A stretch of 64,000 nucleotides of DNA. Origin: Macrostomum lignano (taxonomy: Eukaryota). The stretch's first letter is position 1. Each line of letters opens with the position of its first letter. Both the position numbers and the translations under genes were made by a program. Positions 1 to 64,000 of this stretch are shown one piece after another. Where the stretch lies: contig NIVC01001573.1 of the NCBI GenBank assembly GCA_002269645.1, positions 1 through 64,000 on the forward strand, given 5' to 3'. The notes under the pieces are model-generated. The model was not told where the DNA came from. It searched no databases and saw only the letters and a list, made by a program, of their open reading frames with translations.

Positions 1-705
1 GATGGGGTTTGGATTGATGATTCTGGGTTTGGGATTGATGATTCTGGGTTTGCGGATTGATGATTCTGGGGTTTGGGATTGATGATTCTGGGGTTTGGGA
101 TTGATGATTCTGGGGTTCGGATTGATGATCTGGGTTTGGGATTGATAAATTTGGGGTTTGGGATTGATGATTCTAGGGGTTTGGGATTGATGATTCTGGG
201 TTTGGATTGATGATTCTGGGGTTTGGGGATTGATGATTTTCGGGTTTGGGATTGATGATTCAGGTGGTTTGGGATTGATGATTCTGGGGTTTCGGATTGA
301 TGATTCTGGGGTTTGGATTGATGATTCTGGGGTTTCGGATTGATGATTCTGGGGTTGGAATTGATGATTCTGGGGTTTCGGATTGATGATTCTGGGTTTC
401 GGATTGATGATTCTGGGGTTTCGGATTGATGATTCTGGGGTTTGGGATTGATGATTCTGGGTTTGGGATAGATGATTTTGGGTTTCAGGATTGATGATTC
501 TGGGGGTTTGGGATTGATGATTTGGGGTTTGGGATTGATGATTCTGGCGGTTTGGAATTGATGATTCTGGGGTTTGGATTGATTGATTCAGTGGTTTGGG
601 ATTGATGATTCTGGGTTTGGGATTGATGATTCAGTGGTTTGGGATTGATGATTCTGGGGTTTAGGATGGATGATTTTGGGATTTTGAATTGATGAATTTG
701 GGATT
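1..705. repeat. About 22-bp minisatellite (GGATTGATGATTCTGGGGTTT), ADAM intron
   Basis: Tandem copies read directly. Confidence 0.95.
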
Positions 706-736
706 TACCACCTCCCCATCTCGATCCCTAGCTCAC

Positions 737-3700
737 TCGTGACTGCAGCCGGTGTAGTTGTACGCGAGCGGGCTGATCCCCGGTCATGCTGTAGTCGCAG
801 TAGCCCAGCTGCGATGCCTGAGTGGTGGCCTCGGAATAAAAGGCCGGGGCGGCCCGAAAATCCGAGGCGTTGAACATCATGGAGCAGCGGGTGTTGCGGT
901 CCGAGCACCGGCCGTTGAAGCAGTAGGCCTTGAGGGTCAGTGGTCAACTGCGGTTCTTGAGTCAAAGGCCCATGATTCAGAGGGTCACAGATTTGTTTAC
1001 TGATTAACCATAGGGTTAAGGAATGATTGAGTCAATGGGTCATTGGATCAACAGTGAGTCAATGGGTCAATGGGTCCAATGGGTCATTGGGTCATTGGGT
1101 CATGTGGGTCAATGGGTCATTGGTCAATGGGTCAGTGGGTCATTGAGTCATTTGGTCATTGGTCCCAATATCTCCTCACCTGTCCGTTGAGGCACTCTGA
1201 TCCGTCAATCATGAAGTCATCAAATTCCGGGCACCATTCGCTGGTCCCGTTACAGTACTCCTCAAGGTCGCAGGCTCGCTTCCTTGGCCGACATACGACG
1301 CCCTGCGACTTCAGGCTGCAGGTGGTGAGGTTGCAGCACTGGCCTGAGGCGCAGGCGGCCCCGCTGGCCAATTTGCAGGTGCTGGGGTTGCAACAGGTGT
1401 TGTTGCACCACTGCGGAGCGTGAGATGAGCTATGAAATTTCATCATACACATACCCCATTCCATTATCCGATATCCCATTCGTATAATATCCCTATCCTA
1501 CGATATCCCATTCCTATAATATCCCTATCCTACAATATCTCTATCCTACAATATCCCTATCCTACAATATCCCTAACTACTAAGCAACGGCAGATGGCGC
1601 GATTTTGGAGGTGAGGTGGGTGTCAACCCTCCTCGCCTCTCATTGGCTGGCGCCCCGATCACTAGGTGATCGATACCCGTATCGATATCGGCGCTCGGCG
1701 CGCGCGCGCCGCAGGCGCGTGGCGCCAAGCGCCGTCCAGCCGCAGGCGACCCTCCCAGCCACCGGCGACCCTCCCCAGCCGCAGGCGCACCTACCGATAT
1801 GTATGCCCACCCTACCGATATGTACCCGATATGTACACCCTCCCGAGCCGCAGGCGCACCCTCCCGAGCCGTAGGCGCCCATGCCGCAGACGCCCATGCC
1901 GCAGACGCCCATGCCGCAGACGCCCATGCCGCAGGCACCCCGAGTGTACACTCTACCGAGCCGCAGGCACCCCGAGTGTACACTCTACCGAGCCGCAGGC
2001 ACCCGAGTGTACACTCTACCGATATGTACACTCTACCACTCTCCCGATATGTAGTCAACGATATTAGGCTAGTGAAAACTACTTATAGTAGGTGAAATTG
2101 AGTATATTTACATAAAAATGTAGATAAAACATATTGGTAGGTGAATAATGACGCATATTGCATATTAAAATGTACATATTGGAGCATATGAGCAGCAAAA
2201 ACACACAATGTAGGTGTATGGGCAGAAATAGACAAAGCAGGTACTGTAGGCGCTACATAGGTGGAAATACACACAGCAGGTTTACAAAGTGTACTTTCGA
2301 TACATATCGGATTAATGTATAAAGCAGGTTTACAAGGCATGCATAAGGTGTAGTTGTATAATACAGGCACGCATGTATAATCAGATTATAGGCAAACGCC
2401 CAGGTGCAACAGACGCGTAAATAATGTCACACCGACTAAAGAGTAAATATTGTCTAACCCGCAGGTGCATAAAAATTTTAAACAAAAGCGGTTCGGGGAA
2501 ATCCCAAAAGGGGGTTCACGGCCTAATGACCCGATATACTTTCAACACAATTAAACCCACAAGTGGGCTAGAAAAATGGACGTATTTCGATTGCGCTATC
2601 AGTACGCTAATCAGCGCAGCAAGTTCATGTCAGGAGTTCTACTCCAAGAGGCGGACCGCTGGGCCACAAACCGCCCCGAGGGAATAGGTGTCAAATGGGA
2701 GTTTTAACACTTGAGGGGATCCCGCTCAATGTACAGTGGAGGTGCCAAATGAGTAAGGACCCCTAAGTACAGTGCGGGCGTAAAACCATTTTCATCCCCA
2801 CGAGTCAAGGGATCCCAAGTGGGCACATAGGGGAATCCCAGGCGTGCAAAGACAGATCCTTATCTTTCACTCACTCCCGAAAGCCATACGGGCGGCTAGC
2901 GGCCCCATACACCCTCTTAGTCATTACGCGCTGGAAAGTCTTGTCCATCTCGAGGGTCCGGATTGTACAGCTAGCCTTATCGCGCCTGAACTGGGCCTGG
3001 GGCAGGCGTACAGAGCCCCGTGGCGCAGAATTTCCTGCAGCTCGTCCTCGCGCTCGGAAATCTCGGGGGTGACTCTGATGCCCTTGCACTTGAGCACCGA
3101 GTACAGCGACCTGTCGGGCTTCTCCACCACGTACCGGTAGAGCTTGGGGCCTCCCGTGGTGAACTGTACCATGCGGCAGCCAGCAGGTACCTCGTCAGTC
3201 CACTGCCCCAAACTCGAACCGCCCGGAGGCTCGTACTCGCCCGGGAGCAGCGGTATACACCCTGGGAGAGGAGGAGAATAAAGTGTTAAGGGGAGAAAGA
3301 GAGACAGAGACAGTGAAAAAATTACTTACGAATCAGTATCGGCGTAAATGACTCGGGTTCCTAGCCCTCCAGAGCCTCGTAGAGTCGCAGCCGGGCGTGG
3401 GAGGTGGTGAAAACGCCAATAGGTACATTAGCGTACTTGAACGCCCGCTCGCCAGCACCGCCAAATCGGGGCTTGTACTCGAGCATCATGAAGCTCTCCC
3501 CAATTGGCTCGCACGACTTGACCTTGATCGAGGGGTCGGTCAGGCGCTGCAGCCACGCCTCGTAGCTGTCCACAATCTCTGTGGAGGTCAGGTCGTCGCG
3601 CTGGCAGAATTTGCCCCAGAGCCTGCAGGGAAAAATAAATTTTTTTTGTAAGTAGAAAAACACGGCCCCACTGCAAGTAGAAAAAACTTACGAGTTTAGA

Positions 3701-6700
3701 AAAATCTTGGCCACAAAGCGCAAGCCAGGATTCTCCTCCACCTTTTCCAGCCGGACGCCTTCGCGCTCGAAAAAGCTGGCCATGTAGGCAGCCTTGGCGT
3801 CCTCAGCCATCCCCGGCGAACCGCTAGACTCGGCTTTGAGCTTCAAAAAAGTGTTTACATAATCTGCAAACAGGCCCGTGCGAGTCTCGGTCCAATAGGC
3901 CAGGGCATGAACTGACTGCAGCTTGTAACCCAACTGCAGGGCCTTGTGGAGCTCTGGGGTCGACCACGTGCCGCGGAGCATTCTCTCAGCGTCAGTGTGT
4001 GTACACTCGCTGCTGCACTGGGTCTCCATGCAGACGCGGCAGAGGCCGAAAACCAACTTCTTGTTAATCTTGGCGGGCAGTAGCGGGATGTGGAGATTGG
4101 TTGGCGGCAGAATCGACACCTCGGCGATGCCAAAATACCGGGCCAGCTGCAGCTCATCCAGTAGATGAGGCTCGGGGTGGTGTACCGGGTGCCCGACCGG
4201 GTACTTGTCAAACTTGTTGACAGTCGGGTAGAGCGACACCTAGGGGATAAGGATAAGATAAACTCAAACGCATGTCAACTGTGTGTGTACAAGTGTACAA
4301 ACTTACCACATCCCGATAGCGCAGCTCTACAGTCTCGGTGGCCTCGGCGTGCGGGACAAAAGCCTCGGTACGGCCGCCAAACAGGGCATCCTCCAGGCGA
4401 ATAGGCTGCTGGACTGGCGCTCCCTCGTCCTGATAGTCGTGCTCCCACAGAACACGCACATTGTATGCAGTGGAGAGCAACCGGGTGAAGCGCTCAGTCT
4501 CCTCATAAATCGCCCGCATTGGCTGGTTCTTGAGCGGGTGCAGCACGTCGCCGTTGGGGAAGCACTTGGGACAGCCATGGAAGAAGCAGCCATGAAACTG
4601 CAGCACTGTCCTGGTCTCTGGGTCGAAGCCGTCGACCTTACGGCCCATGGCGAAAGCCTCGCCGCCCGAGTCCGCTGTCCGCAACCGGCCGCCAAACTCG
4701 GTTGCATTCAAATGTGCCAGCCAGCACCGCGCCTTGTGCGACTGTACATCGGACCGGCGGGAAATCACCCCAAGAGTGTTGGGCTCCATAAACTTGGTGG
4801 TGAATACCGACATGGCCAAGCCCGCAATGGTGTTGGATTGAACAAATGCGTCCAGTCCGCAAATGTCCTTAATCAGGCGGGCATATTTCAGGCAGCCTTC
4901 CCGCAAAATTAACGTGTCCTGCAGGCAATAGTCCAGGTACTCCTTATTAAAATTAAACACCTGTCCCTCCTGCTTGGCCAGCCAGTCGGCGATGGAGTCA
5001 TGCTGCTTATTTTCTTTCCTCCATACATATCAATTGAGCAGTAGGGACCGACGTACCCCCAATTTTGAGGCTGGTTAAACACGTGCGGGAAATCTCCTTT
5101 GGTCAGTTGGGTGCCCAAACCAAGCGCCTTTGGGAATTGCGCCAGACCAATAGGGATGAAATTGAGGCTGTCCTTGAAGGTGATCTTGTCGCACTTCATA
5201 TACATTAGGCGGCTGTTCTGGAAGATCACTTGCGGCTTCTTCTTGGCCAGTCCGTTGAGTAGGGCGCCGAGCAGGAGGAATGCGTCATACGCAGAGCCAT
5301 TGTGCGCAATAGCAATTGCCCCCTGCTTGAACACACTAGTCAGCCAGCAGTAAAATGCATCGATAGAGTGCGGCCCGACAGATACAAACTCTCGCATCCC
5401 ACAGGCACAGTCATTGTGCGAGACACAGCTCGTGAAATCCAGTGCCAAATCGCGTCCCGCAATGCAATTGGCTGAGCTGTGTAGTCCCCCGCACACGCTG
5501 CAGCGGGGCCTGGGGAAGAGTTTGGGACACGCCTCGCAGGAGGTGGCAGCCGTAACCAAGTGTACCCGGTGCTGCTTGCCAGAGTCCACGTACGTCTCGA
5601 AATCATAGTAAACATACGGGGCGCTAGACTCTTTGGCTTTGGGCGGGGTGACAAAGCACTCGTGGGTGGCAGTTTCGTCGTACTGCTTGCAGACTGGGCA
5701 CTTGGCATAACCACACTGATGCTCAGGGGGCTGGCCTACTTTTAGTTCTTCTAGATAGCCACACGTGCCGCAAACGTGGACCGAATCACAGCGCGATCTG
5801 CCGCCTTATTCTTGCGCTTGTGATTTTCTAGGCACTGAGCATTATAGCAATTTAGCCCGCAATCATGGCATCTTACATATGCGCGGTTTGCCTTACAGTT
5901 GGAGCCCGGAGTCTTGCATGTACTGCAGGCATCAGCGCACTTGTGCTCGGCGTTGGCGCAGTCGTAGGCCATCTCGCACTTGGGCAGTAGTGATCAGAGC
6001 CGAAAAACGCAGGCAGCTTGGTGACCACATTAAAGTGCTGCTCGACCAGGTGCAGGTGCAGAATCTCGGTGCCAGGCAGGTTGAAGATGCACCTGTTGGC
6101 CTCCTCTGCCGTACACGCGTACACCAAAATCGCGCCCGGATGCAGCCGGTTCAGGGCACGGATCGCTTCGGGCAGTGCATCCAACCCGAAAGGACCAGCC
6201 TGCGAGACGGTTTGAAGAGTCTGTGTGGAGGGTAAAATATTTCTTTTAGTATTCCCTGATACTGTGTAAAAAATCTTATCAGAAAATATATCTTTTAGTA
6301 TTCCACGATACTGTGTAAAAATTATTATCAGAAAATTTTAGTATTCCACGACTGTGTAAAAATTCTTATCAGAAAAATACTAGAAACTTACCGTGTAGAG
6401 GCCAGCTTCGATTTGTAGCTCAGCCACCAGCTTAGTCTGCGTGGGCGAATTGGCCTTGATTGTGTGCCACACCCGCTTGGTGATGGACTTGGCCACGAAT
6501 TGCAGGTAGGCGCAGGCCACGACCAGAGCGCGCAGCAGGCATCTCTTGTCCGAGTTGGTGATGCGGACATAGTGCTTGGAGAAGGCGTGCCGCTCTTCTA
6601 GATGCTTGTTCTCGAGAGCACATCCACCTCGAGGTACCCAGGCTTTTAGCAGACGGATAGAAAAGTTGCTCGACAGTACGCTTGCGTCTGACTGCACAAT

Positions 6701-9700
6701 CTTGTCAATGTGCTTAAACAACAATTCAGCCGTCATGCGGGCTGCACGCACCGGGGGAGTGTGGGCCGCTTTGAGCATATTGTCGCTCTCGAATTTCGCG
6801 GCCATAAAGTCATCACCAGCCAAATCTTGCTTGAAAACTTCGAGCATGTCAGCAAACACCTCCCGCAAATCTTCGGTGTTGGTAATATGCACCACATACT
6901 CGACACCCTTTGCCCTAAACTTGGGCAGGTCACGCTGATTATCCAGCCGGCCGTAAAACCTGCATGGGGGAATGGGGGAGTGTGAGTCAGCTAGGGTCTG
7001 TGTGGGAAATGGGGGGCGGATAACTCACCCGGTCCGGTAACAGATTCCGGCTGTGTTGGCGGGACAAACGCGTCTGAAAAAACACAAGGAGATAAAAAAC
7101 CAGAAGAATCTGTCATTTTCCTGGCCCCAGCGTGTTTCCCCGCCCTAGCCCCAGTAATTTCTTAACAGAGTTTACTCTGCTGTCCCCGCAGCAACTCTCT
7201 GCAATTTCTTATCTGCACCCCCGCTGCAGCCTGTCGCAGCAGTCTTTGTTTACTCACCCCTGCAACTCTCTGTCGCAGCAATTTGCACCTAGCTGCAGCC
7301 TGTCTGGGTAGCGCCCTATCTGCAGCCCCAGTCTGTCCCAGCAACTCTCTGCCCCACCTGGCTGTAACTTGTCTAGCCTGCCCCAACGATTCTGCAGCAA
7401 TTTCTTATCTGCCGCAGCACCCTAGCAACTGTCTGTTTTTGCAGCAATTTCTTATCAGCACACCCCTCCCTGTCTAGACAACCCCCCCACCCCAGTCTTT
7501 GTTTACTCACCCCTGCAACTCTCTGTCGCAGCAATTTGCACCCCAGCTGCAGCCTGTCTGGACAACACCCCCCTAGCAGCAATTTCTTATCAGCACACAC
7601 CCGGCTGAAACTTGTCTAGCCCTCCCCTGCAACTCTCTGTTACAGACCCTGCCGCAGCACCCCACCCTAGCAACTCCAGTCTAGACCCCTGCAGCTGTCG
7701 CAGCAGTCTTTGTTGTTTACTCTGCGGTCCCACAGACCCTGCAGCTGCTGCTGCTGCTCAGCCCCTACCCCCACCCTAGCAACTACAGTCTAGACAGAAA
7801 TTAATTAAAACTTACCATAAAGACGTTGCCTCTTGTCAGCCAGAAAGCAGTTGCTGCGGCGCTGCGTTTAGCCATTTTGCAAACAGAGAGCGTGAGAGAG
7901 CGGAGAGAGAAGGATTTATCTCTCTACCCTGGCTCTGGGGGTCTGTATATATACTAAAAAATCTGCTCAGCTCGCCTGTTATTGGATAAATCGCCAAAAA
8001 CCAACCAAAATCATCAAAAATCACCCCAAAATCATCACCCACCCCACCCTCCACCCGGGGTATATAAGGCGCTGCACGGCTGTCAGAGAGCTCTCTGCTG
8101 CTGCTGCTGCTAAATCATGTCTTCTATCTCTCTATACGAAAACTTTGTGGCGCGGAAGCCCACATTTGAAACTGAACACAACTTGATTGAAATTCGGCGT
8201 CTCTACACCAACGAGGCCGGAGTGTGGAAGGACGGCTTCCCTGCAATCTACTTGGCCGAGCCAGAGTGGAAGAAGCTCGAAGCTGCGCGCCCTGACCTGG
8301 AGGCTGCTGCCCGCCTTCACGTGAACAAGCGGGTCCTGTTGGGCAATTTCAAGGCAGTTGAAGCTTCGCGAGGGAGGATCCGTTTGCTGCGCAATTGGCT
8401 CAATCAGGACCCAAAGTTTAATTGGCGCTACACGATCGAATTCACGCCTGAACTGTGGCGCCGGATGTTTGCCGCCCGTTTGGACAAGCTCTTCAAGCCG
8501 GCACCTGAGGCACCCCCTCCAGCCAAGCGAGTCAAGACAGACACGCCTCCGGTAGCCGGGACTGAGGTGGATGTTCTTCAGCTCATGGGTCTCAAACCCT
8601 ACCAATCTCCACCCTGGGAAAATCTGTTTAACGAGGGTTGGGACTGCTAGTTTCCTATTGGTTCGCACCGCCTCACTCGATCCGTCTATATAATTAGTGT
8701 TTCCCCCTCTCCAGAGAGTCAAACCCTATCTCAGCTCTAATACTTTACTCTCTGTTGATTCTAGCATGTCCCGTCGAGCTCTATCCAACCTCTGGGATAA
8801 TAATCGCCCGACTGAAGAGTTAACCAGCCTCGACGGGGATATCCCTGAACACATAGTTCCCCTAGGCACTGAAAACAACGGAAGTGATAATTGGGAGGCT
8901 GATCAATATCTAGCTTGGGCTATGTCCTATGATAGCGACACCGAGTCTGAAGTTTTTGACCTCCCGCTGCTGGCTATCGGCGGGGTTGTGAACGGTGCCC
9001 CTGCTGCTACTGCCTCCGATTTGACTACCGCCTCAGCCGCCCTCTTTGACGTCTCTGTTGAGGAGCTGACCACAACCGGCCCTGCCTCTGCTGCGCCCGT
9101 CTCTGCTGCTGCCGCCTCTACTACGCCCGTCTCTGCTGCTGCTTCAACTACCTCCCACCGGGCCTCAATATCATCAGCCGCTACGCTCCTTCTCTTCGAC
9201 GACGAGGACGAGGATATGTCTGAGGAGATCGCCGTGGTTCGTGAGCGCTTTCCTCGCATTGTGGCCTCATTTTTCCGCGGGGACATTGACTGGCTGAGGT
9301 CTCGGCATCCTGGCGGGCTGCCCTCCCAAGCTACCTTTGTCAGAGCCTTTAATCGGGTTCTTGATACTTTGGTTGCGAGGGGTGCCGGCCTACGGGAGGT
9401 GTTGGAGGCTGAGACTCTGCACCAGGACTGGTTGATGGGGCGCAATTCGTATGCCCCCGACTCTGAGGCGTACCTGGCCGGTCCGGGAGCGCGGCCAACT
9501 GCGTGGGATGAGCCCGTCGCATGGCCCTCCAACTGGGAGGAGCACCTTTCGTTGGTGCGCTATACAGCGTCTCTACGTCTGTGGCGGCTGGAGGACGATT
9601 TAGATTTGGTAAGATATTACATTATATACACAACTCATCTAATCATATACCTTGCATATATTCTATCTACATTGACTGTTATAATTTCCACATTGCCAGT

Positions 9701-12700
9701 CATCCGACTACTGCTTCGAGAGCGTGGAGGAAGAGGCCGCGTACGAGACAGCCCTGAGGGAGCGTATGGAGATTGACTGATAAGGGTATTTCTCTTTGTA
9801 CGCGGTTTGGGGAACCCAACACTGTACACTGGGTAGGTTAGAATGTGCGCTAGCTGGGGGCCTCTATGTGTGTATACACGGGGGTTAAAAGACCAATTCT
9901 GATAGCTCGCTCCTAGGGAGGAAATTGGCAGAGGGGCCGGCCCAAAAAACTGAAATGGGCTGGCCCCGGGCTCGAGTCCACCCACCTAAAATATGGAGGT
10001 CATTACAACCTAATGACCCGAAATACTTTCAACGCAATTGTACCTATAAGAGGGTTAGGGCGGCGGCGGCGGTGGCGAAAACGGGCGGCTAAAACCTCCC
10101 TTTTGGGATTTCCCCGAACCGCTTTTGGTTAAAATTTATGCACCTGCGGGTTAGACAATATTTACTCTTTAGTCGGTGCGACATTATTTACGCGTCTGTT
10201 GCACCTGGGCGTTTGCCTATAATCTGATTATACATGCGTGCCTGTATTATACAACTACACCTTATGCATGCCTTGTAAACCTGCTTTATACATTAATCCG
10301 ATATGTATCGAAAGTACACTTTGTAAACCTGCTGTGTGTATTTCCACCTATGTAGCGCCTACAGTACCTGCTTTGTCTATTTCTGCCCATACACCTACAT
10401 TGTGTGTTTTTGCTGCTCATATGCTCCAATATGTACATTTTAATATGCAATATGCGTCATTATTCACCTACCAATATGTTTTATCTACATTTTTATGTAA
10501 ATATACTCAATTTCACCTACTATAAGTAGTTTTCACTAGCCTAATATCGTTGACTACATATCGGGAGAGTGGTAGAGTGTACATATCGGTAGAGTGTACA
10601 CTCGGGGTGCCTGCGGCTCGGTAGAGTGTACACTCGGGGTGCCTGCGGCTCGGTAGAGTGTACACTCGGGGTGCCTGCGGCATGGGCGTCTGCGGCATGG
10701 GCGTCTGCGGCATGGGCGTCTGCGGCATGGGCGCCTACGGCTCGGGAGGGTGCGCCTGCGGCTCGGGAGGGTGTACATATCGGGGTACATATCGGTAGGG
10801 TGGGCATACATATCGGTAGGTGCGCCTGCGGCTGGGGAGGGTCGCCGGTGGCTGGGGAGGGTCGCCTGCGGCTGGACGGCGCTTGGCGCCACGCGCCTGC
10901 GGCGCGCGCGCGCCGAGCGCCGATATCGATACGGGTATCGATCACCTAGTGATCGGGGCGCCAGCCAATGAGAGGCGAGGAGGGTTGACACCCACCTCAC
11001 CTCCAAAATCGCGCCATCTGCCGTTGCTTAGTAGTTCCCTATCCTACAATATCCCTATCCTACAATATCTTTATCCTACAATATCCCAATCCTACAATAT
11101 CCCTATCCTACAATATCCCTATCCTACAATATCCCTATCCTACAATATCTTTATCCTACAACATCTCTATCCTACAATATCCCTATCCTACAATATCCCT
11201 ATCCTACAGTATCCCTACCCTACAATATCCCTACCTACCCTTTAATATTCCTACCCGACAATATAACATACCTTACCCTACAATATCCTTATACACCCTG
11301 ATTCCCACCCGCTGCACCTGAGGCGGTCCGCAGTCGCAGTCCTCCCCGGGCTCGACAATCCGGTTGCCGCACGCGCTCCTGGTGGCGGCCAGGTTCGCCA
11401 CCGAAGGCGGGTCGGACATGCAGTATCCGAGCCCGTTGTCCACGCTGAAGTCCTGGTAGCGGAACACGGAGCAGTTGGAGAATCGCATCGGGTTAATCCT
11501 GGGATTTGATTGGACAGGCGACACGCGAGTTAAATCTGCGTTCGTGTACTGAATCGTGTGCTGGGTCAAGGGGTGCTGGGTCAAAGGAGTGCTGGGTCAA
11601 GGGGTGCTGGGTCAAGGGGTTCTGGGTCAAAAGAGTGCTGGGTCAAGGGGTGCTGGGTCAAGAGTTGCTGGGTCAAGGGGTGCTGGGTCAAGGAGTGCTG
11701 GGTCAAGGGTCGCTGTGTCAAGGGGTGCTGGGTCAAGGGGTGCTGGGTCAAGGGGTGCTGGGTCAAGGGGTGCTGGGTCAAGGGTCGCTAGGTCAATAAT
11801 CAAAGATAAAAATGTTGGGTCAAGGGGTCGCTGGGTCAATAATCCTAGATAAAGGTGCTGGTTCAATAATCCTAGATGAAGATGCTGGGTCAAGGGGTCG
11901 CTAGGTCAATAATCCTAGATGAAGATGCTGGGTCAAGGGGTCGCTAGGTCAAGGGGTCGCTGGATCAATAATCCTAGATGAAGATGCTGGGTCAAGGGGT
12001 CGCTAGGTCAAGGGGTCGCTGGATCAATAATCCTAGATGAAGATGCTGGGTCAAGGGGCTGCTGGGTCAATAATCCTAGATGAAGATGCTGGGTCAAGGG
12101 GCTGCTGGGTCAATAATCCTAGATGAAGATGCTGGGTCAAGGGGCTGCTGGGTCAATAATCCTAGATGAAGATGCTGGGTCAGGATGTTGAATCGCAGGG
12201 CTACTCATGACTGCGGCTCACTCGGTGCCCACAGCGGCCATGATGCAGCCCTGTCTGTCCGGGCAGTGGCAGCCTCTTTCGTCCTCGTCGTGGTTCATGC
12301 CGAGGTTGTGCCCGAGTTCGTGGGCCACCGTGATGGCCACCCCGATTGCGTTGGCGTCCCGGTCCTGCGAGGAGGGAGTTTGGCCGTTTTGATTTCGGTT
12401 TTCAAAATATTTAACAGTTTCATGAGATATCTATGGGATTTGTCTTATATCTATGAGACTTGCCTATATGCATTGAGACTCGGGAAGCTATGAGATTCGC
12501 CTAAAAACGAGAATGTCTCACCGAATTGACTCCGCCACCGAAAGCGGAGCTGCACAGCTTGCCCAGGTGCGCCAAGCCGACATCCGAGCCGGTCATTTTC
12601 AGTCCGCTGAAGTTTTTTAGCGTTTAAACAAATTTTCTTGATGAAGGCTGGGTGTCATCTTTAGGATACAATTGACAGAATGGGACAGTATTGAGCATTT

Positions 12701-15700
12701 ATTTTTAGGGCGCCTTGTATTTAAATGAAGGGCGCCGTTTCTACTGTAAGGATGGCGCTAAAGCTACTGTAAGGATGGCGCCAAAGCTACTGTAAGGATG
12801 GCGCCAAAGCTACTGTAAGGATGGCGCCAAAGCTACTGCAAGGATGGCGCCAAAGCTACTGTAAGGTGGCGCCAAAGCTACTGTAAGGGTGGCGCCAAAG
12901 CTACTGTAAGGATGGCGCCAAAGCTACTGCAAGGATGGCGCCAAAGCTACTGTAAGGTGGCGCTAAAGCTACTGTAAGGGTGGCGCCAAAGCTACTGTAA
13001 GGATGGCGCCAAAGCTACTGTAAGGGTGGTGCTAAAGCTACTGTAAGGATGGCGCCAAAGCTACTGTAAGGATGGCGCTAAAGCTACTGTAAGGATGGCG
13101 CCAAAGATACTGTAAGGATGGCGCCAAAGCTACTGTAAGGATGGCGCCAAAGCTACTGTAAGGATGGCGCCAAAGCTACTGCAAGGTGGCGCCAAAGCTA
13201 CTGCAAGGATGGCGCCAAAGCTACTGTAAGGATGGCGCCAAAGATACTGTAAGGATGGCGCCAAAGCTACTGTAAGGATGGCGCCAAAGCTACTGTAAGG
13301 ATGGCGCCAAAGCTACTGTAAGGTGGCGCTAAAGCTACTGTAAGGATGGCGCCAAAGCTACTGTAAGGATGGCGCCAAAGCTACTGCAAGGATGGCGCCA
13401 AAGCTACTGTAAGGTGGCGCCAAAGCTACTGTAAGGGTGGCGCCAAAGCTACTGTAAGGATGGCGCCAAAGCTACTGCAAGGATGGCGCCAAAGCTACTG
13501 TAAGGTGGCGCTAAAGCTACTGTAAGGGTGGCGCCAAAGCTACTGTAAGGATGGCGCCAAAGCTACTGTAAGGGTGGTGCTAAAGCTACTGTAAGGATGG
13601 CGCCAAAGCTACTGTAAGGATGGCGCTAAAGCTACTGTAAGGATGGCGCCAAAGCTACTGCAAGGATGGCGCCAAAGCTACTGTAAGGATGGCGCCAAAG
13701 CTACTGTAAGGATGGCGCCAAAGCTACTGCAAGGATGGCGCCAAAGCTACTGTAAGGATGGCGCCAAAGCTACTGTAAGGATGGCGCCAAAGCTACTGTA
13801 AGGATGGCGCCAAAGCTACTGCAAGGATGGCGCCAAAGCTACTGTAAGGGTGGCGCCAAAGCTACTGTAAGGTGGCGCCAAAGCTACTGTAAGGATGGCG
13901 CCAAAGATACTGTAAGGATGGCGCCAAAGCTACTGTAAGGATGGCGCCAAAGCTACTGTAAGGATGGCGCCAAAGCTACTGTAAGGATGGCGCCAAAGCT
14001 ACTGTAAGATGGCGCTAAAGCTACTGTAAGGATGGCGCCAAAGCTACTGTAAGGATGGCGCCAAAGCTACTGTAAGGTGGCGCTAAAGCTACTGTAAGGA
14101 TGGCGCCAAAGCTACTGTAAGGATGGCGCCAAAGCTACAGTAAGGATGGCGCCAAAGCTACTGTAAGGTGGCGCTAAAGCTACTGTAAGGATGGCGCCAA
14201 AGCTACTGTAAGGATGGCGCCAAAGCTACTGTAAGATGGCGCTAAAGCTACTGTAAGAATGGCGCCAAAGCTACTGTAAGGATGGCGCCAAAGCTACTGC
14301 AAGGATGGCGCCAAAGCTACTGTAAGGTGGCGCTAAAGCTACTGTAAGGGTGGCGCCAAAGCTACTGTAAGGATGGCGCCAAAGCTACTGCAAGGATGGC
14401 GCCAAAGCTACTGTAAGGGTGGCGCTAAAGCTACTGTAAGGGTGGCGCTAAAGCTACTGTAAGGATGGCGCCAAAGCTACTGTAAGGGTGGTGCCAAAGC
14501 TACTGTAAGGTGGCGCTAAAGCTACTGTAAGGATGGCGCCAAAGCTACTGTAAGGATGGCGCCAAAGCTACTGTAAGGTGGCGCTAAAGCTACTGTAAGG
14601 ATGGCGCCAAAGCTACTGTAAGGTGGCGCTAAAGCTACTGTAAGGATGGCGCCAAAGCTACTGTAAGGTGGCGCTAAAGCTACTGTAAGGATGGCGCCAA
14701 AGCTACTGTAAGAATGGTGCTAAAGCTACTGTAAGGATGGCGCCAAAGATACTGTAAGGATGGCGCCAAAGCTACTGTAAGGATGGCGCCAAAGCTACTG
14801 TAAGGTGGCGCTAAAGCTACTGTAAGGATGGCGCCAAAGCTACTGTAAGGATGGCGCCAAAGCTACTGTAAGGTGGCGCTAAAGCTACTGTAAGGATGGC
14901 GCCAAAGCTACTGCAAGGATGGCGCCAAAGCTACTGTAAGGATGGCGCCAAAGCTACTGTAAGGATGGCGCCAAAGCTACTGCAAGGATGGCGCCAAAGC
15001 TACTGTAAGGGTGGCGCCAAAGCTACTGTAAGGATGGCGCCAAAGCTACTGTAAGGATGGCGCCAAAGCTACTGTAAGGTGGCAACAAAGCTACTGTAAG
15101 GATGGCGCCAAAGCTACTGCCTTTCTACCTGACAAGATGAGCGGCGCTGTGCGGCCGCGAGTTCAGATGGTGCATCTTGTAGTTCATGAAGTTGTCCAGC
15201 ATCTCGGTGGAGTTCACCCCGGCAGGACTGCTGGCCGAGCTGGTGACATACGGGTCCGTCCGCCACACCTCAGTGTACACCGTGACGACGTTCACGCCGA
15301 TTTGCTTGTAGAACTGCGCGAGTGGTGCGAGGGTTTGGGTAAGATTTTTTGGGGGAGACAGAGGGGGAGACAGAGGGGGAGACAGAGGGGGAGACAGAGG
15401 GGGAAACAGAGGGTAGACAGAGGGGGAGACAGAGCGGGAGACAGAGCGGGAGACAGAGGGGGAGACAGAGGGGGAGACAGAGGGGGAGACAAAGGGGGAG
15501 AGAGAGGGGGAGACAGAGGGGGAGACAGAGGGGAGACAGAGGGGGAGACAGAGGGGGAGACAGAGGGGGAGACAAAGGGGAGAGAGAGGGGGAGACAGAG
15601 GGGGAGACAGAGGGGGAGACAGAGGGGGAGACAAAGGGGGAGACAAAGGGGGAGACAGAGGGGAGACAGAGGGGGAGACAGAGGGGGAGACAAAGGGGGA

Positions 15701-18382
15701 GACAGAGGGGGAGACAAAGGGGGAGACAGAGGGGAGACAAAGGGGGAGACAGAGGGGAGACAAAGGGGGAGACAGAGGGGGAGACAGAGGGGGAGACAGA
15801 GGGGAGACAGAGGGGGAGACAGAGGGGGAGACAAAGGGGGAGAGAGAGGGGGAGACAGAGGGGGAGACAGAGGGGGAGACAGAGGGGGAGACAGAGGGGG
15901 AGACAGAGGGGGAGACAAAGGGGGAGACAGAGGGGAGACAGAGGGGGAGACAGATGGGGAGACAGAGGGGGAGACAGAGGGGGAGACAAAGGGGGAGACA
16001 GAGCGGGAGACAGAGCGGGAGACAGAGGGGGAGACAGAGGGGAGACAGAGGGGGAGACAGAGGGGGAGACAGAGGGGGAGACAGAGGGGAGACAGAGGGG
16101 GAGACAGAGGGGGAGACAGAGGGGGAGACAGAGGGGGAGACAAAGGGGGAGAGAGAGGGGGAGACAGAGGGGGAGACAGAGGGGAGACAGAGGGGAGACA
16201 GAGGGGGAGACAAAGGGGGAGAGAGAGGGGGAGACAGAGGGGGAGACAGAGGGGAGACAGAGGGGGAGACAGAGGGGGAGACAAAGGGGGAGAGAGAGGG
16301 GGAGACAGAGGGGGAGACAGAGGGGGAGACAGAGGGGAGACAAAGGGGGAGACAGAGGGGGAGACAGAGGGGGAGACAGAGGGGGAGACAGATGGGGAGA
16401 CAAAGGGGGAGACAGAGGGGGAGACAAAGGGGGAGACAGAGGGGGAGACAGAGGGGGAGACAGAGGGGGAGACAGAGGGGGAGACAGAGGGGGAGACAAA
16501 GGGGGAGACAGAGGGGGAGACAAAGGGGGAGACAGAGGGGGAGACAGAGGGGGAGACAGATGGGGAGACAAAGGGGGAGACAGAGGGGGAGACAAAGGGG
16601 GAGACAGAGGGGGAGACAGAGGGGGAGACAGAGGGGGAGACAGAGGGGGAGACAGAGGGGGAAACAGAGGGTAGACAGAGGGGGAGACAGAGCGGGAGAC
16701 AGAGCGGGAGACAGAGGGGGAGACAGAGGGGGAGACAAAGGGGGAGACAGAGGGGGAGACAGAGGGGGAGACAGAGGTAGGCAAATGAGAGGAAGCCAGA
16801 AGAAGGGATTAGAAGCAAAAGCCGTAAATCAAAGGAGCACGCGGATGCGTACGCAGACACACACACACACTCGCAAGGGTGTACAGCGGCATTGACTTTC
16901 ACATCGATAAGCAGTGGGCGCACTCTGAACTCCAAGAATCCAGGGAAAGACAATTTGCTCACAGCATTGACATAGTTGCCGATCTCCCACAGCCGGCTCA
17001 CAGCGGCGGCCGAATCGTTGCCCTGCTGCGAGTACTGAAATCGGCAGGTTGATTTCATAACTACCCCCTTGCCAACTTAAACTCAAAAAATGAAAAAGTG
17101 CAAGTACTCATAAATGCATCGATCCGCTTACAAAGTACTGATCTCCAACCAGGATAAGTCTGATGTACTTTCGATCCGTCTCCGCGGCGCCGGAGTTCGT
17201 GTCCAGCAGCACCGCCCGCCGCAGTCTGGATTGCGGCGACGGCCACAGCGGCGAGGAGGCGACGTCCGGGTGTCCAGAGCCGGAGGCGAGGCCGCACTTC
17301 CGAGGCTGCGACGGGATGACGGAGGCTGAGAACAGACTCGAGCTGGTTGGCTGGGGCTGCATCTCGTACATCCGGCTGCCGTACTGGAAGCTGCCGCTGA
17401 AATTCACATCCCGATTGGAGTTTGGCTTCAGTTTTGAATCCCAGAGTGACATCTGCATAGCAACAACGCCTCGCTTACCTGAGTGAGTTGCCCCTCTGCA
17501 CTGCCGCTGCCATCTGCGACTCGTCAGTGCTGAGGCTGCCCTGGTAGAAGCAGATCTCAGTGTCCGGCTTCGCGTCTTCGTGCAGAAACTCTCTGAAAAT
17601 TTTTGAGACCAGTCAGTCAGTCAGTCAGTCAGTCAGTCAGTCAGTCAGTCAGTCAGTCAGTCAGTCAGTCAGTCAGTCAGTCAGTCAGTCAGTCAGTCAG
17701 TCAGTCAGTCAGTCAGTCAGTCAGTCAGTCAGTCAGTCATTCAGGCAGTCAGTCAGTCAGTCAGTCAGTCAGTCAGTCAGTCAGTCAGTCAGTCAGTCAG
17801 TCAGTCAGTCAGTCAGTCAGTCAGTCAGTCAGTCAGTCAGTCAGTCACCCACTCACTCAAGTCAGTCAGTCAGTCGCTCAGCCAGTCAGTCAGTCAGTCA
17901 GTCAGTCAGTCAGTCAGTCAGTCAGTCAGTCAGTCAGTCAGTCAGTCAGTCAGTCAGTCAGTCAGTCAGTCAGTCAGTCAGTCAGTCAGTCAGTCAGTCA
18001 GTCAGTCAGTCAGTCAGTCAGTCAGTCAGTCAGTCAGTCAGTCAGTCAGTCAGTCAGTCAGTCAGTCAGTCACCTGGATGACTCAGTCAGAGTCAGCTCC
18101 ACAGGTGACTCCTCCCCAGCAACTGAGACGCGCAGCTGTCGCCGCTCCGGACACGGGGCTCTCAGCTGACTGGGTTGGAATTTCAACGAGTCTAAAAATT
18201 GGATGCAGTTTAACAGTGGAAAATTCCGTACCAAGCAAATCGCTTGAGTCTGACAAAATTCAAAAATAGTTTTCATCACTCTTACAGTCAGCTGTCGGCC
18301 TGGATGCAGCTTGAAGATGTTGCTGGGACAGCAGCACCAGCAGCTGAAGCAGAAACAGTCGCCAACAGTTCCTGTGGCGCAT
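737..18382 (-). CDS. ADAM metalloprotease-disintegrin, catalytic motif intact; 3' end lies outside the window
   Basis: Exons 18382-18286 (signal peptide), 18191-18074, 17592-17479, 17396-17132 (RLRR furin site, [10 protein letters not shown]), 17034-16963, 15313-15129, 12606-12522, 12364-12222 ([15 protein letters not shown] Met-turn), 11498-11318 ([15 protein letters not shown]), 1410-1180 (disintegrin), 928-737 (Cys-rich; one homopolymer frameshift near 780). Phases are consistent. Confidence 0.93.
1470..1575. repeat. 16-bp minisatellite (CCTACAATATCCCTAT), left half of the insertion target
   Basis: Continues in phase at 11036-11232 after allowing for the 6-bp duplication. Confidence 0.9.
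1576..2516 (+). repeat. Left terminal inverted repeat
   Basis: Reverse complement of about 10093-11035; the differences noticed are mainly homopolymer lengths plus a few mismatches at the inner end. Contains 15-bp (CATGCCGCAGACGCC) and about 32-bp internal repeats. Confidence 0.95.
2871..7875 (-). CDS. Protein-primed family-B DNA polymerase (Polinton/Maverick type), 7 exons, about 1,265 aa, with about 9 single-base frameshifts as assembled
   Basis: Exons 7875-7816, 7073-7029, 6959-6392, 6199-4307, 4239-3692, 3622-3330, 3261-2871. Motifs: OTU-like [12 protein letters not shown]...HFNVV, CxxC clusters, ExoI YVYYDFET, Exo[10 protein letters not shown], ExoIII YCLQDT, VSR-like [12 protein letters not shown], PolA YRDV|VSLYP, PolB KIFLNS|LWGKF, PolC YADTDS|, C-terminal KR...SRPYG. 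Exons 1-2 are less certain. Confidence 0.93.
3262..3329 (-). other. Spliceosomal intron (68 bp) at Pol motif C
   Basis: GTAAGT, long pyrimidine tract, CCCAG; interrupts the Ser codon of YADTDS (GAT TC|G), phase 2. Confidence 0.88.
3623..3691 (-). other. Spliceosomal intron (69 bp) inside Pol motif B
   Basis: GTAAGT...CCCTGCAG; removal gives AAC TC|G CTC TGG GGC AAA = NSLWGK, phase 2. Confidence 0.9.
4240..4306 (-). other. Spliceosomal intron (67 bp) inside Pol motif A
   Basis: GTAAGT...CCCCTAG; removal joins CGG GAT GTG to GTG TCG CTC TAC CCG = RDV|VSLYP, phase 0. Confidence 0.9.
6200..6391 (-). other. pPolB intron (192 bp) containing a short tandem repeat of about 57 bp
   Basis: ACG|GTAAGT...CGCAG|GCT joins AGLYT to AGPFGLDAL in frame. 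Confidence 0.88.
6960..7028 (-). other. pPolB intron (69 bp)
   Basis: GTGAGT...CATGCAG with a pyrimidine-rich interior; the downstream frame reads [18 protein letters not shown]. Confidence 0.7.
7074..7815 (-). other. pPolB first intron (742 bp) with internal repeats
   Basis: G|GTAAGT at 7815 and TTTTTTCAG at 7074; the interior is repetitive and has no recognisable coding content. Confidence 0.6.
7946..8067. promoter_or_regulatory. Divergent promoter region of the element
   Basis: TATATATA 7946-7953 lies about 70 bp upstream of the pPolB ATG (7875, -). TATATAA 8061-8067 lies about 50 bp upstream of ATG 8117 (+). Inverted CCAAT at 7981. Confidence 0.6.
8117..8650 (+). CDS. Putative tandem PC4-like ssDNA-binding protein (177 aa)
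   Basis: IEIRRLY...[19 protein letters not shown] resembles the PC4 pattern IDIR.Y...G...PGKKGISL...QW..L. A second weaker copy is IRLLRNW...[16 protein letters not shown]-like PPAKRVK; upstream TATA. Assigned by eye. Confidence 0.5.
   Translation: MSSISLYENFVARKPTFETEHNLIEIRRLYTNEAGVWKDGFPAIYLAEPEWKKLEAARPDLEAAARLHVNKRVLLGNFKAVEASRGRIRLLRNWLNQDPKFNWRYTIEFTPELWRRMFAARLDKLFKPAPEAPPPAKRVKTDTPPVAGTEVDVLQLMGLKPYQSPPWENLFNEGWDC
8766..9780 (+). CDS. Orphan acidic protein of the element, 2 exons (307 aa)
   Basis: TATATAA at 8687 and ATG at 8766. Intron 9609-9699 (GTAAGA...TGCCAG, 91 bp, AT-rich) gives an in-frame acidic end [26 protein letters not shown] (TGA 9778-9780). Confidence 0.65.
10093..11035 (-). 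repeat. Right terminal inverted repeat
   Basis: Mirror of 1576-2516. An identical 95-aa ORF appears at 2083-2370(-) and 10238-10525(+). Confidence 0.95.
11036..11232. repeat. 16-bp minisatellite, right half of the insertion target
   Basis: Same unit as 1470-1575. Confidence 0.9.
11560..12185. repeat. GGGTCAAGGGGTGCT 15-bp array grading into a longer unit
   Basis: Tandem copies in an ADAM intron. Confidence 0.9.
12735..15120. repeat. 23-bp minisatellite (CTACTGTAAGGATGGCGCCAAAG), about 100 copies
   Basis: Fills most of ADAM intron 12607-15128. Confidence 0.95.
15350..16780. repeat. 12-bp purine-rich minisatellite (GGGGGAGACAGA)
   Basis: Fills most of ADAM intron 15314-16962. Confidence 0.95.
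17610..18072. repeat. (AGTC)n microsatellite
   Basis: Runs up to the donor site of ADAM exon 2. Confidence 0.95.
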
Positions 18383-18806
18383 TTCTTCGACTTTGCTTTG
18401 CAGAGTGCAGGTGAGAAAAAAGTAGACACTGAACGCTCTCTGCAGTTTTCCTACCCGTCTAGCTCGCAAGTTTGTTTTTCTATCTTATTTTTACATTCTA
18501 TTTAGCATTTCGAAAGCGCTTCATGGAAAAAAATCTGTTCTGCTTAGCTGAGGCAGCAGCTTCGCCATTGTTCGCAATTAATCCATCGCGTTCCGCCCGA
18601 CCCTCTCTCTCCTTTCTTCTTACTAGTCCGAAGCGAGTTCCGGTTGTAGCTGGTGATGGCGCAGGCCAAGGAGTCCCTGAACAGAATCCTAGTCTCTTCT
18701 CAGCTCTCCTCTCTCTAATCTCCCTAGCTTCTCTCTTATCTGTTCTTTCCTTTAATCTCTTATCTAATATCTATTCTCCCCGGCTCTCTAATCACAGGGA
18801 TTTTTT

Positions 18807-19095
18807 GCCTAGTGGTCAGAGCGTCGGACTCACGACTTAAAGGTCGGGGGCTCGATTCTCGAGCCAATCGGAACAATTTCTGTCATTGAGCAAGACACTT
18901 AACTCTGCATTGCTTCAGTTCACCCAGCTGTAAAATGGGCGCCAGCATCATAGCTGGGGGGTAATTGAGGGTGTGTGGCGACCCCCCAGTCCTTGGTACT
19001 GAACAGCCGTACGCAGCCTTCAGATGCGCCGCGCAATAGCTGCGGCTGAGCTGTCGGTTGCACATCTGGCCATTAGGGCAGGTGCAATCAATTAT
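18807..19095 (+). mobile_element. tRNA-derived SINE with CORE-like domain, copy 1
   Basis: A-box TAGTGG, B-box GCTCGATTC, body TTGAGCAAGACACTTAAC...CAGCTGTAAAATGGG, ATT-rich tail; two further copies occur in the window. Confidence 0.8.
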
Positions 19096-19719
19096 TATCA
19101 AAATGATAATTATTAATCTCAACACTCTCGCCTCTCCATACCTCCTTTTCAGTTTGGCAACCCGGTCACAGTCATTAAATGACTGACACGTTGAACCAAG
19201 TCCGAGTTTATGATAACTTCAAAAATCCAGATTCCGGTTCCGGTCTCCATGTGCTATACGCATTATGCAGAAAAAGGTACAGAGTTGGCCCCTTGCCGAC
19301 GCACGCAATCTGCACTTTGCGAAAGGCAGCCACCCAGCGAGCAAACTGCTTTCTCTCTGCTCTTCTCTCCAGCACATCAAGCAGAGCCGAAAGATGAGCT
19401 TGAAAGTTCTCCAAACACTTTTAACTGTGTGTAGGGTGCGGCTGGCTCTAAGCACAGGCTCTATTTATAAACCAGTCTGTTGGCAAAGCAGCCAGTATAC
19501 TTTTCTGCAAACAAAAACACTATACCTAGTTTAATAGCTCCACTGAGCAGTGGCTTTGTTTCAAGTAACAAACCTCACATCAGTATTGATAAGTGTAAAT
19601 GCATGCCTCTACTGAAGGTCCATTCCTTTGAATTAATGCATTCTGCAGCATTCGAGCATTTTAAATTGAATTTAAATTTAAACATTGCATTGGCCTCCGT
19701 TCTAACCAGATTCTTGTAA

Positions 19720-20230
19720 GTCACGACTCACTGATGCAGTGGGTGGGGAGACAGGGGTCACTGATGCATCTGGGGATGGGAAGGCAGGGGTCACTGGTGC
19801 AACTGAGAAGGGGCAGACAGGGGTCTCTGGTGCATCTGGGAAGGGGGAGACAGGGGTCACTGGTGCAACTGGGAAGGGGAGGCAGGGGTCACAGTGAAGT
19901 AACTGGGGAGGGGAAGGCAGGGGTCACTGGTGCAACTGGGAAGGGGGAGACAGGGGTCACTGGTGCAACTGGGAAGGGGGAGGCAGGGGTCACTGATGCA
20001 ACTGGGGAGGGGAAGGCAGGGTTCACTGATGCATCTGAGGATGGGGAGACAGGGGTCACTGGTGCATCTGGGAAGGGGGAGACAGGGGTCACTGATGCAA
20101 CTGGGGAAGGGAAGGCAGGGGTCACTGATGCATCTGGGGAAGGGAAGGCAGGGGTCACTGGTGCAACTGGGAAGGGGGAGGCAGGGGTCACTGATGCATC
20201 TGGGGATGGGGAGGCAGGGGTCACAGTGAA
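19720..20230. repeat. About 33-bp minisatellite (GGGGTCACTGGTGCAACTGGGAAGGGGGAGGCA)
   Basis: Tandem copies between MTHFS and ADAM. Confidence 0.9.
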
Positions 20231-20421
20231 GTATCTGGATACCGCCGGTGTAAAAAATGAAAAAATGTACAAATATCAAGGCATTTTTGTTCTAATATAA
20301 AAGCTTCAAAATCGATTGCGATAAATTGGAAACAAAATTATTTATGTTTTTAATCGAATTAGTATTGAGCACGATTGATAATGAGAGTTCTAAAAAAGTC
20401 TACATGCATCTTAAGATGATT

Positions 20422-21039
20422 TCAATCAGTGACGATGTCATCAAGCGGCTGGTCAGAGTCGCCGGTGGGCACGGAGTCCACCAGCTGGTCGCTGAAGGCG
20501 ATGGCCACGGCGGCGCAGGCGGGGTTGGCGGCGCGGGCCCTGGCCAGGTAGCGGTCATAGTAGCCCATGCCCCGGCCCAGCCGCGCCCCGTCAGCTTGGC
20601 AGAATGCCAGGCCTGGTACTATAATGAGATCCAGCCCGCCGTTCTCCAGGCCCTCCTCCCTGGCGGGCGACCCGGGTTCGAGTCCCGGCTGCCGGATGCC
20701 CCACTTGGTGACTGGAAGCGAGGCCAGGTCCTCTCGGCCGGACACGGCCAGCATCTCCATGCCGCCGCCGCGGCTGTACCTCGGCACGAACAGCCGGCGG
20801 CCGCTATTGAAAATGTCGGCCACAATGCCGGCCGTGTCGACCTCCTCCGGCATGCTCAGGTAGACGCTGATCCGCTTAGCCGAGCGGTACCGATCGCTGG
20901 CCAGAAGCTTCTGGACAATGATGCCAGATTTTGAGCTGCGCTGCTCAGCTGACAGGGCGGCCAGGCGCGACTTGATGAGGCTGCGAAGCTGCGATTTGGC
21001 AGCTTTCACTGCGGCGGCGGCTGTTGGGCTGGAGGACAT
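20422..21039 (-). CDS. MTHFS: 5-formyltetrahydrofolate cyclo-ligase
   Basis: Intronless 205-aa ORF with KSQLR, SVYLSMPEEVDT, DLIIVPGLAF and RLGRGMGYYD motifs. Confidence 0.95.
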   Translation of the reverse strand: MSSSPTAAAAVKAAKSQLRSLIKSRLAALSAEQRSSKSGIIVQKLLASDRYRSAKRISVYLSMPEEVDTAGIVADIFNSGRRLFVPRYSRGGGMEMLAVSGREDLASLPVTKWGIRQPGLEPGSPAREEGLENGGLDLIIVPGLAFCQADGARLGRGMGYYDRYLARARAANPACAAVAIAFSDQLVDSVPTGDSDQPLDDIVTD

Positions 21040-21164
21040 TGGTTGGCTGCGGAGGGGTTGCGCAACTCTAGTGGAAATACCGCGGGCTGCCCGGAAGATT
21101 TTGAAGGGTGAGAATAAAAAAATTCTGCAGTTTCCTAAATACCTGCCTCTGAGAAGGCGCCACT

Positions 21165-22470
21165 GTCTCTTAGGTGAGCACCCCTTGTCTCTTAGGCGAG
21201 CCCCACTTGTCTCTTAGGTGAGGCTCAACTGTCTCTTAGGTGAGAGCGTCTCTTAGGTGAGGCTCAACTGTCTCTTAGGTGAGCCTCAACTGTCTCTTAA
21301 GTGAGCACCCCTTGTTTCTTAGGTGAGCCCCCTTGTTTCTTAGGTGAGCAACCCTTGTTTCTTAGGTGAGCCCCCTTGTTTCTTAGGTGAGCACCCCTTG
21401 TTTCTTAGGTGAGCAACCCTTGTTTCTTAGGTGAGCAACCCTTGTTTTTTAGGTGAGCACCCCTTGTTTCTTAGGTGAGCACCCTTGTTTCTTAGGTGAG
21501 CAACCCTTGTTTCTTAGGTGAGCCCCCTTGTTTCTTAGGTGAGCACCCCTTGTTTCTTAGGTGAGCAACCCTTGTTTCTTAGGTGAGCAACCCTTGTTTT
21601 TTAGGTGAGCACCCCTTGTTTCTTAGGTGAGCACCCTTGTTTCTTAGGTGAGCAACCCTGTCTCATAGGTGAGCCTCAACTGTCTCTTAGGTGAGCACCC
21701 TTGTTTCTTAGGTGAGCAACCGTCTCATAGGTGAGCCTCAACTGTCTTTTAGGTGAGCACCCTTGTTTCTTAGGTGAGCACCCCTTGTTTCTTAGGTGAG
21801 CACCCCTTGTTTCTTAGGTGAGCAACCCTTTTTTCTTAGGTGAGCACCCCTTGTTTCTTAGGTGAGCACCCCTGTCTCATAGGTGAGCCTCAACTGTCTC
21901 TTAGGTGAGCACCCCTTGTTTCTTAGGTGAGCCCCCTTGTTTCTTAGGTGAGCACCCCTTGTTTCTTAGGTGAGCAACCCTTGTTTTTTAGGTGAGCACC
22001 CCTTGTTTCTTAGGTGAGCACCCTTGTTTCTTAGGTGAGCAACCCTTGTTTCTTAGGTGAGCCCCCTTGTTTCTTAGGTGAGCACCCCTTGTTTCTTAGG
22101 TGAGCAACCCTTGTTTTTTAGGTGAGCACCCTTGTTTCTTAGGTGAGCAACCCTGTCTCATAGGTGAGCCTCAACTGTCTCTTAGGTGAGCACCCTTGTT
22201 TCTTAGGTGAGCAACCGTCTCATAGGTGAGCCTCAACTGTCTTTTAGGTGAGCACCCTTGTTTCTTAGGTGAGCACCCCTTGTTTCTTAGGTGAGCACCC
22301 CTTGTTTCTTAGGTGAGCAACCCTTTTTTCTTAGGTGAGCACCCCTTGTTTCTTAGGTGAGCACCCCTGTCTCATAGGTGAGCCTCAACTGTCTCTTAGG
22401 TGAGCACCCCTTGTTTCTTAGGTGAGCACCCCTGTCTCATAGGTGAGCCTCAACTGTCTCTTAGGTGAGC
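21165..22470. repeat. About 22-bp minisatellite (CCCCTTGTTTCTTAGGTGAGCA), about 60 copies
   Basis: Tandem copies upstream of MTHFS. Confidence 0.95.
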
Positions 22471-23204
22471 ACCCCCGGTCCCTCGGTATGCATCGGGTGA
22501 TGGCACATAATCCCGCATGAAAAAACCAGGTCTCTTCCTGTTGTTCTGGCAGGGTACGAGAAGTATCGAATCAGCCGATTTGAAGACTGCTTCGAGATTC
22601 GCTGTCTCTACCGTGTCTTCAAACTAGATGGCATTAAGTGTAAAATACTACTTTGAGTGTACCAGTAATGTCAAGCGTGTATAGCTTGAACAAAATAATT
22701 ATTACATAAACAGGTACACCCTCGGGATACTTTCAATTTCTGAAGTAACCTGATAGCAAAGGAACCTATGCACAAAATAATGCTACTAATTTGTAAGTAG
22801 TTTAATAACAATTGTATTAAATAATTTAAGCTTTTATCAATTTAGTTCAATTATTAGTCCTCCAGGAAACAAAGAAAATTAAAAGTTGCAGAATTTCTGT
22901 CTTAGATTATTTAGTACATTAATCATTAATTCCAATTCCAACATCAATTTTCTTTATTTACATTTTATGAAAATCAAATTTCTGAAGTGCGCGCATTTAA
23001 ATGCAAACAAACAAGATTCGCATTAAAAAACCTTTAACTTGAATTTGCCTGTTCTCATTGGGTTAATGGATGCAGACACAGGCACTACAGGCGCGTCTTG
23101 ACAATCAGCGGAATCGAACTTAGTACCCCTCGGAGACGGGAGTTGAACGCGTGCTAACTCCCATTGCTACATTCTGATTTTCTTTAAAATTTCATAAAAG
23201 AGGT

Positions 23205-23855
23205 GCTGCTGCTGCTGACGGTGCAGGAGGTGATGCTGACGGTGCAGGTGATGCTGACGGTGCAGGTGATGCCGACAGTGCAGGAGGTGATGCTGACGGT
23301 GCAGGTGATGCTGACAGTGCAGGTGATGCTGACGGTGCAGGAGGTGATGCTGACGGTGCAGGTGATGCCGACAGTGTAGGAGGTGATGCTGACGGTGCAG
23401 GTGATGCTGACGGTGCAGGAGGTGATGCCGACAGTGCAGGAGGTGATGCTGACGGTGCAGGTGATGCTGACGGTGCAGGAGGTGATGCTGACGGTGCAGG
23501 TGATGCCGACAGTGTAGGAGGTGATGCTGACGGTGCAGGTGATGCCGACAGTGCAGGAGGTGATGCTGACGGTGCAGGTGATGCTGACAGTGCAGGTGAT
23601 GCTGACGGTGCAGGAGGTGATGCTGACGGTGCAGGTGATGCCGACAGTGTAGGAGTTGATGCTGACGGTGCAGGTGATGCTGACGGTGCAGGAGGTGATG
23701 CCGACAGTGCAGGAGGTGATGCTGACGGTGCAGGTGATGCTGACGGTGCAGGAGGTGATGTTGACGGTGCAGGAGGTGATGCTGACGGTGCAGGAGGTAA
23801 TGCCGACGGTGCAGGAGGTGATGCCGACAGTGCAGGAGGTGATGCTGACAGTGCA
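23205..23855. repeat. 18/21-bp minisatellite (GGTGATGCTGACGGTGCAGGA)
   Basis: Tandem copies downstream of the ARMC5-like gene. Confidence 0.9.
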
Positions 23856-24059
23856 GGAACCCTGCCAGCAAGGACAGGCGCACACGGCATTTCGACTGCC
23901 TGCTGGCTTTTATAAGGCCTAACAGCAGCAGCCCAGTGTCTTTCTTGCTTTCTTTCATTTCTTTCTGCGCACTGTTTTATCGGTGTGTCGATTAACAAAA
24001 GACTTCCTCACAGAACCTCTTTCCGATGGTCTGAATCTACTGAGACTGATAGAAGTCGC

Positions 24060-27000
24060 TCACAGAGCCGCCAGTGCGGCATCGCAGAAGCTGTACAGGA
24101 AGTCGTGCAGCCAGCGGCCCCGATCCTCGCACATGCCGGCCAGCCGGCTGTCAGGCGTCAGAACGTCGGCCAGTTCAACGCCGAGGCGGCCGCTGGCCAG
24201 CAGGCGGGCCAGACAGAGCCTGGCTAGCTCGGAGTCCCTGAACACGCTGGCAGCGGTTAGCAGGCGACTCAACGGCGACTCAACAGTGGATGAAGAAGAC
24301 GCCGGAGATGCTGAGAAATAAACAAACGATGCCCGCATCAGCACTGCCTCGGCAGCCGACGGCAAGTCCAGCAGGAACCGGCGCCTGCAGGCGACAAGTC
24401 GCAGATAGTCGGCGAGCCGACGGAACGGCCCCGACTGGAGGTGCAGACAGGCGGAGCCCGAGTCCGCGCAGCCGTAGGCCAGGTGCAGCACGGACTCAAC
24501 AGTAGGCGGGTCAACATCGCGCAGCTGGATCCTGGTCGAGCCGGACTCGGCAAAGCTGCCAGCCAGGAGGGCTCGGAAATAATCCGACCGGGCGGTGAGG
24601 GCGGCCCGGTGACAGGACAGGCCGCTGGGCAGCGGCGGGTCCGCATCACCGTCCAGCGATGACGGGAAAGTCAGCAACAGGTCGGCTGGCTCGGAGGCGA
24701 TTCGAGCGCCGAACTGGCAGGTCGGGGCGCTCAGCTTGTCCTGTTGAATCTGGCGCTGCAAGCTGCCCCGCTGGAGTAGAAGAGTCCAGGCAATGTCGGC
24801 GGCGGAGCAGCTGGTGCTGCTGCTCAGGCGCAGGCTGGAGCTGACCACATCGGACAGTCGCTGGCCGGGGGGACCCAGCCGGCTCAGGCACAGGTGCAGC
24901 AGGCGCCTCAGGCCCAGCCCAGCCAGTTCAGCGTCTGGCGACTCGGCATTGTCAGCAGCGGCGTCTTCGGGTTCGTCGGATCGCCGCAGCAGACGGAATA
25001 GCCGGGCTACGAAGCCTGTGGCCCGGTGAGCTCGGCAGATTGTCGATGACTCAACCGTTGCTATGGTGACGGTGGGGTCAGTCCGATGGTCGCTCGGCCG
25101 GCCCGGCCTGAGCAGTAGACAGGGCAGGCTGAGGGCGCACAGGCGGGCGAGCCCGGGCCGCCGGCCAGAGGAGGCGAACCTGGACAGCGAGCGCAGGGTC
25201 TCCAGACCGAAGTGACTGCCAGCAGTGATGGCCGCTCTGTCCAGCACCTGCGGTTTTATTGCCAAATATCATATTATCTGTGCAATTTTTATCTAATCTC
25301 CGGCTTTCCAATCTAATCTCTGGCCTTCCAATCCAATTTCTGACGTTGTTATCTAATCTCTAGCTGTCTCAAACAATCTATGCCATTCTTATTTAATCTC
25401 TGGCCGACTCATCCTATGTCTGGCCGTCCCATCCAATCTCTGGCCGTCTCATCTAATCTCTGGCTGTCTTATCCAATCTCTGGCTGGCTCATCTGCCCTT
25501 CTTATCTAATCTCTGGCCGTATGATCCAATCTCTGGCCGTCTAATCTAATCTCTGGCTTGCTAATCCAATCTCTAGCTCTCTCATTCAATCTCTGCTCTT
25601 CTTATCTAATATATGGCCATCCGATCCAATCTCTGGCCGTCCCGTCTCATCCAATCTCTAGCAGTCTCATTCAATCTCTGCCCTTCTTATCTTATTTCTG
25701 GCCGTCTCATCCAATCTCTGGCTGCCTCATCCAATCTCTGGCTGTCTCATCCAATATCTGGCCGTCTCATTAATATATGGCTGTCTCATCCAATATCTGG
25801 CCGTCTCATTAATATATGGCTGTCTCATCCAATATCTGGCCGTCTCATTAATATATGGCTGTCTCATCCAATATCTGGCCGTCTCATTAATATATGGCTG
25901 TCTCATCCAATCTCGACTGCCCTTCTCATTCAATCTCTGCCCTTCTTATCTCTAATTTCTCTTCTGTCCTTCTCTCTTGACCTTGACCTCCAATTCTACA
26001 AGTAACCGAACTTGCTAACCCTCACCTGATCGAGCTCGTAGCAGCTGCCCGAGCACCTTGCGGACGCTGTCTCCGCCCAGAGGCTACCGCTAGTAGCGCC
26101 AGCAGCCCTGCAGTCGGGGTCGAACCGCCTGGCCAAGGCCAGCACGCATCCGCCAGAGATGAGCGGCTCCAGCGCGAATTGGCAGCCGGCCAGCTGCCTC
26201 ATGAGCAGCCAGCAGCGCAGGTGAGGCCTGGCAATCAGGTAGTCAACAAGCAGGCGCAGCGTGGCCGCGGGTTCCAGCAATGCCGGCCGCAGGCGAGAGT
26301 CGCTGGCCAGCTGGGTCAGGCAATGCAGAGCCGCGCCTTCCACATCGCCGAGAGTCACCGGCTCGCCGTCGGGCTCAGCTGCTTCATCGGCCTCATCAAC
26401 GCCAAGCGCCTCCTCTTCGGGCACCACCTCTGAGAATAGCGAGGCAGCGTCGTCGTCATAAAAGTCGTCGTCGTCATTGTCGTCCCTGACGACGCCGTGG
26501 AAGTCTTCAGGATCATCAGCAAAATCATCGTCGCAGTCTGAGGAGGCTGACGAAGCCGCTGAAGAAGAATCGCCGGACGAAGTGGCCGAGGAGGAGCCGG
26601 AAGACGCAGACGAGGCAGCGGGCGAATACGGCGGAGTCGGGTAGATGGGACTTGCACAGGTAGAGATTGCTGTTGTTGCTTTCGGCGCTGCTGCAGATTT
26701 TGTTGCAGATTTTTCAGCGGCAGTTTTTGAGGTGGCCAAGTTCGACGCCGAGGACAGACTCTCGGCCTCGGCTTGTGAGCTCGCTGTAGATGTCGAAGCA
26801 GCAGCTTCGTCGGTGAGGGTGTCGACCAGGGCTGAGGCGAGGCCCCAGCGGGCCAGCTCGGCCAGGCCCCGCCTGTCGTAGGCAAAGCAGGCGATGCACC
26901 GCATGGCCGTCAGGCGGACCGCCTGCCAGCTGAAGCGACAGCGCAGCGCTACGATCAGCACTCGATGACAGTCGGACTCGGCCGGGAGTCGAACTCGCGA

Positions 27001-28209
27001 CCACGGATCGGCGCACAGCCGGTAATAGGCGGCCAGAGATCGGCGAACAAGTCGGCGCCCCTGGCGACGCTGCTGGCTGGCGGGCTGGTCGGCCTGGAGT
27101 TGCAGCAGCAGCAGGCGGGCCAGGCAGGCGGGGAAGCCGGCCCGAAGGCAGGCCTGGCGACCCGGGGCGGAGCAGCGGCACAGCGCGGCCAGGCAGTTGA
27201 AGGCCAGGCGGCTGTCATCGCCGCCCAGCAGGCCGGCAGAAGCGACGGTCACCAGCGGGCTGCAGTCGAGATCGTCGGCCGTCAGGTGCTCAGGTGAGCA
27301 GGCTGGCAGCAGGTGGCCGAGCAGCCGGATAATAGCGGTGGTGATCACCGAGGCCGAGGACTTGGCGGGTTTCGACGCCTGCGCTGCTGACTGTTGCTGC
27401 CGCTTCGGAGGCTGGGACTGCGGCTGCTGGCCTGGAGATCTGCAGGGTGGGGAATCGTAAATGCATGGTTTGCATGAGGATCTGGGAGGCTGGCCCAGCC
27501 ACTGAAGATCTGGGAGGCTGGCCCATCAACTGAGAATCTGGGAGGCTGGCCCAGCAACTGAGGATCTGGAAGGCTGGCCCAGCAACTGACACTCTGGGAG
27601 GCTGGCCCAGCAACTGGGGATCTGGGAGGCTGGCCCAGCCACTGAAGATCTGGGAGGCTGGCCCATCAACTGAGGATCTGGGAGGCTGGCCCAGCAACTG
27701 AGGATCTGGAAGGCTGGCCCAGCAACTGAGGATCTGGAAGGCTGGCCCAGCAACTGGGGATCTGGGAGGCTGGCCCAGCCACTGAAGATCTGGGAGGCTG
27801 GCCCATCAACTGAGAATCTGGGAGGCTGGCCCAGCAACTGAGGATCTGGAAGGCTGGCCCAGCAACTGAGGATCTGTGTGTCCGGGAGGCCTCACCTGGA
27901 GAGTCTGGCAGCCAGTTTATTCAGCAGGTGCGGACAGGCGCCAGCCGCCGCCAGCCGCTGCGGCCCGCCAGGCAGGCGAGTCACCAGGCGCAGACATCGA
28001 ACCGACAGATAGACTTCAACATCGTCGGCGTCTTCCGCATCCGCATTCGCCATGGCAACCAATTGTTCGCTGGCCTCCATAGCAACGGGCGGAGCGGCCG
28101 ATCGCAGCAGGTCGTGAATGCGTCGCTTAGCAACCAGAGAAGCGCCGGGGCCGCCGGAGGATTTGAGCAGGGAGTAGCTGGACAGCAGCGAGTCCAGCTG
28201 GCCGGCCAT
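24060..28209 (-). CDS. ARMC5: ARM-repeat + C-terminal BTB protein, ARMC5-like (971 aa)
   Basis: Exons 28209-27896, 27439-26026, 25247-24060 join in frame. Helical ARM-like repeats are followed by a BTB signature (ADLLLTF...CHRAALTARSDYFRALLAGSFAES). The domain order matches ARMC5. Confidence 0.75.
25300..25970. repeat. Degenerate ATCTGGCCGTCTCATCCAATCT array
   Basis: ARMC5-like intron 2. Confidence 0.8.
27475..27875. repeat. 28-bp minisatellite (CTGGGAGGCTGGCCCAGCAACTGAGGAT)
   Basis: ARMC5-like intron 1; the same unit occurs inverted at 53145-53398. Confidence 0.9.
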
Positions 28210-28964
28210 GGCATCTCAGTGGCGAGGCTGCAAATCAAATTTTCGTCTAACCGGATGAAGAGCAAGCCGCTAGTCTTTGTATACTAAGAAGGCAATAAAA
28301 GAACAAAGAGGAAACGCTGAAAAAGTGTTTTGTTTATAATTCATAACTGCTTGCATAGTTTAATAGAAGGTTTAAATACGAAGTAGGTTTATTTGTGTTC
28401 GTAATAATATAGTATATAACAATATACAGTATACGAGATGAGAGCTTCAATATCAGTACAGAACTATAAATACCATAGTGTGAGTCTTGTACGGGAAAGT
28501 AGTGTAATGCGAGCATATTGGGTAGGGCCAGAGTAACTCTACCGAATCCCAACTCAGGGTGAAATTCTCTCTAACACGGGGTAGCCGGATTAAAACAAAA
28601 CAAAACAATTGGCAATATTATAAAAAACGATTTGAAAGATTTCTGGGCTACCCCGCTATATCTCCGGTTTCTTAAATTTGGTAAAACAATATGCAAAACA
28701 GCTACTTACCAAAGTAGTATTGGGGCGTGGTGAGTCAGAGAGTCGGCGGAGCAGCAGGCAGGGCAAAAATAAGCTTTGTACAAATAAGATAAAGAAAAAT
28801 ACATCTCCGTAAAACAATGGTAAGCGACAGATGAATAAAACACTTTATTTAACAGAAGCCATTATTGATTGGTGAAATTCCAGGTACAGGTTTTCTATAA
28901 AATCATCCTAAGGTTGCACTTGACCTGAGGATCAGACCAGTTCAAGGCGATTCTCACGGTAATT

Positions 28965-30190
28965 TATGGGGCGATTCTCATGGTGGACTATGGGGCGATT
29001 CTCAGCGTGGATTATAAGGCGATTCTCAGGGTGGATTATGAGGCGATTCTCAGGGTGGATTTTGGGGCGATTTTCATGGTGGATTATGGGGCGATTCTCA
29101 TGGTGGATTATGGGGCGATTCTCATGGTGGATTATGGGGCGATTCTCATGGTGGATTATGGGGCGATTCTCATGGTGGATTATGGGGCGATTCTCAGGGT
29201 GGATTATGGGGCGATTCTCAGAGTGGATTATGGGGCGATTCTCAGGGTGGATTATGGGGCGATTCTCAGGGTGGATTATAAGGCGATTCCCAGGGTGGAT
29301 TATGGGGCAATTCTCAGGGTGGATTATAATGCGATTCTCATGGTGGATTATTAGGCGATTCTCAGCGTGGATTATGGGGCGATTCCCAGGGTGGATTATG
29401 GGGCGATTCCCAAGGTGGATTATGAGGCGATTCTCATGGTGGATTATGGGGCGATTCTCAGGGTGGATTATGGGGCGATTCTCAGCGTGGATTATGGGGC
29501 GATTCTCAGCGTGGATTATGAAGCGATTCTCAGCGTGGATTATGGGGCGATTCCCAGGGTGGATTATGGGGCGATTCCAAAGGTGGAATATGGGGCGATT
29601 CTCATGGTGGATTATGGGGCGATTCTCAGGGTGGATTATGGGGCGATTCTCAGCGTGGATTATGAGGCGATTCTCAGCGTGGATTATGGGGCGATTCTCA
29701 TGGTGGATTATGGGGCGATTCTCATGGTGGATTATGGGGCGATTCTCAGCGTGGATTATGAGGCGATTCTCAGCGTGGATTATGAGGCGATTCTCAGCGT
29801 GGATTATGGGGCGATTCCCAGGGTGGATTATGGGGCGATTCCCAAGGTGGATTATGGGGCGATTCTCATGATGGATTATGGGGCGATTCTCAGGGTGGAC
29901 TATGGGGCGATTCTCATGGTGGATTACGGGGCGATTCTCATGGTGGATTATGGGGCGATTCTCAGGGTGGATTATGGGGCGATTCTCAGGGTGGATTATG
30001 GGGCGATTCTCAGGGTGGATTATGGGGCGATTCTCATGGTGGATTATGGGGCGATTCTCAGGGTGGATTATGAGGCGATTCTCAGTGTGGATTGTGGGGC
30101 GATTCTCATGGTGGATTACGATACGAATTTTCATAGTGGATTATGAGGCGATTCTCATGGTGGATTATGCTGCGATTCTCATGGTAGATT
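28965..30190. repeat. 24-bp minisatellite (GTGGATTATGGGGCGATTCTCAGG)
   Basis: About 50 copies between the JADE 3' end and the ARMC5-like 5' end. Confidence 0.95.
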
Positions 30191-30400
30191 ATGGGGCGAA
30201 TGTAAGGGGCGATTCTCAGAGTGGTTTATGGGGCGAATTTTATATCGTTTACTACGGGGGCTGGACAATTCTGGGAAAGAAATCTAAAAATATCAGATAT
30301 CGCAAGGCCATTTTCAGAACGTGTTCGAAAACCCCAAGCCGCAAAATCTCGTAGACAACTTGGCATAATTTGAATTACTTATCATTTATAACAAACAAAA

Positions 30401-33400
30401 CTAACGCAGTCGCTTTTTCCCAACACCTGCAGATTTGTCTTGCTGCCTTGGCCAGCGCCTCAGCTGCCGCGGTCTGGGCCTCTGTCGCCGAGGCGTCGTC
30501 AGCTTCTGCTGCCGCTTACTTGCTGCCGGCACCGCGGCATGAGTGGCAGAGTTTGCACGCGGTTGCCCATTCCGCCTGACTGATTTAACAGCGGAAGCTC
30601 TGCAGCTGTGACCCCGCCGCTTGTCCGAGTTGTTGTTGCCGTCAACCTGCGGCGGCCGACTACCAGCTGGCATCGGCGGAGTCGACGGCGAGCTGGAGGC
30701 CGCGGCGGCTCCTTTCTGCTTGCCGAACTGGCAGCCCAGCTGGCACTCGCCAATCCGCTGGCAGGTGTGCAGCAGGCTGCGCTTGGTTTTCTCCCGCCTC
30801 AGCACCAGGTAGCAGAGATTGCGGACTCGCTCCAGGTCCAGCCTGAGGCGGACCAGGGTGCGGCCCTGCTGCACCAGCTTCGCGTCCTCGGCGCCGCCGC
30901 CGCCGCCCGGGCCTTCGATGCTGACAGCCGGCGACGAGCTCTGATAGCCGCAGTCTGCGGCTGATGTCGCTGAAGCAGCCGCAGAAGCCACGGCCTGCTG
31001 CGCCAATGGCAGGTGCAACTGCTGGCAGAGGTGGCCAGAAGGGTCGGAGCAGTCGGCCACGGAGGTGGTCAGCATTGGGCGACAGCCGCCTGCCTGCGAG
31101 AGGGAAATGCAGATTGCCATGTGAGGAGCGGAGAGGCTCATGCAAGGAGCGGATGTGAGGAGGAGCGGCTCATGAAGGGAGCGGATGTGAGGAGGAGCGG
31201 CTCATGAAGGGAGCGGATGTGAGGAGGAGCGGCTCATGAAGGTAGCGGATGTGAGGAGGAGCGGCTCATGAAGGGAGCGGATGTGAGGAGGAGCGGCTCA
31301 TGAAGGGAGCGGATGTGAGGAGGAGCGGCTCATGAAGGGAGCGGATGTGAGGAGGAGCGGCTCATGAAGGGAGCGGATGTGAGGAGGAGCGGCTCATGAA
31401 GGGAGCGGATGTGAGGAGGAGCGGCTCATGAAGGGAGCGGATGTGAGGAGGAGCGGCTCATGAAGGGAGCGGATGTGAGGAGGAGCGGCTCATGAAGGGA
31501 GCGGATGTGAGGAGGAGCGGCTCATGAAGGGAGCGGATGTGAGGAGGAGCGGCTCATGAAGGGAGCGGATGTGAGGAGCGGCTCATGAAGGGAGCGGATG
31601 TGAGGGAGAGGCGCAGGTGCCTGTGCTAAAACTCACAGTTCTCTTCAGCTTCCAGTAATCCAGAACGAGCGACACAGTTTTGGCGTCGATCTTTCGCGAG
31701 CCAAGGCTGCGCTGCAGGTCGCCGGGACTGACGGCCGTGTGGAAGTTTGCCTCCAACTCTTTTAGCCTGCGGGTTTTTTAGTAACTTACAAGTAGTATAT
31801 TAAGGATATTTTTGGGATTAAAGCATCTAGAAGGGTCGAGATTGAGATCTTGGGTCGGAATCTGGGATGAATTGGGTATGAAAGCCATGGAATTGTAACG
31901 CTGAAGGGGAAATGTGAAACTTTGGTACTTGGGAAACTTTAGGGGATCTGTAATAATGGGAATACTGGGATCAGGAATGGAAAACTTGATTAAAAGGGGA
32001 TTTTGAATGGGAAAACTTGATTAAAAGGGATTTCGAATGGGAAAACTTGATTAAAAGGGGACTTTGAATGGGAAAACTTGATTAAAAGGGGATTTTGAAT
32101 GGGAAAACTTGATTAAAAGGGGATTTTGAATGGGAAAACTAGGATAAAATGGGATTTTGAATGGGAAAACTAAAATAAAAGGGAATTTTGAATGGGAAAA
32201 CTAGGATAAAAGGGGATTTCGAATGGGAATACTTGATTAAAAGGGGATTTTGAATGGAAAACTTGATTAAAAGGGAATTTTCAATGGAAGACTAAAATAA
32301 AAGGGAATTTTGAATGGGAAAACTAAAATAAAAGAGGATTTTGAATGGGAAAACGAGGATAAAAGAGGATTTTAAATGGGAAAACGAGGATAAAAGGGGA
32401 TTTTGAATGGGAAAACTCGTACTAAGACATCAAAGAATATTAGGGGAAGTGAAAGACAGCAAATGGGATCCATCAGAAAGCAAAACCTACTTCATGTTTC
32501 TCTTATTAAGAAGGCCATTGTCAGGTCCGGTACGATTTCTTCCCAGCGTCTCCCGCTGCAGCGCCAAAGCCAGCTGAACCGGTGGCTTTCCCTTAAGCTG
32601 TTTCAGCTTCCGCTTGAGCTTCATCAGCTGCTCCCGCCTACGGCGCCACTGCCGCTCGCGTCCCATGGCTTTGGCCGCTTCAGCCGTGTCGGCGTGTCGA
32701 TCGCAGTACACCAGGTACTTTCGTCGACCGTCCCGACCTTCTACTGAGGCCAGCCGGCCTCCGCCGCCGGCTACGCCGACGCTGCCGCGGCTGGTTGCTA
32801 GGCAACCGACGTGGAATGCGGCGTTGCAGCGCCGGACGCCGCACTGGACGCAGGCGCCGACGCCGCGCTGTCGACAGATCCGACAGAGCAGGGCGCATCG
32901 CCACGGCGGCACCTCGGCTTCGAAGTCCTGAGAAGTGAAAGATATAAACAATGATTCGTTTTTCAAAATTGGCCTCTTCAAACGCTACGGTTTTAACTAT
33001 TAGTGCAGTAACCAGCCGTTGTTAGTATGCACGTATTGTTGACAATTCGGTGGCAGCGTCAGAGCCGGAGTGGCGCAGCCAGTCTCCGCATGGAGAACGT
33101 TGCGAGCATTGACCACAAATTCATTTCGAGCGGTTTCCTCACACTATCTGGTTGTCTATGTAAACAATAATAATAATAATAATAATTGATTACACCTGCC
33201 CCGATTGGGCCAGATGTGCAACCGACAGCTCAGCCGCAGCTATTGCGCGGCGCATCTGAAGGCTGCGTACGGCTGTTCAGTCCAAGGACTGGGGGGTCGC
33301 CACACACACCCTCAGTTACCCCAGCTAATGCTGGCACCCATTTTACAGCTGGGTGAACTGAAGCAATGCAGAGGTTTAAAGTGTCTTGCTCAAGAACACA

Positions 33401-34843
33401 AATTGTTCTAGTGAGATCGAGAATCGAACCCCCGACCTCCAAGTCGTGAGTCCGACGCTCTATACTAGTAGGCTACAGCCCCTGTCCACCACTAATGTAA
33501 ACAAATGTATAAAAAGACAACTACTAATATCCTCTCAGCTCGCAGGCAGAACAATCTCCCCCTTGGACTCAAAGATCGGCCAATCACAATCAGCGCCGTC
33601 ATCAAGCCTCACCTGAAGTGGCTCAGTGACGGCGTCAACATCGCCGAAGGTGACCTCGGGCAGCCAGAGCGCGCAGGCCAGGTGGCACCAGGAGTCGGGG
33701 TCGCAGCCAGCCGATTTCATGGCTATGACGTGGCCAAACGAAGCCGCCGACGAAGAGGACGAGGCGTCGTTGGCCGGGCAGAGCAGGCAGTCCGGGCGGC
33801 GGCGGAGGCCTCGGCTGCAGGGCTGGCACAGCCAGGTGCCCTCGGGCACGTCGGTCAGGCCGTAGCAGGCCTGGTGCACCGCGGCGTCGCAGCCGTCGCA
33901 GAAGACGATCTCGTTGTCTGGGCCGGCCTCCGGGCAGAGGCAGGCGCTGCAGGCTACGCTGGAGTCGAACTCGATGCCCAGGCCGGCGGTGCCCCGGAGA
34001 CTGGCCTGGGAGGGGGGGGGGGTTCAGTGTGCAGGCCGCTTAGCAATATTGTCTGGGGCGGGTGGACATGAGACACAATGAGAGACAGACAGCATAAGAC
34101 ACGCAACGCCCACAAGGCATCAACACCAGCTCGCGTACAGTCCTCGACTGCATCGGGCAGCTCAACCGCTAAGGCGCCTCAAACAAGGTGTCCCTAAGGT
34201 AAATTCTTAATTGAGTTGGCTGATCGCCTATTAAGGCTAACTTGACCGGTTCTTTTACTGGTCACCTGTCCATGGCCCTGACCCCCCACCGCCGTTGTCC
34301 CCACTCAAATTAACCTGTGGGTGGCGTCAAAGCGCAGGAAGAGGTGGGCTAACGCCCCCGACTGCCGGCAATCCCGCACGGCTGTCCCCTGTGCTTCCCT
34401 CCGCAGAACCCTGCTTGATCTCAACCGCAAGAACATCAGGACGGTGACCATGGCCCTCTCGGGTCATGGCTGTTTTGTCAGGCATCATCACCTCCAGGGA
34501 AAAATCCGTAGCGAGGAATGCCCATTCTGCCTCTCCGGTGTCGAGAATGCCGAGCACTTCATCTGTGAATGCCCCGCTTTTACTCAGGACAGGCTCACCT
34601 ACCTCGGCCCAAACCCGGACCTTTCCAAAGTTTTCAGACCCGAGAATCTCTGCCAGCTCGTCCGCTACCTAAAGGCTACCGGGCGAGCGACCACCCACCT
34701 CCGGACACCGGCACCACCGGAGCACCAGCTGCCCGTGGTCGCCGGGGGTTAGCGAAATGGGCGGAAACGCCTACCCGCTGTATCCGGATGCCAGGAACCC
34801 CCTGCAGCTGAGTCAAGTAAGTCAGCCAATCAGGCATAAGATG

Positions 34844-34898
<55 letters not shown>

Positions 34899-34914
34899 GG
34901 TCAGACAGACAAAC

Positions 34915-34982
<68 letters not shown>

Positions 34983-36302
34983 GGTCAGACAGACAGACAG
35001 ACAGAAAGAAAGCCGTACCTGAAGCCGGGCATGCGTGGCCACCTCGGCGGCGGTGATGACGGCTTCCAGATGGTCAGGTGACACGCCAGTCAGTCGCATC
35101 CACCTGGCGTCCAGTTCGTCGGAGCAATAGCCAACGGTGGAGCCGTCGCGGATAGCCGCGGGCAGGTCCTCGGAGGCCGGCTCGGTGCGGAGCAGCTGAC
35201 GGGCGGGCAGGCGCCAGCTGGCGGGCTTTCCGGCTGGCGCGGTGGCCGCCTCGCTGCTCAGCGGATTGTCGCCGGGTGACAGCAGGCGAACGGTCGGCTC
35301 CAGCCGGTCCGAGTCGATTGGCACCTGAGGAATGCGGGGTGAGATTGGGGCAGTCCAATCTGGTCAAGTCTGCTATTATGCTGGAAACTTTACTCGCATC
35401 AATACAAAAAGTGACGATTTACTGAAAAACATCACGCTTACTCGTAAAAGAGCCCTTTCTAGGAAATACTGATTTGGCAGAAGCTTCCACTTTGTAATGG
35501 ACAGTTCTTTGAAATCGTAGTTAGACAGACCTGAGAAGACAAACAGACAGACAGACACATAAACAAGGCAAGCAGACAGACAGACACACAAACAAGACAA
35601 GCACACAGTCAGACACACAAACAAGACAAGCAGACAGACAGACACACAAACAAGACAAGCACACAGACAGACACACAAACAAGACAAGCAGACAGACAGA
35701 CACACAAACAAGACAAGCAGACAGACAGACACACAAACAAGACAAGCACACAGACAGACACACAAACAAGACAAGCAGACAGAAACAAACAAGACAAGCA
35801 GACAGACACAAACAAGACAAGCAGACAGAAACAAACAAGACAAGCACACAGACAGACACAAACAAGACAAACAGACAGACAGACACACAAACAGACAGTC
35901 AGACACACAAACATGACAAACAGACAGACAGACAAACAGGCCAGAACAGACAGGCGATAATTTTATCTACTTCATAATCACCTGAACGCCTCGCTGCCAC
36001 TCGTGTCGCCAGGGATCCGTGACCCGCAGCGGCCGCTTACTGGGCAGGCCGGGCTCAGCATCGGGGACGGTCATGCGGCTCACGTAGGCCGCGTCGAAGC
36101 ACTCGGCCAGGGTGGACTGGCTGTCCGCATCGAATTGGCGCCATCGGCGAAGCCGCCTGTGCCAGTCGGAGACCAGACTGTGCTGCTGCTCCCGATGATG
36201 CTTTTTGACTTGATGCGGCTGAGCAGGATGCTGCTGCCGCTGATGCTGATGATTGTTATGCCTGCCAGCAGCCGAGGCGGATGCTCGCAATACTGAAGGC
36301 AT
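30401..36302 (-). CDS. JADE: JADE/PHF15-17/rhinoceros-like PHD-zinc-knuckle-PHD protein (759 aa)
   Basis: Exons 36302-35982, 35324-35019, 34005-33613, 32927-32491, 31766-31637, 31093-30401 join in frame. Motifs [53 protein letters not shown]. Confidence 0.9.
31145..31610. repeat. 32-bp minisatellite (GAGCGGATGTGAGGAGGAGCGGCTCATGAAGG)
   Basis: Near-perfect copies in the last JADE intron. Confidence 0.95.
31975..32415. repeat. About 30-bp AT-rich minisatellite
   Basis: GAATGGGAAAACTTGATTAAAAGGGGATTTT units in a JADE intron. Confidence 0.9.
33165..33475 (-). mobile_element. Same SINE family, copy 2
   Basis: Reverse complement of the 18807-19095 body with a (TTA)n tail. Confidence 0.8.
34120..34830 (+). 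mobile_element. Truncated non-LTR retrotransposon 3' end (I/Loa/R1-like) in a JADE intron
   Basis: LSGHG...HL.G.....CPFC...[11 protein letters not shown] zinc knuckle, and an upstream RNase H-like remnant [15 protein letters not shown]. Confidence 0.75.
34840..35005. repeat. (CAGA)n microsatellite
   Basis: Adjacent to the JADE exon 2 donor. Confidence 0.95.
35520..35945. repeat. CAGA/CAAA compound simple repeat
   Basis: JADE intron 1. Confidence 0.9.
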
Positions 36303-36479
36303 TGAGCAGGGAACTTCCCGCACCAGATTTTATTCAACAGTGTGTGGTTAGGAAGCTGAATTGTAGCATTGACTGACTATTACCGATTGGAGAGTTGCAG
36401 CAATGCAATTCAGATTAAGTGATTGATTAAATTTTTCCTAATAAATCTAACTATTGGGGGTTTTGTTTGATTGACATTT

Positions 36480-36850
36480 GTCAGATCAATGTGTGTGCTA
36501 TAGGAAGTCCTCTTGTCCCAACTGTGGCCAATTGGTTTTTTTTGGCTCACTGGGAGAAAGAATATTTGAATGCATTATTTTTTTACTTACAAAAAATATC
36601 AAGTTTACTGTTGATATTGGAAAGCATAAGAAGCTGGCTTTCTTGGATCATTAAGTTTACCCCAGTGGTGACTTGATTTCTACTAAAGTTTATTGCAAAC
36701 CAAACTATATTGGCCTTGAACAATAATGCTCTTTGTTCAAAGCAGTGAAAACTTGGTCTGATTAAATGCATGCTTCATTGGACTTTGGATTTTTATCATG
36801 AAGTTGAAATGCTCAGTCAAAAAAATTCTTTAATCCCTCTTTAATTGTGT
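36480..36850 (+). pseudogene. Decayed Penelope-like reverse transcriptase fragment
   Basis: Broken frames read IGSPLVPTVANWFF (cf. MGSPLSP.LAN), TKVYCKP (cf. T.VYRKPT) and KLGLIKC. Confidence 0.55.
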
Positions 36851-39639
36851 AAACTTATGTTAATGCTCGCATATTTCAATTTGAAATTTGAAATATGTAA
36901 CACATATTTCAAATGTGTAAAGTAAAGAATTTTTATATTCTGTATCTATGGGTTAATAACTGCATTAAACTATTTAAAATGTACATGGGTGGGTGCCTTG
37001 TGATGTGTATACTACACAATTGTTGGATGTTATTGGAATATGCATTTTATTAGGATAATTATAAGCATAACAGTGTCTTATAACTTAAGCATACATATTA
37101 GGAAACTTTAGTAACTACTATGCAGTGTGCAAGAGGAACAGTGAAAACTTATTCTAATATGTTTTACCAATTAGTTTGTCTGCAAGGCAGATCTTTGGTT
37201 CTATGCTTCCCTTCTTATTTAGCAACCTTAATACCAAAGTCAATAGTTGAGTCATTTTATTTGATGATACACTTACAACAGCAACAAGGAGGCCAGACAA
37301 ATGATACCCTGCAGCTATGGACCAAGCTAGCTTAGACCATGGCCCCTATTGGCAGCAAAGCTAGCAAGTTATTTCTTGACTAGGCTGCATAGCTGTATCA
37401 TTCTAGCAGTAATAATTGTGGTCTACACTTGCATAGGGTGCCATTTTTTATTCCCAGTCTAGGGCAATAGCACATGCCACTAGTAAGGTGATGGACAAAG
37501 AAAAATGCTGCAGGCAGCTACTCCTTGATTGGTGATATGGTGATACAAATAAGTAGAACTAGTAAAGACTGTAATACATCATATATATAGTATACAAGTT
37601 GGCATATAAGCAACTTTATTCTTAGCATAATTTTTTTTATCAATATCAACATACATAGAATAAAAAAACTAGAATTTTCATTCCATTGTATGCCTACCAT
37701 GGTCTAGACTAGGGTTTGCACTGCAGTGCTGATAAATCCCCCGTTCTCTTAACCAGCTTAACTGAACTTGTAAATTAACTGCACTTATAAACTGGATTAA
37801 CCTTTTTAATCATTGATCAATAAGCCTGCCTAGCATTAGCTTAAGTAATTTGCCAGGCAACCAATGACATAAAAATACAAAATTTATTGATTCCAAATAA
37901 GCTCTGAGAAATATCAGTCTATAATACATTAATTATAGTGGTGGTAGCACTATTATAATTATATTAGGAATCAAAGTATATACATATATATTGATTTGTG
38001 TTTAGACCAGAATGAACTATGTCAAACTTATAATTACTTATGACTTGAACTATCTTTTCCCTGGAATTGAAGACCTGGCAAATAGAATAACCCAGTGGAA
38101 TTAATGAGTTCTACACAAAAAAATTAACTTAAATTGTGCAAACTCACATGTAGGCACTAGGTAACAGTTCAAAAGTCTAAACTACCCCAATTTAGAATTT
38201 TGTCTCAAACTGCCCCTATCTTAGAGAGACCACTCCCTGCTAGTTTTCTATTAAAAAGGTCACCATTGAAACTAATATAGTAATTACTTTATTATTTTAA
38301 TATTAGAATAGAATAATGTACACATTTTTGAAAAAAATGTTCACTTAAAATGACCTGCAAGAAGTTATCTACACCCAATGTGCAAGCATTCTTAGCAGTT
38401 ATACACTCTTTTACAAAAAAATGAATCTCCCCAACCCCATATTTTCAAGCAAATTTGGCACAGTTTTGAAAATGTACAAAAATGTACATTGTATACAATG
38501 TTTAACAGTCTATATCCTTGAAATCATATGTCCTAAACATGTAAACTATATGTCATACAGTCATTTTAAAGATCTATTTGTCTATTTTTCAATACATAGC
38601 CATATCTTAATAATTAAAAAGTTAGAGCCATTTAAAGAAGACCACTTTTCACATTTTTTTTGTTTTTGCATACGCTAAAATTAGGCTCACTGGATACCCT
38701 ACCTTAGCAATTACCTTTGTAAGAATTGACATCTTGGCAAATTCCCCCATAAGCCTTGACAGTCACAGTTATCCCCCATCCTATGAACCTTGATATATCA
38801 ATAATCTCTCTGGCCTCCATGAGCCTTGACATCTTAGCAATGCCCCCATAAGCCTTGAAATCTTAACAAATTCCCTATTAGCCTAGAAATCTTTGCAATC
38901 TAATAATTTTTTAATTTTTGCTTTAATGTGTAGTTATATTTCTTTTTTTCCTTTTACATGTATACACAGGGGCATAATCATTAGGAAAGACAAGGGGAGA
39001 CATCATCCCTAATAAAAACTATGGGCCCAAGGAATCAAAGACATGCCAATGCTTTGACTTTATCACCTAGGCCCAAGTAACCCTACCTTATAAACCATTA
39101 ATTATGGTAATCAATAATTTTGCTTTACAACAACAAAACAGCATGTGCAGCATACATTCACAATTCCTTTGATTTACACTGGCCATGCAACTTACTTTTA
39201 GACCAAAAATGTGAGTTACCTATGAAATAAACTGGCAAATATTAATGCAATTTTAGGTAAATGGCAGGAGTAACTATGACTGTCTTATTAGAGATGAATG
39301 CCTTGTCATTTAATTAGAACTATGTTTATTTTTGGGTGAACATTTTTGCAACTTACACTTGGTCCACCACAATTTACATTATTGGTAGAATGGTAGCCAT
39401 GGTAGTGTAATAGGCCGCATTTTATTAGTTTCTAGGAAAATTATATTTTGAAAACATAACTATTGTTTTACTGTACGAATATGTTGAATATTTTTTATAT
39501 ATTGTATATTTTGCATATTACGAATATTATAGTTTGTTTTAAACCATTCTAAAATTTTTGCTATAAAAGGAAGCCCACTAGAGGCTAAGAATAATAAAGT
39601 CTTTGCTCTGCTTTGAGCTCGCGCTTGAATATTACAAGC

Positions 39640-40240
39640 TTAACCAGACAAATTCAGACTGAGTTTAAGAGTTGTTCCAGTATTACTCATTTTCTTTAGT
39701 AGTAGATACCAGTATAGGAATTGCCCCAAGGTTGGGAGTACAATCTGTCCTCAGAGGACAAGATAACCAGATCTAGGATCTGAGAAACCCTAGACTTAGG
39801 AGTCTAGTAACCCACCTATAAAAGGCAGAAATCCTACCACAGGGTAGAGAAATCCAGGCTTAGAGTCTGAGAAACCCGCCTCAGGGCCAAATACCCAGCA
39901 AAGTGCGCTGTGACCCTCTGATCCCGGCAATGCCCGGACTGAGAGAAACCCTCCTAGAGGAGTAAATTGGGGATACATAGAGTTAGAGGATTAGTGCCAG
40001 AAGACCGCTCAGGCCAGTAAAAGTACATACGCTACCAGTAAAAGTACATACGCTACCAATAAGAGTACATATGCTACCAATAGAAGTACATACGCTACTA
40101 GTAAAAAGCAGATAATAACCAGCAATATTAACAAGAAGAAATAACCCCTGTAACAACTTTGGTGTCAGCGGTTGAAATTGTATAGAGAGATGGAGCCCTA
40201 CGGCAACTTTGGTGGCAATAGTGGGATATTATTAATAGAG
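39640..40240 (+). mobile_element. Possible LTR + primer-binding-site remnant
   Basis: TATAAAAG near 39817; TGTAACA followed by TTTGGTGTCAG, and TTTGGTGGCAATAGTGGGAT, resemble a Ty3/Gypsy LTR end and PBS. The left boundary is uncertain. Confidence 0.3.
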
Positions 40241-40456
40241 GCAGAAGTAAGCCCTACGTCAGTAGGTTTGATAAAAAAATAATTAGGCCTATATTAATTA
40301 ATAAAAAATAGTTATATTAATAATTTAAAATTAGGCAGTTGTTATTGTTATTTTGTTACTATGTACATATAGGCCTAAATAGCAAAACTATTACTTTTAT
40401 TGTCATAGGCCTAATAAACCCTAATAATATTAGGCTTAGTTAAGTTAGGCCTAGTA

Positions 40457-40796
40457 GGCTTTTCATGAAGATTGGTTCAAGAACCAGATTAATTCCAATT
40501 CCAAAACCAGAATTGGTAAGAAACTGAAAAGTTTCAAATTTTTCTATTTCTCTCTAATTATTACTTTTCAAGACAAAATATAAAAACATGGCCTTTGCTT
40601 CTAAGGTTGATCACTATTCTCTTTAAAAATGTTATTTCAAAATTTGTCCTGTTGTTTCCAAAGAAATTTTCTCCGACCGAATTCCAGAATCGGATCACGT
40701 TTCTAGAACCGATTCTGAAAACGGAACAGACAATATGAAAAGCGTCGAACGAACCGATTCTTGTTTTGGAATCGGCTGACGGTAATATGAAAAGCC
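40457..40796. mobile_element. Short MITE-like element
   Basis: GGCTTTTCAT...ATGAAAAGCC inverted ends flanked by TA. Confidence 0.35.
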
Positions 40797-42085
40797 TATT
40801 TGAGAGATTTTCTACGAAAGAGAAAGTCCTAGTACCCGACTTTGTTTAGTATAACTAAAACAAAAATATTTTTTCCGTAACTAAATGTACACTCGACTTA
40901 ATGGTATTTTTACTTGTGTTTAGGGTTAAAAAATAAGTCAAGGGTTGAAATAAATAACAGTTATTTCTTAAAAAAAAATTAAAAAATTGTTGGTTGTTTT
41001 TTTATTTTTAGTCTGGTTTGTAAAATTGTTTTTACATTAGCAAAAAATTCTTTGAAACATTTCAAATAATACAAAGTTCTGTCTACGCAAAATAAAAGAA
41101 ATTTGTTTTACTGCTTACGTGCTGGTACGAAACAAATATTGTTTCAAAGAAACAATTATTTTTGAAAATTACACCTTATCGAGAGACGAAAAAAAGGTTT
41201 GTCATTGCTGACCAAAAAAGTTTATGCGGAGTATAATAAGTTAACAACCGATATTGATACTAAAAAGCTTATAGTATTTGTAGAACTACCTAAGTTTTTA
41301 ACTTTAAGCAAAGAAGTTAAGCTCTTTTTTGCAGGCACAGACATACAATGCGTTGGTTTGTTTTCTTTGGATTTTTGCTTGTCTGGGTATCACTTTGTGT
41401 TTGTGTAGACAGAAGCAACTTTAAAACATGTGAACAATCTGGGTAAGTTAAATTGTGTTGTAAATAAACAAGTAAATATTTTGTTTAGAAGAGACCAGTA
41501 AATAATCTTGCCTTAATGGCAGTGTTTATTCCCAGGGTACTGTAGGAATAATTTCTGTCTTATTCCAACGGTACCGTGGGAATAATTTTCTGCTTATCCG
41601 CACGGCACAATGACGAGATAGCTGCCATATCTTCTACATATATATGCTGTACGTGAATAGTTTATAGCTTTTTGAAAGGGAATTTGAATGGAGGATACTA
41701 AGAAGCTGTTGATCTACAAGTAGATCAACACCACGACCAGCGTTTTTTGCATAAAAAGGCCATTAAATCTTTACTTCTATTAAACAAATTGTCAAGCAAA
41801 GTTATGTTGTTATACTGCACTTAAACCGTAAATACTTAACTAAATTATTCCCATGGCATATGTAGAAGATGGGGCAGCTATCTCATTAGTATGCTGTGCC
41901 CTGGATGGAATTCTTGCAGAAAAATCACAACGCGTTATGCGCTTGCAAGAAAAAAAGCGATTTTGCGTCAAAAAATCCGAAAAAAAATGCATTGCAGAAT
42001 TTCAGACAAAATTGCTAATTCTTAATATATGCAAAAGTGCGCTTGAGATATTGCATTTTGTAAAAGATAATCCTACTAGCTAAGA

Positions 42086-44986
42086 CAGGGGCGGGCAAAC
42101 TTTTTAGAGAGTGGGCCAAATAATACTTTCGTTGAATAGCCGCGGGCCGGAGCTTAATAACGAGGCAACTTTCTTGGTAGATAGAAATACAGTTTAGTTT
42201 ATTTGCTTATCAAGCTTTTAATAGTAGGTTTCATTACAATTAGTGAAATACATGTATCATTGAATATGCAGATATTTGCTTTATATAAAGTTGAATTAAC
42301 AAATGAGAAGTTTAAGTAAAAATGACGTTTTAAAAATTACGTAACTGCTTTTACATCCGATGGCAATAACATCAGCGCTGATGAAAAAGTTATTAGTTAC
42401 TTGCTATAGATGATACAGTTGATATTTAATGAAGGAAAATAGTACTAGCAATAGAAAAAATGGACAATAAAAAGTGACATTGACAGGGAATTATAATAGG
42501 AAAGATACAAAAAGAAATACATTGACAAAATGCTCGAACAATGATGGGCAGTGATAGCATGCCGTTAGAGATATTAGTGACAAATTTTGGTTGACAGACA
42601 TGCCCAATCTACAGTCTGTTAGCAGAAATTCAGTCATTCGAACTTAATGAGATGGGTGGTATTGTCTGCCCTGAAGAAGTGCTTCAAAATCCGGCTTGAT
42701 AGACGAAGTAGACAGCAGAAGGATATCATTAAGATGGCGGTCTGAAATCTGGGAACGAAGGCGAGATTTGGTGAAGCTCATTTTGGAAAACAGCTGTTCG
42801 CAGCAATAGGTGCTCCCAAACATGGCCATAATATGTTGAACATGGGCGATGTAGTTTGGAAAGTTGTTGGATGGGAGAACAAGGTCCCAAAAGAAGGCTA
42901 GAGGGGAGGAAGTGCGGAACTTTGCCTTCAGTCCATCGTTGCACTGCAGCTCAACCAACTCCATCTGCAGGGCAGCTGGGGCATCATCCACCAAGCAGTC
43001 AAAGGGAGCAGTGAGGAGCTTGAAGTCCACAGCCAGGCGTCTGACTCCTGCAAAGCGGGAGGCAAACTCCTGCAGAGAAGCCACAACCCCTGCGCAAGTG
43101 ACCAGGTCCACGTCATCTGGGGCACAGGCAGCAAGACGAGGAAAGTGCACAAATGGACCAGCAGTCAGCTGAGCCTCCCACAAGCGTAGCTTGACCTCGA
43201 ATGCAGTGATCTCAGCGTGCATGTCCGTCACAAGAATTTCTTGGCCTTGAAGTTTTATATTGAGGGCATTCAGGTGTGCAGTGACATCAGTCAGCAGGGC
43301 CAGGCGAGCAAGCCATTTTGGGTCAGAAAAGCAGTCCGCATGGGGTAGATTCTTCTGGCGCAAAAATGTGACAATCTCCTGCTGTAGGTCATACACAAGA
43401 AAGCATGGCCCCACGGCTCAGCCAGCGGACTTCGCAGAAGTAGAGCAGGTCTCCATATTGCGTATTCACCTCGTCCACTAGAGTCTGGAACTGGCGATGG
43501 TTGAGGCTGCTAGAGAGGATGGAGTTGACAACTTTCACTACAATCGACATGACATCAGCAAGTTTGGCAGACTTGGCGCACAGGGCCTCCTGATGAATAA
43601 TGCAATGCATCTTTTGTATTGGCTGGGTATGGCCGGCAGCCTCATAGTGATGCACTAGGAGTGATGCGGCGCCTTTCCTCTCTCCAGTCATTGCTGGGGC
43701 ATCATCGGTTGTCATACACACAAGGCGAGAAAGATCAAGTGAGTGCTGCTCAACACACTGAAGCACAGCATCAAAGATGTCCTTGCCAGTGGTGGTGCCA
43801 TGCAGTGGGACAAGCTGCAGAAACTCCTCGTGAATCTTGAGGTCAAAAGTGACTCCTCGGATAAAAATGGCCAGCTGGGCTATATCTTTCATGTCAGTGC
43901 TCTCGTCAAGAGCTAGGGAGAAGGCAACTAGATCAGAGCAGCAGGTCTTCAGCAAGTCGTGCACATTGTCCGACATCTCCTCAATGCGCCGTCGAACAGT
44001 ACGGGATGAGAGGCTCACGCTCTCAAAAGCAGAATGCTGTTCTGGACAGACAGAGTTCACCACAGTCACAAGGCACTCCTTGATAAAGTCCCTATCCGAG
44101 AAAGGCTTCATCTGGCAAGCTAGTAGATGGGAGACCTCGTAGCTTGCACGAGTCACCTTGTCGGCCTCAGTAGTCTGCTTGCGGAAGAGCAAAGTCGTCT
44201 TCTGCAGGTTGCCAGACAGCTTTGTGATAGCTTCTTTCTTCTTATCAGCAGGCATTGAAGCATAGGCTGATGTTTGGTGATTAGTTTCCCAGTGGCGACG
44301 CACATTGAATTCTTTAAGGACGGCCACAATCTTAAAACAGATAAGACACTGCGCTTGGCCAAAGTGCTCAACAAAAAAGTACTTCTCCTGCCAATCAGCT
44401 TTAAAGGCCCGACACTCGAGATCTACTTTTCTCTTTTTAGCAGGTTGAGGTGTAGTAGACATGATTAGATAGATAGATGGAAGGCACACTGTGACACTGA
44501 GGGAAATTTTATTTTAGGGGAACTTTTAGTTAATAGGCACATAAATAAACAGATTCGGGGAGAGGTGGTCTACCAACAGCAGGCTGCAGCCTGCTAAACA
44601 GTGCAGGGGCCAAATCAACTCTTTTCTCTCTGGATAATATAACAATGTCTAAGGCTTGATAGGAAGACTGCTAGAAAGGGGAAGAGAACTTATGGACGTA
44701 CGCCACGTGCCCAGAGGGACAGACAGCCAAATTGAGCTTAAGGTTGGGCACAGCCCATACCTTCGAATCTTAGAATCTGACAATATACTATATAAAGGGA
44801 GAGGGGAATAAGTCTTTGTTTGCTTATTAGAGTCTAGACTCCTTAGTAGAGCCTTAGAATCTGGAAAATCTAGTGCCAGACTTATGCGGGCCGGATTTTA
44901 ATGCAAATGAGAAGCTATGTGGCGGGCCAGAAAATAAAGCCTCGCGGGCCGGATCTGGCCCGCGGGCCGGAGTTTGCCTGCCCTAG
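42086..44986 (-). mobile_element. hAT DNA transposon (Buster/SPIN/Charlie group)
   Basis: TIRs CAGGGGCGGGCAAAC and (reverse complement) CTAGGGCAGGCAAAC match at 12/15. 8-bp TSD AGCTAAGA at 42078-42085 and 44987-44994 with central TA. Confidence 0.9.
42644..44462 (-). pseudogene. hAT transposase, GTF2IRD2/SPIN-like, one frameshift near 43400
   Basis: MSTTPQPAKKRKVDLECRAF, BED-like CLIC...RRHWETNH, ALDES, TTDDAPAM, HCIIHQE, WLSRG, CEQLFS. Confidence 0.88.
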
Positions 44987-46980
44987 AGCTAAGATCACGA
45001 AGAAAAAAAGAATAAAAAGTAAAAACTAAATAAGGCACAAAAGTAAAAATTCGAAAAAATTCCATAAAAAGTAGAAACTCGTAACATTCTCTAACATATG
45101 TATTTGGATGAAAATTCAAATCACTACATTTTCTTAGAATGCATTTTTCATTATTGTCTTTCGTTATTTCGTTATTTTGCAACGTGCTAAGTACCAAAAT
45201 AAAAAATGCGACCAATAAAAAATATTTTGCACGCCATAAAAAAATCGCATAATTCCGTTTGACTTAAGAAATACAAGAATTCCATCCTGGTGCTGTGCGG
45301 ATAAGCAGAAAATTATTCCCATGATACTGTTGGAATAAGCCAGAAATTATTCCTACAGTACCATGGGGATAAGCACTGCTATCTTTAATATGCTAGGATC
45401 AAATAATTGAAAGCAATTCTAGTATGAGGGGCATAATCCAGGATAGAATTCTTGCTCAGGAATAGGAAAACGCACGCACATATTTTTGGAGCAGCACACA
45501 AGCGCGCATGCTAGCTGTAAAAATAAATCATAATGTGGATCATGGCCCATGCAAAAAATGAAATTTCTAGTTTTTCAATTCTATGCTGACATAAATAAAA
45601 AAATTGTTCTCAAAGTACAAAGTAGCTTGAATGCTATAATGTTTTAAATAAAATATTCATTAAAAATTATAAGAGTTTCACAAAACTTTAAAGTAACTCT
45701 GCTAAAAACTATTATTCTTAGTTTTACTTTTGTTTTAAAATTTTCTGGCATAAAAACAACCTTTTGGACTATGAAAAATAGGAAAACTTAAGTGCACATA
45801 TACCAAATAACCATGTTGAATGCATGTAAAAGTCAAATCCTGTCTATGATTCTGTGGCAAACAGCTTCTTGTGCAAGCACATACACCTTTGAGAGTAGGC
45901 TCCATTTCAATATGCAAATGTGTACAAATTTGACAAGCGTGCACAAAGGTGTAACAAAATTTGTGCAAGAATTCCATCACGGGTATAAATGTAATTTCCC
46001 ACATTAAATTATTTTCTAGATTTTTCTAGCATCTTTTTTGCTGGATGTATGGTACCCATGAGTGATAGGCTCTTTCAGGCTCACAAATTGGATATAGCAT
46101 TGTTATCAATGCTAAAGACATTTTGGTGAACTTATGATGTGATACTTAATAATCAGGGGCATAGGGAAAGAGGGTTAGGGGGGATATATCTCCCTAAAGA
46201 GCCTGACCAAAACTTTTTTGTTGCCCTTTATTGCTATACATGCTACTATGTGACTCTGTCATAGCACTTTTATCTTGGTGTATCCCCTCCCCTATAAGAA
46301 ATTCCTGGCTATGCCCCTGTTAATAATCTGCAATACTTCTCTATAATATGTTAAAAATAATGTATTACAATTTTACAAAAAATAATTTAATATGAGGAAA
46401 ATTTATGCTGTGTTAAGATTGTATATTAGTATTAGTATATACTAGAACAAAATTTGGACTTCTTCAAGTTTATGTTAATAAAATACTTCCAACTTTCCAA
46501 TTTTTTTGAAACTTTCACCTGACACTTAAAGGATGTTCATAAGGGAAAATGATAAAAAAAGAAAAAAAATACCTTCAATGATGATGCAACCTTATTCCTT
46601 AATTTGTTAATTTTGTTAATCTCTTTATAGTGTCAATTAGAATTCAATAAAAATTGTTTTGATTAATATTGTATCTAAAATTAACATTTTTTAGAAATAA
46701 AAAGATTAAGTTAATGTATTATGTAAGTGTAAAATTAAGAAATTCCTAATAATATTAAAAATTTTCAACTTGTAATATATAGTGAATAAAAATGATTTTA
46801 TCAAATTTGATGTTGAGTTTTGTAAAAAATAAAAAAAATTGCTGTCATAGTTCCCTTTTTAAAATTTGCCATATCCATGATGCACTGCTATGCTCATCTC
46901 CTAGACCATATTTTGATTTATTTATATTTTGTCATTGTGTTCTATATTAATACTTCTTGCCAAATGATTATATAAGTAAT

Positions 46981-47727
46981 AGTGTTCCACCACTTCCATT
47001 CTCATCTGGCCCACAACCATATAAGCTAGTGTTCCACTGTAAGGAGGGTCCATGTACCGTAGCCATAGCCATAAACAAAACTATAACTTATTCCAATTTT
47101 CCATATTCTGTAGCTGCAGGGACCCCAATATTACCATATTCCTGTAGTTCCCATAGCCATAGCTGTAGTTTTAACAAAAAGTCTAGAAAACAAAATATTT
47201 TGAATCAATAAGATAACCTAGTGCTTTAACAACTGCAAATTAAGTTAGAAAATAAAAGAAGCACTCGATTGCCTTTGTAAGATTATATTTCATCTTTTTT
47301 CAGAGCAACAATACTTAATCCTTACTGAAAGTACTAATGCTAAACTTTTTCATATTAATAAAAATTAGAGTTTGCTAGTGTTTTATTGTACTTTTTTATG
47401 TTATTTTAAAAGTTTCTAGTTGATAATACAGTTTACTAAAAGTAGCTTTGTTTTACTCTACCTGTTTCTAATATTCTCAATTTTTTAACATTAATAACTA
47501 CGGCTACGGGAATCATATAGAATAGATATATAGATATAAATATATATAGATATATGTATAGAATCGATAGAATTCATATAGAATGTGACAACAACTACCA
47601 TATTTCCATAGTCGTAGCCATAAGATCAGCTAGCTATCGTAGGCATATCCATAGCTGCTGTAAGCACCTATTTTACCATACTTGCCATAGGATCCCGTAG
47701 CCATAGCTACGGCTACAGCAGAACACT
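46981..47727. mobile_element. MITE, possibly Harbinger-like
   Basis: AGTGTTC...GAACACT ends, AAT on both flanks, internal GTAGCC/GGCTAC motif arrays. Confidence 0.45.
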
Positions 47728-48314
47728 AATATAAGCTGTAATGCTATATTGCCTATGGTTACCCAGCAACAGTCAAAAGTTCCACTTGTACAAATCACGC
47801 ACAGTTAGAGAGAAAACTTCTCAAGTTCACATTAATAATGCACAGTAAAAGGCGAATAAAAATATCTTTGCTGGTTGGGCGGAACTCTTGACTTTTGTTG
47901 GGTATATATGGCTTTTGAGGTAAAATGAGTTTGCTGACCCCTGGCTTTGTGTAATTTGTGTTATCTTTATCTCTAGCTCCACTGCAGCAGTCAGACAACC
48001 CTTGTCCTTAATACTCTTTTTTTATTTGGAGCTAAACTAGAGGCTTTTAAATTTTATGCTCGTAAAGTGCCTTTAAGCGAAACTTAAATTGTTAAAATCT
48101 CTTTGGTGTGGTGTGACTAATTGTATATGTATGTAGGGATGTCGACCCAGGGGTAGGGGAGTGTTCCCCTGGGAATTGGACTTGAGACCTGGAAAGAAAA
48201 AATGTGTAAAGTGCATTCGTAACTTAATTTTTGCCTTTTAGATAATAAACTGTTTCACATAAAGCTGATTGAAACTATGTTTATACAAGATTTTATTTTT
48301 TTCTACCACTGAAG

Positions 48315-51300
48315 ATTCTGCAAGCGTCACCGGAAATTTGCAACTGCGCAAGATGCCGCAGAAGCCGATGGCGCCAACCAGTACCAGGTGGACCCGGCGT
48401 CCATTGCAACCGATGACAACGGCCTGTCAGCTGCTCTGGTCGATGCAGCCACTGGCAAACGGTTGAGCCTTAGACTAGCTCGCGTGGCAACCGTTACTGG
48501 GCGAACTTTTCGTCTGAAAATCAACGAATTTGCCGACGAAGCCAAGAGGCCCAGGTTCGAACCCGCGCCAGGCGACTCGCTGGTTGCCGACGTGGCCGAG
48601 GCGCCCGTTGCCATTGACAACAAGCAGCTGGACGGGAATCTGTACGTGCTCGAAGCCAAGGATGGCGCCAAGAGCGACGCTGCAAAGGTGAGGCGTGTGC
48701 GCTTTATGAGCATAGTGCCATAATAATAATTGATTACATCTGCCCCAGCTCGGTCAGATGTGCAACCAACAGTCTCAGCTATCAGCCTCCGCATCTGAAG
48801 GCTGCATACGGCTGTTCAGTCCAATTACTATCGGGGTGGGGGTCGCCACACATACCCTCAGTTACCCCAGCTAATACTTGGCACCCGTTTTACAGCTGGG
48901 GTGAACTGAAGCAATGCAGAGTTGAGTGTCTTGTTTAAGGATATAAATGTGTTCCAGTAGGGTCAGGAATCGAACCCCTGACCTTTAAGTCGTGAGTCCG
49001 ACAAACTAAATCAATCTTAGTTTAAGCGTATCATGTTGCAGAATTGCTTACTACTAAGTAAGTAGTGTATAGACGGGCTATTTTGATTGTTCGAATCCCG
49101 TCGACCCCCCCCCCTCACAGGCCAAAGCTGTTCTCCAGCTCAAACCGTTCCGAGTCGACTGCCTACTGAACGATCGCCCCCTGATCAGCGTGAACTCCAA
49201 GAGCCGCCTGATGTGGGAGTTCCATCAGCAGAAACCCGACGACTCAGCCGACAATTCCGACGGTCTCTACGACGAAGAGTTCAAAGGCCACCGCGATGCC
49301 AAGCCGCACGGCTCCTCGTCTGTCGGCATGGACGTGGCTTTCCCGGGCTTCGAGCACGTGTACGGTATCCCGGAGCACGCGGACAGCCTGGCCCTGCGCA
49401 GCACAGCCGGCGGCGAGCCCTACCGGCTGTACAACCTGGACGTGTTCGAGTACGAGCTCAACAACCCCATGGCTCTGTACGGCAGCGTGCCGCTGGTGTA
49501 CGCGCACTCGGCTAACAACACGGCCGGGGCCTTCTGGCACAACCCGTCCGAGACCTGGGTTGACGTTCAATCGTCCAAGTCTAGCGGCGGCGGCCTGTCC
49601 GCTCTGCTGACCAGCTTCGTCAAGTCCGCCTCGCCGTCCGAGGCCCTGACCGAGACGCACTGGATGAGCGAGTCCGGCGTCATCGACCTGTTCCTGTTGC
49701 TAAGCGACACTCCGCTGGGCGCGTTCCGGCAGTACGCCAGCCTGACTGGCACCACGCCGCTGCCGCCGATCTTCTCCATCGCTTATCACCAGTGCCGCTG
49801 GAATTATAACGATGAGACCGATGTGCTTGAGGTGAGGCTCATTGACGCACTTGGCGCCAGCACTTCATGTGTTGAACTGTTAGCGGTTCAGTTTAATCGA
49901 TTTGTTAAAGAGATTTTGATATTTATATACCGTCGGGACTTTAAATAGACCACACTGATGCTGAATAAACCCGATTAGCGCCTTATCTATAGACCCCATT
50001 GACGCCTTATCTATAGACCCCATTGGCGCCTTATCCGACTATTTTTGGTACCTTATCTAAAGACTAAATTGACGCCTAATCTATAGACAATACTGATACC
50101 AAAACAGATTTACCTTCAGACAACAATCAATACCAATATCATGTCTGCCCCTATACCCTTTCCAGGTTGATCGCAATTTCGACGAAAATGACATCCCCTA
50201 TGACGTCATCTGGCTAGACATCGAGCACACGGACGGGAAGCGCTATTTCACCTGGGACTCGAACAAGTTCCCCAATCCCCAAGGCATGCTGGACAAGCTC
50301 AACGCCAAGGGCCGTCAGCTGGTGACCGTGGTTGATCCGCATATTAAACGTGACGATAACTGGGCGCTGTACCAGCGGGTTCGCGACGGCGACATCGCCG
50401 TGAAGAGTCACAAGGATGACGGACTGTACGATGGCTGGTGCTGGCCGGGCTCGTCTGTGTGGCCGGATTTCATTGACCCGGCAGTCAGGAAGTGAGTCAG
50501 TCTTTAGACATTCTGAGTAATCCCCCCCCCCCGAGCCCTTGCCCATCTGAGCAATACCCATTCAGGTTTTTGGCATTCTGAGTAATTCCCCCCGAGCCCT
50601 GTCCCATCTGAGAAATACCCATTCAGATTTTAGACATTCTGAGTAATTCCCCCCGAGCCCTTGCCCATCTGAGAAATACCCATTCAGATTTTAGACATTC
50701 TGAGTAATTCCCCCCGAGCCCTTGCCCATCTGAGAAATACCCATTCAGCTTTTAGACATTCTGAGTAATTCCCCGTGAGCCCTTGCCCAACTGAGAAATA
50801 CCCCTTGAGTATATAGACATTCTGAGAAACCCCCCCCCCGAGCCCTTGCCCATCTGAGCAATACCCATTCAGCTTTTAGGCATTCTGAGTAATCCGCCCG
50901 AGCTTTTGCCCATCCGAGCAATACCCATTCACTTGCACTCGCTTCAACAACAGGTGGTGGGCCAACGAATTCAAGGACTACGTAGCCGCCTACACCTGGA
51001 ACGACATGGGCGAGCCGTCCGTGTTCAACGGGCCTGAGGTGACGATGCACAAGGACGCCAAGCATCACAACGGCTGGGAGCACAGGGAGGTGCACAATCT
51101 GTACGGTGCGCTCGTCCACCAGGCCTCCTGGGACGGCCAGCTGGTCAAGTCGCCGCAGCGGCGGCCGTTCGTGCTGACCAGGGCGTTCTTTGCTGGCTCG
51201 CAGCGGACTGCGGCTGTGTGGACTGGCGACAATGCGGCTAACTGGGATCACCTCAAGGTGCGCCTGCGTGACCTGTCTGCGTGTCTGCCACTGGCTGTCT

Positions 51301-51476
51301 GCCTGCCTTTTTGTCTGTTTAGCAGCTGTCTCTGTGTCCCTGTCTGTCTGTTTTCGACACTAATTGAGACGGACAGTCATAACGACAGACATAATGTGTC
51401 TCTCTTTGTGCCTGTCTTAGCATCTGTCTGTCTGTCTTTCTGTCTCTCTGTCTGTCTGGGTGTCTGTCTGTCTTAG

Positions 51477-51533
<57 letters not shown>

Positions 51534-51568
51534 GCCTGCCTGTCTTAATGTCTGTCTGTCTGCCTCAG

Positions 51569-51603
<35 letters not shown>

Positions 51604-53046
51604 AGTAGCGCCCACTAATTAAGGCCACGCAATTCCTCACCCCTCCTGCAGGCCTCGGTCCCCATGGTGCTGTCCCTGAGCATCACAGGCATCACATTCT
51701 CCGGCGCCGACGTCGGAGGCTTCTTCGGCAACACGGACCCGGAGCTGCTGGTTCGCTGGTACCAAGCCGGCTCTCTGCAGCCGTTCTTCCGAGCCCACGC
51801 CCATCTCGACACTCGCCGACGAGAGCCGTGGCTGTTGGACGCCCAGTACAAGGAGGCCATCCGGTCCGCCATCCTGCTGCGCTACACCCTCCTGCCCTAC
51901 CTGTACACCCAGTTCTACCTGTCAGCCAGGGACGGCCGCCCAGTGATGGCGCCCCTGTGGGTGTACTATCCCAAAGACGAGGCCACGTTCAGCATGGACG
52001 ATCAGCACCTGCTGGGACCGGATCTGCTGTTTAAGCCGGTGACGGAAGCCGGAGCTACCTCGGTTAGTGCAATACTTTTATATGCGTTTATTATACAAAC
52101 GTATCAGAATCGCCCCTCAAAGTCAGATCCCCCGTGAGAATCGCCCCTCAGAGTCAGATCCCCCCGTGAGAATCGCCCCCAGAGTCAGATCCCCCGTGAG
52201 AATCGCCCCTCAGAGTCAGATCCCCCCGTGAGAATCGCCCCTCAGAGTCGGATCCCCTGTGAGAATCGCCCCTCAGAGTCGGATCCCCTGTGAGAATCGC
52301 CCCTCAGAGTCAGATCCCCCGTGAGAATCGCCCCTCAGTCAGATTCCCCGTGAGAATCGCCCCTCAATCAGATCCCCCGTGAGAATCGCCCCTCAGTCAG
52401 ATCCCCCGTGAGAATCGCCCCTCAGTCAGATCCCCCGTAAGAATCGCCCCTCAGACGGCATCTCCATCAATTGCAGCTGTCAGTCTACCTGCCCAAGGAC
52501 AGCATCTGGTACCGTCACGACACCTGGGAGGGCTTCGGCGGCGGCCAGACTGTCAGCCTCAGCGTCAGCCTGACGACAATGTCGCTCTTCTACCGAGCCG
52601 GCGGCATTGTCGCCAGGCGCGACCGGCCTCGCCGCTCCTCCGCCGCAATGCGCCGCGATCCCATCACCCTCGTGGTGCTGCTGGGCGGTCGCGACCGCCG
52701 CGCCTCCGGCCACCTGTACCTGGACGACGGCTACTCGCTTGAGCACAAGACCAGCTCGGCCTACCTTCACTGCCGCTTCAACTATGCCGACGGCTCGCTG
52801 ACCAACACGCTGGTGCACTCCAGCCCGGCCTACGCCGACGCCGACCGGATCAAAGTTGAACGCCTGATCTTTGTGGGCGTGCGCACCAGGCCGAAGTCTG
52901 TCGTGCTGCCCGACGGCGGGGTGGGCGAGTTCACCTACACGGAGCAGTCCCGGCTGCTGGTGATCCGCCGGCCCAACCTGCCCGTTGCCAAGGCCTGGAC
53001 TGTCCGCCTGATGGACGCCTCCGCCAGCGGCCACGACGAACTGTAG
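48315..53046 (+). CDS. GANAB: Glucosidase II alpha subunit (GH31); first coding exon not located
   Basis: Exons 48315-48687 (FCKRHR), 49121-49831, 50166-50491 ([19 protein letters not shown]), 50954-51257 ([10 protein letters not shown]; WTGDN), 51652-52062, 52477-53046 join in frame; ends HDEL*. Confidence 0.93.
48718..48995 (-). mobile_element. Same SINE family, copy 3
   Basis: Reverse-complement match to copy 1; lies in a GANAB intron. Confidence 0.75.
50500..50935. repeat. About 60-bp minisatellite
   Basis: CTGAGTAATTCCCCCCGAGCCCTTGCCCATCTGAG... units in a GANAB intron. Confidence 0.9.
51420..51605. repeat. (TGTC)n microsatellite
   Basis: GANAB intron. Confidence 0.9.
52130..52445. repeat. 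About 30-bp minisatellite (GAGAATCGCCCCTCAGAGTCAGATCCCCCGT)
   Basis: Last GANAB intron. Confidence 0.9.
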
Positions 53047-53144
53047 CCGCCTGCGGCTTGGTGACCCTAAGCGGAATTTTAGTTTGGCTATTAGAGCTGT
53101 TCTGAGCCATGGCCGCGTGGTAGCTGGCGGTTTGAGACAGTGAC

Positions 53145-53398
53145 TGGCTATCACTCCCAGATCCTCAGTTGCTGGGCCAGCTTCCCAGAGTGTCAGTTGC
53201 TGTGCCAGCCCTCCAAATACTCAGTTGCTGGGCGAGCCTCCCAGATCCTCAGTTGCTGGGCCAGCCTCCCAGATCCTCAGTTGCTGGGCCAGCCTCCCAG
53301 ATCCTCAGTTGCTGGGCCAGCCTCCCAGATCCCCAGTTGCTGGGCCAGCCTCCCAGATCCTCAGTTGCTGGGCCAGCCTCCCAGATCCCCAGTTGCTA
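53145..53398. repeat. 28-bp minisatellite, inverted copy of the 27475-27875 family
   Basis: ATCCTCAGTTGCTGGGCCAGCCTCCCAG units about 100 bp after the GANAB stop. Confidence 0.9.
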
Positions 53399-54164
53399 TG
53401 TGACTATGGGATCAATCGACAATTTGCTTACTAATCATTCAGGCCAATGGCAATGCAGCGCTAATATTTACTAAACATTTCACATTTGGCTTAACTTAAT
53501 GTTTAATGTTTAGCCTCACTGCTAGTTATTTTAAGCGGCTTAAGAAATTGCTCTGACCACTGTTGCAGGTACTTTCTATCCTACAAAACTGATCTAGTTT
53601 TTTACTATCCAAAAATGTAGAACTTTGCTTCTGTGCACTCCTGGCTCTCTATCTATGAAATATGAAGTTTTTTAAAGCCGAATGTTTTTCCGTAATTTGT
53701 TTCATATCTAAGTTATTTACTGTTTATGATTAATTCTGCTTAAATTCTTATATTAGGTCGAATTCGCGCTAGTTTTGCTTTATATAACCGCTTCTGTGTT
53801 TCTTGTGTCTCTGTGCACTTTCTTGAAGTGTTTTTCGCCGCTGTTAAATGATCTTTTAGTCACAATCAAATTTCATAGCCTGTCTGTTATCAGCCCCCCT
53901 CCTAAGATATTTAACTTAGTAATCCTTTTGTACCGGACATAAGGTTAAAGACCGTCTCGTGCCAACTTTGAAATTTAATTAATCAGTGCGCACACCAACA
54001 AGTGCCCAGTTCTGTCTATAACACACTTTCTAATTTCTCTAGCAATTGCTCCTGGTGGACTATTTACACTCATAACTTTATGAGTTTTCCTTCAAGTTGT
54101 GCAATATCTTCACTGGGTTAATAGTATAATTGTATTTTTTCTTTTTGTCTGAGAATAGTAACGT

Positions 54165-54330
54165 CAAGGTCACGACCTGAAGACTTTGAGGTCATGACCT
54201 GAAAACGTTAAGGTCACGACCTGAAAACTTTAAGGTCACGACCTGAAAACTTTAAGGTCACGACCTGAAAACTTTAAGGTCACGACCTGAAAACTTTAAG
54301 GTCACGACCTGAAAACTTTAAGGTCATCGC
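54165..54330. repeat. 22-bp minisatellite (AAGGTCACGACCTGAAAACTTT)
   Basis: About 7 tandem copies. Confidence 0.85.
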
Positions 54331-55234
54331 AATCTTAATAACCTCATAAACCCATAAGCAGTAAGATCACGGCTTGAAAGACATTGTAGTCATGACCTGA
54401 CAACTGCGAGGTCGCGACCTTCACCTTGGCTTGAAAAAATGCTTAAAAGTACATTTTACGCCAGCTTAGTGTTTTTTCGAATACTACGTAATTGCGCCGT
54501 CATTTTTACTTAACGTATCTGTTGCCCATTGCCAAAAAAGCCTGCTCTTAAGTCTCTTGCTCTTTCGGTTAACTCAATAGTGAGACATTCTGCGCTTTAT
54601 TCTATTTCACTGACTACCAGCTGGGATCAAGTCAATGTGCTCGGTTGAATTCCCAGTTAGAAATCCCTCGGTTTTGTGTTTGCCATCTGAAACCCGATAA
54701 TTGTTACTGCAACACTGGTCACTGTTTGCCTATACCGTGAATTGCACATCATTGCGCAGACCTTACACATGTTACAGTTTCCTAAGCGTGTCTTTATCCA
54801 TCACTTCTGCTCATAATCAGATCTGCTTTTTATCTTGTCTTTATTGAATTATTTCAAATGCTAAAATCCTTGCGTGTTTCTGTTTATTTCTGTCAGTCTG
54901 TCTGTCAATCCTCACTTCACAACCGGTTTCTGACGTACTGAACTGTAGTCCCTATTGATAATTAGACTATAATGACTCTGTAGCAATTAGTTTTTTTTGT
55001 AGTTCCCTGGTTGTGTGGCACATTAGTTTACGAGTATAATTTGGATTAAGCGAAGTTAAACAATTAATACATAAATATATTATACAACATTCAGTGCCAT
55101 AAAACCGTTTATTATTAAAAACTGATTGACAAATACTTTTGTGCTGGTGTTGCCTTATTTAAAGTTTGAAAGCTCAAGTTTTATAGATTGCGACTGCTGT
55201 GAAGCTTATTTTAATTTATAATTGGGCTCTGTTG

Positions 55235-55700
55235 CCTCTCTGTGTCTGCTGTGTCTGCCGGTGCCTCTGTCTGTGTCTGCCGCTGCCTGTCTGTGTCTGC
55301 CGGTGCCTCTGTCTGTGTCTGCCGCTGCCTGTCTGTGTATGCCGGTGCCTCTGTCTGTGTCTGCCGGTGCCTCTGGCAGTGTCTGCCGTGCCTGTCTGTG
55401 TCTGCCAATGCCTCTGGCAGTGTCTGCCGTGTCTGTCTGTGTCTGCCAATGCCTCTGGCAGTGTCTGCCTGCCTGTCTGTGTCTGCCGCTGCCTGTCTGT
55501 GTCTGCCGCTGCCTGTCTGTGTCTGCCGGTGCCTCTGGCAGTGTCTGCCGTGCCTGTCTGTGTCTGCCAATGCCTCTGGCAGTGTCTGCCGTGCCTGTCT
55601 GGGTCTGCCGCCGCGTCTCTTTAACTGTTGTTGCCTGTCTGCCGCTGCCTGTCTGTCTGCTAGTGCATCTGGCCATGTCTCCATGTCTGCCGCTGTCTGT
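55235..55700. repeat. GTGTCTGCC-based degenerate repeat
   Basis: Upstream of the K2P gene. Confidence 0.85.
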
Positions 55701-55980
55701 CCTGTGTTTGCTACCTCTTCTATTTTAATCATTGGTTCTTCCGTGCCTCATGGTTTCATAAGCATTGTATTTTTTGTCTCTGCTAGAGCCCTAAGTCTTG
55801 GTTAAAGTAGGTTATCCGTCTTGTTTTTAGTCAGGTACAGCAATTGTTTGAGTTAAAAAAGCCAGTTTATATCTACGACTTTTATCTCTTGATGAACAGG
55901 GGACCGATTGAAACCGCATAGTTGCTAAGCGCTGGTAGGCAGGCCAACTGCAGCCTTAGAAGATCGGCTACTCCGCCATC

Positions 55981-58053
55981 ATGATGAACTCAACTGACGG
56001 CTCGTGCGAATCCAACAGCCGGTCCGCCCGCTGCCGCGGCTTCATCGATCAACTCGCTGAGCAGCGCTGGCTTCGCGGCTCGGCTTACCTGCTGCTGTAC
56101 TTCCTGCTGTTCATGCCGTCTCTGGCCATGCTGTTCATGGCCATCGAGGGCCCGGTGGAAGAGCAGGAGAAGATCGCCCTGCGGCTGGCTAGGCTGGACT
56201 TCCTGGCTAATCACACCTGTCTGAGCGATGCCGAGCTAGAGCGCTTCCTGGCCATCGTGCTGGCGACTAACAATCGAGGCGTCTCCGCGCTGCGCAACGC
56301 CAGCCAGGGCCGCTCCAACTGGAGCTTCGGCCAGTCCCTGTTCTTCGCCACCACCGTGGTCACCACCATCGGCTACGGCCGCACCGCTCCGCTGTCCCAT
56401 CTGGGCAAGGCCATGTGCATCGCTGTTGCTCTCATTGGCATCCCGCTCACCTTGCTGGCCTTCTCGCTCACCGCCGGCTGGCTCAGGCGCCTCTCGCTGC
56501 GGCTGCTGGTCTGGCTGAGGAACTGGTTCCCGCCCGATAGACAGGTGAGAGTCTGCAGCTCCCTGATCAGTCCCTGAATATGCCCCTCCGCTCCCTGATC
56601 AGTCCCTGAGTCTGCCTCTCCGCTCCCTGATCAGTCCCTGAGTCTGCCTCTCCGCTCCCTGATCAGTCCCTGAGTCTGCCTCTCCGCTCCCTGATCCGTC
56701 CCTGAGTCTGCAGCTCCCTGATCAGTCCCTGAGTCTGCCTCTCCACTCCCTGATCAGTCCCTGAGTCTGCCTCTCCGCTTCCTGATCAGTCCCTGAGTCT
56801 GCCTCTCCGCTCCCTGATCCGTCCCTGAGTCTGCCTCTCCGCTCCCTGATCCGTCCCTGAGTCTGCCTCTCCGCTCCCTGATCCGTCCCTGAGTCTGCAG
56901 CTCCCTGATCAGTCCCTGAGTCTGCAGCTCCCTGATCAGTCCCTGAGTCTGCCTCTCCGCTCCCTGATCAGTCCCTGAGTCTGCCTCTCCGCTCCCTGAT
57001 CAGTCCCTGAGTCTGCCTCTCCGCTCCCTGATGAGTCGCTGAGTCTGCCTCTCCGCTCCCTGATCCGTCCCTGAGTCTGCAGCTCCCTGATCAGTCCCTG
57101 AGTCTGCCTCTCCGCTCCCTGATCAGTCCCTGAGTCTGCCTCTCCGCTTCCTGATCAGTCCCTGAGTCTGCAGCTCCGCTCCCTGATCAGTCCCTGAGTC
57201 TGCCTCTCCGCTCCCTGATCCGTCCCTGAGTCTGCCTCTCCGCTCCCTGATCCGTCCCTGAGTCTGCAGCTCCCTGATCAGTCCCTGAGTCTGCCTCTCC
57301 GCTCCCTGATCAGTCCCTGAGTCTTCAGCTCCGCTCCCAGAGCAGTCCCTGAGTCTGCAGCTCCGCTCCCTGATCAGTCCCTGAGTCTGCAGCTCCGCTC
57401 CCTGATCAGTCCCTGAGTCTACCTCTCCGCTCCCTGATCAGTCCCTGAATCTTCCATGGACAACTAAAGTCCTCCATTCCAACCCATGAGTCTACTTTAG
57501 TTGTCTATGGGCTCAGTTTTCATGTGGGCAAAATTCAGCCCGTGGATCATGACTAAATTCCCGCCTGCAGTCTCGTGCCGCCCTGCTCCACCTGTGCCTG
57601 ATTTTCACCTGCCTGCTCGTCTGCTTCCTGCTGATCCCTGCCGCCGCATTCGCCCAATTGGAGCGGGACTGGACCTACCTGGACGCATTCTACTACTGCG
57701 TGATCTCGCTGACCACCGTCGGCCTGGGCGACTTCATCGTTGGCGAGCACCCTGACCAGGAGAACCGCCTGCTGTACAAAATATTCGCGGTCGTTTACCT
57801 GTACGTCGGCCTCATCTTCCTGGTGTTTGCGTTGCGCAGCTTCGCCGACCTGCCCGACCTGAATCCGGGCCGGTTCATCTACTCCGAAGACCTGGACGCC
57901 CTTATTGACAGCGACCGGTACGATGTCTCCACGGGGTGCAGCGGCGGTGGCAGCGAGGAAGCCAAACTGCTGTCGCCGTCGAGCCTGGGTTCAGCAACGG
58001 CATCTGGCGGCAGCGTCGGACCGCGCGGCTACGACTCGACAGGGGTCAAATAA
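55981..58053 (+). CDS. KCNK1: Two-pore-domain K+ channel, TWIK subfamily (348 aa)
   Basis: Exons 55981-56544 and 57571-58053. Pore 1 TTIGYG and pore 2 TTVGLG (GLG is the TWIK signature). The paralogue is not resolved. Confidence 0.85.
56545..57450. repeat. 32-bp minisatellite (CTCCCTGATCAGTCCCTGAGTCTGCCTCTCCG)
   Basis: Fills the K2P intron from its donor. Confidence 0.95.
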
Positions 58054-58639
58054 GGACAAATCATCAGTTAGGGATTTCCCTAACACTCAACACCCATCTG
58101 AGACCGGGGGTCGGGGACGTAACTGTTTTGCGCCACATGCACATTGGGGTCGGGTGGTGGGACTAAAGTTAAGATGAATGTTTTCACTTTCAATGTAAGG
58201 GCTGAGGGGAGCTCTTAAGTTCTTAGAATCGGGGACTCAAGAAACAAAGACAGAAATCTTTACACAACACGCACGTGGAGGTTGGAAATTGGAATGGGGG
58301 GTTTAAAGTTAAAATATGTTTTCATTTTCAATACAAAGGGAGCTCTTAAATTCCTGGGGTCAGGGACTCAAACAACACATTATTGACACCACATGCACGT
58401 TGTGTTTGGGATGGTGGGGGCTTAAGTTAAGATGAATGAAGCCAATAGGGAAGCATCAAAGAAGGCCAGATTGCAAAGGAGGCTTCTTGGAAACCAGCTG
58501 ATGAGTAGGCCATCGCCCTCGCAGATCTTGGTAAGAAATGGAGATTTTGTTACTTTCCTCACCTAAACAATATGAGAAAATGAGAGAAGGGAGAGAGGAG
58601 AGAGTGAGAAAGGGGGCAGAAAAAAGAGAGGAAAGAAGA

Positions 58640-58950
58640 GAGGAGAGGCAAGAGACGATAGAGGAGAGGACGTTCGCCCTTGGCCTCAATTGTGCGGTCT
58701 CTGCAACTTGAGCAGCAGCACTTCGTGTAGCGGCTCAGGGCAGCGGGCCTCCGACCGGATGACGTAGCCAGCCAGTCGAAGTCGTCGGCTCTCATCGCCC
58801 GCGCAGCAGGTCAGAGGGCCGCATCGGGCAAGCTTTTGTGTGGCATTGGTCTCGCTGTCTAGACTGATGCGCACTCCAAACGCCGCACGCAGCATGGCCG
58901 CATGCGCAGCGTCCAGCTGCCTCTCCAAGGCGTTCATCAGGGCAGGTCTC
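58640..58950 (-). mobile_element. Decayed RTE-type LINE 3' fragment
   Basis: LDAAHAAMLRAAFG...TN...RRLRLAGYVIR resembles the RTE ORF2 C-terminus. Confidence 0.6.
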
Positions 58951-58979
58951 GGTGCTGTACAACAGTTACGGAAAGTTTA

Positions 58980-61900
58980 CTGGCTACGGCTACGGATATG
59001 GATACGGAAAGGCTATGGATACGGATAGGCTACGGATATGGATACGGATAGGCTACGGATATGGATACGGATAGGCTACGGGTATGGATAGGCTTACGGG
59101 GATATGGATAGGCTACGGATATGGATGTGGATAGGCTACGGATATGGATACGGATAGGCTACGGATATGGATGCGGATAGGCTACAGATATGGATACGAA
59201 TAGGCTACGGATATGGATACGGATAGGCTACAGATATTGATACGGATAGGCTACGGATATGGATAGGCTACGGATACGGATAGGCTACGGATACGGATAG
59301 GCTACGGATATGGATAGGCTACGGATACGGATAGGCTACGGATATGGATGCGGATAGGCTACGGATATGGATACGGATAGGCTACGGATATGGATGCGGA
59401 TAGGCTACAGATATGGATACGGATAGGCTACGGATATGGATACGGATAGGCTACGGATATGGATGCGGATAGGCTACGGATATGGATGCGGATAGGCTAC
59501 GGATATGGATACGGATAGGCTACGGATATGGATGCGGATAGGCTACGGATATGGATACGGATAGGCTACGGATATGGATAGGCTACGGGGATACGGATAG
59601 GCTACGGGTATGGATACGGATAGGCTACGGATATGGATGTGGATAGGCTACGGATATGGATACGGATAGGCTACGGATACGGATAGGCTACGGATATGGA
59701 TGCGGATAGGCTACGGATATGGATGTGGATAGGCTACGGATATGGATACGGATAGGCTACGGATATGGATGCGGATAGGCTACGGATATGGATGTGGATA
59801 GGCTACGGATATGGATACGGATAGGCTACGGATATGGATGCGGATAGGCTACGGATATGGATACGGATAGGCTACGGATATGGATGCGGATAGGCTACGG
59901 ATATGGATGCGGATAGGCTACGGATATGGCTGCGGATAGGCTACAGATATAGATGCGGATAGGCTACGGATATGGATACGGATAGGCTACGGGGATACGG
60001 ATAGGCTACGGGTATGGATAGGCTACGGGGATACGGATAGGCTACGGGTATGGATACGGATAGGCTACGGATATGGATGTGGATAGGCTACGGATATGGA
60101 TGCGGATAGGCTACGGATATGGATACGGATAGGCTACGGATATGGATGTGGATAGGCTACGGATATGGATACGGATAGGCTACGGATACGGATAGGCTAC
60201 GGATATGGATGCGGATAGGCTACGGATATGGATGCGGATAGGCTACGGATATGGATGCGGATAGGCTACGGATATGGATGCGGATAGGCTACGGATATGG
60301 ATGCGGATAGGCTACGGATATGGATACGGATAGGCTACGGATATGGATGCGGATAGGCTACGGATATGGATGCGGATAGGCTACAGATATAGATGCGGAT
60401 AGGCTACGGATATGGATGCGGATAGGCTACGGATATGGATACGGATAGGCTACGGATATGGATACGGATAGGCTACGGATATGGATGCGGATAGGCTACG
60501 GATATGGATGCGGATAGGCTACGGATATGGATACGGATAGGCTACGGATATGGATGCGGATAGGCTACGGATATGGATGCGGATAGGCTACGGATATGGA
60601 TGCGGATAGGCTACAGATATAGATGCGGATAGGCTACGGATATGGATGCGGATAGGCTACGGATATGGATGCGGATAGGCTACAGATATGGATATGGATA
60701 GGCTACGGATATGGATACGGATAGGCTACAGATATGGATGCGGATAGGCTACGGATATGGATGCGGATAGGCTACGGATATGGATGCGGATAGGCTACGG
60801 ATATGGATACGGATAGGCTACGGGGATACGGATAGGCTACGGGTATGGATAGGCTACGGGGATACGGATAGGCTACGGGTATGGATACGGATAGGCTACG
60901 GATATGGATGTGGATAGGCTACGGATATGGATACGGATAGGCTACGGATACGGATAGGCTACGGATATGGATAGGCTACGGGTATGGATACGGATAGGCT
61001 ACGGGTATGGATACGGATAGGCTACGGATATGGATACGGATAGGCTACGGATATGGATAGGCTACGGGGATACGGATAGGCTACGGATATGGATAGGCTA
61101 CGGGGATACGGATAGGCTACGGATATGGATAGGCTACGGGGATACGGATAGGCTACGGGTATGGATAGGCTACGGGGATACGGATAGGCTACGGATATGG
61201 ATACGGATAGGCTACGGATATGGATAGGCTACGGGGATACGGATAGGCTACGGGTATGGATAGGCTACGGGGATACGGATAGGCTACGGATATGGATACG
61301 GATAGGCTACGGGGATACGGATAGGCTACGGGTATGGATAGGCTACGGGGATACGGATAGGCTACGGGTATGGATTTGGATAGGCTACGGGTATGGATAC
61401 GGATAGGCTACAGATATGGATTTGGATAGGCTACGGGTATGGATACGGATAGGCTACAGATATGGATGCGGATAGGCTACAGATATGGATACGGATAGGC
61501 TACGGATATGGATAGGCTACGGGGATACGGATAGGCTACGGGTATGGATACGGATAGGCTACAGATATGGATTTGGATAGGCAACGGGTATGGATACGGA
61601 TAGGCTACAGATATGGATACGGATAGGCTACAGATATGGATGCGGATAGGCTACAGATATGGATACGGATAGGCTACAGATATGGATGCGGATAGGCTAC
61701 AGATATGGATGCGGATAGGCTACGGATATGGATGCGGATAGGCTACAGATATGGATGCGGATAGGCTACGGATATGGATGCGGATAGGCTACGGATATGG
61801 ATGCGGATAGGCTACAGATATGGATGCGGATAGGCTACAGATATGGATGCGGATAGGCTACGGATATGGATGCGGATAGGCTACAGATATGGATGCGGAT

Positions 61901-64000
61901 AGGCTACGGATATGGATGCGGATAGGCTACGGATATGGATGCGGATAGGCTACAGATATGGATGCGGATAGGCTACGGATATGGATGCGGATAGGCAACG
62001 GGTATGGATGCGGATAGGCTACAGATATGGATGCGGATAGGCTACAGATATGGATACGGATAGGCAACGGGTATGGATACGGATAGGCTACAGATATGGA
62101 TACGGATAGGCTACAGATATGGATACGGATAGGCTACGGATATGGATGCGGATAGGCTACAGATATGGATGCGGATAGGCTACAGATATGGATGCGGATA
62201 GGCTACGGATATGGATGCGGATAGGCTACAGATATGGATGCGGATAGGCTACGGATATGGATACGGATAGGCTACGGATATGGATGCGGATAGGCTACGG
62301 ATATGGATACGGATAGGCTACGGATATGGATGCGGATAGGCTACAGATATGGATGCGGATAGGCTACAGATATGGATGCGGATAGGCTACAGATATGGAT
62401 GCGGATAGGCTACGGATATGGATGCGGATAGGCTACGGATATGGATGCGGATAGGCTACGGATATGGATGCGGATAGGCTACGGATATGGATGCGGATAG
62501 GCTACGGATATGGATGCGGATAGGCTACGGATATGGATACGGATAGGCTACGGGGATACGGATAGGCTACGGGTATGGATAGGCTACGGGGATACGGATA
62601 GGCTACGGGTATGGATACGGATAGGCTACGGATATGGATGTGGATAGGCTACGGATATGGATACGGATAGGCTACGGATACGGATAGGCTACGGATATGG
62701 ATACGGATAGGCTACAGATATGGATACGGATAGGCTACAGATATGGATACGGATAGGCTACGGATATGGATGCGGATAGGCTACAGATATGGATGCGGAT
62801 AGGCTACAGATATGGATGCGGATAGGCTACGGATATGGATGCGGATAGGCTACAGATATGGATGCGGATAGGCTACGGATATGGATGCGGATAGGCTACG
62901 GATATGGATGCGGATAGGCTACGGATATGGATACGGATAGGCTACAGATATGGATGCGGATAGGCTACGGATATGGATGCGGATAGGCTACGGATATGGA
63001 TGCGGATAGGCTACGGATATGGATGCGGATAGGCTACGGATATGGATACGGATAGGCTACGGATATGGATGCGGATAGGCTACGGATATGGATACGGATA
63101 GGCTACGGGGATACGGATAGGCTACAGGTATGGATAGGCTACGGGGATACGGATAGGCTACGGGTATGGATACGGATAGGCTACGGATATGGATGTGGAT
63201 AGGCTACGGATATGGATACGGATAGGCTACGGATACGGATAGGCTACGGATATGGATAGGCTACGGGGATACGGATAGGCTACAGATATGGATGCGGATA
63301 GGCTACAGATATGGATGCGGATAGGCTACAGATATGGATGCGGATAGGCTACGGATATGGATGCGGATAGGCTACGGATATGGATGCGGATAGGCTACGG
63401 ATATGGATGCGGATAGGCTACGGATATGGATACGGATAGGCTACGGATATGGATGCGGATAGGCTACGGATATGGATACGGATAGGCTACGGGGATACGG
63501 ATAGGCTACGGGTATGGATAGGCTACGGGGATACGGATAGGCTACGGTATGGATACGGATAGGCTACGGATATGGATGTGGATAGGCTACGGATATGGAT
63601 ACGGATAGGCTACGGATACGGATAGGCTACGGATATGGATAGGCTACGGGGATACGGATAGGCTACAGATATGGATTTAGATAGGCTACGGGTATGGATA
63701 CGGATAGGCTACAGATATGGATGCGGATAGGCTACAGATATGGATACGGATAGGCTACGGATATGGATAGGCTACGGGGATACGGATAGGCTACGGGTAT
63801 GGATACGGATAGGCTACGGGTATGGATACGGATAGGCTACAGATATGGATGCGGATAGGCTACAGATATGGATGCGGATAGGCTACAGATATGGATGCGG
63901 ATAGGCTACGGATATGGATGCGGATAGGCTACAGATATGGATTTGGATAGGCAACGGGTATGGATACGGATAGGCTACAGATATGGATGCGGATAGGCTA
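58980..64000. repeat. 23-bp satellite (GGCTACGGATATGGATGCGGATA), over 5 kb, runs off the window
   Basis: Built of GGCTAC/GGATAT/GGATGC/GGATA sub-repeats. Confidence 0.97.

Follow-up and report, generated by a model that had tools for sequence, protein, structure and literature searches.

Maverick/Polinton elements are defined by a retroviral-like integrase within the element, as stated in PMC5499653, and the vertebrate elements described in PMC8097293 are single units of 12.7-24.6 kb. A VSR-bearing class of protein-primed DNA polymerase B (pPolB) is described in bioRxiv 2023.08.22.554363, and Polinton screens as set out in PMC11414722 require polymerase and integrase within 20 kb. Bidnaviruses and the Drosophila Vesanto virus are reported to be segmented, with pPolB on one segment and terminal repeats in common (PMC8363768, bioRxiv 2024.03.25.586562), and the bidnavirus pPolB is reported to derive from polintoviruses (PMC4405056). 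In the literature searched, we found no segmented Maverick. Here we describe a 9.5-kb mobile element of the Macrostomum lignano genome, located at 1576-11035 of a 64,000-nucleotide stretch (the window). We consider it probable that this element is the polymerase segment (A) of a Maverick split into two separately inserted, tip-sharing pieces, and that the other piece (B), with integrase, capsid, protease and ATPase, complements A in trans.

Self-alignment placed the terminal inverted repeats (TIRs) at 1576..2516 (plus strand) and 10093..11035 (minus strand). A preliminary description of this DNA had given them as about 940 bp, and the pair indeed measures 941 bp, with 99.2% identity over 945 columns and 2 substitutions. 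The tips read ACTACT…AGTAGT, which is non-standard for a Maverick. The terminal 31-bp block (1576..1606, plus strand; ACTACTA, variable positions 10-27, ATTTT) is common to A-I, the family of the window element, to B-I and to palindromic elements, and is a likely origin and integrase site. The element is inserted in an intron of a host ADAM/disintegrin gene, with one exon at 1156..1413 (minus strand; PF00200, E 1e-17) and a further ADAM-like exon, read from the sequence without a Pfam match, at 11273-11488. TCCCTA, proposed earlier as a 6-bp target-site duplication (TSD), is present at both ends, at 1570..1575 inside the intron minisatellite and at 11036..11041 (both plus strand); because this minisatellite is rich in TCCCTA (four times in 150 bp on the left and nine times in 250 bp on the right), the window copy by itself is no proof of a TSD. 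The rest of the family bears the duplication out. Among the ends listed, which were the first 100 of 212 in A-I and the palindromes, there were 23 further A-I copies with both ends, and all 23 had matching 6-bp TSDs, 22 of them at other sites. The genome holds 56 A-I polymerase loci, so the element is not one deleted copy; all copy counts come from one assembly, in which some copies duplicate one site (C1573/C1640). Within copies the A-I TIRs diverge by 0-0.8%, from which we conclude that the family is young. In a second family, A-II, 7 of 8 copies have a matching 6-bp TSD.

Three genes had been described in the interior (pPolB, PC4-like, orphan), and Pfam and our comparisons agree with this. 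The pPolB gene (7875-2871, minus strand; PF03175) has a VSR-like insert and 7 exons. Among the 10 interior frames searched with Pfam, PF03175 matched four frames of the window pPolB (best E 4.9e-13), and the profile matches included phi29 polymerase (E 8e-8) and Vsr (E 0.012). The six introns, at 7074-7815, about 6960-7028, 6221-6391, 4240-4306, 3623-3691 and about 3262-3329 (minus strand), are of the GT-AG type, and A-I and A-II have four polymerase introns at identical places. The reading frame of the window copy is interrupted at several places. The introns, this interruption and the ACTACT tips had been missed in the preliminary description. The A polymerase gene is transcribed and spliced, as seen from spliced joints that occur in the public contigs of all 4 runs (4 studies), the source runs carrying no RNA label on record. 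A predicted divergent promoter region (7946..8067), read from the sequence, contains TATA-like boxes for the polymerase (about 7946-7953) and for ORF2 (about 8060-8067). ORF2 (8117-8650, plus strand; 177 aa) is PC4-like by Pfam, where the match is weak (E 0.19), by Atlas (lead 0.86) and by comparison with a PC4-family ORF of a full Maverick of the same genome (29% over 114 aa, E 3e-10); it likely encodes a single-stranded DNA-binding protein, and its single-sequence fold had no usable confidence (pLDDT 36). ORF3 (8766-9780, plus strand; one intron, 9609-9699) has homologues confined to the host species and is absent from 5 of 23 A-I copies tested.

The preliminary description saw no integrase, ATPase, protease or capsid gene, and tblastn with 18 Maverick proteins (integrase, ATPase, capsid, protease, penton) likewise gave no match in any of the 26 A loci tested, while its positive control worked. 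Among the 10 interior frames of the window element, Pfam matched neither an SF1 helicase nor an RNA polymerase gene. It could be argued that A is autonomous, with a cryptic integrase in ORF3 or in an extra polymerase domain, since one automatic UniRef label of ORF3 reads 'DDE_Tnp_1_7 domain-containing'. The six UniRef labels of ORF3 conflict with one another and have no Pfam match behind them, and ORF3 matched nothing in Pfam, PHROGs or Atlas. Moreover, the five A-I copies lacking ORF3 have TSDs of their own, no ORF3 homologue was found in A-II, and gene-less palindromes of 5.7-9.4 kb that bear A-I ends are inserted with the same 6-bp TSD as A-I. Pfam and the tblastn panel revealed no cryptic integrase among the interior ORFs, and an autonomous A is extremely improbable. 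A would instead use the B integrase in trans.

The polymerase-less element carrying the missing genes was found as a separate 10.5-kb family, B-I, with the same tips as A-I, which favors the segmented-element option among those first put forward. B-I encodes an integrase (rve, E 1.9e-9, with a chromodomain trace), a double jelly-roll capsid protein (MCP), a penton-like protein, a protease and an ATPase. The predicted structure of its MCP (pLDDT 73.7) matches PBCV-1 Vp54 (E 1e-15), and the MCPs P0001-P0003 resemble it at 80-81%. The ATPase and protease calls rest on likeness to the full Maverick contig L435 (38% and 27%, respectively) and on motifs, because Pox_A32 (PF04665) had no match genome-wide and the B protease had none in the PDB; matches to PF21738 belonged to other Maverick families only. 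The B gene order, core-INT-penton-pVII-like-MCP-PRO, is that of L435, which we had considered as a polymerase-less element itself and which carries a pPolB of the other class. A 17-frame panel covering both pPolB classes, with a working positive control, found no polymerase in 21 of 21 B loci. In 4 of 4 B copies the ORFs leave no uncovered stretch longer than 745 bp and the single Walker A motif lies in the ATPase; Pfam gave no NS1-like match. Matching TSDs were seen in 8 of 10 B-I and 9 of 13 B-II copies.

A and B are linked by their tips. B-I and A-I have about 31 terminal bp in common: 33 of 33 B-I ends agree with A-I/palindrome ends at the first 7 bases, and 24 of 33 at the first 20. A second pair, A-II/B-II, has different common tips, ACTACGTA, with 14 bases common to A-II in 28 of 36 B-II ends. 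The comparison also took in ACTACTAT and ACTACATA tips, and no cross-lineage match was found at 14, 20 or 27 bases. All four families have tips of the form ACTAC…GTAGT. Beyond the tip, blastn found no likeness between A-I and B-I, and the long TIRs of A and B differ. The pairing is not clean past the tip, because B-II has a 23-bp subterminal motif in common with A-I and not with A-II. A full Maverick as helper, of which A would be a satellite, finds no support in the ends of the four full families read (three further polymerase families were left out), which start AGTAG and belong to elements with another polymerase class.

These tips also bear on a one-way dependence, in which A is a plasmid-like replicon using the B integrase and B is copied by a full Maverick, the host or its own unrecognised polymerase, with no need for common descent. 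Several full Mavericks with pPolB reside in the genome, four B ORFs have no recognised identity, and the polymerase and capsid trees do not establish congruence. However, B tips follow those of the A partner and not the AGTAG tips of full Mavericks, and protein-primed polymerases are origin-specific, as established for phi29 and adenovirus. The four ORFs are only 117-269 aa long and lack a Walker A motif. We therefore regard one-way dependence as improbable.

The separateness of A and B insertions, known here from integrated copies in one assembly, was apparent from their distribution: 56 B-type integrase loci and 96 A-type polymerase loci have 3 contigs in common, at distances of 44, 169 and 467 kb. 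No fused A+B copy was present in 16 long or clustered regions; seven long candidates (C4, C2210, C1313, C2285, C2286, C106 and C271) owed their length to inserts or duplications. In an 18.4-kb element with B-I ends (C56), neither A nor B genes were seen. A locus with A-I ends around integrase ORFs (L065) proved to be a short element into which two Gypsy copies, with their own 5-bp TSD, are nested.

Both A and B parts are under purifying selection. Between the pairs, pS and pN were 0.68-0.72 and 0.21-0.25 for the polymerase, 0.68-0.71 and 0.06-0.09 for the MCP, 0.57-0.62 and 0.12-0.15 for the integrase, and 0.65 and 0.08 for the ATPase. Since this synonymous divergence is near saturation, the split is old. 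A-I and A-II form a fully supported clade, as do B-I and B-II; the trees do not show a single ancestor of polymerase and capsid, given unsettled deep nodes, warnings of long branches and an MCP tree made by a quick method. Three metagenome contigs (L343, L365 and L398) each carry a related polymerase together with integrase and capsid genes. Scans of metagenome and viral contigs with single proteins gave no match.

Alternatively, A and B could be two families of deletion derivatives mobilised by a full-length parent, either missing from this assembly or present solely as free virus. Non-autonomous Polintons exist, which lends this explanation weight; the assembly may be incomplete, and scoring covered the first 100 of 212 ends and, in the integrase search, 114 of 1600 candidates. 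By contrast, all 134 polymerase exon candidates were scored, and they comprised A-I, A-II, one decayed locus whose capsid is of a different type (C234) and weak fragments. An apparent third polymerase group at 54% was frameshifted A-II. A pN far below pS at near-saturated divergence, in two parallel pairs, is unexpected of passengers, and the long TIRs differ between A and B. A missing parent is accordingly an unlikely explanation.

The split-Maverick reading is built on gene content, tips, TSDs, A splicing, selection and two parallel pairs, which were directly established; complementary gene sets together with a common terminal sequence are the mark of a segmented (bipartite) DNA virus. In the cycle that we propose, A would be transcribed and spliced to yield pPolB, and this enzyme would replicate any linear DNA with the 31-bp tip of its lineage, be it A, B or a gene-less palindrome. 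The B integrase would insert A, B and palindromes, each with a 6-bp duplication, and the B capsid module would package single segments. The size classes cluster at about 9-10.5 kb, which we propose to be a consequence of one-segment packaging. Mutual complementation, free linear forms, particles and an origin by fission of one ancestor are inferred. The chances seem to us even that it extends to an infectious multipartite double-stranded DNA polintovirus, with polymerase and capsid segments of ~10 kb in separate particles, each self-integrating, in at least two old lineages with their own tips, accompanied by defective palindromic genomes of equal size. Given a laboratory flatworm host, a young A-I family and a spliced polymerase gene, particle formation by animal Mavericks becomes testable.

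Like Mavericks/Polintons (polintoviruses, adintoviruses; VSR-bearing pPolB2, F54H12.2-like capsid), the pair combines a pPolB with a VSR-like insert, an rve integrase, a double jelly-roll MCP, an ATPase, a protease, a PC4-like gene, TIRs and a 6-bp TSD. Unlike in Mavericks, these genes lie on two separately inserted elements of 9.5 and 10.5 kb. The palindromes with A-I ends and 6-bp TSDs presumably behave like non-autonomous Polintons or defective snap-back genomes, from which A and B differ in keeping selected, complementary genes. Maverick tips are AGTAGT…ACTACT (AG…CT type), against ACTAC…GTAGT here; an AC-starting tip motif is reported in swamp eel (PMC8097293). The six introns of the A polymerase contrast with none in the intact vertebrate elements of the same source. 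Transpovirons and eukaryotic linear plasmids are likewise small, linear and TIR-bearing and lack capsid genes, as described in PMC5499653 and PMC4405056; in A, by contrast, neither an SF1 helicase nor an RNA polymerase was found, and A is nuclear, spliced, TSD-integrated and paired with a capsid segment. Mavericks are defined by polymerase and integrase together, whereas A has no integrase, capsid, ATPase or protease gene of its own, these being on B, and screens needing both genes within 20 kb would miss A/B pairs (cf. PMC11414722). Among their relatives, segmentation is known in bidnaviruses, which, like Vesanto virus, have single-stranded DNA, a parvovirus-type capsid and NS1, whereas here a double jelly-roll capsid and an integrase are found and each segment is inserted in the genome. 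A stable two-segment form, if true, would place genome segmentation within the double jelly-roll double-stranded DNA lineage and would provide a present-day analogue of the path leading from polintons to segmented bidnaviruses and to polymerase-only plasmids.

The element at 1576–11035 of the window spans 9,460 bp and is bounded by 941-bp TIRs separated by two substitutions, in agreement with the repeats of about 940 bp given in the preliminary description. Close UniRef matches name the host as Macrostomum lignano. The element is inserted in a minisatellite within an intron of a host ADAM gene; the host introns of the window hold many further minisatellites, and a long 23-bp tandem array occupies 58985–64000. 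The pPolB gene runs on the minus strand from 7875 to 2871 in seven exons. Its introns were absent from contigs of four public runs (four studies), whose RNA nature is our guess: the joints 3621/3691, 4237/4305, about 6220/6392 and 6950/7027 were found in all four runs, and the joint 7073/7816 and the gap 3245–3329 in two each, as was skipping of the ORF3 intron. The pol frame of the window copy is broken at about 3020, 3360, 5010, 5800, 5980 and 6110–6135. At these breaks some or all of the public-run contigs read differently, and the breaks are therefore due to assembly error or decay of the window copy.

A 29-bp marker for the end of A-I, the family of the window element, had 212 exact genome matches, of which the first 100 were listed, compared with none for the reversed control. 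Of 60 stretches analysed, 23 hold polymerase copies with both ends present, and in each of these the 6-bp flanks match; one repeats the window's own site, and the other 22 lie elsewhere. Sixteen were two-ended palindromes (6-bp flanks matching in 15), and the remainder were chimeric, short, nested or single-ended. A-I elements measure 8.8–10.5 kb (median 9.47; n = 24 including the window copy). The whole-element palindromes (L041–L043, L054–L074 and L084; for example G000:C436:114944-124196), 5.7–9.4 kb long with a median of 8.8 kb in the 14 measured, combine A-I ends with pieces of the TIR of B-I, a polymerase-less family, and contain no recognised gene; their arms differ by 0–0.5%, and an arm marker had 63 exact matches genome-wide. 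One locus, L061 (G000:C428:214927-223625), joins the left part of A-I to a palindrome arm within its own 6-bp TSD, an arrangement pointing to recombination before insertion. The sister family A-II (L141–L142, L137–L140) has 65% DNA identity to A-I in pol, a length of about 9.5 kb and the tips ACTACGTA; no homologue of the PC4-like ORF2 or of ORF3 was detected in the 4 kb beside its pol.

Capsid neighbourhoods revealed a 10.4-kb TIR element that lacks a polymerase and carries integrase, capsid, protease and ATPase genes, and its integrase as a query led to two families, B-I and B-II. The B-I end was matched at 65 places, and 23 pairs of ends give a median length of 10.52 kb; for B-II the figures are 61 matches and, over 24 pairs, 10.15 kb. 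The B-I genes lie on a single strand in the order Fic, four unknown ORFs plus a core-like ORF, integrase, penton-like, pVII-like, MCP, protease and ATPase, where we take the core, penton and pVII labels from position and likeness to the full Maverick L435, not from library matches. The MCP matches F54H12.2-like proteins at 30–35% and is predicted to fold as a double jelly-roll. B-I has its terminal tip in common with A-I. Its Fic-domain gene (L195:1511-2290; E 6.6e-14), under selection with a pN/pS of 0.22, had no match in the B-II reference copy. Three related MCPs (P0001–P0003) are 80–81% like that of B-I and branch apart from B-I and B-II; they may represent further lineages or host species. 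Three B-ended copies (G000:C135:106312-115586, C356:258144-265773 and C996:304975-315186) are flanked by reverse-complement 6-mers, not direct repeats, which may reflect mirror duplication or an assembly artefact.

All 21 B loci examined were free of matches to polymerase panels of both classes. A panel of non-polymerase Maverick genes likewise had no match in any of 26 A loci, upholding the lack of integrase, ATPase, protease and capsid in the preliminary description. Tips were compared over 102 A-I or palindrome, 33 B-I, 36 B-II and 33 A-II ends, with duplicates merged by flank and three B-I ends without the ACTAC tip excluded. At every prefix length compared, B-I paired with A-I and B-II with A-II, and from 14 bases up no cross-pair match occurred among the compared ends of the four families. 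A-I and B-I are unrelated beyond base 31; 23 bp are common to B-II and A-I. Tip positions 10–27 (1585–1602 in the window, and all family tips) are hypervariable in a block-wise manner; the variants are usually identical at both ends of one copy, recur between the A and B elements of the same lineage, and in several cases resemble short hairpins. Among the matches listed for both, B-type integrases and A-type polymerases were nowhere closer together than 44 kb. No A+B fusion was seen in 16 regions with long or clustered copies.

Between pairs, synonymous sites are near saturation and replacement rates are low in both A and B genes. In lineage I (A-I with B-I), pN/pS values, which are not independent because they were pooled against one reference copy, were 0.09 and 0.16 for two pol exons, 0.10 for MCP, 0.20 for protease, 0.38 for integrase, 0.43 for ORF2 and 0.37 for ORF3. 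TIR differences were 0–0.8% in A-I, 0.15–3.2% in B-I, 0.9–6.1% in B-II (7/8 measured) and 2.8–4.0% in A-II (2/3). In a polymerase FastTree of 47 of the available rows, A-I and A-II formed one clade, within a group including single-piece metagenomic Mavericks and away from the host's full Mavericks; B-I and B-II formed one clade for integrase (100/100) and in a quick MCP tree. Because deeper nodes are open, we infer, rather than observe, that A and B descend from one ancestor. The host genome holds at least three families of full 16–20-kb Mavericks with AGTAG tips (G000:C67, C2232, C1293, C175:252847, C211:350291 and C114), some of them nested inside A-I or palindromic copies. Two AT-rich metagenome contigs of 7.7–8.0 kb (L336, L338) have TIRs and a related pPolB, with no integrase or capsid match; they may be linear plasmids or other polymerase-only segments.

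In established Maverick biology, replication is primed by pPolB at the ends of the TIRs, the 6-bp duplication arises from the action of the rve integrase, and particles are assembled by the ATPase, protease and capsid proteins. Here these functions are divided over A and B, with only the tip, the region both enzymes would need, in common. The simplest account is mutual complementation of A and B, which we consider likely. That capsid genes are under selection on an element lacking a polymerase, together with the common size of 9–10.5 kb, suggests that A and B are packaged separately, a proposal we hold less firmly and consider evenly balanced. No description of a segmented or bipartite Maverick, or of Macrostomum Mavericks, was found in the literature covered, which included PMC8097293, PMC5499653, PMC6431247, PMC4405056, PMC8363768 and PMC11414722 and the preprints bioRxiv 2023.08.22.554363, 2024.03.25.586562, 2025.04.19.649669 and 2026.10.13.758929; most subscription papers and Repbase lie outside this scope, and prior annotation is possible. 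The window element's tip, ACTACT, is the reverse of the usual Maverick motif AGTAGT, as given in PMC8097293. On its own the window element fails the definition of a Maverick, and together with B it makes up a full Maverick gene set.

Follow-up and report, generated by a model that had tools for sequence, protein, structure and literature searches.

Element and its setting

The window analyzed here, a stretch of 64,000 nucleotides of Macrostomum lignano contig NIVC01001573.1, contains a Polinton derivative of 9460 bp with the termini ACTACT...AGTAGT. The features of the locus are:

1161..1410, minus strand: host ADAM (disintegrin) exon (PF00200)
1570..1575, plus strand: left copy of the 6-bp target-site duplication (right copy at 11036-11041)
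1576..11035, unstranded: Polinton-derived element, in which no integrase, ATPase or capsid gene was found
1576..2516, unstranded: left terminal inverted repeat, about 940 bp, 99.2% identity to the right repeat
2871..7875, minus strand: polymerase gene, including six introns
8117..8650, plus strand: 177-aa ORF, probably a PC4-like single-strand DNA-binding protein
8769..9780, plus strand: acidic low-complexity ORF with a probable intron donor at 9609
10093..11035, unstranded: right terminal inverted repeat

The element is inserted within an intron of the host ADAM gene, of which a second exon (metalloprotease) lies near 12210-12370. The Polinton traits found are long terminal inverted repeats, a 6-bp target-site duplication (the Polinton range is 5-8 bp) and a polymerase with PF03175 on three exon frames, two of them above the cut-off, in which motifs A, B and C are all present. 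Duplications of 6 bp likewise flank the copies on C24, C1945, C1263 and C2757, and the terminal repeats pair up approx. 8.6-10.8 kb apart at many loci of the genome. The 8117..8650 ORF was assigned as PC4-like by a feature score of 0.86 (a lead only); PF02229 is found on 21-78% of cluster members, a Pfam search with the product gave no match, and sister-family copies carry a counterpart that is 44% identical. Family searches with the acidic ORF found no family.

A tblastn search with three Polinton integrases gave no match in the window element or in four sister-family regions, and the 9.46-kb element has no space left over for an integrase gene; as the integrase is missing, the element represents a non-autonomous Polinton derivative and not a full Polinton/Maverick. 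Searches for capsid, ATPase and protease genes with the ORFs of the full-length element C2506 and the ATPase-like ORF of L096 also gave no match; very distant homologs could escape such searches, yet the element is fully occupied. Overall, it is a transcribed, multi-copy Polinton that has no capsid or integrase gene and seemingly borrows an integrase.

Introns of the polymerase gene

The six introns of the polymerase gene are:

7074..7815, minus strand: intron 1, 742 nt, behind the first short exon
about 6960..7028, minus strand: intron 2, 69 nt, N-terminal region
6221..6391, minus strand: intron 3, 171 nt, phase 0, non-conserved N-terminal region; same position in the sister family
4240..4306, minus strand: intron A, 67 nt, phase 0, motif A (YRDV/VSLYP)
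3623..3691, minus strand: intron B, 69 nt, phase 2, Ser codon of motif B (KIFLN-S-LWGKF)
3262..3329, minus strand: intron C, 68 nt, phase 2, Ser codon of motif C (YADTD-S)

The three GT-AG introns in motifs A, B and C that a preliminary description of this DNA had reported were confirmed, and are present in all 20 copies checked (20 of 40 scored genomic matches); a probe for the exact exon junction of an uninterrupted motif B in the window family had 0 matches in the genome. These introns have GTAAGT donors and YAG acceptors (the donor of intron C is GTGAG in 8 of 20 copies), and their GC content is 35-41%, as compared to approx. 57% in the adjoining coding windows. The exon junctions at A, B and C read TG/G, TC/G and TC/G, respectively. 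GT...AG ends, a GTRAGT donor, a pyrimidine tract and exact removal (in runs that are RNA by presumption) characterize them as U2-type spliceosomal introns. The window copy is frameshifted at about 6110-6135, 5980, 5800, 5010, 3363 and 3015, as well as just past intron C; as exon 7 is open in 18 of 20 copies, these frameshifts represent damage or assembly error of that copy. Apparent "introns" of 120-172 nt in the exonuclease domain and near the nuclease-like insert were rejected as aligner artefacts on in-frame insertions, and a contig spans 4305-5930 unbroken.

Splicing was assessed in Logan contigs from four runs of four studies, which are presumed to be RNA by guess and are not recorded as RNA. 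All six introns were removed in these probable-RNA contigs, and exact skips were seen across the motif junctions: intron B was skipped in 4 of 4 runs and intron A in 3 of 4, while intron C was spanned by single contigs in runs X1 and X9. The three 5' introns were also skipped (6391-6221, about 7028-6960 and 7815-7074, the last via a loose contig end in X5).

The third intron of the P element is spliced specifically in the germline, and the preliminary description had proposed that the motif introns might likewise act as a splicing-dependent on/off switch for replication. Such a switch would be on in germline or stem cells and off in soma. Retention of intron B or C (TCG-TAA) would indeed truncate the protein at once, and one X7 contig continues into an intron-A variant (retained intron, pre-mRNA or DNA); with intron A retained, the frame stays open for 32 codons. 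The instant stop is trivial, however, because phase 2 together with a GTAAG or GTGAG donor alone produces it. The main contigs, which are blind to tissue differences, are fully spliced, the binned depth in X1 and X9 agrees with zero cover within the introns, and a switch would not require a location in the motifs. Regulated splicing thus finds no support here, and we regard it as very improbable.

Conservation across copies and families

A sister family with approx. 65% amino-acid identity and saturated synonymous sites carries introns A, B and C at identical positions and phases; between the two families, the introns themselves are hardly or not at all similar in sequence. The exon from A to B evolves with dN/dS values of 0.075 and 0.09 within the two families. 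In a quick tree, both families form one clade (100%) with a stem of 1.28. P0230 and P0084, two proteins of environmental origin that match both families at 59-68%, start at V/M-SLYP and stop at KIFLNS, and thus correspond to the exon between A and B. Among database entries, the closest relatives are Polinton polymerases of marine invertebrates with 40-50% identity, several of which adjoin an integrase.

The M. lignano genome houses many Polinton families. Its other polymerase families, drawn from the 91 of 974 candidates scored by Pfam (more intron-rich families may exist), are single long ORFs across motifs B and C, and the same-class copy L063 lacks introns and does not group as sister of the window clade. 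Two candidate intron cases, L297 and L299, were rejected as internal deletions.

The proposal that the introns persist because only precise loss is tolerated is plausible; in an element that is replicated by the DNA polymerase it encodes, a motif intron would be lost only through exact deletion.

Placement within catalytic motifs

Spliceosomal introns of cellular genes show no preference for conserved sites (PMC2814812), and two reports describe the core genes of Mavericks as free of introns (PMC8097293; 10.1101/2022.07.12.499685), in agreement with the preliminary description. Introns in the motifs are unexpected on two counts: the genes have been portrayed as intron-free, and no preference of ordinary introns for active sites is known. 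The probability that at least three of six introns fall by chance within the motifs is 9e-5 for 22 motif codons, 9e-4 for 47 and 8e-3 for 100, so that the positions depart from chance (p about 1e-4 to 8e-3); a generic Fisher test on conservation rank using all six introns gave only 0.04-0.07.

The preliminary description had also placed the introns close to the classic intein sites of family-B polymerases. The same three motifs are indeed interrupted, but the sites do not coincide: the intein sites of motifs A and B presumably lie directly before Ser, which puts intron A 3 nt upstream (-3) and intron B 2 nt downstream (+2). Archaeal and Mimivirus family-B polymerase inteins occupy sites I-III, with the motif C site at D/TDS (PMC549080), and intron C is located 8 nt downstream (+8) of this site. 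The further suggestion that the introns derive from or replace homing elements found no support, as nothing of an intein is left: the AT-rich introns of 67-69 nt contain no ORF, gave no Rfam match at E 0.5 and share no sequence among themselves. Moreover, insertions at motifs A, B and C were found in 0 of 83 relatives at each (best 80 of 417 matches, a sample that favors intact genes). An origin from decayed inteins or self-splicing introns, for which the sharing of motifs speaks, is thus largely refuted and barely credible. Transfer from host polymerases was rejected as well, as the host genes for Pol delta, alpha and zeta are uninterrupted at all three motifs (0/9).

Motif B as a recurrent break

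In two samples of database relatives, 7 of 116 and 17 of 102 proteins terminate exactly one residue past the motif-B Asn, as compared to 0.16 and 0.32 ends per other position; about 6-17% of sampled relatives thus break off at the motif-B serine. A further 19 proteins continue from N-R into a mostly pyrimidine-rich tail, and several proteins among P0014-P0033 represent read-throughs of intron B. These distant cases rest on protein ends, save for contig L266, where a 67-nt GT-AG intron lies in the DNA at motif B, inside an AG/T codon (as aligned with a profile of only three proteins). Close but distinct sites occur at the Gly of W-G in six proteins and also in P0088. P0211, in which motif B runs into ATPase-like sequence, was dropped as a probable deletion. 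In a sample of 303 database proteins, homology ends near motif C in 2 and begins near motif A in 3, the sample being blind to a motif C that lies behind an interrupted B; introns A and C at their exact positions were found only in the window clade. Pattern scans of viral contigs yielded 17 matches for an interrupted motif C and 60 for an interrupted motif B, none of which was a polymerase. The motif-B serine codon is a recurrent break across distant Polinton lineages, which is a new observation.

One explanation would be that intron B was inherited from one ancient intron of animal Polintons, often lost and sometimes slid or recoded (AGY/TCN), and that A and C are chance finds from a very large scan. 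The tree of relatives requires at least 20 changes of motif-B interruption, as compared to 34-41 in shuffled data (10 printed of 200 shuffles), i.e., interrupted rows cluster, and for most interrupted rows the nearest interrupted neighbor is closer than the nearest intact one; this tree is weak (88 of its 218 inner branches are open), and the rows counted as "intact" may include gene models with introns already spliced out. The restriction of the exact A and C positions to the window clade and the weak conservation test are also consistent with this explanation. However, it would require a switch of Ser codon family across the junction (an AG-type codon is present in 43 of 51 interrupted rows vs. 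13 of 80 intact Ser codons) and many exact losses in elements that have no reverse transcriptase, and it leaves the distinct neighboring motif-B sites unexplained. Even given B, it is improbable that five other introns would hit both A and C (motif fractions of 0.005 each). Overall, we consider a single ancient intron B rather unlikely.

Possible role of an element nuclease

The insert of the window polymerase, which we liken tentatively to a Vsr nuclease, gave no Pfam or PDB match when positions 4409-4756 of the window were searched; the relative L098 has a weak RAP-domain match at the insert (E 0.004). According to one report, Polinton polymerases of the pPolB2 class carry VSR or HNH nuclease domains, with a VSR insert in those of a marine nematode and a mollusc (10.1101/2023.08.22.554363). 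By analogy with phage collaborative homing, here with spliceosomal introns, a Polinton nuclease (e.g., the insert) might cut the motif DNA of rivals, so that breaks would seed introns and interrupted copies would resist cutting. Polinton polymerase introns would then be intein-like, i.e., repeatedly placed, in various animal lineages, at motif DNA, above all at the motif-B Ser, through element nuclease cutting and immunity. The involvement of the same three motifs as in inteins, at small offsets that fit cut sites and not shared insertion points, is in line with this proposal, as are the crowding of several adjacent sites in motif B, the nuclease domains of the class, the RAP match and the co-occurrence of many Polinton families in the genome. 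On the other hand, both the nuclease activity and its target are putative, no intein or homing gene lies at the motifs of the above 83 relatives, and a homing nuclease would have to tolerate the wide synonymous divergence observed within the motifs of intact relatives. We thus regard immunity as distinctly unlikely. If true, it would represent nuclease-driven intron gain at conserved sites, with the flatworm family shielded at all three motifs.

Likeliest origin of the motif introns

The likeliest reading, which we hold at slightly below an even chance, is that these are ordinary host introns that sites fixed by the protein have repeatedly acquired or retained; the catalytic motifs would be interrupted because it is here that Polinton polymerase genes acquire introns, or hold on to them, time and again. 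Introns A-C would be major-class spliceosomal introns gained on the stem of a reduced, chromosome-only Polinton lineage, which would consist of polymerase and single-strand DNA-binding protein and would be mobilized in trans by the integrase of another element; the host spliceosome would remove the introns constitutively. Protein constraint may freeze motif DNA over hundreds of millions of years, and with it splice-like words, which in motif B are Asn-Ser as AAC AG/Y and Trp-Gly-Lys as G/GTAAG. The at least 20 changes required on the tree and the prevalence of AG-type codons among interrupted rows speak for this reading. The presence of the introns, their splicing, their conservation between the families, their non-random placement and the recurrence at motif B are established, whereas we infer repeated gain rather than one old intron, the survival filter and the mobilization in trans.

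Several observations count against this reading. As the window-family junctions read TG/G, TC/G and TC/G and not AG/G, proto-splice words fail to explain them. If survival were the sole filter, introns would be expected at many conserved codons, whereas the exonuclease motifs of the polymerase have none and the variable N-terminus keeps three; among the database proteins, the hot spot is at motif B only.

As Polinton core genes are described and searched as intron-free, ORF-based surveys truncate or miss such lineages. Since the ancestors were intronless, each intron here represents a datable gain, and a codon struck in many lineages provides a rare natural experiment on the mode and place of spliceosomal intron gain. 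An active-site bias would contradict the published contrast between inteins and group I introns on the one hand and spliceosomal introns on the other.

Comparison with known systems

The element resembles pPolB2 Polintons (10.1101/2023.08.22.554363) in its protein-primed PolB (PF03175), inverted repeats in the 100-1500 bp range and 6-bp target duplication. Unlike full Polintons, it measures 9.5 kb vs. 13-25 kb, and no integrase, ATPase, protease or capsid gene was found; its ends are the reverse of those of the full-length element C2506. Its polymerase has six spliced introns, whereas intact Polintons are described as intronless (PMC8097293). Inteins (PMC549080) and group I introns at conserved sites (PMC2814812) likewise interrupt polymerase active-site motifs or conserved sites; unlike inteins, the window introns are removed as RNA by the spliceosome, have no homing gene and are offset by 2-8 nt. 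As in the P element, the key enzyme relies on host splicing, but regulated retention was not seen in the window element (contigs only). Finally, dinoflagellate Maverick/Polinton-like proviruses carry introners (10.1101/2025.03.18.643946), and thus share with the window element the presence of spliceosomal introns within Polinton-like elements. Introners are many near-identical introns at unrelated sites, and at the age of the window introns such a signal would have been erased. The dinoflagellate introners, whose positions are not related to motifs in the account considered here, form young, repeated families, whereas the window introns are old, mutually unrelated and located in catalytic motifs.

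The element carrying the polymerase

The polymerase gene is carried by a Polinton-derived element inserted within one of the introns of a host ADAM gene, with terminal inverted repeats of approx. 940 bp (99.2% alike) and a 6-bp target duplication. Its features are:

1576-11035: Polinton-derived element, 9460 bp, bounded by inverted repeats and target duplication
Minus strand of the element: protein-primed family-B polymerase (PF03175 match)
4306-4240, minus strand: intron A, in polymerase motif A
3691-3623, minus strand: intron B, in motif B
3329-3262, minus strand: intron C, in motif C
Second ORF of the element: probable PC4-like single-strand binding protein (a lead only)

No family was found for the third ORF. 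Three Polinton integrases, one ATPase-like ORF and the ORFs of a full-length Maverick from the same genome, used as queries, had no match in the element. As the genome holds >100 Polinton-type integrase loci, the element may reasonably be taken to be mobilised in trans. The window family (this element and its copies) has at least 40 copies, 90-100% identical across the motif region, and motif C followed by a donor occurs at 87 places in the genome, counting this family and its nearest relative (the sister family) together.

Both families end in ACTAC...GTAGT (1576-1581 and 11030-11035 in the window), with 6-bp duplications nonetheless; the AGTAGT...ACTACT ends of the full-length Maverick (L079/L080, G000:C2506) are the reverse of these. 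A second copy (L084, G000:C1640:158-9618) shares its flanking repeat with the window copy, so that the two probably reflect one insertion at a duplicated or allelic locus and not an independent jump. Database gene models P0056, P0058, P0064 and P0083, which join polymerase exons of the element to host domains (ADAM, zinc-finger or SCP), are probably annotation artefacts from insertions within introns. Long tandem arrays occupy positions 1-630 (short-period) and 58985-64000 (23-bp unit).

Splicing of the motif introns

Introns A, B and C were confirmed at the positions claimed in the preliminary description, with GTAAGT donors and YAG acceptors. In contigs assembled from four sequencing runs of four studies, whose RNA status is a guess only, intron B was skipped in 4/4 runs and intron A in 3/4, and the intron C junction was bridged by single contigs in two runs; the three 5' introns of the gene were likewise skipped. 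One contig of run X7 runs into a variant of intron A. In genomic DNA, all three introns were retained in 20 of 20 copies examined, and a probe of the genome designed to match motif B of the window family without its intron found none. Frameshifts interrupt the window copy at several points at which contigs or most copies stay open.

Retention of intron B or C does produce an immediate stop, as claimed, but this is not special, since any phase-2 intron whose donor is GTAAG or GTGAG gives one (the GTGAG donor is found at intron C in 8/20 copies). The suggestion that splicing acts as a regulated switch is not supported and seems very improbable; regulated retention was not visible in the contigs, though contigs are uninformative on regulation. 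Proximity to intein sites held only as a small offset, not as coincidence: introns A and B lie -3 and +2 nt from what we take to be the motif A and B intein sites. Intron C lies +8 nt from the motif C site, YGD|TDS in the available text of PMC549080. No ORF or Rfam family was found inside the three introns, and their origin as decayed inteins is not supported and hardly credible.

Age and selection

The sister family (approx. 10 kb; no integrase in four regions examined) has introns A, B and C at identical positions and phases, as well as the third 5' intron. The two families share approx. 65% protein identity with saturated synonymous sites, and show little or no similarity between intron sequences; in a quick tree they make up a 100% clade whose stem is long. 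Positions common to such diverged families indicate that introns A-C represent three old events, not many. The exons around them are kept under purifying selection (dN/dS of the A-B exon 0.075 and 0.09 within each family).

One sister-family copy (G000:C1945; L083:9187-9900, L065:1-2025, L065:6926-9187) carries a retroelement (reverse transcriptase/RNase H-like) right behind the first exon and a 2.2-kb insertion within intron C; as its exon frames remain open, the introns may buffer insertions. Another (L285/L286, G000:C1263) has an additional, putatively dUTPase-like ORF adjoining the PC4-like gene.

Placement of the introns

The clustering noted earlier is unlikely to be random: for at least three of six introns within the 22 codons of motifs A-C (approx. 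1270 codons in total), P = 9e-5, rising to 9e-4 if every canonical motif is counted and to 8e-3 if a generous 100 codons are allowed, all being post hoc values out of a very large scan. A conservation-rank test on all six introns (in the style of PMC2814812) gave 0.04-0.07. The host genes for Pol delta, alpha and zeta were interrupted in 0/9 motifs. The other polymerase families that were examined in this genome are single ORFs across motifs B and C.

A large Polinton group of this genome (L022-L026, L059-L062, L289, L291, L302, L307), with several members adjoining integrases, has motif C as G-G-D-T-D-S (A-G in L059) and motif B as N-S/A-L-F-G; the motif A search pattern had no matches in this group. 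L297 and L299 are multi-copy Polinton derivatives with the integrase kept and the polymerase reduced to its final approx. 300 codons.

Motif B in distant relatives

In the best 80 out of 417 relatives from metagenomes, taken together with four viral contigs, motifs A, B and C were each interrupted in 0/83; this list is biased toward intact genes. As intron-blind gene callers halt at the first in-frame stop, protein ends can mark introns, and we scored these in 303 non-host relatives (motif B located in 264). Thirty-two, six of them seeds of the search itself, stop exactly one residue past Asn (N-S or N-R), compared to 2-9 at the next five positions; in two sets not so seeded, 7/116 and 17/102 end at this position, compared to 0.16 and 0.32 per other position. 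A further 19 show N-R and then a mostly pyrimidine-rich tail, six break in a Gly codon 8 nt downstream of the Ser site, P0031 resumes in frame as S-F-W-G-K-F after the interruption, and P0088 has a 19-residue in-frame insert at the Ser. The sole DNA confirmation of a distant motif-B intron, one of 14 contig matches, is L266 (46% identical), whose 67-nt GT-AG intron agrees with intron B in phase and in the Ser codon it splits (here AG|T), and whose motif C is uninterrupted. P0230 and P0084 match both ends of the A-B exon of the window/sister clade. Motif-B state required at least 20 changes, compared to 34-41 in the 10 shuffles listed, on a weak FastTree tree of 221 rows (52 unclassifiable rows omitted, same-label rows of at least 85% identity collapsed). 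Homology ended near motif C in 2/303 proteins and began near motif A in 3/303, which counts against generality beyond motif B, in counts where an interrupted motif B hides motif C.

L266 is among the Polinton polymerase contigs (L255-L267) found within assemblies labelled bacteria or archaea, most of which are probably host contamination of bins. In P0211 the polymerase passes from motif B directly into ATPase-like sequence, a probable deletion with its breakpoint again at the motif-B Ser.

Origin of the introns

The motif introns are old, host-spliced and not randomly placed, and motif B is a site that recurs. Quite possibly, introns would be repeatedly gained, or would survive, at DNA which protein constraint freezes. 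AG-type codons in 43/51 interrupted rows, compared to 13/80 intact Ser codons, agree with proto-splice sites; the window-family junctions, TC|G and TG|G, do not fit such sites. It is rather doubtful that intron B is a single ancient intron, with A and C placed by chance. Immunity to a nuclease encoded by elements appears improbable: VSR or HNH inserts are reported in this polymerase class (available text of 10.1101/2023.08.22.554363), but the insert in the window polymerase has no Pfam or PDB match.

Comparison with known elements

Searches of the open literature (Repbase, subscription papers and bioRxiv supplements lay outside this scope) listed nothing on the window family or on introns placed in the motifs of a Polinton polymerase, and the available portions of PMC8502044, PMC11296320 and PMC12220804 do not mention a spliced polymerase. 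As far as the available text of each source goes, vertebrate Mavericks that are intact have no introns (PMC8097293, which cites Kapitonov and Jurka 2006) and nematode Mavericks have introns in cargo genes and intronless core genes (10.1101/2022.07.12.499685), which bears out the expectation of intronless core genes; dinoflagellate Polinton-like proviruses contain introners (10.1101/2025.03.18.643946), and conserved sites are preferred by inteins and group I introns, not by spliceosomal introns (PMC2814812). Set beside these systems, the window element is a reduced, spliced Polinton derivative with introns marking its catalytic motifs, one of the three being a hot spot across lineages.

Follow-up and report, generated by a model that had tools for sequence, protein, structure and literature searches.

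Why should the polymerase gene of a virus-like mobile element be interrupted by six introns? Such elements are generally portrayed as lacking introns, yet the arrangement occurs in a 64,000-nucleotide stretch of Macrostomum lignano contig NIVC01001573.1 (the window), of which positions 1576-11035 hold a Polinton-derived element of ~9.5 kb. We consider it probable that this is a multi-copy element with a six-intron spliced polymerase gene, likely self-copying by protein priming and likely dependent for insertion on an integrase supplied by full-length Polintons resident in that genome. It starts with ACTACT, finishes with AGTAGT and is bounded by 941-nt TIRs and a 6-bp TSD, as follows:

1570..1575, no strand: left copy of the TSD, the same 6-mer as at 11036-11041
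1576..2516, plus strand: left TIR, starting ACTACT; 941/943 nt, with 99.2% identity between the two TIRs
10093..11035, minus strand: right TIR, finishing AGTAGT
11036..11041, no strand: right copy of the TSD, a 6-mer matching the left copy

Copies of the element lie in differing surroundings on at least 36 contigs, and 19 other copies diverge from the window copy by 0.2-2.2%. A 6-bp TSD was found in all 11 contigs for which both ends were fetched, representing 10 distinct sites, and likewise in C1158 and in two copies of a sister family; a 4-bp TSD considered for the window copy was thereby ruled out. The insertion site is a tandem repeat in intronic sequence of an ADAM-like host gene, exons of which flank the element on both sides. 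UniRef contains chimeric models that fuse reprolysin/disintegrin Pfams with PF03175.

Three genes, encoding a protein-primed family B polymerase (pPolB), a PC4-like protein and an orphan, make up the coding content and fill the space between the TIRs. The joints given below are splice joints in RNA-type contigs:

7816..7875, minus strand: pPolB exon 1, coding part, with its ATG at 7875; homologous start in the sister family
7074..7815, minus strand: intron 1, 742 nt, repeat-rich, phase 1; joint in X4, X6, X10 and X11, shorter side 28 nt
7029..7073, minus strand: exon 2, 45 nt; homologous 51-nt exon in the sister family
6960..7028, minus strand: intron 2, 69 nt, phase 1; offset joint 6950-7027, 8 letters between, in X1, X4, X10, X11 and X14
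6392..6959, minus strand: exon 3, N-terminal region; 53% identical to the sister family
6221..6391, minus strand: intron 3, 171 nt, tandem-repeat rich; 171-nt joint in X1, X6 and X10
4307..6220, minus strand: exon 4, exonuclease region; PF03175 matches
4240..4306, minus strand: intron 4, 67 nt, phase 0, within motif A between DV and VSLYP; joint in X1, X4, X10, X11 and X14
3692..4239, minus strand: exon 5, from motif A SLYP to motif B; PF03175 E 4.9e-13
3623..3691, minus strand: intron 5, 69 nt, splitting the Ser codon of motif B (KxxLNS) in phase 2; joint in X1, X4, X6 and X10
3330..3622, minus strand: exon 6, weak PF03175 match (E 0.083); aligns to outside pPolB
3262..3329, minus strand: intron 6, 68 nt, splitting the Ser codon of motif C (DTDS) in phase 2; spliced out of X1 record 1 and X14 record 9
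2871..3261, minus strand: exon 7, C-terminus, stop at 2871-2873; tblastn matches to the sister family and outside pPolB; present in RNA contig X1 record 1
8117..8650, plus strand: ORF2, PC4-like protein, head-to-head with pPolB; matches a host Polinton ORF
8766..9608, plus strand: ORF3 exon 1, orphan whose spliced product has 307 aa; frame runs on into exon 2
9609..9699, plus strand: ORF3 intron, 91 nt, phase 0; joint in X4, X6, X11 and X14; unspliced in X1 record 4
9700..9780, plus strand: ORF3 exon 2, to the stop

The affiliation with Polintons/Mavericks (animal adintoviruses with an Alpha-type PF03175 PolB) rests on pPolB and on the ends. PF03175 matches exons 4 and 5 and, weakly, exon 6, giving the catalytic core of an Alpha adintovirus-type, protein-primed family B polymerase; the TIRs fall within the 100-1500 bp Polinton range; and a 6-bp TSD is given as the Polinton signature in PMC8097293. 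The element departs from Polintons/Mavericks in its size (9.5 kb as against 13-25 kb), in having no detected rve integrase, ATPase, protease or capsid gene, and in its termini, which are ACTACT...AGTAGT rather than AGTAGT...ACTACT, the canonical motif being 5'-(AG)3 or (AGT)2 in PMC8097293. It also carries seven spliced introns, in contrast to the intronless state that the same paper reports for intact vertebrate Mavericks. Although no capsid gene was detected, the element may still be packaged in trans.

The polymerase gene is under purifying selection, with a pN/pS of 0.10 among 20 copies. An open spliced frame of 1,276 codons is found in 3 of the 17 copies that span all exons, and comparison with 19 other loci revealed that small indels break the exon 4 frame of the window copy. 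Exon 3 aligns weakly to outside pPolBs and contains a CLLRA motif, which we take to be linked to the vOTU Cys; a putative terminal-protein/vOTU role for this exon is taken from the literature. ORF2 is 31% identical over 114 aa to a host Polinton ORF (E 5e-11), which itself matches Pfam PC4 at E 8.5e-5, below the curated cut-off; a PC4-like gene is likewise carried by the complete host Polinton families C114 and C393, and an atlas match of ORF2 to PC4 clusters (0.86) serves as a lead only. ORF3 homologues were found in M. lignano only. For this orphan, an atlas match to DUF3516 (0.84) is again a lead only, its UniRef names disagree with one another, and a single-sequence model reached a pLDDT of 35.6.

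All seven introns have GT-AG ends and were confirmed, six in pPolB and one in ORF3. RNA-type is a class predicted by software for runs of which none is recorded as RNA, and it is backed by the splice joints themselves; among the joints listed for two DNA-like runs, no such splice joint occurs. Introns 1, 3, 4 and 5 and the ORF3 intron are skipped in the joint tables, the joint of intron 2 is offset owing to a nearby 1-nt indel, and the removal of intron 6 is visible in two piece tables alone, those of X1 and X14. Some RNA-type contigs retain intron 1 and the ORF3 intron. The first-pass annotation had counted seven introns and proposed that the element depends on nuclear splicing. Both statements are borne out, the latter by RNA-type contigs that skip introns at GT-AG ends; only the size of the third intron needs correction, as RNA joints use a 171-nt form and the acceptor of the 192-nt form was not seen in use. 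Introns 4, 5 and 6 sit in catalytic motifs A, B and C, respectively. The donor GTRAGT is present in 11 of 13 element introns, compared with 26 of 72 host dynein introns.

How, then, does such an element move? No Pfam match to an rve integrase was found in the 10 ORF pieces scanned, tblastn with 47 ORFs taken from three complete host Polintons (the C114 integrase among them) gave no match in either family, and the capsid, packaging ATPase and protease module were equally without tblastn matches. The Polinton rve integrase has 116 matches in the genome, many of them open and identical. Our best reading is of an old, host-adapted, self-copying satellite moved by the integrases of helper Polintons. 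Transcription by Pol II would start at a bidirectional promoter that separates the pPolB and PC4-like genes; pPolB would prime on the (ACT)n ends, the PC4-like protein acting as a putative single-strand binder; and a helper rve integrase would perform the insertion. Counting against this reading, the four complete host Polinton families with ends found all have AGTAGT...ACTACT, the reverse of the element, so that the termini single out no helper among them.

These reversed termini favor an alternative that we regard as unlikely, namely that ORF3 encodes an unrecognized integrase that moves the element, or that an ACTAC-ended autonomous partner, so far unfound, does so. Purifying selection acts on ORF3 (pN/pS = 0.08), and the genome searches scored the best candidates only, both of which are compatible with this idea. 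It is opposed by the absence of a credible Pfam match for ORF3, by the Polinton signature of the 6-bp TSD and by the sister family, family B, which has the same kind of ends and a 6-bp TSD but no ORF3 homologue.

Family B resides in the same genome and is 53-77% identical to the window family (family A). Each of the six pPolB introns recurs in it at an identical position and phase, with lengths of 60-87 nt, and no similarity in intron sequence is left between the two families. The long residence proposed by the first-pass annotation is thus strengthened, as is also indicated by GC3, which at 0.73 and 0.67 resembles that of host dyneins (0.65-0.73), unlike that of the host's intronless Polinton polymerases (0.26-0.51). 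Intron gain likely predates the separation of families A and B and would have taken place over a long residence in this flatworm lineage or a related one, so that inheritance from a foreign host is unlikely. An origin as introners was rejected: similarity above that of shuffles is lacking in 13 of 15 within-family pairs and in all 5 between-family pairs, the two exceptions both involving the AT-rich intron 3. Polinton-like viruses of dinoflagellates likewise carry intron-type inserts (PMC11957031); in contrast to those introners, the element's introns are not mutual copies, are old and are conserved in position between families.

The same earlier annotation had noted a tight class of 67-69-nt introns that might betray another host. 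In the host, short introns deduced from genes for myosin, kinesin and dynein measure 72-130 nt, plus one doubtful case of 34 nt; with a median of 87.5 (n=52) and only 1 of 52 at or below 71 nt, the element's short introns lie below the host mode, which in this sample is not 67-69 nt. Element introns are significantly shorter than those of the host (p ~1e-4). The tightness itself is partly specific to the window copy: across 19-20 copies, introns 2, 4, 5 and 6 measure 69-71, 67-85, 67-83 and 68-73 nt, and intron 3 measures 119-296 nt. Host introns under 72 nt may nevertheless exist, because an ab initio scan of 60 stretches of 10 kb gave candidates of 46, 53, 54, 67, 73 and 74 nt, albeit in a weak excess (31 events against ~18 expected from five control motifs). 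A search of openly accessible literature found no report of the host's modal intron size, of this element or of spliced animal Polinton polymerases.

Recent arrival from a host with ~68-nt introns, for which these lengths would speak, appears to us quite improbable. Relatives with the same exon-5 boundaries do exist in outside samples. The exon-5-sized outside peptides P0084 and P0085 group with families A and B (SH-aLRT 91, in trees that are quick trees only), which speaks for the satellite reading. The DNA of P0084 was absent among 38 metagenome loci, no relatives were found in viral contigs, and none of seven pattern matches was pPolB. Against recent arrival stand the two diverged families in one genome with all intron positions in common, the variation of intron sizes among copies, and a GC3 fitting host genes rather than the host's other Polintons. 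Since sizes drift between 60 and 87 nt in two resident families, the suggested origin in another host is left unsupported. Shorter-than-host introns would also be expected under foreign origin, and to that extent count against the satellite reading, under which selection for a compact, efficiently spliced template would likely have held the introns short and consensus-like. Domestication of the polymerase as a host gene, which its splicing, host-like codon use and purifying selection might suggest, is exceedingly improbable and largely refuted by the dispersal of copies over at least 36 contigs whose flanks differ, by fresh and distinct TSDs and by 99% identical TIRs.

The concern that other Polinton clades might already share these introns is borne out in part, for the motif-B position. 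Among 181 outside pPolBs, 26, coral Polintons included, end exactly at the motif-B intron site, and at most two at any other nearby site; hence this intron is likely shared or recurrent, and the position likely also harbors an intron in distant animal elements. A coral Polinton cluster from Porites lobata (P0012, P0016 and further members) is ~47-48% identical to the element over exon 5 and has an inferred intron in the same motif-B Ser codon; it differs in reading through motifs A and C, and most of its ends imply a split between AG and GT, as opposed to TC and GT in the element. It is tempting to speculate, doubtful as we hold the idea to be, that this codon is a hotspot of repeated spliceosomal intron gain across animals (~7-8 separate lineages in the sample), in which a site-specific cutter acting on the conserved motif makes the break and selects the intron as immunity. 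With each of its three catalytic motifs interrupted by an intron, the flatworm satellite would then be the extreme case, a self-copying Polinton parasite armored by introns.

Polinton surveys rely on prokaryotic gene callers, taking the elements to be intron-free (PMC10120064), and they also filter on integrase and capsid; spliced or helper-dependent lineages are missed for these reasons, and the 26 outside entries are cut off at a single intron site. An apparently active, spliced, polymerase-only satellite beside intronless candidate helpers in a laboratory flatworm makes the path from virus-like element to nuclear transposon testable, and the same flatworm system does so for parallel intron gain at an identical nucleotide.

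Inteins of family B DNA polymerases also insert in catalytic motifs A, B and C. The motif-B intein site, which we take to lie between N and S, is presumably within two bases of pPolB intron 5; in contrast to inteins, the inserts of the element are RNA-spliced GT-AG introns without coding content.

Transcripts of the family A element, a Polinton-derived insertion, are spliced, its pPolB and ORF3 genes are under selection, and it has spread recently with a target-site duplication (TSD) of Polinton type. Names given to features outside the element are tentative.

Features of the window
1576-11035, family A element, with terminal inverted repeats of 941 nt (99.2% identical) and ends ACTACT...AGTAGT
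within it, minus strand, pPolB (PF03175)
within it, plus strand, PC4-like ORF (ORF2), head-to-head with pPolB
within it, plus strand, ORF3, an orphan with homologues only from Macrostomum lignano
20422-21213, host gene presumably like 5-formyltetrahydrofolate cyclo-ligase
24060-25268, host gene presumably like a BTB protein
42647-44513, minus strand, ORFs that we take to resemble a hAT/SPIN-type transposase
48313-53043, host gene presumably like glucosidase II alpha
55960-58050, host gene presumably like a two-pore potassium channel

A 6-bp TSD was present in all 11 contigs for which both ends were retrieved, representing 10 distinct sites. At least 36 contigs carry family A matches; this figure is a minimum for the search used, and the reported partial duplication of the M. 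lignano genome (PMC5730564) bears on it. The other 19 copies diverge by 0.2-2.2% from the window copy, and the closest UniRef proteins are named M. lignano DNA polymerases. For pPolB, 134 synonymous and 43 non-synonymous variants give a pN/pS ratio of 0.10; the ratio for ORF3 is 0.08, and the variants of ORF2 (3 and 3) are too few for an estimate. Small indels break the window copy's pPolB frame at about 11 places (near 3018, 3245, 3260, 3365, 5012, 5803, 5983, 6110, 6138, 6950 and 7844) and are probably assembly errors, because most other copies do not have them; a spliced frame of 1,276 codons is open in 3 of the 17 copies spanning all exons. A block of ~12-18 nt just inside the terminus (window 1585-1602; copies L021-L050) exists in several variants between copies. 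Within a single copy the two ends usually carry the same variant, as homogenisation of the ends during replication would predict; in contig C491 the ends differ.

The seven introns proposed in the first-pass annotation all have GT-AG ends in the sequence. We compared eight public runs against 2550-10000, six of them predicted to be RNA-type (X1, X4, X6, X10, X11 and X14) and two unlabelled (X16 and X19). Contigs of the RNA-type runs jump 7074-7815, 6221-6391, 4240-4306, 3623-3691 and 9609-9699, in 3-5 runs each. The second of these is intron 3, which is thus 171 nt long and not 192 nt as first annotated. Intron 2 gave an offset joint beside a 1-nt indel in five RNA-type runs, and for intron 6 the skipping was confined to the piece tables of two runs, X1 and X14. 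Among the 15 joints listed of the 25 for X16 and X19 there is no intron joint, and their contigs extend into introns. The joints are the product of RNA splicing, since each of the 20 best genomic copies retains every intron within its covered span.

Intact vertebrate Mavericks are reported to be intronless with (AG)3 or (AGT)2 ends (PMC8097293), one protist Polinton survey takes the absence of introns as its premise (PMC10120064), another found none (PMC8547959), and dinoflagellate Polinton-like viruses contain introners (PMC11957031); see also 10.1101/2023.08.22.554363, PMC8502044, PMC11071296, PMC12220804, PMC5718144, PMC6431247 and PMC9469890. Family A departs from an autonomous Polinton in integrase, capsid, end motif and the intronless state, and is therefore Polinton-like in its working and not an autonomous member. 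Also present in the same genome are Polintons whose polymerase ORFs are long and uninterrupted, and 116 Polinton integrase matches; the four such families whose ends were found have canonical AGTAGT...ACTACT termini. None of the 47 ORFs of three complete host Polintons matched family A.

A sister family, B, is 53-77% identical to family A by exon and has ends ACTACG...CGTAGT with 6-bp TSDs; no integrase was detected in it, and no homologues of ORF2 or ORF3 were found. Its pPolB introns occupy the same six positions and phases, measuring 998, 79, 61, 81, 74 and 78 nt in one copy, with short introns of 60-87 nt across up to 14 loci. Intron similarity between A and B was no better than in shuffles for all five pairs. 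The ends of both families (ACTAC...GTAGT; window 1576-1581 and 11030-11035; L081:2321 in the genome) are the reverse complement of those of the four complete host families, the TSD being likewise 6 bp.

A tight 67-69-bp class had also been proposed among the introns. Over 19-20 copies, intron 2 spans 69-71, intron 4 67-85, intron 5 67-83 and intron 6 68-73 nt, and intron 3 varies from 119 to 296 nt; the class is thus wider than proposed (67-85 nt), and lies, as the annotation implied, at or below the lower edge of host introns. The host set (n=97; 54 rows collapsed to 26, and 78 reduced to 71 after removal of duplicate haplotypes) comes from homology-based prediction, filtered by splice score, at loci for myosin, kinesin and dynein, and so represents three gene families rather than the genome. 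Of these, 52 are at most 130 nt (median 87.5), among which a doubtful 34-nt call is the sole case at or below 71 nt. With intron 1 of both families and intron 3 of A omitted, the short introns typical of A (70, 67, 70, 70, 91) and of B (74, 61, 81, 74, 78) fall below the host (p 0.004 and 0.002, jointly 1e-4). A weak ab initio host scan gave candidate introns of 46-74 nt. The suggestion that this size points to origin in another host is opposed by two old resident families with drifting intron sizes and host-like GC3 (0.73 and 0.67 in A and B, vs 0.65-0.73 in host dyneins and 0.26-0.51 in host intronless Polinton polymerases). GTRAGT donors occur in 11/13 element introns vs 26/72 host dynein introns, and the element introns are probably under selection for compactness and efficient splicing.

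Introns 4, 5 and 6 lie in catalytic motifs A, B and C; by a post hoc estimate, the chance of three of six introns falling in 22-40 motif codons of ~1,250 is 1e-4 to 6e-4. Among outside motif-B proteins, 26 of 181 end one residue past LN (LNR or LNS), and these form 7-8 groups at 55-65% identity; no other offset within 100 residues has more than 2 such ends. In a coral cluster, whose ends include both LNR and LNS, the NCBI Porites lobata model is continuous, ENA members reaching motif B end there, and two downstream ORFs open with an unrelated F/C/L-rich stretch immediately before SFWGK. Judged from protein ends, this matches the pattern expected of a phase-2 intron placed in the same Ser codon as intron 5. 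The motif-B end state requires 8 changes on a 168-row FastTree (shuffles: mean 13.6, minimum 11); repeated gain and an old intron with losses cannot be separated on this tree because its deep support is weak. In metagenome contig L331, a 96-nt GT-AG intron (955-1050) interrupts the motif-B Trp codon, two codons beyond the intron 5 site; outside proteins P0161 and P0182 terminate at that Trp. No outside proteins terminating at motif C were found.

Two outside proteins, P0084 (JGI) and P0085 (Logan), begin at the SLYP boundary and finish at KIFLNS, exactly exon 5; in a quick tree of 52 rows they cluster with A and B at SH-aLRT 91. P0134, the sister to these two, is continuous across both exon-5 boundaries, as are 150 of the 165 outside proteins that cover exon 5 and the majority of 38 metagenome loci.

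We consider it likely that family A is a spliced, self-replicating element inserted by a helper integrase. By analogy with Polinton biology (PMC11161782), pPolB would perform protein-primed self-replication through an N-terminal terminal-protein domain; the PC4-like protein may bind single-stranded DNA, and a helper rve integrase would carry out insertion. Family B has ends of the same kind and a TSD of equal length but no ORF3, so ORF3 is unlikely to be the integrase. The chief loose end is the reversed orientation of the termini.

Several further loci were also observed. One family A copy (L097/L098; G000:C1158:30380-40909) has ORF3 and part of ORF2 duplicated inverted, giving 2.6-kb inverted repeats, with the pPolB C-terminus cut off and another Polinton family's ORFs just downstream. 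A 5.6-kb A-type derivative (L049/L050; G000:C1944) sits inside the integrase gene of a Polinton of type C114, a complete host family with rve integrase; such insertion accounted for 2 of 30 ends tested, at one site. A family B copy of ~18 kb (L083/L084; G000:C1485) has inverted ends of ~3 kb with 250-bp tandem repeats. A further Polinton family (L087, L329; G000:C2285, C4619) has a polymerase ORF of 1,478 aa, adjoined in C2285 by a dUTPase gene. In G000:C2301 and C3189, Polinton integrase genes occur in pairs, inverted relative to each other and separated by ~10 kb.
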